Assembly: GCF_030028105.1 (NCBI RefSeq)
Contig: NC_092394.1
Location: 13,927,939 to 13,991,938, forward strand
DNA length: 64,000 bases
From: Mobula birostris
Taxonomy: Eukaryota
Direction of reading: 5' to 3'
Program-made: the position numbers and the translations under genes
The notes under the pieces: generated by a model
Told to the model about the DNA's origin: nothing
Seen by the model: the letters and a program-made list of their open reading frames with translations, nothing else
Database searches by the model: none
Shown: positions 1-64,000 of the stretch, in pieces
How positions within the stretch are numbered: the first letter of the stretch is position 1
How the letters are laid out: every line of letters begins with the position of its first letter

Positions 1-530
1 GCTGTTTTAATAATGTGTGATAAATGAATGAATTGTGTGGTGCTGTCACAGCCGTTTGATACCAGATAAGTGTACTGTATCTTGGGTTTTCCTAAGAGAT
101 AACTTTTGCCATGCACTTAAACCTTATTCTGCCATCCCATACCTGTACCTACTCCTCCCTCACATGCACAACCTCATTAACATTTAATGGTGTTGATTAC
201 TAACCTGTAAGATGCACTTAAATGTTTTTTCTGTGGAAGCTTGGTATTCAAAGTAAAGAATGTCCTAGGATTTGAGGGGGCGGTGAAGTACTTGACAAGA
301 TCAGTATGGAGAGAATGTTTCTTGTGGGAAAATTTTAATTTATGGGTGCTGTTTAAAAATGAAGGGTTGTCCAAGATTAAAATTTCCATAGATTGATTGT
401 CTTTGGGCCTCTTCATCAAAGCAGTGGAAGTAGAGTTTTTAAATATTTTTAAGGCAGAGGTGGGTACTTGATAAGCAAGGAGTGAATAGTCACTCTGGGT
501 ATTGGGAATGTGGAGTTGAGGTTACAACTA

Positions 531-1010
531 CATACAGTTCTGGTCACCAGGATGCTGCCTGGTTTGGAGGGCATGGGCTATCACAAGAGGCTGGATAAAC
601 TTGGGTTGTTTTCTCTGGAGCATCGGGGCTGAGGGAAGATTTGGTAGAGGTTTACAAGATTATGAAAGGCATAGATAGTGGACAAAGAGTATCTGTTTTC
701 CAGGGTTGAAATATCACATACCAGAGGGTATGCATTGAGTGTAAGATGGGGTAGATTCAAGGGGTACGTTTTTTACTCAGTGGTGGATGCCTGGACTTTG
801 CTGCCTGGTACGGTGGGAGAGGCAAATACATTAGAGGCTTTTAAGAGATGTTTGGATAGGCACATGGATGTGAGGAAGATGGAGGGATATGGACGTTGTA
901 TAGGCAGGAGGGATTAGTGTTTGGGTGTTTTTGATTTGCTTTTTAGCTGCGTCAGAACAACATGTATCAAATGCCCTGTTCTGACGCTGTACTCTTCAAT
1001 GTTCTATGTT
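531..1010 (+). mobile_element. CR1-type LINE 3' remnant
   Basis: QFWSP..LPGL..GLFSLE..RLR.DL.EV.KIMKG.D-like sequence with frameshifts; ttctatgt tail. Confidence 0.75.
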
Positions 1011-4000
1011 GTATATCAGCCACAATCTCATTTAGTGGCAGAAGAGAGGATGTGTGGCCTACTGCTAACTTGTAAATGTGTCATGGGTAATCCATTCAAA
1101 TTACAGCTGATCTATGCCTCCATTTATCTACCTTCAGCCCATATCTTTGGAGAACCATTGTCCAAGGTCTTGTCCCAGAATAATATTTGGAAGAATATAG
1201 TTCCAAAATGTTGTTACCTTTATCTAAAAGTTTATTTTATATAAAACTGTATTGTAAACTACTTGTGTACCTTATCTGGCAGCAGTTTTGTTATATTTCT
1301 CTTAACATGTTAAAGATTTGACATTATAAACTGAAGAAAATACAAACCAAGTTTAACCAACCCTTTTTATTCTTAGTAGGTTTTATCCTGAAGTCAGGTG
1401 AGTAAAGAGTCAAACTTATGAGTTGAAAGTAATTTTTGTTTTTACTTGGAAGGAAACAAACTCAGAAATTAAAACGTATAGCCCTTGATTCTATTAGTAT
1501 CTAAAGATTAAACTGTCTTGAATATACCCAGTGACTGGGCATCCACAATCCTTGGGCTTGAGAATTTCAAAGATTTACTTCTGAATAATGAAATGTCAAC
1601 TTGCTCCCGTTCAAAGTGGCTGATCCTTTGTCCTGAAGTTATGATTCTTGATCCAGACTTATCAATCTTACTAAATAATTTTTAGCAGCTATCTTGCAAG
1701 CCCTTCTCAGTTTCTTGTAAACTTTAATAAAATCACCCGTCATCTAAGTATAGACCAACTTGCACTCATAAGAAAATCCTTTTTAAATTACACAGCCTCA
1801 CAGCATAGAATGAAGCCATTCGGCCAATCCCACTGAAGAATTTGTCATTTTTCCTCATCTTTCCCTCATAGCATTGCAGATTTTGTTTCAAGTACCAAAC
1901 CAATTCTGATCCAAAAAAAGTCTTTGCATCGTCTCACCGGTTCTTTTGCTAAATGTATTAATTCTGTCTCTAGTTTTAGAGACCATAGACCCAATTATTT
2001 ATGCCCTGTTTGAAAATATATGTACGTAAACCTCTGGTCTTTTCAAAATTATATAATTTTTCTTTCCAAAATTCATCTCTACATTTTCTGTGTTCAACAT
2101 TCTGCCAGATGCCCATTTCACAAGTCTGCTCCCGAATGAAGTCTATTTTAATTTGTCGTCAGATAACCAAAACGTACAAGACTCGGCTGAAATCTACATA
2201 AACGAATGCCGGTTATGATTTTTATGTGGTTGGCTGTTCTGTGCTGAGTACGCCTGAAAATGTAAAAGCTAATTGAACCCCTGACTGTTTTGAGTGCTCA
2301 GCTTGCATATAGTGCTGACTGAACTATCAGCTAATGCTTGGATGGGGTTATTTTTGCATTCGCGCACTAAGTTTACAATTATTTAATGTATCATTTAGAA
2401 ACCAGAAGAATTTTTGTGACCTTAGAACATTCCCAAGTAGAATTTATGGCACAAAAAGAAAGCATTTACTCAATGTTTTCAATTGTTAAGAGGTTACTTG
2501 GAATATTTCCACTTCATAGGTACGTATAGCATTAAGAACAGCACAATTAGATGCTCAAAAACGATGCGGTTTTCGTATGTAAAAGGTTTGTTTTTGACGA
2601 CCTGTTGGACGTTATGTTCTTGGATCAGATGGTCTTTGGGTGGGAGGAAAGGCTCCCGAATTCGACTGTAAATATACGTTGTTGTCCCTTGTTGTTCACA
2701 CCTCTGCTTTTTCTGTAACCTCATTTGTGCTCCATAATTGTACACACCTGAAATCTGCCCTGTGTTCCTCGTTCTTAAAACGCAGCATTTTTATTTAGAC
2801 AAACAATAATGGCTTTGTGCACAGAATATTCCCGGAAAGAGCAAGTGAGATAAGCAACCAGCTATTGTGCGTGTCAAGTTCCTGCTCTTCTAATGGAGAC
2901 AGGATCAGAGTCTGATTAAAGTCCCATGGGGGACGGGACGTCCTCTGTTTTAGCATTCTACACAGCACTATTCATTCAAATCCCAAAGCAGTATATCATT
3001 CAAATCCCTTACATTGAATTTCCAAATTGCTGTTCCCTTGGTGCTGTGAGGGAAGAAAGCGGAGAACTTTAGTACATACTCCATTAACCAACTAAATAGT
3101 ATTAATGATGCCTCAAATCTGCTGACTCGGCCTTAAACCGGTTTATGTGATTTACGAAGGGATTAGTGATACTCCTGCCTTTATCGTGAGTAGACATAAT
3201 AACGAAGGAAGCCATTCAGCCCATCGAGTCTACCCCAACGAGGAGCTATTTAGTCAGACTCATTCCCTTATTCAAAACCTGAAGAGCCTCTCCTTCGATG
3301 TTTAATTCTCTTGAGCACAACCCCTGTAATCGTTTAACGCCCTCTTCTCCCCGCCTCCGGTATCTGTATGCCCAAAGCATCTATTTACCCCATCTAATCC
3401 TGTGGTGATGTAGTACACCCCCGTCACATTTCCAACTCCGTTACCCCCAAGGGATAACAGCTCAGCTTCTGCATTTTTGGTCTCCCTCATCGCTGGAACC
3501 ACGAGGGAGGTCAAAATGAAGAAACGGAGACCGTTAGCTTTAGGGCAATCAAGGCTGAGATTTGATGGCGGTATTCTGTGTTGCCATGTGGGCAAATATT
3601 TCGCCAAAACATGAATTGGCTCTGCTGTGCGTTCCTTGAATGCTACACAAGTGAATTCGAAGCCAAACTATGTTAAACGAATCAAATGCCGAGGAGCGAG
3701 CAATCTTGTCACGACACAGATACCAGCTTGATCTGGTAACGGATTATCAATAGTATATCTTATTAATTCTAATGAAAAATGCTGACATACCCTGTGACCT
3801 AATCAACTGCTGTTGAAATCAATGCCCTTTCCCACATTAATTTGCTGTGAATACATCCTGAAAGCAAAATACTTAAAAATTATTTAAATAATTGGTTGAC
3901 GTAGAATGAAGGGTCCTGGTGAAGGGCCTCGATCCGAAACGTCCACTGTTTATTTTTTTACCATACATGCTGCCTGACCTGCTGAGTTCCCCCGGCATTT

Positions 4001-5503
4001 TGTATGTATACGTCTGGATTTCCCGTATCTGCAAAACTTCTTGTGCTTCACACAGAATGGTCGCATGCTGGATCAAATAGAAATTAATCAAGTTGTTAAA
4101 GCCAATCTGATGAAATAGAAATAAGCAAATTACTGAAAATTTATGCGGAGCAATGATGTGCGTATTGAGAGAGATGGGATTGGTGGCAGTGCTCGTATCA
4201 GTGAATCCTATTTTAATATATGTTAACCCGGGTACAAGTATTATGTCAAATTGAAGAGACCCATTTCGAATCACTGCTTGATTCGGTTTGTCGATCCCCT
4301 CCCCCCGATGGCCTCCAGTGGCCGTCGTTTTCAGCTCTGCGTTTCAAAGAAGAAACGAGTGAGACCAAAAAAAAACCGAGTTCCTGCCGACTTTTTGAAC
4401 TTGATCCTTGAGTCAGGAGTTTCGAAGCGAGTTGAAAAGAAATTTACCGAGTTGTTTGTGTTTGAACTGCAGTTGATTTTCAGCAGGAACGTGCGAACTA
4501 GTTTCCTTTCCCCGACATGGCGAAATTCAGTGCCATCTTGCTGACCACAGAAATTATCCTCTTCCTGCACCTCACGCCGCTACAGATGATAGGGAAGTTC
4601 ACTGATACTGGGTGAAGAGTTTGATTAACCATTTGCTCATACATTTTACTTCCTCCAAAAAGAATATCGGAAATCATCAGTTATTAATTAAACTGAAATT
4701 AGGGAAATTAATATTAATTTATAATGTTCAGACAGCATCTATGAGAAACGGTATTGATGTTTCGGGTTCCTGACCTTTCGAGAAACGTTTTGCATGGAAG
4801 CGGATCGTTTTTAAAAATTGATTCATGATTAGCTCATAAAACTGATCATATTTCATAAATGTGAAAGTTAACTAGTAGTTCAACTGGTTGTGAAACGATT
4901 ATCTTAATGTCTTGGATCCGTTTAATGATCTATGTTACAGCTTTCAGGAAATAAAAGGAATGGGCGGGCAAACGATTCGTTCAATATGCCAAATGAGCTG
5001 AAGCAATATTGGTACTGGAACACATCATACACCCCCGTAGCTCATTAATCAATAGGGTACACATAAATCCGGAAGCGCCCTTATTAATAGTGAAGCCCCG
5101 TTAAGCTTGCAGGCTAGGTTCAATTTTCAGACTTGTAGACTATTAGTCCTTCGATATGATAGAATAAAACGCTGACTTGCCGAGTTCCCCCAGCATGTGC
5201 GTGTTACTGAATAAAATGTTTGTCTCTCAAGCTGGTTCTTTTTAATGCGCAGTTTTGTTTAATAACCCGTACTGGTGTCCCATTACAAGGCCGGCTGATT
5301 TCTTTAAACTGCCGTATACGCTGCGCTGTAGCTTGGTTTGCACCTGTAATTGCAGGTTTGGATCATAAGGATGAAGGAGCACTTAATTATGTCTGGAGAC
5401 AGGCTGCTTGCGAGAGACGAGCTTGCGCTGTCAAAACGGCTAATGAGGCTTGTTAGCACAGGCTTTGGGAGAAAAGGCACCAGCACTGCTCCGTGTATTA
5501 TGC

Positions 5504-5517
5504 GTGCCCTCTGCTGG
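5504..5517 (-). promoter_or_regulatory. Candidate CTCF site
   Basis: Reverse strand reads CCAGCAGAGGGCAC, a 14/14 match to the CCASYAGRKGGCRS core. Confidence 0.55.
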
Positions 5518-5555
5518 AAGACTTGAAATAAGTTTTGGACAACACACAGAAAACA

Positions 5556-6900
5556 GGTTTATTTATCACCGGCATGTGCCGTGAAATTTGTTAACTTAAC
5601 ATCAGCAGTTCAATGCAATACATAATATAGAAGAGAAAAATAATAATAAATAAAAATAATAATAAATAAGTATATCAATTACATTATGAATAGATTTTAA
5701 AAACGTGCAAAAAAACAGAAATACTGTATATTTAAAAAGTGAGGTAGTGTCCACGGGTTCAATATCCATTTAGGAATCGGATGGCAGAGGGAAAAAAGCT
5801 GTTCCTGAATCACTGAGTGTGTGCTTTCAGGCTTCTGTACCTCCTACCTGATGGTAACAGTGAGAAAAAGGCATGCCCTGGGTGCAGGGGGTCCATAACA
5901 ATGGACGCTGCCTTTCTGCAACACCGCTCCCTAAAGATGTCCTGGGTACTTTGTAGGCTAGTGCCCAAGATGGAGCTGACTAGATTTACAACCGTCTGCA
6001 GCCTCTTTCGGCCCTGTGCAGTAGCCCCTCCATACCAGGCAGTGATGCAGCCTGTCAGAATGCTCTCCACGGTACATCTATAGAAGTTTTTGAATGTTTT
6101 TGTTGACATGCCAAATCTCTTCAGACTCCTAATGAAGTATAGCTGTCGTCTTGCCTTCTTTATAACTAGGTCGATAAGTTGGGACCAGGTTAGATCCTCA
6201 GAGATCTTGACACAGAGGAACTTGAAACTGCTCACTCTTTCCACTTCTGATCCCTCTGTGAAGATTGGTATGTGTTCCTTTGTCTTACCCTTCCTGAAGT
6301 CCACAATCAGCTTTCATCTTACTGACTTTGAGTGCCAGATTGTTGCCTAGCCACACAGTCATGTGTATATAGAGAGCAGAGCAGTGGGCTAAGCACACAC
6401 CCCTGATGTGTGCCAGTGTTGATTGTCAGCGAGGAGATATGTTATCATTAATCCGCACAGATTGTGGTCTTCCGGTTAGGAAGTCGAGGATCCAATTACA
6501 GAGGGAGGTACAGAGGCCCAAGTTCTGTAACTTCTCAGTCAGGATTGTGGGAATGATGGTATTAAATGCTGAGCTATAGTCGATGAACAGCATCCTGACA
6601 TAGGTGTTTGTGTTGTCCAGGTGGTCTAAAGCCGGGTGGAGAGCCATTGAGATTGTGTCTGCCATTGACCTAATGTGGTGATAGGCAAATTGCAGTGGGT
6701 CCAGGTCCTTGCTGAGGCAGGAGTTCAGTCTAGTTATGACCAACCTCTCAAAGCATTTCATCACTGTCAATGTGAGTGCTACCAGGCGATAGTCATTAAG
6801 GCAGCCCACATTATTCTTCTTAGGCACTGGTATAATTATTGACTTTTTGAAACAAGTGGGAACTTCTACCCATAGCAGTGAGAAGTTGAAAATGTCCTTG
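5556..6900 (-). mobile_element. Rex1/Babar-type non-LTR retrotransposon, 5'-truncated with internal deletion
   Basis: [41 protein letters not shown] and C-terminal NFYRCTVESILTGCITAWYG...LLPSGRRYRS motifs; family 3' tail near 5560-5760. Confidence 0.9.
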
Positions 6901-9900
6901 AAATATCAAAGAAACTCAGCAGGTCAAACAGCATCTATAAATATTACCCCCCCCACACACACACCATAGGTGTTGCCTGACCTGCTAAGGCCCTCCAGAA
7001 TTTGGTGTGCATTACTCAAGACTTCCAGCATCTGCAGAACCCCTTGTGTCTATGATCTGCCAGGCAATCTGGTAAACTGCCCAGATATTCACAAGTAGAG
7101 CAATTCCAAACGGCTGATTACTACCCAATCATTCTACTCTCAATGAATAAGCAATGGAAACTGTCAGCAACTGTACCACAAAGAGACTCCTTCCTACCAC
7201 CTTACAGAACATAGAATATCACAACACAGTACAGGCCCTTGTGTCAACCTTTAAACCTACTCCACGATCAACCTAACCCTACTGTCCTACATACCCCAAA
7301 ACCCTCCATTTTAGTTTTATCCATGTGCCTATCCAAGAATTTCTTAAATAAGCCTAATGTATCTGCCTCTACCAGCAGGCCTAGCAGGGCGTTCCAATCA
7401 CTCACCACTCTGTGTGCGGGGAAAGAAACTTACCTCTGACAACCCCCATATACTTCAATCACCTTAAAAGTATGTCCTGAGAAAAAGTCTCTGACTATCC
7501 ACTCAAATGCCTCTTGTCATCTCGTACACCTCCATCAACCATGACCTACCAACTGATGCCCGGTTTGGGTTTCTTCAAACTTTCTCTAAACAATGAACCG
7601 AGGGGCTAACCTCCAGAGTTGAGGAGACAGTGACTGCTATTGACAACAAGCCAATATTTTACCGAGTGTGATGAAAGGTAGCCCTGGTCTCTAGTGACCA
7701 ACCATCTTCCCCTGCTTCATTGGTAGCTTTTAGTCACACAGTCAGCAGTGGGACATTCAAAATGTTCACTTCTGCAATTCCTCAGTGAATGAACCAGCCC
7801 ATGCCAGTATGTGTTGAGACTGGACGACATCCAGGACTGGGCCAAGTTAAATGCACACCACTAAAGATCCATGCTGAACATCTCCAGCAAGAGAGAGCCT
7901 AACCACCCACATTTTACATTCAGTGTCATTGCTTCAGCTGCATATCCCACCATCATCATTGACCAGAAACTCAAATGGTCACTCTAGGAACCCCAAAATC
8001 TTTCCACCATCTACAAGGCAGGAGCATGCTGGAATACAAATGAAAGGCTTCCTGAACCCCAACGCCTTTCCACCATCTTACAAGGTACAAGTCAGGAGCA
8101 CGATGGAACATTCTCCGTCTGCATGAGTAAGCGCTGTTTGCTCAGCTCTTCAAGTCAGCATCATTCAGGACCAAGCACACGACTTGATTTGCACACGGTG
8201 GCTACAGTGTGCACCATCTGCAAGATGTAGTGTGGTTACTTGCCCAGTGACCTTCCAAAACCACAACGTCTACCAACAAGAAATAAAAAGTTGGTAAGTA
8301 CATGACCTTGCATGTCCTCCTCCAATGCTCTTACTTGCCCGATCGCCTGCCAACCCCACAATGACTACCAACAAGAACTAAAAGGTTGGCAAGTACCAGA
8401 CTAATAAACCAGGTACCTTATACAATTGCCTATATTTAGGACTACCTGCCAATTAAATTATACATTGCTATAGAGTTGTGGCTATAATCAACTACACTTT
8501 GTGGCTTTTGATATTAAAACTGAGCACTCAACTATATATATTTAATTGTCCTTAAAATGATTAGTTATGGAACCAGACATTGGAGTTTTATAAACTGAAG
8601 AGATCAGAGCTGAGAACTTGTGTACAGTGCGTATCATTAATGTTCTTTAAATTGTATGGGTGATTCATCCAGTTTCTTCAATAGGAAACCTAAGTGTTTA
8701 ATCAGAGTATTTATTGAAACATTGTGTTGGTCATTGAGCTCAGGGCAGAGTTGAGCATGCATCCATGCTCATGGTAATTAGTGGATTGCATGACAAAGAA
8801 ATGCAATTTAATCAGAGCCTGTTTTCTAAAGGTTTTTATGCCTAGAATACATCAGTATTCTAGATGTAGTCTGACCATTGCTTTATAAAATCTATTACAT
8901 CTTGCTTTTGTATTCTAGTCCTCTCAAAATGAATGCTAACATTGCATCTGCCTTCCTTAACCTTTAGGGAACCCTACAACATCACCATTATGCGCCACGC
9001 TGTATCACGTGGGCAATCATGCCTTATGACCATGATTGTTCAGGGTAAACTTTTCTACAGAAGTGGTTTGCCATTGATTTTTTCTGGGCAGTGTCTTTAC
9101 AAGACAGGTAACCCCAGCCATTATCAATACTCCTCAGGGATACCCAGTGTCAGTAGTCACATAACCAAGACTTGTGATATGTACTAGCTGCTCATACTGT
9201 CAGTCATACTGTCATAACTGGAGTTATGGTATATAGCAAATACTAATTTCAACAGCAGCCAGTCTTCAGACCTGAATGTGGATTGTAGATTGTTCAGAGC
9301 TGCACTTTAAATTCAATGATATTCCTGGAGCTGCAGTTTGGGATTGACTGCAAACAAATAAACACTCTATTTGAACTCAGGTGCCTGTATGTGCATGAAT
9401 GCAGCCCACAGTCAGTGGGAATTGACATTCATTTTGGGTGGTTGGAACGTAGGTGTGAAGATGGAGGAATCTGAAAATTATATGTAATTCAAAGGAAGCA
9501 TTGTAGATACATAGTAACTATAGAATTGTCCTGCTGTTACTTTTACTACTACTACTACATAGTACCTTTGATCTTTAGCATATAAAAATATCATGTAATA
9601 TTGGGTCAGGCAGACCTCTTCTTCCAAAAATGTCTCAAGTGTGATGCCTACTGTTTGTTTTGCTGAATAACTTCTCTATCCGCTAGCATCATTGCCTCTC
9701 CAGTGACTTTGTTCAGTCACAAGCCATGGGAGCAGGTGGTGGATGGTTGTATTGTTGTGACTGTGAATAAAGTCACTGGGGAGGCACTGACGCTAGTGGA
9801 TTATAGAAGCATTTATTCAGCAAAGGTGAGGGGACTAATCAGGTGCTACACCTTTCCCAAGGGTGACCTGAAGGCTAGCCAAGGAAAGGAGTGCCTTACA

Positions 9901-10579
9901 CCTCCTTTAGTAGAGATGTATCTCCACCCCACCACCCAAATCCTACACCAGGACTCCCAAATCCCTTTGTACTTCAGATTTTTGTATTTGATTCTGAGAT
10001 TGTTTCTACCTGCAGTGAATGCTGCAAGTCTGGAAGAAAGTCAGTAAAGAACAGACAGGAGTGGAAAAATCACAGCAATGTTCTGTTGGAATAGAACAGT
10101 ACAGCATCAGGAACAGGCATCTCACCCCACAACGTCTATGCCAACAAATCTGCCTGCACATGATCTGCATCCCAGCATTGCCTCCCAGTTCATTCACCTG
10201 TCTACATACCTGTTAATCACTGCTATCTTATCAAAGAATGGCTCTCTGAAGAGAGGTCAAGGCCAGAAAGAGCAGTCTAGACAGATTATAGACAGGGGGG
10301 AAAGGGTTTGCAGTCTTGAGATAGAGAAATGGGCACGGAGGCGGCAGAAGAAAGGAACAACGTCAGATCGGGGCTCAGATGGGGTTAGGGCAATTCGGAG
10401 TGATCAATGCTGAACTTGACAGTGAAGCCCAGATATCCGGCAATGAACTGGGAAATGAGCGGCCACGGAGTCGCCTTGTGAGTGGAAGGACAGGCTGATC
10501 CCGATGTGCGGCGAAGACCTGGTGAAACATTCCCCGAAGACGAGGGTAACAACAGGTACTGATCCAGCATTAGTTGGTC

Positions 10580-10709
10580 CGTCCGCAGTGAGGGGGCTGC
10601 CGGCGCCGGATCCGGCTCCGGCTCCGGCTCCGCCTCCGCCCCGCCCTGCCTCCAATCGCCTGAGCCCGGGATGAGGCCACTCAGCCGCGGTCCCACCCCC
10701 GACAACGGC
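10580..10709 (+). promoter_or_regulatory. TMEM97 CpG-island promoter / 5' UTR
   Basis: CpG-dense; (CCGGCT)n run merging into GC boxes (CCCCGCCC); CCAAT near 10652; immediately upstream of the ATG. Confidence 0.75.
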
Positions 10710-10829
10710 ATGGCTTCCCCTGGGCGGCTGCTCGAGCGCATCTTCTGCTTCTACTTCGTCACTCACATCCCCATCACCCTGGCTGTCGACCTGCAGGCCC
10801 TGTTACCCCGCTGGATGTTCCCGGCTGCG
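10710..10829 (+). CDS. TMEM97: TMEM97 (sigma-2 receptor, EXPERA domain) coding exon 1
   Basis: ATG at 10710 in a CpG island; MASPGRLLERIFCFYFVTHIPITLAVDLQALLPRWMFPAA matches vertebrate TMEM97 (HIPITL..DLQA); GTGAGT donor at 10830, phase 0. Not in the ORF track. Confidence 0.95.
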
Positions 10830-11009
10830 GTGAGTCCCTGACACCGGCCTCCGGCCATGTCCCCGCTCGCTCCGGGATCACGGGCTCTTTGTCGGGATGG
10901 TGGTCCGGAGGATCGATGTACCTCATCCCTCGTCCTCCCGGACCGCTTTCCCCGTGCCGACTTTTATCGGAAAGCTTTGTTTTATCCTGGTGTCTATGAC
11001 AGGATTCTC

Positions 11010-11509
11010 GGACCGGTGCCAATGGGAGGGTTTTCATTGGACAGATTTCAATGGGAGGATTTTCATTGGACCGGTGTCTGTGGGAAGGTTTTCATTGGAC
11101 CGGCTTCTATGGGAGGGTTTTCATTGGACCGGTGTCAGTGGGAGGGTTTTCATTGGACCGGTGTCTGTGGGAGGGTTTTCATTGGACCGGTGTCTGTGGG
11201 AGGGTTTTCATTGGACCGGTGTCTGTGGAGGGTTTTCATTGGACCGGTGTCTGTGGGAGGGTTTTCATTGGACCGGTGTCTGTGGGAGGGTTTTCATTGG
11301 ACCGGTGTCTGTGGGAGGGTTTTCATTGGACCGGTGTCTGTGATAGGGTTTTCATTGGACCGGTGTCTGTGATAGGGTTTTCATTGGACCGGTGTCTGTG
11401 GGAGGGTTTTCATTGGACCGGTGTCTGTGGTAGGGTTTTCATTGGACCGATGTCTGAGGGAGGGTTTTCATTGGACCGGTGTCTGTGGGAGGGTTTCCGT
11501 TGGATCGGT
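11010..11509 (+). repeat. 29-bp minisatellite, about 17 copies, TMEM97 intron 1
   Basis: Unit GGACCGGTGTCTGTGGGAGGGTTTTCATT in head-to-tail copies, homogeneous in the centre and degenerate at the ends. Confidence 0.97.
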
Positions 11510-11512
11510 TCA

Positions 11513-12170
11513 ATACACACAATGTACTGGAGGAGCTCAGCAGGTTAAGCTGATCTTGGATGGGAGTAAACAGTTGAAGTTTCAGGCCAAAGCCCCTAAC
11601 CAGTTTCTTTGGAAGGGTTGTCATTGGGCACCCACACAAAATGTTGAAAGAGTTCAGCAGGCCAGGCAGTATCTATGGGGAGAAATGATCAGATGACATT
11701 TCCAGCAAATGTACCCTATCCAAGATCCACAGACCTAACTGCCTCAGTAGATCCATTGTTTCTATTGCTCCTGTCCCACTGAATGCATCAATTCCAGTTT
11801 GGTTCAGTCTCTTCCCACCTACATCCATGACGTCTCACATGATGCCCATAACTTCAAAGGCTCTTGAGTTCCCTGGCCCTGACCTCCTTATTTTTACCTT
11901 GGACATCCAGTCCCTGTACACTTGCAACCTCTATTTAAAAAGGCCTTTAAGGCCTCCGCTCCTTTCTTGACACCAGACCTAATCAGTTCCCTCAACTCCA
12001 CACTTCTCTGTCTGGTAGAACTGGTCCTCAACCTCAACAACTGCTCTTTCGCCTCCTCCCAGTTTCTAACAGAAGTGTCCTGATGAAGTCTGAGACATCA
12101 TCTGTTGATTTCCCTCCATACACGTCGCCTGAACTACTGAGTTCCTCCAGCATTTTGTGTGCATTGCTCA
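11513..12170 (+). mobile_element. Penelope-like element fragment
   Basis: Degenerate RT segment (IFTLDIQSLYT...ELVLNLNN) at 11.8-12.07 kb with antisense terminal-repeat pieces upstream and a sense one downstream. Confidence 0.7.
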
Positions 12171-12945
12171 AGGTGGCTAGTATTAATGGAATCTGTTGTG
12201 TCAGAGTTTTCATTAGATTCGTTTCTGAGAGCCAGCTCCCTTTGGACCAGTTCTCGAGTTCATGGACCCCCCTGATCTTTGGAGCCTGCTGTTGTGTCCG
12301 TCCTGAGGATTAAACTACAAGACATAGGAGCAGATTAGGTGATTGGGCCCATAGTGTCCATTCCACCATGGCTGATTTATTATCCCTCCCAGCTCCATCT
12401 CCCTGCTTTCACCCTGTGATGTTTGATGCCTTACTAATCAAGAAACTATCAACCTCTGCTTTAAATATACCCAATGACTTGGACTGCACAGTCGTCTGTG
12501 GCAATGAATTCCACAGATCTCCGTCCAAGCTTTATTTTCCTGCCCCTCCCACACCCCATAGTCTCCAAGGAAGCCCCAAACTGCTTATTGAACAGTAAGG
12601 AAACCCAACTCAAAGCCAGGTAACTTCATTATCAACATTTTACAGTAGGCAAACAATTCAACCTAGTGGAATTCTGTTGGCCTAGTGAACCTATCATTTA
12701 AAGTCTGGTGAATAAACAAACTGATTAGGCGTATGGGAATCTGGCGGTCACTGTGAGTGTGACGCTGTTGTCCTACCGCTTGTAATGTACGTCATGTTCA
12801 ACTGGTCCGTGGTAGTAATGATTGTTGAACTTTGGTTTGTTTACGCTAAATATCGACCCAGTCACACTTTGGAAAAACTTTTGAGGCTGAAGAAACTTCT
12901 GCAAGTTTGGAATTTTTAAAAAAAATCTTACATTTCTTTCCCCAG

Positions 12946-13090
12946 TTGCAAGGCTTAGTAAAGTGGTATGCAGTTCAGTTCAGAGACCCGATGATGATGG
13001 ATCCACCAACATGGTTCAATACATTCATTCTTTGTGAAGCATTGCTACAGTTGCCTTTCTTTCCTGTTGCAGCTTATGCTTTCTACAAAG
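12946..13090 (+). CDS. TMEM97: TMEM97 coding exon 2
   Basis: Pyrimidine tract and CAG acceptor ending 12945; LQGLVKWYAVQFRDPMMMDPPTWFNTFILCEALLQLPFFPVAAYAFYK; GTCAGT donor at 13091; 145 nt, phase 1. Confidence 0.96.
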
Positions 13091-13659
13091 GTCAGTACAG
13101 TATCTATTTCTCTTTGTGCAACTCACTTGAGTTTTCATAGCCTACAGACTCACTTTCAAGGACTCTACAAATTCATGTTCTCAGTATTTTTTTTACAGTA
13201 CATATATCATTTTAATTTGCACAATTTGTCTCCTTTTGAACATTGGTTGTTTGTCAGTCTTTGTTTATGTATAATTTTTCATAAATGTGATTATATTTCT
13301 TTATTTTTCTCATGAATGCCTGCAAAAAAATGAATCTGAAAGTAATGTGACATGTATGACCTTTGATAATAAATTTACTTTGAACTCATTTGTAACTCAT
13401 AAACAGGATATCAGTTAGGATAATATCAATTTAGATTATCATCACAGCCACAACTTTTGCAGTAGTAAGATTGTTTTATTTTATACCAATTGAAAACATT
13501 GAACAATAAACCACTTTGGGTACCTTTATTGTTGCAGTAATTACTATTGTAATATGTTTCTTTGTCTTTTGATATAATACTCCCAGTGCATTTCCCTAAT
13601 TATAGAGAAGAAACAATTAGGAAGAAAATCCAGTTTGGCAAAAGAATAAATCAAGGAAG

Positions 13660-15714
13660 GTAGTGCACCCGTGGCTGACAAGAGAAATTAGGGATAGTAT
13701 CAATTCCAAAGAAGAAGCATACAAATTAGCCAGAGAAAGTGGCTCACCTGAGGACTGGGAGAAATTCAGAGTTCAGCAGAGGAGGACAAAGGGCTTAATT
13801 AGGAAGGGGGAAAAAAGATTATGAGAGAAAACTGGCAGGGAACATAAAAACGGACTGTAAAAGCTTTTATAGATATGTAAAAAGGAAAAGACTGGTAAAG
13901 ACAAATGTAGGTCCCCTGCAGACAGAAACAGGTGAATTGATTATGGGGAGCAAGGACATGGCAGACCAATTGAATAATTACTTTGGTTCTGTCTTCACTA
14001 GGGAGGACATAAATAATCTTCCAGAAATAGTAGGGGACAGAGGGTCCAGTGAGATGGAGGAACTGAGCGAAATACATGTTAGTAGGGAAGTGGTGTTAGG
14101 TAAATTGAAGGGATTGAAGGCAGATAAATCCCCAGGGCCAGATGGTCTGCATCCCAGGGTGCTTAAGGAAGTAGCCCAAGAAATAGTAGATGCATTAGTG
14201 ATAATTTTTCAAAACTCGTTAGATTCTGGACTAGTTCCTGAGGATTGGAGGGTGGCTAATGTAACTCCACTTTTTAAAAAAGGAGGGAGAGAGAAACCGG
14301 GGAATTATAGATCGGTTAGCCTAACGTCGGTGGTGGGGAAACTGCTGGAGTCAGTTATCAAGGATGTGATAACAGCACATTTGGAAAGCGGTGAAATGAT
14401 CGGACAAAGTCAGCATGGATTTGTGAAAGGAAATTCATGTCTGACGAATCTCATAGAATTTTTTGAGGATGTAACTAGTAGAGTGGATAGGGGAGAACCA
14501 GTGGATGTGGTATATTTGGATTTTCAGAAGGCTTTTGACAAGGTCCCACACAGGAGATTAGTGTGCAAACTTAAAGCACATGGTATTGGGGGTAAGGTAT
14601 TGGTGTGGGTGGAGAATTGGTTAGCAGACAGGAAGCAAAGAGTGGGAATAAACGGGACCTTTTCAGAATGGCAGGTGGTGACTAGTGGGGTACCGCAAGG
14701 CTCAGTGCTGGGACCCCAGTTGTTTACAATATATATTAATGACTTGGATGAGGGAATTAAATGCAGCATCTCCAAGTTTGCGGATGACACGAAGCTGGAT
14801 GGCAGTGTTAGCTGTGAGGAGGATGCTAAGAGGATGCAGGGTGACTTGGATAGGTTGGGTGAGTGGGCAAATTCATGGCAGATGCAATTTAATGTGGATA
14901 AATGTGAAGTTATCCACTTTGGTGGCAAAAATAGGAAAACAGATTATTATCTGAATGGTGGCCGATTAGGAAAAGGGGAGGTGCAACGAGACCTGGGTGT
15001 CATTATACACCAGTCATTGAAAGTGGGCATGCAGGTACAGCAGGCGGTGAAAAAGGCGAATGGTATGCTGGCATTTATAGCGAGAGGATTCGAGTACAGG
15101 AGCAGGGAGGTACTACTGCAGTTGTACAAGGCCTTGGTGAGACCACACCTGGAGTATTGTGTGCAGTTTTGGTCCCCTGATCTGAGGAAAGACATCCTTG
15201 CCATAGAGGGAGTACAAAGAAGGTTCACCAGATTGATTCCTGGGATGGCAGGACTTTCATATGATGAAAGACTGGATGAACTGGACTTGTACTCATTGGA
15301 ATTTAGAAGATTGAGGGGGGATCTGATTGAAACATATAAGATCCTAAAGGGATTGGACAGGCTAGATGCAGGAAGATTGTTCCTGATGTTGGGGAAGTCC
15401 AGAACGAGGGGCCACAGTTTGAGGATAGAGGGGAAGCCTTTTAGGACCGAGATTAGGAAAAACTACTTCACACAGAGAGTGGTGAATCTGTGGAATTCTC
15501 TGCCACAGGAAACAGTTGAGGCCAGTTCATTGGCTATATTTAAGAGGGAGTTAGATATGGCCCTTGTGGCTATGGGGGTCAGGGGGTATGGAGGGAAGGC
15601 TGGGGCGGTGTTCTGAGTTGGATGATCAGCCATGATCATAAAAAATGGCGGTGCAGGCTCGAAGGGCCGAATGGCCTACTCCTGCACCTATTTTCTATGT
15701 TTCTATGTTTCTAT
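13660..15714 (+). mobile_element. Young 5'-truncated CR1 LINE with intact RT domain (open 13799-15616)
   Basis: [28 protein letters not shown] and SKFADD motifs; single frameshift in the G-run near 13806; (TTCTATGT)n 3' tail. Confidence 0.96.
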
Positions 15715-16109
15715 CTCTCTGTTCATTTCTTTACTATTTAATTTGTTGATTTTTTTTTAAATTTCCAAATTAATTGTATTTGGCTTGTCTTTGTTATTAA
15801 CTATGCTAAAAACTCTGCATTGATCTATCCCATTAAATAAAAACTCCCTTGCTTTGCTAGCACTAATGAATTCCATGCTTATCTTATTCAGTCAAGCTTC
15901 TCTGTTTGCTGATTCCGAAGTTTTCATTATTTTGAGTACATTTATCTCCTGTTTGCTTGATTTTAACTCTCTAGTCATAATTAATTTCTCTCATTTTCAG
16001 AATCCTATATATAAGTGATTACGTTGCACTTCTCCACTGTAGTATTTCTTAAACCCCCCATTTGAACGTAATGTCCAAAATTGGATACATTTCGTCAGTG
16101 AAAATCTCT

Positions 16110-18060
16110 TTAAAGTCAAAGTCAGAATTAGGTTTAATATCACCAGCATATGTCGTGAAATTTGTTTTCTCTGCAGCAGCAGTGCATTGCAATACATAAT
16201 AATAGGAAAAACATGAATTACAGTGAGACTGTCTCTGTGCGTGCGTGCGTGCGTGTATATATATTAGTTAAATTAAGTAAGTAGTGCAAAAATAGAAATT
16301 TAAAAAGTAGTGAGGTATTGTTCATGGGTTCAAGGCTCATTCAGGAATCGGATGGCAGAGGGGAAGAAGCTGATCCTGAATTGTTGAGTGTGTATCTGCT
16401 TCCCGATGGTAACAATGCAAAGAGGGCATGACCTTATTGTTCTCATTGTACAGGTTAACTATCTTCTATGCTTTTAAACCTGGGGCTACATGTGATAATG
16501 GAAACTTCAGACTACAATCATACCAGCACTCCTTTGTTCACTTAAAATGGGAGACACATATGTTCCTCTTCCACTCTACAATGCTGTAATTCAGCGAGAG
16601 AATTTCATTAAACCTACATTTTCAATAGTAGTTTCTGAAGGGTCGCATTGACATGTGGAATTTGTATCTGGTACAACATTCCAGGGACCTTGAAATAGCT
16701 TTGCATTCAATTAGTGTGTCAACCATTTCGAATAAATGGTTTACTTGAATATAACACAATCTCTAATTTCAGGGTGTAATCAAAATTTAGATATTTTGTT
16801 CCAAGCAGTTCAAAACGTCGACTGTACCTCTTCCTAGAGATGCTGCCTGGCCTGCTGCATTCACCAGCAACTTTTATGTCTGTTGCTTGAAATTCCAGCA
16901 TCTGCAGATTTCCTCATATTTGAGTTCAAAGTTCAAAGTTTTTTTAAATCAGAGTGCATATACGTCACCGTATATAACCCTGAGATTCATTTTCCTGCGG
17001 GCGTGCTCAGCAAATCTATAGAATAGTAACAGGATCAATGAAAGATTAACCTGAGGACAAATTGTGCAAATGCAAATATAAATAAATAATGAGAATGTGA
17101 AATAACTAGATAAGAAGTCCTTAAAGTGGGATCATTGGTTGTGGGAACATCTCAATGGATGGGCAAGTGAGTGAAGTTATCTCCTCTGGTTCAAGAGCCT
17201 GATGATTGAGGGGTAGCAATTGTTCCTGAACCTGATGGTGTGAGTCCTGAGGCTCCTGTGGAGAGGAGTTCCCCAGCTCCTCTCTGATGCTGCACAGTTT
17301 CTTGACATTGACACATCACTGCAGAATTTAAATTTTACTGTCCTCATCTCTAATGATTTTGAACACTTCTCCTTGATTTTCTCCTGACCATCTGACAACC
17401 GTCTGCAATGAAGTATCTCAATCTCTCACTGCACAAGACCATGAGAAAATAGGAGCAAGAGAAGGTTACCAGTCCGTCCATCACAGGCAAAGCCCTCCCC
17501 ACTATTGAGTTCATTTACATGGAGTGCTGCCACAAGAAAGCAGCCCCCATCAACAAACACCCCCTCCATCAAGGCCTTACCTGCTTCTCACTACTACCAT
17601 CAGGCAGGAGGTACAGAAGCCTTAGGTCCCACAGCACCAGGTTCATAATAGTTACTACCCTACAACCACCAGGCTCCTGAGCCAGCATGGGTAACTTCAT
17701 CGGGCACTACTCTGAACTGATTTTACGACCTACAGACTCACTTTCAAGGACTCCTTACAAGTCATGCTCCCAGTGTTTTTTATTTGCAGTTTGCCTTCTT
17801 TCGCACATTGGCTGTTGTTGTTGTCTTTCTGTGTATTCTTTTTTTGTAAATTCTTTTTTCCTGTAAATGCCTGCAAGAAAATGAATCTCAAGGTAGCGTA
17901 TGGCGGCATGACAGAAAAATGAAGGGCTATGTAGGAGGTCAGAGTTAGATAGATCTTATAGTAGGTTGAAAGGTTGGCACAAGATCATGGGCCAAAGGGC
18001 CTATACTGTGCTGTAATGTTCTACATTCTATATACACACTGATAATAAATTTACTTTGAA
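16110..18060. mobile_element. Cluster of Rex1-type 3' fragments in both orientations plus a Penelope terminal piece (about 16810-16915)
   Basis: Recurrent Rex1 tail motifs (ttcctgaacctgatggtg, tgcctgcaagaaaatgaatctc, aataaatttactttgaactttga) shared with other copies in the window. Confidence 0.65.
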
Positions 18061-18117
18061 CTTTGAACCCTTCTCCCACTGCTCCCATTCATCCCCACCC
18101 ACCCAACTATTCAATAT

Positions 18118-18419
18118 AAAGGCATCCGTTAGTCTTGCGAGACCATGGATCTGCGCCTGGAAAGACTTCACTCTCCAGGGCGCAGGCCTGGGCAAGGTTG
18201 TATGGAAGACCAGCAGTTGCCCATGCTGCAAGTCTCCCCTCTCCACGACACCAATGTTGTCCAAGGGAAGGGCATTAGGACCTTGGCACCAGTGTCGTCG
18301 CAGAGCAATGTGTGATTAAGTGCCTTGCTCAAGGATACAACACGTTGCCTTGGCTGGGGCTTGAACTCATGACCTTCAGGTCACTAGACCAATGCCTTAA
18401 CCACTTGGCCACGTGCCCA
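18118..18419 (-). mobile_element. tRNA-derived SINE with 14-bp TSD
   Basis: A/B-box-like head on - strand; GTGTATCCTTGAGCAAGGCACTTAA core; CAACTATTCAATAT at 18104-18117 and 18420-18433. Confidence 0.88.
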
Positions 18420-18669
18420 CAACTATTCAATATGATCTATGCTAACCTCAACCCCTCATTTGTGCGAGTTCCCTGTAGCCCTCAATTCCTTGATCTTCCA
18501 AATATCCAGCTCTACCTTAAATATAATGAACTCGGAGCAGAGAATCCCAGAGATTCGCCACCCTCTGTGAGATGAAACTTCCTCGCAGAAGTCCCGTGCA
18601 GCTATTTTCCCCTTGCCCGTGACTGTCCCAATACCGAAAACATTTCCACATCTATCCCGTTAAGTTACC

Positions 18670-19335
18670 TTACGGGCAGCACGGTGCCTGCGATCGCCAG
18701 TCGGGGCTCAATTTCCACCCGCTGCCTGTAAGGAGTTTGTAAATTCTCCCTGTGACGGTGAGGGTTTCCTCCGGTTTCCACCTGCATTTCAAAGATGTAC
18801 GGGTTAGGGATGATAGGTTGTGACCGTGCTACGAAAGCATGGCGTGAGCTGTCTCCAGCACAACCCTTAGACTGTAGGATCGTTGAACCAAATGAACACA
18901 TTTCATTGTACGTGTGACAAATAAAGCTAATCTCTTTACTATGTTTAATGAGATCACTCCTTATTCTTCTAAGCTCAAGGAATACAGTCCAAAACTGTCC
19001 AGCCCCTCTTAATAAGTGCCAATAGCTCAATCGGTAACACTAGAGCCTCTTAATCTCAGGGTTGTGGTTTCGAACCGCATGTTGGGCGAAGGATCTCTGG
19101 GTAATGTAGCAGTTAGCGTAATGCTATGACAGCGCCAGCAACCCGGGTTCATTTCCCACTGCCATCTGTAAGGAGTTTGTACGATCTCTCTCAAACCACG
19201 CGGGTTTCCACCCGGTGCTCTGGTTTCCTCCCACATTCCAAAGACGTGCAGGTTAAAAGGTTAATGGGTCACGTGTGTAATTACCCGATGTGGGCTCATT
19301 AGGCCAGAAGGGCCTGTTACTGTACTGTATCTCTA
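18670..19335 (+). mobile_element. Two HE1/V-SINE-like elements flanking the tRNA pseudogene
   Basis: tRNA-like head (GGGTTCAATTCC-like) and V-domain-like GGTGCTCTGGTTTCCTCCCACATTCCAAAGAC. Further copies near 24.5, 25.2, 26.1, 28.2, 32.4, 42.5, 45.8, 51.0 and 63.2 kb. Confidence 0.75.
19018..19088 (+). pseudogene. tRNA-Lys(CTT) pseudogene
   Basis: Colinear with vertebrate tRNA-Lys-CTT (GCC..TAGCTCA.TCGGTA...CTCTTAATCTCAGGGT.GTGG.TTCGA..C.CA.GTTGGGCG); anticodon CTT at 19049-19051; acceptor, D and anticodon stems disrupted. Confidence 0.8.
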
Positions 19336-19369
19336 AACAAGTTAAAATGAATGCATTGATAGGACAGTT

Positions 19370-20384
19370 AGAGGAAACTATAGGCCAGTTAGCCTAACCT
19401 CAGTGGTTGGGAAAGCGTTGGAGTCTATTATTAAGGATAAAGTTTTGGGGTAGTTGGAGACTAATGGTAAAATAAGTCAGTGGTTTCTGTTAAAGGGAAA
19501 TCTTGCCTAACAAATCTGTTAGAATTTTTCGAGGAATTAACAAGCAGGGTGGACAAAGGAGAGGCAGTGGATGTCATTTACTTGGATTTTCAGAAGGCGT
19601 TTGATAAGGTGAGGCTATTTAAGGAGATAAAATCCCATGGTGTTACAGGAAGGATACTGGCATGGATAGAGGAATGGCTGGTGGGCAGGAGGCAGCAAGT
19701 GGGAATAAAATGAACCTTTTCTGGTTGTCTGCCAGTGACTAGTGGTGTTCCTCAGGGGACATATTGGGACCGCGACTTTTCACAGTGTTTGTCAGTGATT
19801 TAGATAGTGGAATTGATGGCTATGTGGCAAAGTTTGCAAATGATATGAAGATAGGTGGAGGGATAGGTAGTTCTGAGGAAGCAATGCAATTGCAGCAGGA
19901 TTTAGACAAATTGAAAGAATGGACGAAAACAGTGTTGGGAAAGGTATGATAACGCATTTTGGTAAAAGGAACAAAAGTGTTCACTATTGTCTAAATGGGG
20001 AGAAGATTCAAACATCAGAGGTGCAGAGGGACTTAGGAGTCCTCGTGCAAGACTCCCAGAAGGTTAATTCACAGGTTGAGTCTGTGGTAAAGAAGGCAAA
20101 TGCAATGTTGGCATTTATTTCAAGGGGAATAGAATATCAAAGCAATGAGATAATGCTGAGGCTTTACAAGGCACTAATCAGACCACACTTGGAATATTGT
20201 CAACAGTTTTGGGCCCCTTATCTCAGAAAGGATGTATTGTCATTGGGAGAGTCCAGAGGAGGTTCACAAGGATGATTCTGGGAAAGAAGGGGTTAACATA
20301 CGAGGAGTGTTTGGCAGCTTTGGGCCTGTACTCACTGGAAGTTAGAAGAATGCGTGGGAATCTCATTGAAACCTACCATAATGT
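19370..20384 (+). mobile_element. Degenerate CR1 LINE (RT region), probably resuming at 23716-24060
   Basis: [24 protein letters not shown] and RPHLEYC motifs with frameshifts. Confidence 0.9.
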
Positions 20385-22204
20385 ATAGTCGTAGAATTAG
20401 GCCATTCGGCCCATCGAGTCTGCTCCGCCATTTCATCATGGCTAATCCAATTTTCCTCTCAGCCCTAATCTCCTGCTTTCTCCTTGTATCCCTTCATACC
20501 CTGATCAATCAAGAATCTATCAAACTCTGCCTTATATATACGTAAAGACTTGGCCTCCACAGATGCCTGTGACAAAGAATTCCACAGATTCACCACGCTC
20601 TAACTAAAGAAATTCCTCCTCATCCCTTTTCTAAAAGAACATCCCTCTATCCTGAGGCTGTGTCCTCTAGTCTTGGACTCCCCCACCATAGGAAACGTCC
20701 TCCCCACATCCACTATATCAAGGCCTTTCACCGTTCGATAGGTTTCAATTAGGTCACCCCGCATTCTTCTGAATTCTAGAATGTCTAGTATATTATATCA
20801 AATTCTACGAAAATTACCTGTATTCTTAAGGAACTGCACTATATATTTAATAATCTTGTAATTCTTTCTGCAAAATATTGTTAATAAATTGTCTTTTAAT
20901 CCATGATAACTTTAAAATCAACCATCCACTCTCTCTTGGTTGTATTTTGAACACCTCAGCAGTACATGCTCAAACATTTCTTGATGGTTACAATACTCTC
21001 ACCTCCCATTATTGTGTTTTTCACCAATGTACTACTTAACCCTGTTTTCACTCATTGACTCCTCCGACAAGGTTTTGATGTATTTGCGCGCCATTTATTT
21101 CTTCCTGGTTTTGGAAATGGCCGGCATGGTTTTCCCGAGACCACTCCTGTTCTGCCCAGGCTTGGCGGGATTGTCCCCAGAGGCTTCAGAATCGTGCACC
21201 TGTGCACAGAAGCAGAAATTCCAGCAAGGTGGCCACCTACCGGGTGGCAAGGAGTGAGACTCAGAGCGAGAAGTGGGAGATCTTAGCGCAGTCTGTTTGT
21301 GACTGTCTGTTCACTTCCAGAGAACAAAAGAGATACAACTGCAAATTGTTAGCTGATAATTGATTGGTTAAATAGTCAACTGGCAGCAGCCAATAAAAAG
21401 AAGTTAGGGTCATGCGGAGTGGCAGTTGTTGGAGTGGTCATTGCTAGAGTGGGGGAAGCTAAGGTTTTTGATCAAGAGGCTTCAGCAGGAAGCGGTAGCG
21501 AGTGGAGAGGTGACACATTCTTTCTTATTGCACAGTTAAAATTCAAGAGATTCAAAGTACATTTATTATCGAAGTACGTATACAGTATACAACCCTGAGA
21601 TTCGTCTTCCCACAGCCAGCCAAGAAATAAAGAAAACTATAGAACCCGTTCAACAAAAATATCAAACACTCAAAGTGCAAAAAAAAGAGCAAATTGCACC
21701 ATCGGCAGTTAGAAGCTAGGTCAAAACAACATTGTTGGCCAAAGAGCTTGTACTGTGCTATACCATTCTGTTCTGTAGCCCACCTTGCCTTTATTCTGCC
21801 ATGCTGAATGACATCTTGTACAATAAGATGGGCCCTTGACCTGACTATCTCTCTCATCTGTGACTGTGACTCGTCATTCTGCATTCTGTTATTGCTTTTC
21901 CCTTTGTACTCCCTCAATGTACTGATGGAATGAAATGATCCGTAGGCTTAGCATGAAAAACAAAGTTGTTCACAATCATAAGCTGATTTTGCAAACCACT
22001 CTGTGATTTCTCCTCTGATAGAACGAGCAAACAAAGTGATTCTCTCAGAAACAAGTCTCTGCGGATAGGTTGGAAATACCCATTTTTATTCATTGTATTT
22101 AGAGACACGGCATAGAGCAGACCGTTCCAGGACCATTGAGCCGCAATGCCTAGCAACCCATCTACTTGACCTCAGCCTAATCACAGGACAGTTTACGGTG
22201 GCCA

Positions 22205-23715
22205 GTTACAAACAGGAGGAAGTCTGCAGGTGCTGGAAATCCAAAGCAACACACACAAGACTGGAGCAACTCAGCAGGCCGGGCAGCGTCTCAGACCCCT
22301 CCTCAGGACTGAGACGGAAGGGGGAGGGCGCAGGGGAAAAAGGCTGGTTGGAAGGTGATAGACAAAGCTAGGTGGGAGGGAAAGGTCAAGGGCTGGAGAA
22401 GAAGGAATTTAATAGCAGAAGAGAGTGGACAATAGGAGAAATGGAAGGAGGAGGGGAATTGGGAGGAAGTAATAGGTAGGTGGCCAAGAGGTTAAGGCAT
22501 TGGACTAGCAACCTGAAGGTCGTGAGTTCAAGCCCCAGCCGAGGCAACGTGTTGTGTCCTTGAGCAAGGCACCTAATCACACATTGCTCTGCGATGACAC
22601 CGGTGCCAAGCTGTATGGGTCCTAATGCCCTTCCCTTGGACAACATCGGTGTCGTGGAGAGGGGAGACTTGCAGCATGGGCAATTGCCGGTCCTCCATAC
22701 AACCTTGCCCAGGCCTGCGCCCTGGAGAGTGAAGACTTTCCAGGCGCAGATCCATGGTCTCGCAAGACTAACAGATGCCTTTACTAATAGGCGGGTGAAA
22801 AAAAGTAAAAGGTTAGAACGAGGGATAGAGAAAAGGGGGTTGGGGAGTGAATTTGTTTACTGAAAGGAGAAATCTATATTCATGCTTCAGGCTGGAGTCT
22901 ACCCAGTTGGAATATAAGGTGTTGTTCCTCAACCCTGAGGGTGGCCTCATCATGGAACAAGTGAACGCTGTGAACTGACGTGTCGGAACAGGAATGGGAT
23001 TAGGAATTTCAATGTTTGGCCAGTGGGAAATCCTGCTTATGTCAGGAAGTGCAGAGGTGCTCGACAAAGCAGTCCTCTAATTTACGACGGGTCTCACCGA
23101 TCGGGAGCACCGGACACAAAAGACGACTCCAGCAGATTCGCAGGTGAAGTGCTGCCTCACCTGGAAGGACTGGTTGGGGACCTGAATGGAGGCGAGGGAG
23201 GAGGTGTAGCATTTAGGCCACTTGCAAGGGTAAGTACCTGGAGGGAGATTAGTGGGCAGGGACGAATGGACAAGGGAATTGCAGAGGGAGCGATCCCTGT
23301 GGAAAGTGGAGGCGGGGGGAAGTAAAGATGTGCTTAGTGGTAAAATCCCTTTGGAGATGGCAGACATTGCGGAGGATAATGTGTTGCAGAGTCTGGAGGG
23401 GTGGTAGATAAGGACAAGAGGAACGCCTATCACTATTGAGGTGGCAGGAAGATGGGGTGAGCGTGGATGTCTGGGAAATGGAGGCGGTGCGGGTGAGGGC
23501 AGCATCAATAGTAGAGGGAGGGAAACCCCATTCTTTAAAGAAAGAGGACACCTCCTGGAATGGAAAGCCACATCCTGAGAACTGATGCAGTAGGGGCAAA
23601 GAAACTGAGGGAAAAATAGCATTTTTGTAGGAGATAGGGAGGGAAGAGGTATAGTCAAGATACCTGTGGGCATCAGTAGGTTTATAAAAGACGTCAGTTG
23701 ACAGTTTGTCTCCAC
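22205..23715 (-). mobile_element. Penelope-like element 3' part (RT thumb plus GIY-YIG region) interrupted by a SINE
   Basis: TDVFYKPTDAHRYLDYTSS and FQVRQHFTCESAGVVFCVRCSR motifs; terminal repeat near 22210-22310. Confidence 0.85.
22480..22784 (+). mobile_element. tRNA-derived SINE, same family as 18118-18419, opposite orientation
   Basis: Near-identical body; TAATAGG on both flanks. Confidence 0.88.
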
Positions 23716-25537
23716 AATGTTGAAAGGTGGATGTGGAGAGGATGTTTCCTGTGGCGGGGTATCCAGAACTAGAGGGCACAGCCTCAAAATTGAGGGGCGC
23801 CCTTTTAGAACAGGAATCTTTTTGGCCAAAGGGTGGTGAATCTGTGAAATGCTCTGTCACAGACTGTGTTGGAGGCCAAGTCCATGGGTATATTTAAAGC
23901 GGAAGTTGATAGATCCCTGATTGGTCAGGGCATCGAGAGATATGGTGAGAGGGCAGGTGTATGGGGTCAGTGGGATCTGGGATCAGCCATGATGAAATGA
24001 TGGAGTGGACTCGGTGGAATGGATGAATGGCCTAATTCTGTTCCTATGTCTTATGTCTTATAGACAAGGCTCTCATCCTAAATACTCATAAGTCATTCCA
24101 GATCCAGATCTAGGATAACTATACCCTTTCGTTTTGGGAATCGTTACGGTGATACCCTAAGTTGGGAATCCTGTGATTTTTTTTATTGATTACTGTAAGT
24201 AATTAGTAAAAAAAACTACAAGAGACACCAACTCGTAATGGAGAGGATGAAAGTAGAGACTTTTCTGAAGGAACCTGTCCCACAGCTGATCAGAGCAGTG
24301 CTTCAGATATCTGGCTACCTCCTTGTCTGAAGCTGATGACTCAGAGGTGACTAGGAGGGAGGGGTAGAGTCACTAAACGAGCTTTATATTTGGTACATTA
24401 ATTTGCTCGTTTGTTTATTCATTTAGTGATGTAGTGCAGAACAGGCCCTTCCAGCCCAACGAGTTGCACTGCCCAGCCACCCCTCTGTTTAACACTAGTC
24501 TAATCACAGGACAACTTGCAATGACTAGTTAACTCACTAATCCTAACTGTATGTCTTTGGAATGTGGACAGAAACTGGAGCACTTGGAGAAAACCACGTC
24601 GTTCACAGGGAAAACGTACAAGCTCCTTAGAGACAGCACCAGAATTAAACTTTGAATTCTGGAACGCCCCGAGACGGAATAGTGACACTAACCCTACACT
24701 ACCATGGCGTTTATTATAACAGTTGAACCATTTGACAGATTTGTGGCAGGAAATATAGTGAATCGAAAGGTTCTTAAGACATTGTGTTTGAACCTTAAGA
24801 GAAAAATCATCACAACTGCCTGTCAGATTATCATGAATTACTTTTAACCCTCTATTTGTATGTTTTACATTTAACAGTATAATACTTTGTAATCGGAAGC
24901 AAACTCTAAGCATTGGGAACTGAGTGACAGGTACAGTTTGTCTTGCTCAGTGGGTATTGCACTTGATAAGTTTATTGGCTTTCATCCTCAGTGGTATATC
25001 TTTCATGCCACTTACAAATATTTTGTGAAGAAGGTAGCTCTGCTGTTCAAAATATGGGAACTGTTAACGACAGAAATATCGTCATTCCCTTTGCCTTTTC
25101 CTCCCTGTACTGTGAACGTTACTATAAGGAGTACAGATGGTGTCTTCAGTTTAATTTGGAGAATCAGCACAGTAACAGGCTCTTCAGATCTAATCAGCCC
25201 ACGCCCATGTGACCAATTAACCCACTAACCTGTACATCCTTGGAAACCCACCTAGTCATGGGGAGATCATCAAAACTCTTTAGACACAGCAGCAGAATTC
25301 AACCCGGTGCTATAATAGTGTTACGCTGACTTCTACGCTACTGTGCCACACAATATTGGTTTTACCAGTCATACCAAACTTAATAACGTAATTCCCTGTT
25401 TAAAAGTTGGTGAGTTGAGGTCCCACTGCAAAGCTTGAGCTTGAATATGACTGACACCCCAGTGCAGTACAGAGGGAGTGCTGCACTGCCAGAGCTACCT
25501 TTCATGTATTAAACTATGGCCTTAACGCTGTCCTGGT

Positions 25538-25962
25538 TGTTACATTTGCCCAGAGCAAGAACAACAACAGAGCGGTAGGATTTAACATTTGTACTGAGTC
25601 ATGTTAGCCACTGTACACACTGGGTAACTTACAGAGCGGGAGTTACAAACCAAGCTTGCCGAGACAGAAAACATGCACACTGGAAAGCCCATCACCAGAA
25701 GGGAGAGTGCCTGCATCACGTAGGAGGCTCAAATCATCAACCGGTGGCCTGCGCACTCACCATATTCTCACAATCAATCCAATACGGTTCACTGCCACCT
25801 TAATGTATCCTGTGGCTTCCTTTCAAAGAAAGTCAGGGCAATTAATCTCAGTCTTCTCACCAATATTCATCTCTAGCAACCTTTGCAGAAAGAAAGATAA
25901 TCCCATGGCTGTTTGTGAGGACCTGCTGTGCCCAGATCTGCTGCTCTGATCCCGACATAACA
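25538..25962. mobile_element. Possible solo LTR
   Basis: TGTTA...TAACA inverted ends 425 bp apart; no clean TSD. Confidence 0.3.
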
Positions 25963-26783
25963 ACGTTATAAGCATTTTAGTATCTCTGAAGTACGCTGAA
26001 ATCTCAAGAGGTCATGAGAGATGGCTTGGTGTAATTTTCTTTAGCTCTGCACTTTCTCACAGTTAAATTCTGAAGTCTATACAGCATGTGTATGTAAAGT
26101 AAATTTACATGTGCTCCAGTTTCCTCCCACAGTGCAAAGACGTACTGGCTGGTAGGTTAATTGGTCATTGTAAATTATCTCATAATTAGGTTAGGGTAAA
26201 GTCGGGTGGTGCACCTCAGAAGTGCCTATTCCACGCTGTATCTCAATAAATAAATAAGAAATAAATTCAGCGTGTGTGTTATCGTGGGCATACAAATACA
26301 TCACAAACTCTATGGCAGCCTCAAACATTAAACCCTATCATCTTAAAAGATCAAAGTTCAAAGTAAATTTGTTATCAAAGTACATATATATCATCATATA
26401 CTACTCAGAGATTCATTTTCTTGAGAACATTAACAGTAGATGCAGCAAAATACAATAGAATCAACGAAAAACCACACACAAACAACCAATGTGCAAAAGA
26501 AGACCAAAATGTGGAAATGTAAAAGAAACAAAAAATGAATAAATAAGTAATCAACAGTATTGAGAATTTAAAAAATCTTGGTTAAAAGACAAGTGAGATG
26601 TAATAAATAATATTGAGAACTGATAAGTAACCTCAGTTAAAAGACAACTGATGCAGAACCTCTTCGGTATACTGTGATATTTCTTTTATTATTTGAAGTT
26701 GATGTCTTGAATAATTTTTAAGTACACACCATAGAGAGACAGAATTTATAAAATAATGCTTTCTACATTCTCTTTATCTACAG

Positions 26784-27034
26784 GAAGTTGTCCATGGATC
26801 AGAATACCAGCCATCGTGTACTCCACACATGTGGCTACAACAGTCATTTCAATCCTTGGACATATTCTGTTTAACGATTTCTCAAAATCAACGTATCCAG
26901 GACCAAATACTCTCTCAGAGCGTTTATCACTCTTAGCTATATATAGTCCCTATTTACTCATCCCCATTATGATTCTGCTAACAATGCTTTACAGCCAACG
27001 ATATAATTCCTTCAATGAAAAGAAGAGGCAATAA
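26784..27034 (+). CDS. TMEM97: TMEM97 coding exon 3 (last)
   Basis: tctttatctacag acceptor; GSCPWIRIPAIVYSTH...ERLSLLAIYSPYLLIP...EKKRQ-stop. Spliced CDS 516 nt = 171 aa. Candidate poly(A) signals ATTAAA 27181 and AATAAA 27309. Confidence 0.96.
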
Positions 27035-28809
27035 CAGTTTCCACAACCATTCAGAGAATCATTTTCCATTTTCCCAGTGAAATTCGGGCCATCGCTACTT
27101 TATAATTTTACTTAATTACAACACAAAGTCCTCAAGCAATTTTACTACAGAATTATATGTCGGAGTGGATTAGGATATTCATTAAAAAAAACTTCTTTCA
27201 TGAAAGAGCAGCCCCCTTTTTAATAGCACTTTCAGGTAAAGTTATCAGCCCAAGGGTCACAACAATAGATTGGCTTATAAATAAGGTGCAGATGTGTGGG
27301 AAGTCTAAAATAAAAGCAGAAAATCCTAGAGATGCCCTGTAGTCCAGACAACATCTGTGGAAAGAGAAACAGAGTGAATGTTTCAGAGTTCAAAGTAAAT
27401 TTATTATCAAAGTATATATATATATAATCAATGAAAGACCACACCAACAGAGCAGACAACCAATGTGCAAAAGGCAATAAACTCTGCAAATACAAAAAGA
27501 AAGAAAAAATGAAATAATAAATAAACAAGTAAGCAATAACTATTGAGAATATATGATGAAGACTCCTTGAAAAGGAGTCTGTAGGTCGTGGGAACAGTTC
27601 AGTGATGGGGGCGAGTGAAGTTATCCCCTTTGGTTCAAGAGCCTGATGGTTGAGGGACAATACCACTTCCTGAACCTGGTGGTGTGCCTCCTGAGGCTCC
27701 TGTAACTTCTCTCTGATGGCAGCAAGTTGGAGACCCTTCATCAGAACTGGGAGAGAGAGAAATCAAGATGGTGATTCTAAGATACAAGAAAAGGGGCTGG
27801 AAGGGATGGACAGGACAAAGAAAATAACTGATAAAGTGAAGTCAGATCAAAAAGGGGAAGGTACAGGGTGATGATAATTTTTGCCTGGGTTTCTGTCACT
27901 GGTGGGACAGTAATATCTGCACAGCAGATCAGGCTTTAACAACTGATAGAGAAATTCAAACTAATTCTGCTGTAATTTATATATTTGTGATATTGACTGA
28001 GTTTTTCTTTCTTTACTAATGTGACCTGAGATGTTGGGCAGCCTTGTATTCACAACACATAACACAAAGGCTAATCACCTAGATACCCCTTCAACCATTT
28101 GACCGCGTCTACCCCAAATATCTCCTTTGTCCGGGCCCTCTTGTCTGTCACAGTGGCATGGTGATTACCACATTGTTTTACAGTGCCAGCACTAGCAATC
28201 ATGAATCGAGGTTCAATTCCTACTGCCGTCGGTAAGCAGTGTGTCCCTTCCCTTTGTGGCCGTGTGGGATTCCTCTGGGTGCTCCAGTGTCCTTCCACAT
28301 TCCAGAGGCGCACAATTACGGTTAGCAAGCTGTAGGTTTGCTATGCTGATGCCGGAAGTGTGGCGACACTTCCCTGAAAATGCAACTGTTTCTCTTCCCA
28401 CAGGTGATGAGTCTTTCCAGCATTCCCTGTTAATAAAATAACGAGAGCAGTTTTCTGCTTTGCCCTCTTTTTCCATAACGACCTTCAGTGATGTATTTTT
28501 ATAAGAAAATAAGTCTTGTATACAATGGGATCAAATGCAAAGTCAGTGGACTTTTGTCCAATCCATTTTCTTTTCCGTTACCCTCCTGCGCCACCACCAA
28601 CCACTCTGCTTACCCTTCCAATCCCTTCCTCTTGCTCTTTTATTTGGAAGCAGGGAATAACGTACAACGTTTGCCCCTCATCAGCTGAGCAAGTGGTCTA
28701 TCAATGGCAAGTGGCCTCAGGGTCCACATTGATGGACAAATTAATGGCAACAGCAGTTCAAAGGTATCAGGCTGAAGAGAGTAATAATCTGTGATCTTCT
28801 AATTTCAAG

Positions 28810-29370
28810 TTCAGTTGATTGTCATTCAGCCGTACACACGTACACTGCCAAACGAAACAGTGTTCCTCCGGACCAAGGTGCACAACACAGTACATATAAC
28901 TCACACACAATATTACCACAAATAGTGAGGTGTATATACAAGTTTAAAAGAAAACAGTGTAATGCTACTGGCACTTCATATATGATGAGACCTGTGTGTT
29001 CAGTAGTCTTACAGCTTGGGAAGAAGCTGTTTCCCATCCTAACAGTTCTTGCCCTAATGCTATGGCACCTCCTCCCTGGTGGTAGGGAATCAAAGAGATA
29101 GCTGGATGGATGGGAAGGAATCATTGTCCATGCTAAGGGCCCTGTGTATGCAGCATTCCTGGTAAATATCTCTCATGGGTGGAAGACAGACCCCAATGAT
29201 TCTCCCAGTAGTCCTCACAATCCTTTGTATGGGTTTGCAGTCAGACGGTGATGTAGTTGGCCAGAACACTTTCGATTGTGCTCCTGTAAAAAATTCATTA
29301 AAATGGAGGTCAGGGGAGGCCTCACTCATCTCAATCTCCTCAGGAAGTGGAGATGCTGCTGTGTTTTCTT
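28810..29370 (-). mobile_element. Rex1-type LINE 3' remnant
   Basis: HPSSYLFDSLPPGRR..SIRART.R..NSFFP C-terminal motif. Confidence 0.7.
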
Positions 29371-29805
29371 GATCAATATTTATCAGTGAGATAATAGTCC
29401 ACAGTCACACTTTGGAAAGTTGGAACAACTTTCCAAATGTCTAAATCCTATAGGTCAAACGGAAACATAGTAACACACTCAGCTACATCGATTTACAGGA
29501 TGATTTCCCGAATGTTCATGTCAGGGTCACTGGTTAGACCATTTCTGTAGGTATATGGGTCTTCGTAACTATCCTCAATTCCTGTGCCAAGTATTGCAGA
29601 ATTGTAAGTAAAGAGAGCCATTCAAACTCTGTCCTAAATTGCTCTTCAGAATGTTGACTGTTCACCTATAACATCTGATTTCCTGCATGGATTCTCTTTT
29701 CCATTTGGTTTTAACTGCATGCAATTATGTTAGGATCAAAATGTTGCTGTAACTAGACAATAGAACAGTATGTATTCTTCATTTATGTATGCATTCATGT
29801 GAGTA

Positions 29806-30356
29806 CACTCAGTGGCCACTTTATTATATACACCTTTATACCTACTCGTTCATGCAAATATCTAATCAGCCAATCATATGGCAGCTGCCAAATGCATGAA
29901 AGCATGCAAACATGGTCAAGAGGTTCAGTTGTTGTTCAGACCAACCATCAGAATTGGAATAAGTGTCATCTAAATGACTTTGACTGTGGAATGATTGATG
30001 GTACCACACATGGTGGTTTGAGTATCTCAAAAACTGCTGATTTTCTCACACTACAGTTCCTAGAGTTTACAGAGAATGGCACAAAAAACAAAAACTCCAA
30101 TGAGCAGCAGTTCTGCGGGCAAAAATGCCTTGTTAATGAGAGGTTGGAGGAGAATGACCAGACTGTTCAAGCTCACATGAAGGTGACTAACTAAAATAAC
30201 TGCAGATTACAACATGGGTGTGTAGAAGAGCGTCTCTGAAAGCACAACATGTCAAAGATAGAAGTGGATGGGCTACAGCAGCAAAAGACCATGAACATAC
30301 TCTTAGTGGCCACTTTATTATGTACAGGAAATACCTAATAAAGTAGCCACTGAATG
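29806..30356 (+). mobile_element. Non-autonomous Tc1/mariner element
   Basis: TA|CACTCAGTGGCCACTTTATT ... AATAAAGTAGCCACTGAATG|TA; internal decayed transposase N-terminus (DFDCGMI.G...GGLSISKTAD). Confidence 0.88.
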
Positions 30357-30559
30357 TATACACAAACTGAGTAGCTTGTCAAGTAAGTTTATTTTGCATT
30401 GTTACAAATCATTTTGGTAGATGCACTTTCAGTAAACTTATTTTCCTTTTATTGATTGAGAAAATATTTTGTATTTAATTCTAGAATGATGCTTTTTTCA
30501 CTGTTGTGACAAGTCCTTATGTAATAATCTTCATTAAACCAATAAATGATAAATGTAAA

Positions 30560-31510
30560 ATATGATTGCAAAATGTAAACTGCTTGAGGTACCCGACAGG
30601 TCAGGGAGTCTCTGTGGAGGCAGAGGAATGGTTGATGTTTTGGGTTGAGACCCAGCATCAGGACTGAGAGTCTTGAGGGGAAATCGCCAGTGTAATGGAG
30701 TAAGAGGGAGGACTGAGGCAAGGTAGAACCAGGTAAGGGGGGGGGGTGGTGAGGGAGGGTGACAGGCAGATGGAACCAGGTGTGGGAGAGGGGAAAGGGA
30801 CCAAGTGTGAGACAGCAGCCAATGGCTGATAGGTGGAGACAATATGAGCAGAGGGAAAACAGGGTATGAACAGCTTTGTGAACTGAAGGGCCTGTATTGT
30901 GCTGTATGTTTTCTATGTAACATTGAACTTCTCAGTTTCAAGCATCCGATTTCATGTTCCTTCCTCCTGCCCAAGTTGTTTCACTCCAGCTTTTATCAAG
31001 TACCTCCCCACCTCCAGCTTTCCTTACCCAGTTTCCTTCTCCCTCACCTGTTTCCACCTGCCTATCACCGAACACGTCTCTTATCCCTTCCACAACTGGT
31101 TCCATCTGCCCATCATCTCCCTCTTAACATTGCAGCATCTGCCTCTGTCCACCTTCTCCCTTCCCTCCCCCATACCTGGCTCCATCTGTCTGCCACCCCC
31201 TCCCCTCCTTACCTAATTCCACCTACCACCCTCACCCTGTTTTTTTATCTTATCTGCATCGAAATATCACTACCAGCCACTTTCCATCTCCACGCCTGCC
31301 CCTCCTGTCTCCATCTGCCTATCATCCCCCTTCTCATCAACCAGACCCTCCTCACAGGTCTTTATTCTGGCTACCGCCCCCCTACAGTTTCATTTGGGAT
31401 GAAGGGTCCCATATCCCTCTGCTTTCATAGATGCTGCCTGACCTGTTGAGTTCCTCTAAGTATTTTTTTTTAAGCTCCAGCTTTCAACTTCTTCAGTATC
31501 TTGTGTCTCT
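30560..31510. mobile_element. Decayed Penelope-derived termini in inverted arrangement with C-rich low-complexity filler
   Basis: Antisense terminal repeat at 30.58-30.67 kb; sense GATGCTGCCTGACCTG.TGAGTTCC at 31.43 kb. Confidence 0.55.
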
Positions 31511-33408
31511 AATTGCACACTTTAGGTTGTTAGGTTAAGGAAATACACTTTTATTTAGGTATTTTTTAAAATAATCATTGCACATATAAAGTCAAAATAA
31601 TTATGATATTTCCAGCAGATTAAGTAACCAAGACCATATGATTAAAAGATCCTCCTGTTATTTATTTATGGGAAGGAAGCAACACAGGCAATGATTGCCT
31701 TTATATTATACCCTTAATTGCTGTGAAATGGATCTCTTTTTGAAATTTTACATTTACTATAGTGTTACTTTGGGAATTATACAACTGTTTTTAATCTAGC
31801 AAATATTAGGTGGGTTACTCTCCGGTCAGGAATCCTGGGGGTGTAATCAAAGTAAGAATAATGGAGTTGAAATCTAATTTGGGAAGTAGATACATACTGA
31901 AGCACTTGGAAGAGTATTGTTCCAACTCCCAGTTCAAATAGATCAGACTGAACTAAAATTTATTACACAACTGGAACCTGGCATTTTCCCATTTCAGTTT
32001 CTTATATTCATACATTTAAAAATGTATAAATTTGTATGAATATAAGAAACTGAAGCAGGAAGATGGAGGTTGAGCAAGCAAGCTGCAAAATGTAGGTCTA
32101 TTCCATGGAATCCTAAAAGCCCCAACTTGTTGAAAGGCAAGGCACTGTTCCTTGGGATTATGTTGAAATAGTGGAAAAGGCAACAACTAGAGAGGCTGGA
32201 GCAAGTGGAGAATTAATGTGACAGGAAACTGGAAGCTCAGGATCATCCCAGCTGAATTAACGGAGTTGTTCTGCAACACAATCACCCAGTGTGTTTGGTT
32301 TCTCCAGCACACAGTAACCACATTGTGAATGCCAAATGCAGTACTAGATTGAAAAAGCAAGTGAACTGCTCCTTCTTCTGTTTGGGGCAGCACGGCAGCG
32401 TAGCTGTTAGCACAATGCTTTACAGCACCAGCTGTAAGATCAGGATTCAACTCCTGCCACTGTCTGTAAAGAGCTTGTACTTTCTCTCCGTGACCATGAG
32501 GGTTTTCTCCAGGTGCATTTCAAAGATGTACGGTTAGGACTAGTGAGTTGTGGCTATGCTCTGTGGTTCAATGAGCGTGCTGTCACTTACGAGCTGCCCA
32601 ACACAATCCTCGCTGATTTGATTTGATGCAAACGTCGTATTGTACTGTTTCGATGTACACGTGACAAATACAGCTAATCTTTATCTCCGGGTCCTGGACC
32701 AGTTAGACTGCAGTCAGATACAGGCCAATTTGGGCAAAGACAACAGATTTCCTTTCCCGAAGACAATCGGTGAAGCAGATGTTACTTTATAAATGAAAAC
32801 TGGTAACAAAATGGATATTATTACTACAGGTTTTAAAAGAAATCCAGATTCAAGGTCACATTATTAATTTGAACAGAAAATTGTTGGTTCAAGTTGATGT
32901 GTGCATTATTTTCTCTTTCCATGTTTACAGTAACAAGATGTAGAACAAGCCATTATTTTGACTGCTATCCACTGCAAACACGCTCTTTAGTAATGCTCAC
33001 TGCATCAGTCAGAAACAGTTTTGATGGGTAAACCACAGACTGAAACATTATACATTATTTATTAATAGTCATAAAGGACAGCTAATAAACAAGATCATAT
33101 ACATTGCAAGATTGATTTATTAGCTATAACATAAAATATACAAAGTATTTACATAATTAGCTTGCAGAAATTGTATCTGATAAAGTGTATTTCAACATTG
33201 TGCAGTAAAAATTGCTGATACAGTCCAAATGACTACATATAAATCTGCATTATAGAAATATATGCTTTATATTCACTGAAATAGCAATTCAAAAATGCAG
33301 TGTGTGTGTAAAGTCACTGTGTTGATGGAATGGCATACTGGAATAATCACTGAAATCTCTGCATTGTTGTGACATATACTTCTCACTTTAGTGTCTCTCC
33401 TTCTCATG

Positions 33409-33490
33409 TCATTTCTGAAGAATAAATTGGTCAATGAACTCATTCTGTTCAGCTTCTACCTTTGACAGGGCATCATATTCAATCCGATAT
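33409..33490 (-). CDS. IFT20: IFT20 coding exon 4 (last)
   Basis: ttttttgtag acceptor; [29 protein letters not shown]. Spliced CDS 393 nt = 130 aa. AATAAA on - strand at 33058-33063. Confidence 0.96.
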
Positions 33491-34849
33491 CTACAAAAAA
33501 TAACACGTCCTCTGTTACACATTTCACCCAGGAGATAAAAGTAACAGTAGTTTATTTGTAACACACTTGCTTATAGATTGTTCAGGGGAAAAAACATGTC
33601 ACAATGCCTATTTGTAAGTTGATTCCACAGATGTAAAATGGTCTTGCACAGAACATTGCTCATGACAGCTTGAGGAAATAAAGTAAAAAAAACCTGACAA
33701 TATGGACGATTTTCCCTAAAGTCTCTTATCCAGCATACTTATAGATGATTGGAGCATCATTAAGTATTACTACAATCTTAAAACGTGCATGATACCTCTT
33801 GCTGAATTGTATAGCCAGCATCTAGAATGACCCTAGAAACTGGCCAACTTGTTTCATTCAATCACAAATAAACAGTAATGAAATCATGGAATAAGTTGTT
33901 TCTCAAAAATAAAAAGGAACCAAGAGAATTGCTCAATAAAGCTACCTTTCAGTACGTGTCTTGAAGTGGTTTTCATTCAACTAAACCCCACAATCACATG
34001 CATTTACCTACTGCACCCCTTATCATTTAGAGTGAAATTTATTGTTCCTATGCTAAAATTTCTCTATTAGGAACCTCTTCCTATTTCTACATTTATGTTA
34101 AATGCTGCAGCCTTTCAAGAACTTCCTCTTCTTCCTCTAACTAATAATTTTTTTATCTGCTAACTAGAACTCTGGTTCACAAATTCTCTTTTTTTTCAAA
34201 ATATATGCTTTATATTTACTGAAACAGCAATTTCAAAATGCACTGTGTGTAAAACCTTTGTGCTGGTGGAATCGCACTGCAGTTTTAGAAAAGGATTTTC
34301 CATTGAAGTAGTTGATCACCCATCCTATTGCCTGAACTAGGGTCAGTGTCACTTTGTAATTGTAGATCACTTTTAAAGGCACTATATAGAGTATTTGGGT
34401 GACGGGGTGCAGATACGTCTCTACCAAAGGAGGCGCAAGGTGTAATTCCCTCCACTAATCTTGCAGGTCACCCTCGGACAAGATGTACCAATTACTTAGC
34501 TCCCTGATCAGGGTCATGGGAAGTCATAACAACAGGTGGTGGATGAGCAGCTGGTGTACATCTTGGTTATGCGACCACTGACGCCAGGCAGACAATCTCA
34601 GAAGAGTATTGATAATGGCTGGAGTCATCCGTCTTGTAAAGACACTGCCTGAAGGCGGCAATGGCAAACCACTTCTGTAGAAAAATTTGCCCAGAACATG
34701 CCCATGGAAATACCATAATCGCCCACGTCATACGACATGGCACATAACCAACAAGCAACATAGAGTGAAGCACCAATTGAAGAAAATAACTTTATTTTTT
34801 GAAGAAAATAACTATTTTCACTGAAAATAACTAGCTATCTTATTTTTTT

Positions 34850-37405
34850 CAGATTTATAAAGAGTAAAAGAGAGGTAAGAATGGATATCGGACTGCTGGA
34901 AAATGACGCTGGAGAGATTGTAATGGGGAACAAGGAAATGGTGGACCAACTTAATAAGTATTTTGTGTCAGTCTTCACTGTGGAAGACACCAGTAGAATG
35001 CCAGAAATTCAAAAGTGTCAGAGGACAAAAGTGAGTGTAGTTGCTATTACTAAGGAGAAGGTTCTTGGGAAGCTGAAAGAGGTAGCTGAAGAGATAGTGG
35101 AGGCATTAGTAATGATCTTTCAAGAATCACTAGATTCTGGAATAGCTCCAGAGGACTGGAAAATTGCAAATGTCACTCCACTCTTTAAGAAGGGAGGGTT
35201 GGAAAGATGTTGGACTCTATTATTAAGGATGTGGTTTCAGGGTACTTGGAGGCACATGATAAAATAGGCCAAAGTCACCATGGAAATCTGTTGAAATTCT
35301 TTTAAGGAACTAAAAGGCAGGATAGACAAAGGAGAGTCAGTGGATGTTGCTTACTTGGATTTTCAGAAGGCCTTTGACAAAGTGCCACACATGAGGCTAC
35401 TTAACACGATAAGAGCCTATAACCATATAACAATTACAGCATGGAAACAGGCCATCTCGGCCCTTCCAGTCCGTGCTGAACTCTTACTCTCACGTAGTCC
35501 CACGGACCTGCACTCAGCCCATAACCCTCCATTCCTTTCCTGTCCATATAGCTGTCCAATTTAACTTTAAACGACAACATCGAACCTGCTTCAACCACTA
35601 CTGCTAGAAGCTCGTTCCACACAGCTACCACTCTCTGAGTAAAGAAGTTCCCCCTCATGTTACCTCTAAACTTTTGACCTTTAACTCTCAACTCATGTCC
35701 TCTTGTTTGAATCTCCCCCAGTCTCAATGGAAAAAGCCTATCCACGTCAACTCTATCTATCCCCCTCACAATTTTAAATACCTCTATCAAGTCCCCCCTC
35801 AACCCTCTACGTTCCAAAGAATAAAGACCCAACCCGCTCAACCTTTCTCTGTAACCCAGGTGATGAAACCCAGGTAACATTCTAGTAAATCTTCTCTGTA
35901 CTCTCCCCATTCCATTGACATCCTTCCTATAATAGGGTGACCAAAACTGCACACAATACTACAAATTTGGCCCCACCAATGCCCTGTACAATTTCAACAT
36001 TACACCCCAACTCCTATACTCAATGCTCTGATTTATAAAGGCCAGCATACCAAAAGCTTTCTTCACCACCCTATCTACATGAGATTCCACCTTCAGGGAA
36101 CTATGCACCATCATTTCTAGATCCCTCTGTTCTACTGCATTCTTCAATGCCCTGCCATTTACCATGTATGTCCTATTTTGATCCAAGATGCTTGTGGACC
36201 TGGAAAAGTCCAGGTGATAACACTAGAAATCAAATTGACTTTATTACTATAAACCAAAGATTTAGAAATTCAGTGACTCAATGCAAAACATATCCAGGTG
36301 CAAACTGTAAAAGTGACCATAACCCAGTAGTATGTCACGTAAAAGTAAAACTTAAAAAACTAAAGAAGCAAATACCTGAACAATTCCTTGACTACTTGCA
36401 ATTAAAGACTTAAGACAGAAATTTACAATTGAAGTAAGGAATAGATTTCAAAGTCTAGGAATAGAATCTGTTGAAGATAATAGCAATAGTATTACGGGAA
36501 AGATACTAGCATAGAAAGAAGATTGGCTATCTGTCACAAGACAGAGTGGGAATAAAGGGAGCCCATCCTGGTTGGCTGCAGTGATTAGCAGTGTCCCACG
36601 GGCAGCGGTGTTGGGACAGCTTCTTTTCACATTACACGTCAATGAAGGCTTTGCGGCCACATTTGCAGACGACCAAAGATAGGTGGAGGGGAAGGTAGTG
36701 TTGAGGAAGCAGGGAGTCTGCAGAAGGATTTAGATTGTGAGAATGGGCAAAGAAGTGTCCAATGGAACTTAACGTAGGTAAGGTATGGTCATGCACTTTG
36801 GTAGAAGGAATAAAGGTATAGACTATTTTCTAAACAGGGAAAAATTCAAATATCAGAGGTGCAAAGGGACTTGGGAGTCCTTGTGCAAGAAACTGTGAGC
36901 CGTTTTGGGATCCTTACCCAATAGGTATGCTACGTATTTAAATGTGTTCAGAAGTGGTTCCTGAAAATGATTCCAGGAATGAAAGGATTAGCATATAAGG
37001 AGCACTTGATGGCTCTGCGCCTGTACTCACTTGAATTTAGAAGAACGAAAGGGGATCTCATTGAAACATCGAATATTGAAAGGCCTAGATAGAGTTGATG
37101 TGGAGAAGGTGTTTCCTATAGCGGGGGAGTCTATGACTAGAGGGCACAGCCTCAGAATAGAGATAATCTTTGTTTTAACCAAAGAATAGTGAATCTGTGG
37201 AATTCATTGCCACAGGCCTCTGTGGAGGCCATCTCATTGAATATATTTAAGGCGGAGGTTGACAGGTTCCTGATTAGTCAGGACATCAAAGGTTATGGGG
37301 AAAAGCAGGAGAATGGGATTGAGAGGGAGAATACATCAGCCATGGTGGATGGTGGAGCAAATTCAATGGACCGAATGCCCTAATTCAGTTCCTATGTCTT
37401 ATGGT
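34850..37405 (+). mobile_element. Degenerate CR1 LINE split by an inverted CR1 (35420-36180) and an RTE fragment (36181-36487)
   Basis: CR1 motifs up to [13 protein letters not shown] at 35418 resume as GTATTACGGGAAAGATACTAGCAT near 36490. Confidence 0.85.
36181..36487 (+). mobile_element. RTE-clade LINE endonuclease fragment
   Basis: WTWKSPGDNTRNQIDFI....RFRNSV..CKTYPGA.C.SDHNPVV...KVKLKKL, typical of the RTE/BovB-like APE C-terminus. Confidence 0.8.
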
Positions 37406-37460
37406 CAAAAAGTTGGGATCTAGTTTGCCTCTTTAAAAGAGGATTATGAAAACTGGAATT

Positions 37461-37787
37461 CTTACCCATTCTCTTTTCCTCACCTCCCTCTGCTGCCCAT
37501 CAACCTTCCCTTTCTCCCACAGTCCACTCACTTCTCCTATCAGATTCCTTCTTCTTCATTTCTTTATCTTTTCCACCTATCACCTCCCAGCTTCTCACTT
37601 CATCTCCCCTGCCCCATCCACCTTCTCCCCCCCTCACCTGGTCTCACCTATCACTTTCTAGTTTCTACTCCTTCCCCTCCTCCACCACCTTATTCTGGTT
37701 TCCACGTCCTTCCTTTCCAGTCCTGATGAAGGGTGTCAGCCCAAAACGTCGGCTCTTTATTCCTGACTCCTCCAGAATTTTGTGTCT
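37461..37787 (+). mobile_element. Penelope-derived 3' terminal fragment with 18-bp TSD
   Basis: C/T-rich body, decayed hammerhead motif at 37719-37754; TSD ATTATGAAAACTGGAATT, right copy split by the RTE insertion. Confidence 0.75.
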
Positions 37788-37799
37788 ATTATGAAAACT

Positions 37800-38245
37800 A
37801 ATGGACTGCAAAAGAACTAAGGTTAAGAACCAAATTGAGAATCTTCAACTCAAATGTCAAATCTATCCTCCTATATGGCTCTGAAACTTGCAGACTGACA
37901 TCAGAAAAATCCAGACCTTCATCAACAAATGCTTGCGTCAGATTTTGGGGCTAACATGGACAGGTTTTGCGAACAATACAGAATTATGGCAAAGGACCAA
38001 CCAGACACCAATTGAGGCAGAGAAGCCCCTGAATAGTATCACCAGACAAGCTCTCATGTGGAATCCTCAGGGCAAGCGTAATTGAGGTAGGCCCAAGTCC
38101 ACATGGAAGAGGGAAGTGTTAACCGACGCCAGGAAAGTGGGAATGACATGGTCACAGCTGGAGGGATATGCACAAGACAGGTTGATTTGGAAAGAGGTTG
38201 TTGATGGCCGCTGCTCACCAGTGAGTTGAAAGGCAGAAGAGAGAG
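37800..38245 (+). mobile_element. RTE-clade LINE 3' fragment with 9-bp TSD
   Basis: KLRIFNSNVKSILLYGSET, IQTFINKCLRQIL, TRQALMWNPQGKR..GRPK.TW; ATGAAAACT at 37791 and 38246. Confidence 0.85.
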
Positions 38246-38739
38246 ATGAAAACTGGAATTGTTAACAACAAAATGATAATCAGCTCTAAATTCAAAAAGC
38301 CAAGAGAATCAACGCAGTTCACTACAACCCTTCACAGCCAGTCAGACTAAAGGAAATAACAAACAAAAGCTCTGTGGAAGTTACAACCCCGACCTGCTTT
38401 TGGCACTTTTCAGCAATCGACTTGAGAGGTAGTCTGAGCAACTAAAAGTGTGTCTCTGAACTCTGCAAATCATACAGATATCTTAAAAACAGATTGCTCT
38501 AAAAAATATGACTGGTGACAGATTCTTTGTCCTAGCAGAAGGTAGGAATACAGTATGCTCCTGTGGCCTGTAGCTCATCTTTCATGCTGTTTCTGATTGA
38601 GTTATGACACAACGAAGACTTTTAGTTTAATTCCCTGTTTCCTTAGATGACAACACAATGACAAAATGAAAGATTAATCATAATTATTGCTGGTATGTAA
38701 TCGGAGTACAAATCGCAGGAAGATATTTTACATTTAACT

Positions 38740-40145
38740 CTTGGCAGTGTGGAGGATCAGAGGGATCTTGGTTTCGAGTCCATAGGACACTCAAAGCTGT
38801 TGCACAGATTGACTCTGTGGTTAAGAAAGCATACAGTGCATTGGCCTTCATCAATTGTGGGACTGAGTTTAAGAGCCGAGAGGTAATGTTGCAGCTATAT
38901 TGGGCCCTGGTCAGACCCCACTTAGAGTACTGTGCTCAGTTCTGGTCGCCTCACTACAGGAAGGATGTGGAAACCATAGAAAGGGTGCACAGGAGATTTA
39001 CAAGGACATTGCCTGGATTGGGGAGCATACCTTATGAGAATAAGTTGAGTGAATTCGGTCTTTTTTCCTTGGAGTGACAGAGGATGAGAGGTGACCAGAT
39101 AGAGTTGTATAAGATGATGAGAGGCATTGATCATGTGGATAGTCAGAGGCTTTTTCCCAGGGCTGAAATGGCTAGCATCAGTCATTGAAAGTGGGCATGC
39201 AGGTACAGCAGGCGGTGAAAAAGGCAAATGGTATGCTGGCATTTATAGCGAGAGGATTTGAGTACAGGAGCAGGGAGGTACTACTGCAGTTGTACAAGGC
39301 CTTGGTGAGACCACACCTGGAGTATTGTGTGCAGTTTTGGTCCCCTAATCTGAGGAAAGACATCCTTGCCATAGAGGGAGTACAGAGAAGGTTCACCAGA
39401 TTGATTCCTGGGATGGCAGGACTTTCATATGAAGAAAGACTGGATGAACTGGGCTTGTACTCGTTGGAATTTAGAAGATTGAGGGGGGATCTGATTGAAA
39501 CGTATAAGATCCTAAAGGGATTGGACAGGCTAGATGCAGGAAGATTGTTCCCGATGTTGGGGAAGTCCAGAACGAGGGGTCACAGTTTGAGGATAGAGGG
39601 GAAGCCTTTTAGGACCGAGATTAGGAAAAACTTCTTCACACAGAGAGTGGTGAATCTGTGGAATTCTCTGCCACAGGAAACAGTTGAGGCCAGTTCATTG
39701 GCTATATTTAAGAGGGAGTTAGATATGGCCCTTGTGGCTACGGGGGTCAGGGGGTATGGAGGGAAGGCTGGGGCGGTGTTCTGAGTTGGATGATCAGCCA
39801 CGATCATAATAAATGGCGGTGCAGGCTCGAAGGGCCGAATGGCCTACTCCTGCACCTATTTTCTATGTTTCTATGAGAGGGCACAGTTTCAAGGTGCTTG
39901 GAAGTAGGTACAGAGGAGATGTCAGGGGCAGGTTTTTTTACGCAGAGTGGTGAGTGAGTGGAATGGGCTGCCGGCGACAGTGGTGGAGGTGGATACGATA
40001 GGGTCTTTTAAGAGGACAGATACATGGAGCTCGGTAAAATAGAGGGCTATGGGTAACCCTAGGTAATTTCTAAGGTAAGGACATGTTCGGCACAGCTTTG
40101 TGGGCCGAAGGGCCTGTATTGTGCTGTAGTTTTTCTATGTTTTTA
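38740..40145 (+). mobile_element. Older CR1 3' part hosting a nested young CR1
   Basis: RPHLEYCAQFWSPHYRKDV; host sequence GCTAGCAT|GAGAGGGCAC is split by the insert. Confidence 0.9.
39179..39874 (+). mobile_element. Young CR1 3' fragment nearly identical to 15011-15714
   Basis: About 14 differences in about 700 nt by manual comparison. Confidence 0.95.
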
Positions 40146-40240
40146 TGTTTTTAACAGCATCAGGGCAATGGCTAGATGTAAGACACTGCAATATCAGTCA
40201 ATTCTCTTTTAGTAACAACAAATGTAAAATTTTAACAAAC

Positions 40241-40344
40241 CTTTCAAGTTGCATTTTCTTTTCAGCTATTAGAGCTTGGAGCTGCTGCTGTTGTGCTTCC
40301 CTTTGCTTAGCAACTGATTTCAGAAGGTTTCTGGCCCCTATGGC
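40241..40344 (-). CDS. IFT20: IFT20 coding exon 3
   Basis: CAG acceptor; [34 protein letters not shown](R); GTTTGT donor; 104 nt. Confidence 0.96.
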
Positions 40345-41643
40345 CTGTTGACAGCAAGAAAGTTAATCAACCAGTAATTTTTACAAACGTACAAATTAAG
40401 AACATAAGTTGATGCAGGACACTCCACTCCTTAAGCCTTCTCTCACTATCTAAGATCATGGTTGATCAGATTGTAACTGCAACCTCACCTTCTCATCTAC
40501 CCAAGATAAATTGCTTATCATCTGTCTACCTGTCTTATAAACTGATCCTACGGCCCTTGCAATCCAAAGACTCACACTCTCAGACAAATGTTTGCCTCAC
40601 CTACAGGTTAAATGGAAAACCTCTTATTTTTAAATAACAATGCCTAGTTCTGGAGTCTCCAATATATAAAAAAACCATTATCTCCACATTGACACCATCA
40701 AGACCGTTCAGGATCATAGAATTTAAATCCCCTCTCATGCTTGTAAGCTACAGTAATTCCTAGTTGGTCCAAATTTTATTGAGGCAACTCACCAATTCCG
40801 GGTATCAGTCTGGGAAACCTCCTTTGAATTGCCTATAATGCATTCACATCCTTTCTTAAATGAGATTTATGTTATACACTGTACTCTACATGGTTTCACC
40901 TATGCCCTGTATAAATGAAATATAGAGTCCCTATTTTTGTATTCACTTTCTGTAGCGTTAGGCAACATCACTGATCGATTTCCTTATTACTTGCTGTGTC
41001 TGCAACCTAGCCTTTTGTGAATCAATCACACCCAGATCCCTCGGACCCTCCCACCTGCAATTTCATTATTTAGATAAAATCACTTTGTACTTCTAACAAA
41101 ATTTTGATTTCACCTTTTTCCTACATTTTACTTGATTTGTCAGAATTCTTGCCCAACCATCTACATCCCAATGCAGCCTCCTTATGTCCTCGTCACAACT
41201 TTCCCATCCTTGAGTCATTGGCAAATCCTCTTCCTCGCCACTTCGCAATAAGCAATGTTTTATTCTCCAGCCAGTGTGGCTGGTTCAACCTGGAAGTGTA
41301 TGGATTGACATGATCTTACTTATTAAGAATTATACACCTTAAGATAACAGTTACAACTTCTATCAGAGAGAAAACTACCCTGCAATCTACATTTTCGGTC
41401 ACTGTCACAAAGCACCACTTATTGCAAATTCCATCAGACTCTATTTGCTGAATGCATCAAATGGAAGCTCGCACATTGTAATGCTGGATTTAATTACCAT
41501 ATGATGACTTCCCTGCTGGCAGACAATTTTGAGTTTCATAAGGATGAAACTTTAACAAGCTGACTTAGTAAAAGAATTAACAATGCCATATTTTTTCTTC
41601 CCATTGTCAAAAACATACAAATAAAAGTATTTAGAAACATTAC

Positions 41644-41729
41644 CTTCATCTTTTCGTTCTCAGCTTCCTTTGCAAGTTGATCAACGATCTCAATTAACCC
41701 ACCAACAATCTTCTGGAACTGGGCTATTT
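41644..41729 (-). CDS. IFT20: IFT20 coding exon 2
   Basis: T-tract plus CAG acceptor; (K)[28 protein letters not shown]; GTAATG donor; 86 nt. Confidence 0.96.
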
Positions 41730-42877
41730 CTGAAAAAAAAATTAAAAGATTTGATGCAAAAGTAAACATTATAAGTTGCACGTACTTTCCACAATTATGT
41801 TGCAGTCTACTTGCTCATGCTGGAATTGTTTACACAAGTCCTCTAATCAGTTCTACATCCAGACCACAGTACAAAACTTCCCTTAACAAAATCATTAACA
41901 AGAATTTCATGACACTATGATAAACGTAATCCATCACCTCACCGTTCTCAGCTTGGTTGCAGCCTTTTACGTGACTGATCACAAATCTTCCTCCAATGCA
42001 CCCGGATATCATATTTGATAGGTTTTGTCATTATACATCCAATTATAGCCAAGGAATGACAGATATATATCTATTTGTACCCATATATTACTTTTGCTGA
42101 AGAATGGCCAACGTCCTACAGCCCACTCACATTCTTCCATGACAACGTTCCAAAACACAGTCCACATTTATACCCTGATGTCATCCAGCTATACCTCATC
42201 CTCACTTCACTTGTTCCCTCCATTCTTTACAAACCATTAGTTAGCTTGTCTCATTTCCACAGTCAATAAGCTATAGTTTCCTTCCACATCAAGCATCGAG
42301 ATATTGTTTTGGTCACTGACACAAGCTTTATTCCCTGGCATCAAATTTCCTCCCTTTTCAGGTAGCTATCTGAAACTGAACAGACCATTTGCAGCCTTGG
42401 TATCATCTTTGGCCCATTTGTGGCTTTTGCCTTGAATGCAATTGATTCACCTCATCCTAACTTGGACAGCACAGCAGCATAGTGGCTACCATAACACTTT
42501 ACAGCACCAGCAACCAGGGTTCAATTCCCGCCGCTGTCTGTAAGGAGTTTGTATGTTCTCCCCATGACTGCATGGATTTCCTCTGGGTGCTCTGGTTTCC
42601 TCCCACATTCCAAAGATATGTGGGTTAGGGTTAGTAAATTGTGGGTACACTACGCTAGTGCCAGAAGTGTGCCAACTTTGCAGGCTTCCTCCGCCATTCT
42701 CGGGCTGTGTTGGTAGTTGAGGCAGACAATACATTTCTCTGGACGTTTCTAGTAACAAAGCTAATCTAATCTAAAATAATAACCTTTTGGAATCACTTTC
42801 CAATGCTAGGCCAGTTTCCCTTCCCCCCACCCCACCTTTAAGACAAACCTTTAAAACCTACATCATTGACCAATCTA

Positions 42878-43305
42878 ACAACAGGAATTCTGCAGATGCT
42901 GGAAATTCAAGCAACACACATAAAAGTTGCTGGTGAACGCAGCAGGCCAGGCAGCATCTCTAGGAAGAGGTGCAGTCGACGTTTCAGGCCGAGACCCTTC
43001 GTCAGGACTAACTGAAGGAAGAGTGAGTAAGGGATTTGAAAGTTGGAGGGGGAGGGGGAGATCCAAAATGATAGGAGAAGACAGGAGGGGGAAGGATGGA
43101 GTCAAGAGCTGGGCAGGTGATAGGCAAAGGGGATACGAGAGGATCATGGGACAGGAGGTCCAGGAAGAAAGACCGGGGGAGGGGGGGGAGACCCAGAGGA
43201 TGGGCAAGGGGTATATTCAGAGGGACAGAGGGAGAAAAAGGAGAGTGAGGAACGTGTGTATAAAAATAAGTAACAGATGGGGTACGAGGGGGAGGTGGGG
43301 CATTA
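42878..43305 (-). mobile_element. Penelope-derived 3' terminal fragment carrying a hammerhead motif
   Basis: Well-preserved terminal repeat; hammerhead core at 42974-43009. Confidence 0.8.
42974..43009 (-). ncRNA. Minimal type I hammerhead ribozyme motif
   Basis: AGUC-CUGACGA-A-GGGU-CUCG-GCCU-GAAA-C-GUC/GACU: stem I AGUC:GACU, core boxes present, palindromic ACGU stem III as in Penelope hammerheads. Activity not shown. Confidence 0.7.
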
Positions 43306-44592
43306 GCGGACTTCCTTCTGAATTCCAGCGAGTACAGACCCAGAGCCATAAAACATTCCTTGCATGATAACCCTTTCATTCCTGGAATCATTCTTGTGAA
43401 CCTCCTCCAGACCCTCTCCAATGCCAGCACATCTTTTCTAAGATGAGGGGCCCAAAACTGTTCACAATACTCAAGATGAGGCCTCACCAGTGCCTTATAA
43501 AACCTCAGCATCACATCTTTGCTCTTGTGTTGTAGACCTCCTGAAATGAATACTAACATGGCATTTGCCTTTCTCACCACTGACTCAACCTCAAATTAAC
43601 TTTCAGGGTGTTCTGCACAAGGACTCCTAAATCCCTCTAATCTCAGATTCCTGGATTTTCTCCCCGTTTAGAAAATAGTCCGTACATTCATTTCTACTAT
43701 AAAAGTGCATTACCATGCATTTTCCAACTCTGTATTTCATTTGCCACTTTCTTGCCCATTCTCCTAATCTGTCCAAGTCCTTTTGCATCCTACCTGTTTC
43801 TTCAACACTACCTGCCCCTCCAACAATCTTTGTATAATTTGCAAACTTGGCAACAAAGCCATCTATTCCATCATCTCAATCGTTTATATACAGCATAAAA
43901 AGAAGCGGTCCCAACACCGACCCCTGCGGAACACCACTAGTCACTGGCAGCCAACCAGAGAAGGATCCTTTTATTCCCACTCGCTGCCTCCTACCAATCA
44001 GCCAATGCTCTAACCATGTTAGTAACTTTCCTGAAATACCATGGGCTCTTAACTTGGTAAGCAGCCTCATATGTGGCACCTTGTCAAAGGCCTTCTGAAA
44101 GTCCAAATATACAACATCCACTGCATTCCCTTTATCTATCCTACTTGTAATCTCCTCAAAGAATTCCAACAGGTTTGTCAGGCAGGATTTTCCCTGAAGA
44201 AAACCATGCTAACTTTGCACTATCTTGTCCTGTGTCACCAAGTACTCCGTTACCTCATCCTTAACAACTGACTCTAACATTTTCCCAACCACTGACGTCA
44301 GGCTAACTGGTCTACAATTTCCTTTCTACTGCGTTCCTCCTTTCTTAAAGAGTGGAGTGACATTTGGAATTTTCCAGTCCTCTGGCACCATGCCAGAGTC
44401 CAATGATTTTTGAAAAATCATTTCTAATGCCACCACAATTTCTAACACTACCTCTTTCAGAACCCTAGGGTGCAGTTCCTCTGGTCCAGGTGATTTATGC
44501 ACCTTTAGGTCTTTCAGCTTTTTGAGCACCTTCTCTCTTGTAACAGTAACTGCACCCACATTTCTTCCTTCACACACTACAACATCAGGCAT
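43306..44592 (-). mobile_element. Degenerate CR1 LINE (RT region)
   Basis: [39 protein letters not shown] and RPHLEYCEQFW motifs with frameshifts. Confidence 0.92.
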
Positions 44593-46898
44593 ACAGTGAT
44601 TATGGTCGACTAATAAATTATCGTGATTTGGTTTTATATATAGTGTTTTAATCGAATTCTTAAGTTGGAATCAAAGACAATAATAATCTAATCTGAGACG
44701 ACCATCTAATATTACCATTCTATAATCTAAATTCTTGTGTACTTTAAAATCTACAAGAAACTTACTCAAAATGTCAAGTATAATTGTATGCAATTCATCA
44801 CACATCCTTTTCATCAGTACTTCAGAATTAAGCAGCTAAGTAATTGGGATCTTTTTTTAATTGTACTGTTAATGATACCTTAGTACTGAATCCTTGATAA
44901 GTTACAGCAGGAGGAAAAGAATTACCATTTCTTAAGAGTGACATTCCAAAAAATTTGAATTCAGTTTCTGAAAGATTTTGGAGCCTCCCTTCCTGTTTAG
45001 TGTAGGCTTGCAATTTTTTTCAAACCACATACAAAAAGTTAATTTTTCACCTTATAGAGATACATAGAGAGATCCTTTTAGGGACAAGTCTAACACCTGC
45101 TGAGACCTTATAAAGGTTTACATTGTGGTTGTCTAGACACCACCCCATACAATCAAACCACATCCTTCCTATATTGTACTACTGTTACTGAAGCGAGTGA
45201 AACACAAAGGATGTAGTTGATTCTCAACCTGAGTTTGTGCAGTTGATCTTAAAAGTTAACTTTAAAATATGGAAAACCCAAATTTCATTAGGAATTCATA
45301 CAAAGATTTACTTCTAATACATTGAAAATATTTGTGGAGCAAGTAGCAATTTTACTGAACATGAATTATTACTGAAGTCACAAAGGTTTTAGAGATATAC
45401 ATTTCTAAATCTATCAGATCCCCTGCACTCCTTTTATTAAAAATCTATTGTTTACACAGTTAGTTTAAATGGACTGATCATAATCCACAGTGTTATAAAT
45501 GCAGATTTATTCCCTATTTTCTTTTTTTTATTATTTCAATTACAACCATGAACTCGTTTGTCTCCTCTTGCTTAATTAATTTCATTCATTTTAGAAGGTG
45601 TAAAAGTAAGTCTATCTCCAAACCTCGTCGAATTCCATTTTGTATGGAACTTTGTCATCTTGATTGATGATTAAAATAGCAGAAGGCTGCTTTTGAAACC
45701 TTGTCAGGATGAGACAGACAGCGCTGGGTAAACTTTATAAATCAGCACCATAGTAGTGTTCAGGTTAGTGTGATGCTATTACAGTTCAAGGCATTGGAGT
45801 ACCATTCCAGCTCCTCTGTAAGCAAGTTCGTACGTTCCTTCCCGTGTGCGGGATTTCCTTCGATGCTCCAATTTCCTCCCAGTCCTAAGATGTACTAGTT
45901 GTAGGTTAATTGGTCATTGTAAAAAATTGTTCTGTGATTAGGCTACAGTTAGTTAGGCTGCTGGGATGTGTGGTTCGGTGGGCCAGGAGAGCCTGTTCCA
46001 CACTGTATCTCTAAGTAAAAGAAAAATAAAATGTGGGAAACAGCCGATTAACTTCCTTGGAGAGGGTGGATCAGAGGAAAAGGTGTAAAGGTATCGGTAA
46101 CTCTACCATTCTACAATTTACAGAAGCTCAACATCATTGAAAATGTCACCTACATGTTATTCCACACAGCAGTCCAAACACTTTAATAACTTTCTCCACT
46201 AGGTCTCTGTTAACAATGTTTTAAAACTCCTTAACTGCAGAAATTTCTTCAAAATCCCTATGTTGTAACTGAAAGGGTAGAATATTTGAGCTTAGTCCCA
46301 AAGTGAACCTTTTTTCTTAATTAATGACTGTTTAGGAACTCTAGATTCTTCTGAGATCAGTTTATTTCAACTTCTTCACTGCAACCAACTGCTATGTATT
46401 CAGCCACATGGGTTTCTAATTATCACACCTCTTGCAACCTTTCATAAAACCTACCTGTATGACCAGGCTTTTATTAACCCATATTACCTCATCCTTGGCT
46501 CAGCGCCATATTTTGTCTGCATATGACTGAGAAATATGACAAGATTACCGCAGTAAAACTTCCATCATGCATACTAATTGAGATAACAAAAGATAAGAGG
46601 AGCCTCACAGAAAGGAGCTGGAAGAAGTCGGCGAGCCAGGCAGCATCTATGAAGGGAAATGGTTAGTCAGCTCTTCATCAGGACTTTTGTGAAATGCTGC
46701 CTGGCTTGCTGAGTTCTTCCAGCACCTTCGTGTGTTGCTCCATATTTTCAGCATCTCCAGTCTAGTGTGTCTCCAAAGGATAATAAGGTAGTATCTCTCT
46801 AAGAGGATTCTCTGAGAATCCTCATACTGCTGCTGTATGAGGAGGGTAACTCTCTCTGCTACAATCCTTACACAACACTGAAGTTAGCAATTGAGTGA

Positions 46899-47104
46899 AC
46901 ACAAAATAATCTGCAGATGCTGGGGTCAAAGCAACACTCACAATACGCTGGAGGAACTCAGCAGGTCGGGCAGCATCTGTGGAAAAGATCGGTCAATGTT
47001 TCTGGTCGGAACCCTCCGTCCTGACGAAGGGTTCCGGCCCGAAACGTCAACCGATCTTTTCCACGGATGCTGCCCGACCTGCTGAGTTCCTCCAGCATGT
47101 TGTC
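46899..47104 (+). mobile_element. Palindromic Penelope-derived hairpin element, copy 1
   Basis: 84-nt inverted arms (46937-47020 / 47023-47106); hammerhead core 47021-47048; AGCAAWTGAGTGA at 46886-46898 and 47105-47117. Confidence 0.85.
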
Positions 47105-48427
47105 AGCAAATGAGTGAGGAGTCTGTATTTCCGATCCAAAGGACTTCCTACAGTTCTATGGATGGAACTCTGTTCTGACAGTGACTGATGAAATTAGCCA
47201 TACTTTCTCTCAAGTATGAATCACGAGAAAATTAAATTAGGCTTCATTTACTGGCATTCTGATCTTTGGAGTTTTCTATACCAGGATATACAAGCTATTC
47301 TTAAACTATATTCAAGACTAAAATAAGAGATTTTGGGATAAGCCAGGAAAGCATAAAAATTCAGCACACAAAATGGAAACTAAGCATAGTTACCTAGTCT
47401 GGTTTCAACTTTAGCACTCCAAAAAGCTACAGCATTCTTTCTGCACTCTGCTTAAAGAATTTCCTCCAGTTGAATGCTTTTTTACTGCCAAAAACATCTT
47501 ACGTTGTTCAAGGTCAGATGTAGCTCGCCATCTACTATTCAAGCAGTTGCAGTCCAAGCATCTGAGCCAAAATCCCTGACAGCAGGGCAAGTGAAGTCTA
47601 CCTCATTGATTCCATCATGGCTATTTGGATTTATTGAGTACGCCCACAAGAAAACACATTCCAGGACTGATAATACATTTACTCTGAACTTTGGAGTGTG
47701 GTGCTACCAGAGGAACCTCCTTCGGAATGAGGTATTGAACACATGTGTTTTATCCAAGGATCGCCACCTTGTGGAGAGGTTTGTGAGTTCCTGAGAGCAA
47801 CACCATCTGGAGTTTAGCCACCTAGCTCCTTGTAGAATCAACCATGGCATCAGGGGGGAGGTTCCAGACAAAATTTGATCCAACCAAGATCTCAACGGCA
47901 GAGCTGGTGGAAGACGATGTCACAGCACAGCAGCAGTGAAGGGTCCCCAGTCGTCTTGCATTCTATGCCACTGGACCCCCACGCCGATTTGTTAAGCGGC
48001 CGCCCGTACATCAGCCTCCCCATGTTTAACAAAGTCACACACAGCCGTTCTCCATTAAATGAATCCACACTACCAAACGGGATCCTGGATTGGTCTCTAC
48101 AGCCACCTGAGGACCAACCTTAGAACATCACACCCAATTAAAATGATTGCACTATTACTAAGCTCCATTGGGGCATAAAGGATGGAGACCACAATAAGAC
48201 GGAGTCTGGAGGAAAATAAAACAAGCTGCAGGAGGAACTCAGCGGATCTGTAGCGGGAAACGACCAATCGACCCTTCATCTGGACTGGCAGACCTGAAAT
48301 GACAATTACCCATGTTTCTTTACAGATGCTGCCTGACATCCTAGTTCCCCCAGCAACTCATTTATTGATAGGGCACAAGAGATCCTACATAAGTATTTAC
48401 AAGAATAACAAGAGAAGATAGTCAATA

Positions 48428-48564
48428 CAGGTCGACCTTCACTAATCCAACTACCTGTAATCCAGCACCGATTATGTTTAATGTGATCCTTATGTAATTC
48501 GGCATTCCCACTAATCCGGCACTTCTCAGGTCCCAATGGTGCCGGATTAGTGAAGGTCGACCTG
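48428..48564. mobile_element. 137-bp MITE (Tc1/mariner-pogo/Tigger type)
   Basis: Perfect 21-bp TIR CAGGTCGACCTTCACTAATCC, TA on both sides, internal TAATCC.GCAC subterminal repeats. Confidence 0.9.
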
Positions 48565-48769
48565 TACCAATGTTTATCTTTCAATCATCATTATCCCAAC
48601 GAGTGCTGATAAGGTCCCTACAGAGCTATCCCCTCCTTCCTCACTGATCCAACAACACCCTTGGGATGTCCTGAGGTAGTCCCACAAAGATGTGCACCTC
48701 TCCACTCTAAAGCGGTAACCCGCCTTCCATATGGTAACCAGTAACGGCCCGCTCTTCCCCAATACCTAC

Positions 48770-48890
48770 TTTCCACAAAGTCCCGGCACTCTTCCTTCAG
48801 CTCTATCGTGCTTTGGGCCACCTCCGGGTCCAGGACCCTCAGTTTGTTCAGCTCGTCAAAGTGAAGCCCGGCCTCCCCCAGCGCTTCCAT
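48770..48890 (-). CDS. IFT20: IFT20 (intraflagellar transport 20) coding exon 1
   Basis: [40 protein letters not shown] matches the IFT20 N-terminus; GTAGGT donor on - strand from 48769; 121 nt. Confidence 0.96.
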
Positions 48891-49370
48891 CGCCCCCGGT
48901 GAAACTCTGCCACCAGCCTCCGGCGACCGCTGCCACGGCGACGACGGGGCCTCGAATCCCGGCTGACGTCACTCGCCGCGCATGCGCAACCCCGCCTATT
49001 GTGACCCCAATTTTATTTGCACTTTACTATCCGCTCGTCACGGGCTCGGGGAAAGTGGCAGACACATTTTCGACACTGACTTTGCTCCAACAATTTAATA
49101 CTTTACTCCCAGAAAAAAGAACACCAACAACCCTAAACTTGTCTTTCAACAGCTCGTTACAAAGCACTATTTTAGTTAAATAAAATCCTTCTCATTGAAC
49201 CTTATTCCTCACGGAGGGAAGTATTTTTTCCTGGAAATCTCCTCCACAAAGGTAAATAATTGAAGGCGCTTGAGGGGAGTTGTACGCATGCGCGATTTGG
49301 CAGCCAAGGGCGGGAGGATGCGCGGCGCGCAGGCGCAGTGACGGCTGCTATAAAGGTCGTTCCGGAGCGG
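48891..49370. promoter_or_regulatory. Bidirectional CpG-island promoter of IFT20 and TNFAIP1
   Basis: CRE TGACGTCA 48964-48971; NRF1-type GCGCATGCGCA 48978-48988, CGCATGCGCG 49285-49294 and GCGCAGGCGCA near 49328; GC box GGGCGG near 49308; TATAAA 49349-49354. Confidence 0.85.
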
Positions 49371-49435
49371 CGGGCCGTGACTATGGTGGTGCCGTCGGAG
49401 GGGGCCGGAGCTCCCAGTGGGAGGTGAAGGAGCCG
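49370..49435 (+). other. TNFAIP1: TNFAIP1 putative non-coding exon 1 (start approximate)
   Basis: GC-rich stretch downstream of TATAAA (49349) ending at a strong CCG|GTGAGT donor (49436); head-to-head with IFT20 as in mammals. TSS is inferred. Confidence 0.7.
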
Positions 49436-51406
49436 GTGAGTGGGCAGCGCCGACCGCAGGCTCGGTCCTGCTCCAGGTATGGGGGCTTGGGCCTGCTGAG
49501 GACGATTCAGTTAGGTGGATGGGCTGACTGGTGCAATACTTGAGGGGTGAAACGCGTCACCCACGCATGTTGCTTCACAGGCAGGCTTACCTTTCTGTAG
49601 CGGCTTTAACATCTCTCCCAGGCTCTTATAACCCGGTTCTGATATGTGCTTCACATTTTGTGTACAGTGAAATCCCAGAAACGACGGTTTGCCAATCACC
49701 AGTTGATGTTTTGTTTTGCTTTGGGTTTGGGGATAAGTAGGAGATCTTCCCACTCTTCATAATATTAATATTTTTGCCTGAACTTTTACCTGTGGAAAAA
49801 AAAACTAGTTCTCAGATGAAAAGAAACTCTTCAGCCTTGCTTTAATTCCTCAGGGCAGCACCAGTGTGAAGGTAGACATTTGTGCTCGAGTTCACTTTGT
49901 GCCTTTAAACAACACACAAATGCTGGAGGGGAATCAGCAAATCAGGAAGCATCTATGGAGGGAAATTAACAGTCGATGTTTAGAGCGGAGGTCCTGATGT
50001 TGCTCGAGATTTTCAGCATCTGCAGAATTTCTTCTACACTTAAAAACAACTTTTTGACTTTGCAAGAGAACAGCTGCTGCTTAAAACAAGAGATCTACTG
50101 AGTATCTGAAGCAATAATACAGATGCATTTAAGGGGAGACTGGGTATGTAGAATGGAAAAGTGAGCGATGAGTTATGTTGATGGATTTAAATATAGAAAA
50201 GTAGAATAGGCTACAGGATTGGTTAGAATGAAAGGACAATTACTGGATATCTAACATTCTCCTATTTCCAATCCATTGCAGCCAGAAATTACTCTATTTA
50301 GAACAGTTGAAAGGTAGTAATTCATTATTTTCAATTGGAAATTACTTGTTAAATGCAGAATGAACCTGAATAATTCAAGGTTGGATGAATCAACAGGCCA
50401 ATATTACATTCTCCAACAAAGGACCTAATTATTGCACAGTTAGAGACAGACTTGGCTAATGGATAGACTATAAGGAGTAATGGTTCTGAACTTGTAGACC
50501 TTGGATTGCAAGCATTTCTGCTTCATCACTAACAAAAAAATTCTTGATTTTTTTTTATTATTGGCTCTGCAGGATGTCTCTAAGATTGTTGAAATTTAAC
50601 TACTGTTTTGAGTCGACTGACTAGCAGAGATCATAGAGTTGAGATAAATTTGTTGCTTTAGTTTTGGCCATCAGAAGCTAATGGAAATGCCATAAAGGTC
50701 AGTAATTGGGCCCTTGGCTCCCAGTGGTGTATAAGCCATCGATGTACTCACATCTCCATCGTCCTCTTAAGTCGATGGTATGTTTTGAGGTCATCAATGC
50801 TTCTGCAATCCATTGCATCCACTGTACAGGGGATTGGCCTATACAACTTCTCCAGAGCCCTGTTGGCTGACCTTGCCTGTTTCCACTTCTCATGACAGGG
50901 ATGTAGGGTTGGACTTTGAGAGGCAAAGATCAGTACAGGGGTTTCAATCTGTATTAAGGACTTGGATGCATGGTGCACTTAGCTGATGGAGCTGCAGCCT
51001 CACAGCACCAGATATGCACGTTCAGTCCAAATCTTGGGTGCCATATATTCTTCATGCGAGGATTTTCTTCTGACTTCCTCTTGTATCCCAGCGTAGTGTA
51101 GATTGGTATGTTAACCGACCATTTTAAATTTCCCCTGGTGTTAGGTGAGTAGTAGAACCTGATGTGGGTGTTGATGAGAATGTGGAGAGAACGAAAAAGT
51201 AATGTCTAATTAGAAATGGATGATAGGTGGTCAGCACGGATTTGGTGGTCTGAAAGGCTTGTTCCCTGCTGTATGACTCAATGAAGAGACGAAGTGTACT
51301 GCAGGCATGTTTTCTGATTTAAAAAGTTATGTTGTGAAAATAAATTGTTAGCAAGTTTTGATGGTCATGGCCAGAGACAAGGATCCGATTGATTAACGCA
51401 CAGTTA

Positions 51407-51679
51407 TATAATATATAATGTAGGTCTCATCCGGAATTTTTCCGGGTAGCAGGCGACTTCCTCCCACGCCATTCTGATGTAGTTAGAATTTGCGTATGCG
51501 GCAAGTTACAGCAGTGGTTTGCCATTGCCTTCTGCCGGGTGAGTGTTTTTTTTTCAAAGAGATCACCAGCTCTTAACCCCGCACAGGTGGAAAGCGTGCC
51601 GGGGGGAGCCGGCTGGGTTCGAACTTCGGAACCTCCGCCCCGCAGTCCAGCGCTGATGCCACTACACCACCAGCCGGCT
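51407..51679 (-). mobile_element. tRNA-derived SINE inserted into an old CR1
   Basis: A/B-box head on - strand (GGTGGTGTAGTGG...GTTCGAACCC); GGCAATGGCAAACCAC RTE-like tail; TSD CGCACAGTTA at 51397 and 51684. Confidence 0.75.
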
Positions 51680-53703
51680 TTATCGCACAGTTACAACAAG
51701 TAATTGGGAAGGCTGATGGAATGTTGGACTTTATTGTAAGGATATAAAATATGTAATAGGTAAGTTTTAATATAACTCTACAAGGCAGTGGTGGGACTAC
51801 ACCTGGAGAGCTATGTATTGTTTTGGTCTCTTTTTAAAGAATAATGTTCGCCATTTTAAAATTTTCACTATGGTTATTCCTGGGATCAAGTTTAAAACAT
51901 GAAGAGAGGTTGAGCAGAGGTTTTTGGGACTATAGTCATTTGAACTTATGAAAGTGACATCTCATTAAGGCAAGCAAGATTGAGAAGGTTTGACAGAGTG
52001 GGCATTAAGATGTTCCCCCTGGTCGGGTTACCTCCAACTAGATGACATTGATTCAGAGAAGAAGTTACTCATTTAAGGAGATGAGGAATTTCTTGGACTA
52101 CTTGGAGTGGAGATTCTCAGACATTTGAACTACAATGCACTTGAGCAGTAGAGGAAAAGTGCTATTGAAAACGGATTTGGATCAACCATTAACTTGAATA
52201 TTGCTGCAAACTTGAGGGGCAGATTGACCTTCTCCTGCTTACTCTAGGTATAAGATGACCAAACTCTAAACTCTACTGTTAGAATTGTCATCTTCCAAAT
52301 GAGAGATTAAACTGGACTCTACTAAGCTCTAATACAAAAATCCCATTGTTCCTGACTCATCTACACCCATCCCATTTCAATCATTCCTTATTATATGGGT
52401 AACATAATACTGTTCCTTCTGTGAAGAATTTAGTAATTTTAGTGCAACTGGCACAAACTTTGGGTAGATAGTATTTGAAATGGTGATACTTGCATGCAAG
52501 TTCTCAAGTTTTGGATTGATGTTTGGGAAATGCAGCATGTCTATCAAAATGAAAATTCTGAAGGTTTGCCAAGTGTAACAAAATGGACAGTTCATTTCAT
52601 GGGTGGATTAATGTTTAAAGGCCTGAGGGGATAATGTTTTGCTGAATGCGTAAGCTAAGAATGTAAAGTATCTGATTCAATGTGATTCAGATCCAGCGTG
52701 ATCCTTTAGTATGATGTTTGGATTATCTTGTTTTCAGAATCATTTATTATCATTGATAATATGACATGAAATGTTCTGCAGCACAGTATAGTGCAAAGAC
52801 AAATCTATAAATTACGAAGTTCGAAAAGTTTGCTCTTATTTTCCCTCAAGATTCATTCCAAGTATCAATAAATTCAAATTTGTATGGTGTTAATGTGCCA
52901 GGATGCTTCACAGGTTCGTAGTCAGACAGAAAGTAACATCCAACGTGTGGGTGATGTGGGAAGAAAGATCAAAAGTTTGACAAAGATAAAGGTTTTAGGA
53001 ATTAGAAGGTTGGGAGAGTATACTTTAGGCATATGACTATACTTGTAGTAAAATCTCTCAAATTAACAAATTTCATGACACATGCCAGTTAGAATAAACC
53101 TGGTTCTGATTCTAATGATTTGGTTCAAAGGAGGAGCATACATGAAGCAAAATTAGGAGATAAGGGAAAGATGCATACATGGAGGGCATTGGAGATGGGA
53201 CATATAAGGCCACATTCAAAGTCCATTGTGCATTTTTGCAATTTTGTTAGATTGAGTCACTATGTGTTTTCTATTGCTCGAGGGGTTCTGTGTAGAGCTA
53301 TTCATTACACTTAGCACATAGCAAAAATCTGATCTAAACTAGGAGGCTTTTGAAAAATTCTTTTAACCCACTGATTTCTACCACCAGTGAACTGATTTTT
53401 TTTGAATGCAGTGCAACAGGATGAAATGAGGCATAGATCAAATGGAGAGCTATTTTTCCCCTAGGTGGAAATAGCTAATACAAGGGGGATTTTAAAGTGA
53501 TTGAAGGAAAGTATAGGGGGATGTCAGAGGTAAAAAGCTTTTTACACAGTAGGTGTGTAGAAGGCCTTGTTAGGGGTGATGGTAGAGACAAATACATAAG
53601 GGACATTTAAGCGGCTCTTGAATAGACACATAGATGAAAGAAAATTTGGGACAGAAGAGTTAGATTGGTCTTAGAGTAGGTTATAAGGTCAGAACTTTGT
53701 ACT

Positions 53704-53910
53704 CACAAAATAATCTGCAGATGCTGGGGTCAAAGCAACACTCACAACACGCTGGAGGAACTCAGCAGGCCGGGCAGCATCCGTGGAAAAGATCGGTTGA
53801 CGTTTTGGGCTGGAGCCCTTCGTCCTGACGAAGGGTTCTGGCCCGAAACGTCGACCGATCTTTTCCACGGTTGCTGCCTGGCCTGCTGAGTTCCTCCAGC
53901 GTGTTGTGAG
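53704..53910 (+). mobile_element. Palindromic Penelope-derived hairpin element, copy 2
   Basis: 84-nt inverted arms (53741-53824 / 53827-53910); hammerhead 53822-53855; perfect 14-bp TSD CAGAACTTTGTACT at 53690 and 53911, within a CR1 tail. Confidence 0.9.
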
Positions 53911-55654
53911 CAGAACTTTGTACTGTAGTGTTCTGTGTTCTATGTAACACTGCATGTCATATGAGTGAACATGGCTTCCAACCATTACAATTGCAGGGGA
54001 CTTATTTTTGTTAGGGACAATGGAAGTTCCTCATCTGTAACTTCCAGAATTGGTGCACATCAGCTGATGCTTGTAGTTTGTTATTCATTTGAAGTGGGCC
54101 AGTCGGTCAGTAAGCATTACTAATTGTGCAGAAAAAGAATCTCGGTTGGTATATGGTGACATAAATGTACTTTGAAATTAAATTCTTTGAATTTGAAGGA
54201 CTTGCTGGGATGCTAGACGAACTTGTTACTGAGAGTAAAGATCAGTGAATATAACATTCCTCTTCCTGTTTGCCTTTCTAGGAAGTGCTTTGCTCTTTAA
54301 ATTAGCCACCATGCATCTCAGTCAGGAAGATGATAATATCAAAGCATCCAAGTTCCTACAATGGTATTCGGAAATGTGTGCCAGCTCTGTAGCTGAGGGT
54401 GGGAATGTGGACAAGTGTGCATCTGGAGTGCAGTGGAAGTGGTGCCATGTGTGAGGTCAGGGTCAGGAACATGAAACTGGGTGGAGATGGGTGGGAAAGA
54501 CAGAAACAAGGAAGGAAGCAATGGTTATAATGGGATTCGAAGGTACTCAAGCCAGCAGCAGTGTTCTATGATAACCTTGGATAACTTGCCAAGAAATTTT
54601 CTAGTATTTAAAAAAAAAATGCCCATCATCCATATAACAACTGCTTCAGCGTTTTGGTACAGATGTATGCCATTTCATCAATTTTGCCCTCTTTGAAGCA
54701 TCTGGTTTTCAAATAGGACTTGCCATATCTTCACAGATTGTGACCCTTCAGATTACTATACTGTATCAAAGTGACAACTTAATGATAGATGGGGTGCTCC
54801 CACTGCTACGTAGGAATCAGACCTTTTCTTAAAATGTGGGCAATTCCATGACTGGCAGAGACATTGGACTTCCAACATGGACCATGTCTCGGTATATTTA
54901 AAGCAGAGGTTGTCAGGTACTTAGCAGGAACATCAAAGGTTATGAGGAGAAGGTAGGAGGACGGGGTTAGAAGGAAAATAAATCGGCAATGATTGAATGG
55001 CAGAGCAGACTCTCCCATATAACCCCCCATTTTTTTCTTTCATTCATGAGCCTATCTAAGAGTGTCTTAAATGTCTGTAATATATCTGCCACTACCACCA
55101 CTCCTGGCAAGGAGTTCCATGCACCCACCACCCACTGAGTGCTGGAAATGATGAGTACTCCATTGACCAAGGATGCTGCATCCTAGCTGTCCAGATATAC
55201 AAGCCTGAACAGTGCGTTATGGAGAGCAAGCTGTTGCCCATGTAGCAAGCTCCCCATCTCCATGCTTCTGATGAACCCAAAGGAATGGTCTGCATTGAAC
55301 TCCAATTGCCTTAGGAACTTCAACTCTGGATTTTTACCTCTGGGTTTACTTCCAATCCTTCTCCATGAGTAGGTATAGCCGCAAGGCAGCGGAGGTTTGA
55401 GATCAGAGTTTTCCTTCTAAGTGAGCTACCAACCATGACTGACGAGTCCTATCTGCCCAAAGTGACTGGTTTTAGGGTGCCACTGTTGCCCTTCTCCTGC
55501 CAGTAGAAATGGTTCTGCCGGGTTTAGTAGCTAAGCCGCACATGAAGGCCAGGAGCTGGGCTTGGTTGTCAGAGGCTATTTGAGCTGCATCCCACTGGGA
55601 GCCTTTAATAGGTAGTGGAAGCTTATCCCTATCACCACCCCCGGCTATAACACT

Positions 55655-56285
55655 GTTGAGAAACCAGCTGGAAAAATGGGCTGAAAAATGGTAGATGGAA
55701 TTTAATGCAGACAATTTGTGAGGTGTTGCACTTTGATAGGACCAACCAGGATGGGTCTCGCGTAGTGAATGGTAGGGCACTGAGCAGTGCTGTAGAACAT
55801 GGGGATCTGGGAATACAGGTCCATAATTCATTGGAAGTGTCATCTCGGTTAGATAGTCATAAAGAAAGCTCTTTGGCACATTGGCCTTCATAAGTCAAAG
55901 TATCGAATACAGAAGATGGGATGTAATGTTGAAGTTGTACAAGATGTTGGTGAGGCCTAATTTGGAATGTTGTGTGCAGTTTTGGTCACCTACCTAGAGG
56001 AACGGTGTAAATAAGGTTGAAAGAGTACAGAGAAAACTTGCAAGAATGTTGCCTGGACTGGAGGACGCGAGTTATAAAGATTGAATAGATTAGGATTTTA
56101 TTCCTCAGAATGTAGAAGATTATGAGTAGATTTGATAGAGATATACACAATTGAGGGATATAGATAGGGGTTTTTCCACTGGTGTAGGGTGGGATTGCAA
56201 CTAGAGGTCATGGGTTAAGGGTGAAAGATGAAAATTTTAAGGGAAGCATGGGAAACGTATTTGCTCAGAGGGTCATAAGAGTGGA
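55655..56285 (+). mobile_element. Degenerate CR1 LINE 3' half
   Basis: CEVLHF.RTNQ..., LVRPNLECCVQFWSP-like motifs with stops. Confidence 0.8.
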
Positions 56286-56769
56286 ATAGGTGAAGCTATG
56301 TAGGAGTTCCAGAGGGAGAAAATAAGAAGCTGTGAGGCGATGGCTGGAAAAGATACAGGGCTGGGAAATGATAGAATCTAATATACAAGAGTGGGCTATG
56401 ATTGAAAAGGGAAGAAGGGGTACCAAGTGGAGGTCATAGGCAAGTGAGGAGAAGAGGTAAGGGGGGGCAGAGTGTGGAATTGAAGTGGGAAGGGGAGGGG
56501 TAAGAATTTGGAGAATTTGACGTTTATGCCATCAGGTCGGAAGCTACCCAGACAGTATGATGTGTTGCTCCTCCAACCTGAGAATGACCTCAACGTGGCA
56601 GTAGAGGAGGCCATGATCCAAGCAATTATGTCATTATAGCAATTTTCAAATGTGAATTTATTTTTTGATTTTTAATCATGCTTTGTGAACGTACCCTGAA
56701 TTCTTGTGATGTTTTTTCAAAGGGTTCTAAGATGGTGGATTATTGTACATAGATATTATTTATAACTAG

Positions 56770-57281
56770 TGTAATGGCCTCTCTAATGCTTCGCTGCTAA
56801 GGTACTGGTTTCTCTGTAGCAGCAATGTTTGGGTTATGACTAGAGATAATGGGACTTTGGAATGTATGCTATCCAATGAGAGGGGTGCTGTTCTTTCTTG
56901 TGGGTCTGGGAGCAGGGATTTCACGGTCTTTTGCCAGGGAGAGATGAGGCGAGAAGATGCAGATGGAGAGAGTTGGTAGACCGCTGAATGGAGTAGACTT
57001 GGAGTGAGAGTCCAAGGGTCAGTTACACTCAGAGGAGGTCGATGGGGAACAAATGAACAGAACCATGAGCTCCAACGTTGGGCATTAGACTGTTTCAAGA
57101 GAATGAGCCCTTTTCTTTTTGTTTCTTTACTAACCATATGGTCAAATTAAGAATTATAAAGCTCAATCGTTTAATCACATTATGTACTCTTTGTAATTTT
57201 GTGGTACTGAACGGGGACAGTTTGGCCTGGCCAAGGGCTGTCTTCCCCTAGATTAAGCCGCTAGCCGAACCGGGAGTTACA
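56770..57281 (+). mobile_element. Probable solo LTR (Gypsy-like), 512 bp
   Basis: TGTAA...TTACA inverted ends; 4-bp flanks CTAG / CAAG (one mismatch); internal CCAAT. Confidence 0.55.
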
Positions 57282-58050
57282 CAAGTGAAACACAGCAAAA
57301 CCTGGAACTCCAATTTCAATAGTGAAGCAAGAGGCTAGCTCAGGAAATCTGATAGACCTGGCACACAGCAAGGTTCAGGGAATGAATAGATAGCACTTTG
57401 TTTTGGTCACAAGTGGATTTGAGCTTTAAGTGCTGGCATTGTGCTGTGAAGAATGAGTGAGTGGTCTGGGCTTGTGCTCTCTGACATTTAGAAGGATGCA
57501 AGATTACTGCATTGATGCACGTGATTCTGGAAGGGGCTCTACAATGATAAATACTTAAAGATGTTTTGTGTAGAATTAGAGGACAATTTCTCAGATTAAG
57601 TTGTCTCCTTGAGAGATGATAAATTTCTTGTGTGGTTATGAATCTTTAGAATTCTTCAAATCCGACCAGTCTGAGTACAGTGTATTGAAGACTGAGATAG
57701 ATTCTTACTCCATAATGGAGTCAATACCAGGTTGAAGCCAAAGATCAGAATGGCAGAACAACTTGGGGATTTCTGGCTTATGCCTGACCCTATCACTTGG
57801 GTGCTTTGGGGTTATTTTAAAAGCGCATAATATAGTCTTGCAAACACGTTTTTGAATGGGTGCAAAATGTTGTTTATCATCTTTTAATGATCATTGCTAA
57901 AATTTTCCTTATTTTCAGTGGTGCAAAGGTTATGAACACCAGTGAACGTGACCAGACCTTGACTCGTTTTTGTCTGGCTCGCACACACCAACCACGGAGG
58001 GACGGATTAAGCCGACTGTGTGCAGAGTCACCATTTATCTTCAGAGAGAG

Positions 58051-58264
58051 ATGTCTGGGGATACCTGCTTAACATCACCTTGTCCTCCCTCTGGAGCCAA
58101 ACCCAAGGCCATCAGCTTTAAAGGAGGAAGCATGGGGAACAAGTACATCAGGTTAAATGTTGGAGGCTCGCTGTACTATACCACTGTTCAGATTTTAACC
58201 AGGCACGACACCATGCTGAAGGCAATGTTTAGTGGAAGAATGGAAGTACTGACTGACAAAGAAG
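58051..58264 (+). CDS. TNFAIP1: TNFAIP1 (BACURD2, KCTD-type BTB adaptor) first coding exon; gene continues beyond the window
   Basis: [71 protein letters not shown](G); the MSGDTCL start and adjacency to IFT20 favour TNFAIP1 over KCTD10/13. Acceptor ttttcag ends 57918; donor GTAAAT at 58265. Confidence 0.93.
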
Positions 58265-59253
58265 GTAAATGCATTTTTATGGATTGTTTTAGAAGGCTTT
58301 TAACTATTGGTATTTGTCCAGCACCCTTCACAGTTTTGGGGTATGTCGAAGTGCCTCGATCAATTAAAGTACTTTTGATGTGTTATCAAAGGGAAACCAG
58401 TCTGTGCAGAAATTTCCCACAGACATTGGTCATCACCATGATTGTAGCAGAGGAGAGTGTGGTAATGTATTAAAATGTGAGCGAGGGGTAGAAGGCCTTT
58501 TAATCCTTGTTTTTCTAATATGGTGGATTCTTGGAAAATTGTCTTCCCCAGTGTATGAAATGATGCAAGCGAAAATTATTGGAAATTAATGCAGGAGGTG
58601 GTTTTAAAAACTTTGTGGTTTTTAAATGGAAGTTTAGTGCATGCTATAAGATAAAGCTGCAGTCTGTCAATTCCCGTGCGCTTCGGGTCAGGCCAAGTAA
58701 CGGGGGTGGCTCCACTGCCACTTCCAGCTGCCGGGGGCCCGGGCTGTCGATTGGGTCAGGCCCTGAAGTTGACACTTAATCCCGGAGGGCCGGGCTCCTG
58801 GCTGAAACAAGTCCTTAAACTGAGTCACAGTTGCGGAGGCCTCCGCTCCAGCCGAGCCTCGGGCTCAATTTCCGAGGTCGGCAGCGGAGGCCTCACTTCC
58901 AGCAGCTGTGGATGGCCACCAACGGGACTTTACGGTGGTCATTTCAGGGAAGTGTCTGGGGCACCTTGAGGTCTCTGCCGTCACTTCTGTGTGGTCGTCT
59001 GCTCCGGAGAGGTACCGGTCGGAATGGGCTGTGTCTCCGAGCCCTCCGGCACGGTAGCAGACCGCGAGTCTTCGGGAACGTGGTGGACCTCGTTGGTCGG
59101 GTTCAGGTGCGGTCTGGAGTTTAAGAAGCAGTTCTGGCGCAGTGGTCTCCAGCTGGGTCAGTAGCTTCGCCAGGGTGTTGTTAATCTTGATTTTGCTAGA
59201 TTGGAGCTTTAGAAGGGTTTTCTCAGGTATAGGATAGTGGAGAGGGCAGTTTG

Positions 59254-61141
59254 CTCGGGAGAGCACACGCAAAGTCGCTACACGGAATCCAGGCGTGAAC
59301 TCTGGAAAGCCATTAAGGGTGCCAGGAGGCAACATCGAGCCAAGTTGGAAGCACAGGCTAACCAAAAGGATGCCAATAGACTATGGCAGGGTCTAAATGA
59401 GATCACTGGGTGCAAAGAAAAGGCTGAGAATATCAATAACTGTGGCACTTCTCTTCCTGACGAACTTAACGTACTCTACGCAAGATTCAAACAGAAGAGG
59501 AGCGACCTGCTCCCTCTGGATGAACCGGACCTGGTGGCATCGAGATTCATCGTCACCGAGGAGGACGTTAGAAGGGCCTTCCTGAAGATAAATCCAAGGA
59601 AGGCAACAGACCCAGATGGCATCCCAGAACGGGTTCTCCAGGCCTGTGCAAGCGAGCTAGCTGGAGTGTTTGCTGACATCTTCAACTGCTCCTTGCTTCA
59701 GTCTAAGATCCCCTCGTGTTTTAAGAAGGCAACGATAATCCCAGTGCTGAAGAAGAACAAGGTGGCATGCCTGAATGACTATCCACCTGTGGCTCTGACA
59801 TCAATTGCTATGAAGTGCTTCGAGAGATTCGTTATGGCACACGTCAACCACAGCCTGCCAGTCAACCTCGACGCTTTGCAATTTGCCTACCAGAGCAACA
59901 GGTCAATGGCAGGTGCTATCTCTCTGGTCCTACATTCCTCCTTAGAACACCTGGAGAATAAAGGCGCATACATAAGGCTCCCTTTCATTGACTACAGCTC
60001 TGCCTTTAATACCATCATTCCAAATAAACTGATTCCTAAGCTCCAGAACCTGGGCCTTAGCACTCAGATCTGCAGCTGGATCTTCAATTTCCTCAGACAG
60101 GACCCAGGCTGTAAAAATAGGGAACAAGCTCTCTTCTACAATCACTCTGGGCACCGGTGCCCCACAAGGCTGTGTACTCAGCCCCCTGCTGTACTCACTG
60201 TACACCCATGATTGTGTAGCCAAGTTTCCATCAAACTCAATATATAAGTTTGCTGATGACACAACAATTGTAGGCCATATATCGGGTAATGATGAGTTTG
60301 AGTACAGAGAGGAAATTAAGAACCTGGTGGCATGGTGCGAAGACAATAACCTATCCCTCAATGTCAGCAAGACAAAGGAATTGGTTGTTGACTTCAGAAG
60401 GAGCAGCGGACCACATGACCCCATTTACATCGGTGGTGCGCAAGTGGAACAGGTCAAAAGCTTTAAGTTCCTCGGGGTCAATATCACAAATGACCTGACT
60501 TGATCCAACCAAGCAGAGTTCACTGCCAAGAAGGCCCACCAGCGCCTTTACTTCCTGAGAAAACTAAAGAAATTTGGCCTGTCCCCTAAAACCCTCACTA
60601 ATTTTTATAGATGCACTGTAGAAAGCATTCTTCTAGGGTGCATTACAACCTGGTATGGAAGCTGTCCTGTCCAAGACCGAAAGAAGCTGAGAAGATCGTG
60701 AACACGGCGCAGCACATCACACGAACCAATCTTCCATCTGTGGACTCACTTTACACCGCACGCTGTTAGATCAGTGCTGCCAGGATAGTCAAGGACACGA
60801 CCCACCCAGCCAACACACTTTTCATCCCTCATCCCTCCAGCAGAAGACTCAGGAGCTTGAAGATTCGTACGGCCAGATTTGGGAACAGCTTCTTTCCAAC
60901 TGTGATAAGACTGCTGAACGGATCCTGACCCGGATCTGGGCCGTACCCTCCAAATATCCGGACCTGCCTCTCGGTTTTTTTGCACTACCTTACTTTCCAT
61001 TTTTCTATTTATAATTTAAGTTTTTAATTTTTACTATTTTTAATATTTAATATTTGTAATCCAGGGAATGGGAAGCGCAGAATCAAATATCGCTGTGATG
61101 ATTGTACATTCTAGTATCAATTGTTTGTTGACTATAAAGTA
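59254..61141 (+). mobile_element. Rex1/Babar-type LINE, RT region and 3' end
   Basis: [54 protein letters not shown] and NFYRCTVESIL motifs; few frameshifts. Confidence 0.93.
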
Positions 61142-61289
61142 CTTGGAAAAAGGGCTTTAAAAGTTTTTTGCAGTTATTGATTCCTCCAAGATATTAATGT
61201 ACTGATTAATTCTCAGAACAGTCCAAAATGTTAGTGTGGTAATGGCCATTTACACAAGATGGACTTGAGTTTAAAAACAGTTATGTCTC

Positions 61290-62020
61290 TACAAGCGGCC
61301 AAGTGCTACACTTGCCCCTACACCTCCTCCCTCACCTCCATTCAGAGCCTCAGACTGTCCATCAAGGTGAGACAACACATCACCTGCAAATCTGCTGGGG
61401 TCGTCTATTGTGTCCGGTGCCCCCTGTGCAGCCTCTACGTTGGTGAGACCCCTCATAAATTAGGGGACCACTTCGTTGAGCACCTCTGTTCTATCCGTGG
61501 AACTTCCCAGTGGCCAAACATTTTAATTACGATTCCTGTTCCAGCATGTTGGTCCATGGCCACCTCTTCTGCCAAAATGAGGCTACCCTCAAGGTGGATA
61601 AGCAACACTTTATTTTCTGTTTGGGTAACCTCTGACCTGGTGTCAATTTCTCCTTCCGATAAGCAAATTCATCTCTGCACCGCCCCCCACATTCCCTAGT
61701 CTGACCTTTTTACTATTTCTCACCTGGGTACACCACACCCCCGCTTCCCTTTCTTCTATGGTTCACTCTCCTCTCCTATCAAATTCTTTTTTATCCAGCC
61801 TTTCACCTTTCCCACCCATCTGGCTATCACCTTCCAGCTAGTCTCTTTGCCTAACCACCTCCCTCCACCCACCCCCCCCCCCCCAGCCGCCTTGTTATTC
61901 TGGCATCTTCCCCCTTCTCGGTCTTGAAGAAGGGTCTTGGCCTGAAACATCAACAGTTTACTCTTTTCGATAGATGCTACCTGACTTCCTGAGTTTCTCC
62001 AACGTTTTATGTGTGTAGCT
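61290..62020 (+). mobile_element. Penelope-like element 3' part (GIY-YIG endonuclease remnant plus terminal repeat)
   Basis: KVRQHITCKSAGVVYCVRCPLCSLYVGET..KLGDHFVEHL; decayed hammerhead near 61921-61955. Confidence 0.85.
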
Positions 62021-62559
62021 GTGTCTTATTTTTGCATGGATTGGGAGGTTTAAGGAGTAATCATGGAATTATTTGGCACTTAGAGTGAGAAAATAGTTAT
62101 AAGGTCATTAAATCATCATACAAAGATTCTAGACCCATACAATTATGCAAACTTATCAGTTATAATATTACAGTGATCAGTCATTGTTTGCAGTCTATGG
62201 AAACCTGTGCACAGATACATAATGATACAAATTATATGGATTGCCGTGATTGGAGGAATGATAAGGTAGGAACCAATCAAAACAACAGTGCTAAATTGTG
62301 AAATGTATGTGAAGAGCCAAATGCCATGCCTCACCATGGAAACTGGAAAATAGATGCACCATATCACATTTAGTTGCAGTTTTTGGGTTAAAACTTGAGG
62401 GAGGGAAGGTTTTAAATATCCAGAGGTGAGGTCCTAAGGAGGTTGTTGTCCTGTTCTGGGCCTTAGTCTGACCATTTTTCATCCACTTAATCATAAAGTT
62501 GTGTGAAAAAGGAGCCAATCCATTAGTTTTCACATCACAGCAGTGAAATGCTATCTCAT

Positions 62560-62945
62560 TGACCATAAGACAAAGGAGCAGAAGTCAGCCATTCAGCCCA
62601 TTGAGTCTACTCCGCCATTTTACCATGAGCTGATCCATTCACCCATTTAGTCCCACTCCCCTGCCTTCTCACCATAACCTTTGATGCCCTGGCTACTCAG
62701 ATACCTATCATTCTCTGCCTTAAATACACCCAATGATTTGGCCTCCACTGCTGCCCGTGGCAACAAATTCCATAGATTCACCACCCTCTGACTAAAAAAA
62801 TTTCTTTGCATTTCTGTCCTGAGTGGGCGCCCTTCAATCCTTAAGTCATGCCCTCTCGTACAAGACTCCCCCATCATGGGAAACAACTTTGCCACATCCA
62901 CTCTGTCCATGCTTTTCGACATTCGAAATGTTTCTATGAGGTCTA
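62560..62945 (-). mobile_element. CR1 LINE 3' end
   Basis: TRGHDLRIEGRPLRTEMQRNFFSQRVVNLWN.LP motif and family tail. Confidence 0.9.
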
Positions 62946-63500
62946 AGTTCATTTCTATGTTCATTGGTCTGGTGGTATGTACTTATCTTAACTCAAATTA
63001 ATTTAACAAACCTGCCAGTTTAATTCTTTGCTCTTTATGAACATTATCCTAAAGTCTGCTCCATTAAAATTTACCTCTGCTCATGTGATCTGCTTCCATC
63101 TTACAACCATGCTTATTTGATAAACAGCTGTCCCTCAGTATTCCCTGCCTAGTTTATTTATTTTTATTTTAGAAATAAAGCATACTAACAGGCCCTTCCA
63201 GCCCAACAAGCTCCCACCACCCAATTACACCCTTATGACCTATTAACTTATTAACTCATTTGCTTTTGGATTATGGGAGGAAACCAGAGCACCAGGAGAA
63301 AATCCACATGGTCATGGGGGAATGTGCAAATTCTGTACAGAAGGCGGCAGAATTGAACCCAGGTCGCCAGCACTGTAATAATAGCTGCGAGTTAAACACT
63401 GACAATTAATGTAGCACACTCAAAATGCTGGAGAAACTCAGCAGGTCAGGTGACATCTGTGTAGAGGAGTAGAGTCAGATGATGTAGCATATAAGAAATA

Positions 63501-64000
63501 CTAGACAACAGGGTGACCCATTGGGGCACTCTTTGAGAGAAGGGTAGTGCAGTCTGATGTGACCAGAATGAACGTTAAGTTTTCCTGAATGCTATTGGTA
63601 TCGCTTTGCTTTGGAAACTGAAGTAGAAAACCTCAGTTTATTAAAGAAGAACGACAAGTAGCAAAGCAAATATAGCTGCTGCTCATTTAACGAAGGACAC
63701 TTTTGATGGCATTATTTCTGGTTTATCTGCCACCCTTGTGCCTCTTGTTGTCATTCTAGAGACAGTGCAGTCCTTTCATCCCTCGTCTCTTCATCTCTTC
63801 TGTTTGTTGTTTGTCTCTGATCCTGGAGATGTGCATGCCTCTCCTCCTCTGTTCTTCTTTCATTTTTTTTTGTCCTGACTCTTTGATCCTGGAGTCGTGC
63901 GGCCCTGACCTCATCCAATTCTTGTTCTCTCCCTCTCCTTGCCGCTTCCCGACGACGTTTGGCATCATCTCTTGACCATAATGTCTCCCTTTCCTCCACG
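63501..64000 (-). mobile_element. Helitron-like element, 3' end; runs off the window
   Basis: Minus strand: hairpin GTGCCCC-AAT-GGGTCAC, 8 nt, CTAG, then host T; upstream E/R-rich peptide repeats (RAARLQDQR / RHAHLQDQR). Confidence 0.7.

Follow-up and report, generated by a model that had tools for sequence, protein, structure and literature searches.

The origin of the inverted termini of Penelope-like elements (PLEs) is still described as undefined (PMC8557442; here and below, papers are cited from the accessible parts of their text). The question is raised by a head-to-head insertion of 207 nt at positions 46900-47106 of the window, i.e., the whole 64,000-nt stretch of DNA that was analysed. 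This insertion, copy A, consists of a 37-nt tail and two 84-nt arms separated by a 2-nt pivot, and it has a twin within the window, copy B (53704-53910). An earlier note on this DNA had ascribed the same leader, arms and pivot to both copies, which is correct in each respect. The leader occurs twice in the window (46900-46936 and 53704-53740) and is identical at 37 of 37 nt, the arms are 84 nt long and 2 nt apart in both copies (88% complementary in copy A, 92% in copy B), and the pivot TTCGTC-CT-GACGAA is common to the two, with one change in copy A. In the sense order of the element, copy A comprises an inverted tail-less arm, the pivot, a direct arm and the tail; it carries the termini alone, with arms of equal length and no ORF. 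The predicted fold is a hairpin of -153.8 kcal/mol (z -17).

Both copies are flanked by a TSD, which in copy B is perfect and 14 nt long (53690-53703/53911-53924). The 13-bp TSD with one mismatch that had been assigned to copy A exists, but the final 2 nt of the right arm belong to it as well, and A46899 intervenes between it and the leader; the unambiguous core of this TSD measures 11 nt (46888-46898/47107-47117), and the match can be extended to 16 nt with 2 mismatches. One contig of a related species (organism C, X10 record 9) presents the empty site, with 46888 joined to 47107 (218 nt are skipped, 219 being expected), so that copy A is a true insertion. A contig of organism B (X5 record 31, 47081-47240) spans the right junction but ends short of 47077 and has 26 nt in the element, fewer than the 31 nt of the rule applied, and gives only a hint that copy A is present in organism B. 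The coordinates of the features are collected in the table.

Features of copy A, copy B and related PLE sequences in the window
Feature	Position	Strand	Description
Left TSD, copy A	46886-46898	+	Core 46888-46898; a short identity with the tail-less end covers its first bases
PLE tail (leader)	46899-46936	- (sense)	37 nt plus 1-2 nt; end is the putative distal RT start
Tail-bearing pLTR arm	46937-47020	-	84 nt; 5'-truncated within the hammerhead core, without GTCCT
Pivot	47018-47025	+	Mini-palindrome GTC-CT-GAC, CT at 47021-47022; 3-nt microhomology at the inversion junction
Tail-less inverted pLTR arm	47023-47106	+	84 nt; outer end is the putative internal RT start
Minimal hammerhead motif	47018-47051	+	Read by hand against PMC4209133
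Covarying pair, left member	46966	+	T; C in copy B
Covarying pair, right member	47077	+	A; G in copy B
Right TSD, copy A	47105-47117	+	Core 47107-47117; one mismatch
Copy B with TSD	53690-53924	+	Tail 53704-53740; arms 53741-53824/53827-53910; pivot same as in copy A
Older head-to-head pair, same PLE family	46582-46771	.	Asymmetric junction, tail on the right; 115 nt upstream of copy A
PLE 3' end	61301-62030	+	Broken zinc-finger linker and GIY-YIG remnant (61301-61656), then hammerhead pLTR 61921-62030
PLE 3' end	22212-23716	-	RT C-terminal part and GIY-YIG remnant 23716-22883, UTR with inserted repeat, pLTR and tail 22309-22212
PLE 3' end	42879-43392	-	ORF C-terminal remnant 43392-43182, pLTR with tail 43008-42879

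Copy A is almost certainly a stub insertion of an endonuclease-bearing PLE. The Penelope terminus claimed previously is indeed present, as the window has three GIY-YIG remnants that are each followed by a homologous end with the putative hammerhead. A tblastn search of the window with protein P0001 gives matches at 23716-22883 (E 2e-49), 61301-61656 (E 4e-33) and 43392-43182 (E 6e-13), and each of these ORF remnants leads into a terminus homologous to the arm of copy A, and ORF-linked copies have tails homologous to that of copy A; one further match, at 56615, is short and unlinked to a terminus. The first piece of the remnant at 61301 is 68% identical to P0001 and P0002, which are named as proteins of two rays, and this points to a host among the cartilaginous fishes. 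P0001 contains a YIDD motif of RT and shares a Cys-rich linker with the remnant at 61301. Its Pfam GIY-YIG match scores 20.9 bits, below the cut-off of 22.6, and GIY-YIG is found in 16% of the members among atlas neighbours; a GIY-YIG domain search of the window piece itself gave no match. The RT/GIY-YIG ORF lies in family copies and not within the stub. In both young copies, an inverted 5'-truncated pLTR adjoins a direct pLTR and a tail of 37 nt is present on one end only.

An HMM search of the window yielded 27 fragments of the PLE terminus, the nearest older ones being ∼72-83% identical to the subfamily of the young copies. The family is abundant: 42,717 of 21.8 million contigs (run X1) match the stretch at 85% likeness, nearly all X1 contig depth on the stretch falls inside the element, and 46898 is the starting position of 8 of the 32 contig pieces listed. 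Pattern scans for further copies gave 0 and 0 matches in metagenome_contigs and 0 and 0 in viral_contigs; the sole match in genome_contigs (1 locus) lies within a coding sequence of a bacterium and was discarded as fortuitous.

Two other classes of element were considered and rejected. A MITE of a DNA transposon does not agree with the asymmetric 37-nt tail outside one arm, the TSDs of 11-14 nt and the homology of the arms to PLE 3' ends, and a non-LTR retrozyme does not agree with the occurrence of both copies as a single inverted pair with TSD instead of head-to-tail tandem units. Likewise, the RT ORFs at 13799-15616 and 59213-60503 were rejected as PLE sequences, as they do not match P0001 and are LINE-like. 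LINE-like RT remnants (RVT_1) are located at 13799-15616 (+), 59213-60503 (+) and 6426-6905 (-), the first of which is open over 605 aa and has a 300-nt counterpart of 97% identity at 39176-39475. The window further contains two copies of another pLTR subfamily (16800-16918 (+) and 42879-43008 (-), 92% alike over 111 nt), the second of which is ORF-linked. A repeat of ∼300 nt, SINE-like by appearance, is present on opposite strands at 18117-18424 and 22483-22783 (90-96% alike), with the latter copy interrupting the 3' UTR of the PLE remnant 23716-22212. An open frame at 57952-58473 (+) with half a BTB/POZ (BTB_2) domain (E 2e-5) is probably a host exon.

Minimal hammerheads have been described for metazoan PLEs (Cervera and De la Pena 2014, PMC4209133). 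By eye, a putative motif can be recognized in copy A, consisting of a CUGACGA core (47021-47027), an unpaired A, stem II (47029-47040), GAAA and a palindromic ACGU, with a predicted cut after C47048; A47049 weakens stem I in copy A. It resembles the motifs in PMC4209133 in its CUGANGA core, the unpaired base before stem II, the G-C closing pair, the GAAA and the replacement of helix III by the palindromic ACGU. Unlike those described there, stem II (4 bp) and stem I (3 bp) are both shorter, and the whole core is present in one arm only, the right arm on the + strand, where the 84-bp hairpin would compete with the hammerhead fold; the same paper mentions dual hammerhead motifs on opposite strands. 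Stem II is predicted to fold, and in the predicted fold of the copy A transcript the hammerhead is buried inside the long hairpin. The core motif read by hand is intact in the right arm and incomplete in the left arm, and an Rfam search matched no hammerhead model, returning only sub-threshold miRNA hairpin matches. Other strong hairpins with sub-threshold miRNA-model matches, at 9659-9824, 30295-30361 and 31976-32071, are probably short palindromic repeats.

The pivot provides information on how the two arms were joined. GTC precedes the hammerhead core in all nine older fragments that reach this point, and therefore GTC-CT-GAC is the natural sequence and the junction corresponds to a microhomology of 3 nt. 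Among the 32 contig pieces listed, four have G 47018 as their first base. On visual inspection, CCCTTC or CCTTTC occurs slightly further 5' in a few of the natural copies, and these bases could extend the pairing at the junction. At the pivot of copies A and B, CT is read on the strand whose first part is the reverse-complemented tail. Since the natural continuation of a tail-primed cDNA is GTC-AG-GAC, its fold-back would leave AG, and a simple fold-back of the tail-primed cDNA is excluded. The natural AG loop belongs to the opposite strand, which starts at the end without a tail; if this strand folded back, no more than its 84 nt would be duplicated, and a template switch would be needed to acquire the tail. 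As DNA, the GTC-AG-GAC hairpin is not formed in the fold prediction. A contig, X1 record 6, crosses the pivot of copy A gap-free over 89 nt (46989-47077) with 13 differences, and probably represents a third copy with the same centre as copies A and B.

A T:A pair in copy A where copy B has C:G had been put forward as evidence that the arms were templated from one another by fold-back synthesis or conversion, or that distinct palindromic masters exist. The pairs are as claimed (T46966:A47077 and C53770:G53881). In an alignment of the four arms of copies A and B, 17 columns are variable, of which this one separates the arms by locus, none by side and one crosswise (column 58, a CpG), the remaining 15 being private. 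The covarying site does not fall in a CpG, being the outer base of a CCGG, and the GGCCGG context has also undergone a C>T change in the left arm of copy A alone (column 70). Overall, the arms are hardly more alike within loci (10 differences in copy A and 7 in copy B) than between loci (12, 11, 6 and 7); a hand count of non-CpG differences gives 4 and 2 within and 5, 5, 3 and 3 between loci, a gap for which the covarying site entirely accounts. CpG decay dominates, with 11 changes in 72 CpG site-arms versus 6 private changes in 260 other site-arms. When four arms descending from one ancestor were simulated, at least one non-CpG column splitting by locus appeared with P 0.06, or 0.10-0.13 with rate variation. 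The signal from this one site is weak, and what the covariation demonstrates is at most that the arms have a common source, not that one was copied from the other.

Of the 27 fragments in the window, 25 cover the equivalent site; 16 have the state of copy A (A) and 9 that of copy B (G), and because both states are spread over these fragments the site is a standing dimorphism of the family. The head-to-head pairs are concordant at this site in five of five cases (permutation p 0.035), a test that takes in copies A and B, which had raised the idea; without the young copies, three of three older pairs are concordant (p 0.14). An X1 contig piece starting at 47077 matches with 0 differences. The 40 listed contig variants include none in 47066-47106, and neither 46966 nor 47077, and were treated as uninformative. 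A tandem array with a 29-nt unit (10923-11584) abuts two same-orientation pLTR fragments (11493-11604 and 11617-11725), which differ at the dimorphic site.

The older pairs differ in the similarity of their arms. The arms of the pair at 46582-46771 are mutually nearest, with non-CpG ranks of 1/24 and 1/23 and five shared minor states, a similarity that 0.4% of 283 background pairs attain. When 21 fragments were aligned a second time, these arms had 8 mismatches in 40, versus 10-11 for the next. The tail-less arm of this pair spans the core, and the start of its tail-bearing arm is located ∼40 nt further inward. The arms of the pairs at 6890-7048 and 48201-48375 are dissimilar (non-CpG ranks 21/22 and 21/22 for one pair, and 20/23 and 18/24 for the other), and these pairs may be separate insertions. 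A TSD search around four older pairs revealed nothing convincing, the best match being 9/10, which is attained by 11% of random pieces. At 49897-50036, a sense tail that has lost most of its sense arm follows an antisense tail-less arm, the two meeting near GTCCTGATG. Among contig joint types, the 15 listed of 274 all lead from the left part into the right part, at places that differ, and 12 of them have unknown sequence between. Of the joints with known letters, 12 of 145 are listed, and 10 of these run left-to-right between 10 different pairs of places; the other two run back from 47102 to 46938 or 46947, i.e., from the end of the sense arm into the antisense arm, and are possibly tail-to-tail arrangements at other loci. 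At 85% likeness, the contig joints may include assembly chimeras.

The reading that we favour, at about an even chance, is an option that the earlier note overlooked: the two arms would be two cDNAs of one source RNA, begun at two known RT start sites and joined at the microhomology. The endonuclease would nick both target strands 11-14 nt apart, giving rise to the TSD, and each 3'-OH would prime RT on one source transcript, or on two transcripts of one source locus. One cDNA would start at the end of the tail and the second 37 nt further in; both would halt near the 5' edge of the hammerhead, with the tail-less cDNA proceeding 5 nt further through GTC-CT. Its 3' GAC would pair with the 3' GTC of the other cDNA, directly or after a brief self fold-back, and fill-in would complete the head-to-head palindrome. 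As the arms would inherit the state of their source at the dimorphic site, they would covary by locus without mutual copying. That both arms of a locus carry the same source state is supported. Templating of one arm by the other is not required, and part of the evidence contradicts it.

Several observations are in agreement with such a two-cDNA route. The arm ends differ by exactly the tail. In vitro, the protein of an anole PLE (PAc), a predicted dimer, cuts and extends both strands and initiates RT at two positions, one on either side of the tail (Frangieh et al. 2024, PMC11167929). The junction is a natural microhomology, and its polarity fits a further-running tail-less strand in copies A and B as well as in the older pair 46582-46771, of which the arms are reciprocally nearest, yet the junction is different. 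The five concordant pairs at a dimorphic site, the absence of side-specific columns and the distinct left-to-right junctions in the family contigs point in the same direction. On the other hand, the young copies offer a single informative site, with a chance probability of 0.06-0.13, and the concordance of the older pairs by themselves has a p of 0.14. The AG hairpin is not predicted as DNA, one of the three older pairs has similar arms while the other two rank near the bottom and have no convincing TSD, and the contig joints may be chimeric. In addition, the single pivot shared by copies A and B and X1 record 6 is explained more simply by a palindromic master.

Non-autonomous palindromic masters are a rather unlikely but possible source of the two copies. 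The palindrome would have arisen once or rarely, and whole transcripts of at least two masters (T:A and C:G) would have been copied in trans. The identical pivot, arm length and tails of copies A and B, the third copy that crosses the same centre in an X1 contig, and the fact that none of the three ORF-linked ends of the window belongs to the subfamily of the young copies are in accordance with this. However, none of the 17 variable columns is side-specific, and covariation between the arms of two masters would itself require re-templating. Moreover, the tail-less end coincides with the boundary of the tail, as expected of an RT start, and the junctions vary across the wider family.

Fold-back over a whole arm, in which the antisense strand primes itself so that one arm copies the other and one tail is then trimmed, appears improbable. 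Self-priming has been proposed for rotifer PLEs from palindromes at inverted junctions (PMC3846280), the junction here is symmetric on a natural mini-palindrome, and covariation by locus is predicted. Nevertheless, a tail-primed cDNA would give AG instead of CT on the + strand, and the strand with the AG loop starts tail-less yet ends with a tail, which requires a template switch or trimming. We consider it equally improbable that the covariation is due to chance, i.e., that both copies had one ancestral sequence and that, once inserted, copy A underwent an identical transition in both of its arms. The simulated probabilities, the C>T change in the same context at column 70 and the crosswise shared change at the CpG in column 58 are consistent with chance, but both states are standing variants in the family and an older pair also has matching arms. 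The clustering of arms by locus or by side that had been proposed as a test would not separate fold-back, twin priming from the same source and several masters. Least probable is the conversion between arms also suggested earlier, by which gene conversion or hairpin repair would have copied a new variant across after insertion: the site lies in a 31-nt stretch where the arms of copy A are identical (columns 11-41), but this stretch is near-invariant in copy B as well, and the arms of copy A differ at 10 of 84 positions while its right arm differs less from the arms of copy B (6 and 7).

In L1 twin priming, a second nick primes a second cDNA, and joining at a microhomology results in a 5' inversion. 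The two cDNAs of L1 cover non-overlapping parts of the RNA, whereas here both would cover the same 84 nt. An inverted pLTR with a tail and a TSD is an already described PLE layout: rotifer PLEs have an inverted pLTR, an optional 31-nt tail and a TSD of 8-10 nt (Arkhipova et al. 2013, PMC3846280), and a tail of 30-40 nt at one end is found across PLE clades (Craig et al. 2021, PMC8557442; also PMC8969392). Copy A resembles the EN+ PLEs of PMC3846280 and PMC8557442 in its head-to-head inverted 5'-truncated pLTR, the tail of such length at one end, the TSD around the whole, the palindrome at the inverted junction and, in family copies, the GIY-YIG ORF upstream of the pLTR. It differs from the EN+ PLEs described in the accessible text in consisting of termini only (207 nt, no ORF) with equal arms, and in the recurrence of one pivot in at least two, probably three, copies.

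With PAc (Poseidon, Anolis; PMC11167929), for which the inverted arm is left unexplained in the accessible text, the element would share two tail-bounding RT starts and the cutting and extension of both strands, and it likewise has a putative pLTR hammerhead. The hammerhead of PAc overlaps the ORF start, whereas the family of copy A has a zinc-finger-like linker before the endonuclease, a trait of Neptune/Nematis (PMC8557442). Non-LTR retrozymes, reported in one chondrichthyan as well, are likewise short non-autonomous pLTR-derived sequences with hammerheads, but they form head-to-tail tandem units, in contrast to the single head-to-head pair with TSD of copy A (bioRxiv 10.64898/2026.07.22.740005). 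A literature search, mostly of titles and abstracts, found no test of arm-shared variants or junction polarity for PLE inversions; relevant material may be contained in the figures and supplements of PMC11167929 and PMC3846280.

The locus of copy A alone cannot settle how PLE inverted termini form. It does offer two usable markers, namely variants shared between arms and the polarity of the pivot relative to the tail, which, if scored over a whole assembly, would separate two-cDNA priming, fold-back and palindromic masters. As a tentative generalization, every PLE insertion may build its inverted termini from two cDNAs of one RNA stretch, with the tail-less cDNA leading, always extending further, and the join occurring at the GTC-CT-GAC of the hammerhead itself. 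If this is true, a transcribed palindromic stub would re-copy both arms from its single sense arm in each cycle; it would be a non-autonomous PLE that homogenises itself, keeps its pivot and shows no divergence between left and right, and PLE inversion could be tested from sequence alone on the tens of thousands of fragments that the family has in this lineage.

Follow-up and report, generated by a model that had tools for sequence, protein, structure and literature searches.

The window, a stretch of 64,000 nucleotides from Mobula birostris (contig NC_092394.1), contains IFT20 exons on the minus strand and, on the plus strand, a BTB exon of a gene that we take to be TNFAIP1, judging by its peptide and its IFT20 neighbour. 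Upstream of the BTB exon and beyond the IFT20 exons lies a 207-bp insert (Table 1). A CpG-rich stretch spans 48.5-49.5 kb, and a candidate non-coding exon with a donor near 49478 would place the insert in intron 1 of TNFAIP1. All that the initial annotation had stated of its structure was confirmed: a 14-bp target-site duplication (TSD), a 37-nt extension, and two inverted arms of 84 nt around a CT loop. The arms differ at seven sites, six of which pair as G-U on the plus strand, again as had been claimed, the remaining one being U-U. At the pivot the right-hand repeat copy starts, where helix I of a hammerhead motif has its 5' edge. The predicted fold of the plus-strand RNA has an energy of -182 kcal/mol (z -21.8; none of 200 shuffles was as good), and that of the minus strand -165.9 (z -19.4).

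Table 1. Features of the insert and of its surroundings, in window coordinates.
Feature	Position	Strand	Description
Left TSD	53690..53703		14 bp, CAGAACTTTGTACT
Penelope tail	53704..53740	-	37 nt; extends the left arm at its 3' end; read on the minus strand
Left arm	53741..53824	-	84 nt; tail-bearing terminal repeat, 5'-truncated inside the hammerhead core
Pivot	53822..53826	+	CT loop and the GTC that the arms have in common, a 3-nt microhomology
Minimal type I hammerhead motif	53822..53855	+	Read from sequence against the description in PMC4209133; helix I GUC 53822-53824, CUGACGA 53825-53831, extra A 53832, helix II 53833-53844, GAAA 53845-53848, GUC 53850-53852, GAC 53853-53855; predicted cleavage after 53852
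CT loop	53825..53826	+	Between the arms
Right arm	53827..53910	+	84 nt; terminal-repeat copy without tail
Right TSD	53911..53924		14 bp, CAGAACTTTGTACT
Copy 1	46900..47106	+	Lies in an IFT20 intron; 91% identical, with the same structure
BTB exon	57952..58470	+	Gene taken to be TNFAIP1

The motif at the pivot has the make-up of a minimal type I hammerhead: a core CUGANGA...GAAA...UH, an extra base after A9 and palindromic positions 15.2-16.2. It resembles the minimal hammerheads of metazoan Penelope-like elements (PLEs) described in PMC4209133 in its core, in the extra base between 9 and 10.1, in the G10.1-C11.1 pair and in the palindromic ACGU for helix III; hammerheads paired on opposite strands, 100-700 bp apart, are noted in PMC4209133 too. 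It differs from those families, whose helix I has 4-5 bp, in that helix I of the insert has only 3 bp (helix II has 4 bp) and that the opposite, left arm is without C3-U4 of the core. Reading both strands at the pivot confirmed that the core is on the plus strand only, as first annotated; there is no CUGANGA on the minus strand. Searched with Rfam, neither the window at the gathering score nor 53600-54000 at E<=10 had a hammerhead match; the only hits were generic hairpins below the gathering score. Across 20 related copies, 93% of the cells in the hammerhead helices were paired, compared to 13-51% when the helices were slid, with no double-sided change and no excess over shuffles; the alignment is hence compatible with the structure without proving it. 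The complete minimal core is conserved across sister families.

The leftmost 38-mer of the insert (53704-53741) is found 2197 times in the 4.0-Gb genome as an exact match, and a 29-mer of the arm 6913 times. Many of the first 100 tail loci listed run back through the hammerhead motif, past a pyrimidine-rich 3' region and into coding sequence for GIY-YIG and reverse transcriptase (RT), with a C-x3-C-x2-C linker (CKRKCYTC) between the two at loci L127 and L141. Sequence past the tail leads into the start of an ORF, forming repeat-tail-ORF tandems (L185, L190, L201 and L205). Since the tail continues into the beginning of that ORF and the arms into RT and GIY-YIG, each arm is the 3' end of an element, and the 37-nt segment first annotated as a leader, although real, is a PLE tail read backwards. 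A 343-aa fragment of the parent had 88 homologues, most with RVT_1 and PF26215 and some with GIY-YIG, the best named one being a shark protein (68%). Three broken parent fragments gave no Pfam match at E<=0.001; at E<=1, two of the three gave weak matches below the cut-off (RVT_1 E=0.017, GIY-YIG E=0.0012), and a PDB sequence search with the parent gave no match. The family shows the features of EN+ PLEs: an RT followed by a C-terminal GIY-YIG, a pLTR in partial tandem, an inverted 5'-truncated copy with a one-sided tail, and a TSD. A CX2-5CxxC linker between RT and EN is common to Neptune and Nematis (PMC8557442); the linker found here fits either, and the parent would be a Neptune-type PLE. 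The Penelope-like origin proposed in the initial annotation, that of a retroelement and not a DNA transposon, is thereby borne out, and the insert is a pair of head-to-head PLE 3' terminal repeats with a tail on one only.

We analysed the first 100 tail matches listed of the 2197, all on one contig and unselected for arms. A second arm could be resolved in 55 of these copies, which are inversions. The 5' ends of arms in tail-selected loci range from d39 to beyond d2000 (d being the distance from the tail end). A TSD of at least 10 nt, one mismatch allowed, flanks 51 of the 55 inversions and none of 165 mismatched-flank controls; TSD length varies from 8 to 18. Short near-perfect hairpins of the insert's subfamily made up 33 of the 100 sampled copies which, multiplied by the 2197 exact tails, gives a lower bound of roughly at least 700 in the genome.

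No second arm ended within 5 nt of the tail end in the 55 inversions, and 39 of the tail-less arms end at d30-38. Among 30 loci selected by arm instead of tail, 15 were inversions, with one full tail in 14, a partial one in the other, and two full tails in none. The arms also resemble each other: both were short in 33 inversions and both long in 14, against 8 mixed cases (p=3e-7), and a non-CpG variant at d87 was concordant between arms (36/2/0/7, p=8e-7). This sharing of length class and variant indicates that both arms came from the same template source at insertion. Most CpG changes in one arm are independent of those in the other, which makes homogenisation of the arms after insertion unlikely.

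One rival has the second arm copied from the first. In such a scheme, which shares the PLE origin and follows a self-priming idea put forward for inverted PLE copies (PMC3846280), the cDNA end GTC-AG-GAC would snap back and prime its own copying, and the endonuclease would resolve the hairpin at the tail boundary. It explains the concordance of the arms, and on the cDNA strand the pivot does read as a mini-hairpin of 3 bp. The 20-mer around the pivot has 189 exact matches genome-wide; the first 30 of these, classified by eye, comprise 19 loci in which the core-bearing arm has the tail, 9 in which the other arm has it and 2 tandems, so that the expected arm has the tail in 19 of the 28 non-tandem loci. 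However, in 27 of the 55 inversions the tail-less arm extends more than 10 nt further 5' than the tailed one, which no copy made from the tailed cDNA could do and which excludes snap-back copying for those. Inserts of 1-10 nt are found at 21 of the 55 junctions, and in the insert itself, as in the 9 of 28 loci above, it is the truncated arm that bears the tail, so that a later flip of the loop would be needed. We consider self-priming unlikely as the origin of the second arm, but the 19:9 bias leaves room for it in part of the copies.

We then looked at where arms end. The rate of ending per 10 nt, from 155 arm 5' ends, was 0.12 at d100-109, 0.19 at d110-119 and 0.33 at d120-129, then lay between 0.015 and 0.04 over d130-d199. 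The most frequent position, with 11 ends, is d126, where helix I has its first base. Thirty-two of 98 arms ended at d120-129 and 1 of 66 at d130-139; for d126-128 alone the count was 20 of 87. Forty ends already lie at d100-119, so that trimming or stalling is needed as well.

Genome-wide, the exact d103-126 core is followed by TG in 2620 cases, by C in 108, by A or G in 139 and by T and a letter other than G in 132. Of 100 junctions listed among these last 132, we dropped 43 read-through variants by eye and examined 57. The next base was explained by the TSD or the partner arm in 11 (C 4, T 3, A 4), 16 were without a clear call, and in 30, which end at d127, it was untemplated: C in 24, T in 5 and A in 1, in cDNA sense. 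An untemplated C, corresponding to G in the RNA, was thus found at 24 of 30 d127 ends, compared to 3 of 30 other junctions with inserts (p=6e-8), and in the unbiased set at 6 of 7 ends at d126-127. Some inserts counted as untemplated resemble a local switch of template (L257, L260), one of the loci is from a sister family, and the insert copy itself has no extra G. In a sister family, by eye, C was found at 8 and T at 4 of the listed junctions, few cases and partly microhomology. Untemplated G at the 5' ends of full-length L1 and SVA copies has been attributed to copying of the cap (PMC3287187), and the D. virilis Penelope has an internal promoter (PMC2377424).

The initiator consensus is YYANWYY, and two variants of the bases upstream of helix I, TTCAGTCC and TTAGTCC, match it with the A at d127; the CTACAGTCC variant matches it incompletely. 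Against a start there, the hammerhead-bearing repeat ahead of the ORF begins at d127-128 in only 1 of 18 loci (L205; assessed by eye, with several near-identical duplicates among the loci). The fold-back point likely marks the start of the element's RNA.

The same hotspot could arise, with the two cDNAs primed as proposed below, if RT stalled at the hammerhead fold or if the RNA had a 3' splice site at helix I. The rate of ending climbs over the whole motif, d100-129, and 66 of the 87 arms that reach d126 continue past d130. A pyrimidine tract and CAG directly precede helix I. A stalling RT is expected to stop at the 3' foot of a helix, yet the sharp stop observed here is at the far (5') edge of helix I. 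The untemplated G is specific to d126-127, and no common spliced exon was seen upstream of helix I among the junction matches listed (100 per next-letter class). The D. virilis intron does end at helix I (PMC4209133), and we give stalling or splicing as the cause of the hotspot a small chance, slightly below that of self-priming.

The initial annotation had read the insert as a non-autonomous, MITE-looking retroelement that sequesters its own ribozyme. As a rival explanation, this would be a fold-back retroelement with a fixed pivot, copied as a unit from a master of its own, and with its ribozyme silenced by design. Every one of the 30 best matches to the whole unit is indeed a hairpin that pivots near the core between TSD-like flanks, but they were chosen by likeness to the query and we set them aside for statistics. 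Among the 55 unbiased inversions the exact pivot of the insert is found once. The 189 exact pivots would also suit a unit, but of the first 30, by eye, 2 belong to the insert's own family and 28 to two sister families, with shared arm lengths from 9 to 105 nt. Recurrence of the exact pivot in sister families, with the tail on either arm, argues that hairpins are made anew at insertion, and the outer end of the inversions is also where ordinary copies without an inversion have their 3' end. The pivot has thus arisen repeatedly, most simply via GTC/GAC microhomology, and was not inherited from one master. Random variation of pivots had been named at the outset as evidence against a unit: they do vary, but not randomly, for arm ends pile up at helix I.

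The hairpin would block the ribozyme fold, as had been suggested: the modelled pairing probability of helix II is ~1e-16 in the full insert versus 0.52-0.57 in the right arm alone. Yet such minimal hammerheads cleave poorly, even as dimers (PMC4209133), and helix I is cut to 3 bp here, so that sequestration looks like a by-product. The G-U wobbles had been taken for a kept feature; over the 55 inversions, arm mismatches on the tail-first strand comprise 112 G-U and 132 A-C (p=0.22), with single inversions skewed either way (e.g. 0:7), and we reject selection for G-U pairs. Compared by eye with the majority of the family, five of the six in the insert are C>T changes at CpG and the sixth is an A>G change. 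Judged from this comparison of sequences, the wobbles are CpG decay; they and the sequestration of the ribozyme would be by-products. A link between the core and the host-gene strand is not supported either: copy 1 has its core on the plus strand, opposite to the IFT20 strand, and 4 G-U and 4 A-C pairs. A unit with its own master is already largely refuted, and we regard it as very improbable.

Self-cleavage by the hammerhead offers another origin for a defined RNA end, and a complete minimal core, conserved as it is, would allow it. A template cut by its own ribozyme would start at the cleavage site, d94-97, where only 2 of 140 arms end; the distribution of ends refutes this explanation. The core moreover lies upstream of the cut and is retained, and uncleaved RNA is the main substrate in PMC11167929. 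We see hardly any prospect for a pivot that reflects self-cleavage. A class II MITE, which the short, hairpin-shaped, duplication-flanked insert resembles, is refuted by inverted repeats that are not terminal on both sides, by TSDs of 8-18 and not of fixed length, and by a sequence that is the 3' end of an RT-GIY-YIG element; of the "MITE-looking retroelement" of the initial annotation the retroelement stands, and the separate MITE-like element gives way to a PLE 3' terminal repeat.

That the hairpins are of PLE origin and formed de novo we hold with high confidence. The insert was likely made in a single insertion, from two cDNAs that were primed on the two staggered nicks of the target and met close to what is likely the 5' end of the RNA. 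Transcription would start at the A just before helix I (d127), giving an RNA that is capped and not self-cleaved. Reverse transcription would have two internal starts, at the tail end and ~30-38 nt inside, one per DNA strand. If priming took place at the repeat copy at the RNA 5' end, both cDNAs would run off after at most 127 nt, and their 3' ends would anneal by GTC/GAC microhomology, giving the GTC-CT-GAC pivot. We judge it probable that the RNA has a defined 5' end at helix I and that two target-primed cDNAs were joined there. That this end is capped and a start of transcription, and that a single region of the RNA was read twice, is more tentative, and we would put it a little short of an even chance; the untemplated C could be a non-templated addition at any run-off end, and not a mark of the cap.

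Much of this structure has precedents. EN+ PLE insertions comprise an inverted 5'-truncated pLTR and a 30-40 bp tail at one end (PMC8557442, PMC3846280), and the insert resembles their complex insertions in its head-to-head repeats, one-sided tail, TSD, RT-GIY-YIG parent and partial tandems. The hairpin is therefore a structure of a known kind, a fold-back PLE fragment and not a new element. It differs in that both repeat copies are cut to the last ~125 nt, so that the whole insertion is a hairpin, and in the helix I hotspot and the extra G, which are not found in the available parts of PMC8557442 and PMC3846280. The Poseidon PAc protein of Anolis, predicted to be dimeric, cuts and extends both strands and uses uncleaved RNA, with two adjacent internal RT starts bounding the tail (PMC11167929). 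Two starts bounding the tail, both strands and uncleaved RNA are what the copies would imply for the insert too; Poseidon PAc is, however, from a different clade, and PMC11167929, in the portion available, derives no inverted insertions and maps no RNA 5' end.

Outside PLEs, twin or dual priming of L1 also leaves a TSD that encloses two cDNAs in head-to-head orientation, their junction showing microhomology or short inserts (PMC2837659), and full-length L1 and SVA copies share the untemplated G at the 5' end (PMC3287187). The halves of twin-primed L1 copies cover different parts of the RNA (PMC2837659), whereas here both arms cover the same part, so that either one region was read twice or two like RNAs were used. 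Non-LTR retrozymes (bioRxiv 10.64898/2026.07.22.740005) are likewise non-coding and PLE-derived and carry a type I hammerhead, but they are direct tandems with two or more complete motifs; the insert, being inverted and with one complete core, is not a retrozyme. Searches of the open-access literature turned up no paper that describes twin priming of PLEs, or a start site or cap mark at their hammerheads, though either may be known. The available parts of PMC3846280, PMC8557442 and PMC11167929 treat the origin of inverted PLE insertions and the purpose of the hammerhead as open.

The insert copy itself was probably dead on arrival, and its locus alone gives no sign of a function of its own. 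The family, in turn, represents thousands of natural insertion products, and as a class its hairpins could supply intronic dsRNA much like inverted Alus. The fold-back point as RNA start, if true, helps to test how PLEs copy themselves, with a sharp prediction, namely that capped transcripts begin with the A that precedes helix I and that the template is not cut at the ribozyme site. We can conceive of the hairpins, in a reading that falls somewhat below even odds, as fossils of Penelope integration, in which a dimeric enzyme copied one region of uncleaved capped RNA two times, from two fixed internal starts with one on each target strand, and paired strong-stop cDNAs, primed at the 5' repeat of the RNA, were joined into a hairpin. 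If true, it would argue against hammerhead processing and antisense self-priming, and one mechanism would tie together the tail, the inverted repeats and the position of the ribozyme.

Inverted mini-arms of 8-15 nt, ending at d30-39 (d being the distance in nt from the tail end of the Penelope-like element, PLE), were found on four seemingly solo copies (L038, L054, L084 and L128). The count of 55 inversions among 100 tail-selected loci may thus understate how frequently the second start site, the proposed internal reverse-transcription start ~30-38 nt inside the tail end, is used. In the inversions at L063, L118 and L121, the second segment spans sequence upstream of the first, a layout like that of classical L1 twin priming.

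Hammerhead helix I is where the joints of two direct tandems (L226 and L227) are located, one of them with an extra G preceding the A at d127, as would be expected if a template jump occurred off the RNA 5' end. Immediately before helix I, most long copies, like L141 (591-660), carry a pyrimidine tract followed by CAG, which resembles a 3' splice site; in D. virilis, an intron ends at helix I, according to PMC4209133. A TATAAA word lies at d150, in antisense orientation.

Most exact-pivot (GTC-CT-GAC) hairpins, among the 30 of 189 matches examined, came from a sister PLE family, of which one 26-base motif gave 8362 matches in a pattern search. The window holds copies of this family and, at nine other sites, older related repeat ends, 70-93% alike. 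The GIY-YIG-like frame on the - strand adjoins a hammerhead-bearing arm on the + strand, and is probably part of another, older inverted PLE insertion. IFT20 and a BTB-domain gene are arranged head to head around a CpG-rich stretch. It has a TATA-like word at about 49340 and, at about 49478, a candidate donor.

PLE-related and other features of the window
Feature	Position	Strand
Sister PLE family copy	16811-16923	
Sister PLE family copy	42874-43011	
GIY-YIG-like frame (-) beside hammerhead-bearing arm (+)	61235-62023	
Older related repeat end	3911-4045	
Older related repeat end	11635-11701	
Older related repeat end	12127-12200	
Older related repeat end	22223-22290	
Older related repeat end	31430-31463	
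Older related repeat end	37718-37755	
Older related repeat end	46629-46723	
Older related repeat end	49915-50030	
Older related repeat end	63415-63461	
Tandem array, 29-bp unit	10923-11584	
CpG-rich stretch between IFT20 (-) and BTB-domain gene (+)	48500-49500	

Internal deletion derivatives were found at seven loci (L178, L179, L186, L194, L202, L204 and L206), in which a repeat and tail are followed by 120-200 nt of the ORF start, after which the sequence skips to the 3' region and continues into another repeat. Three of them (L179, L186 and L194) bear two hammerheads in direct orientation, spaced by ~300 nt, an arrangement that could permit dimeric cleavage; they are retrozyme-like candidates.
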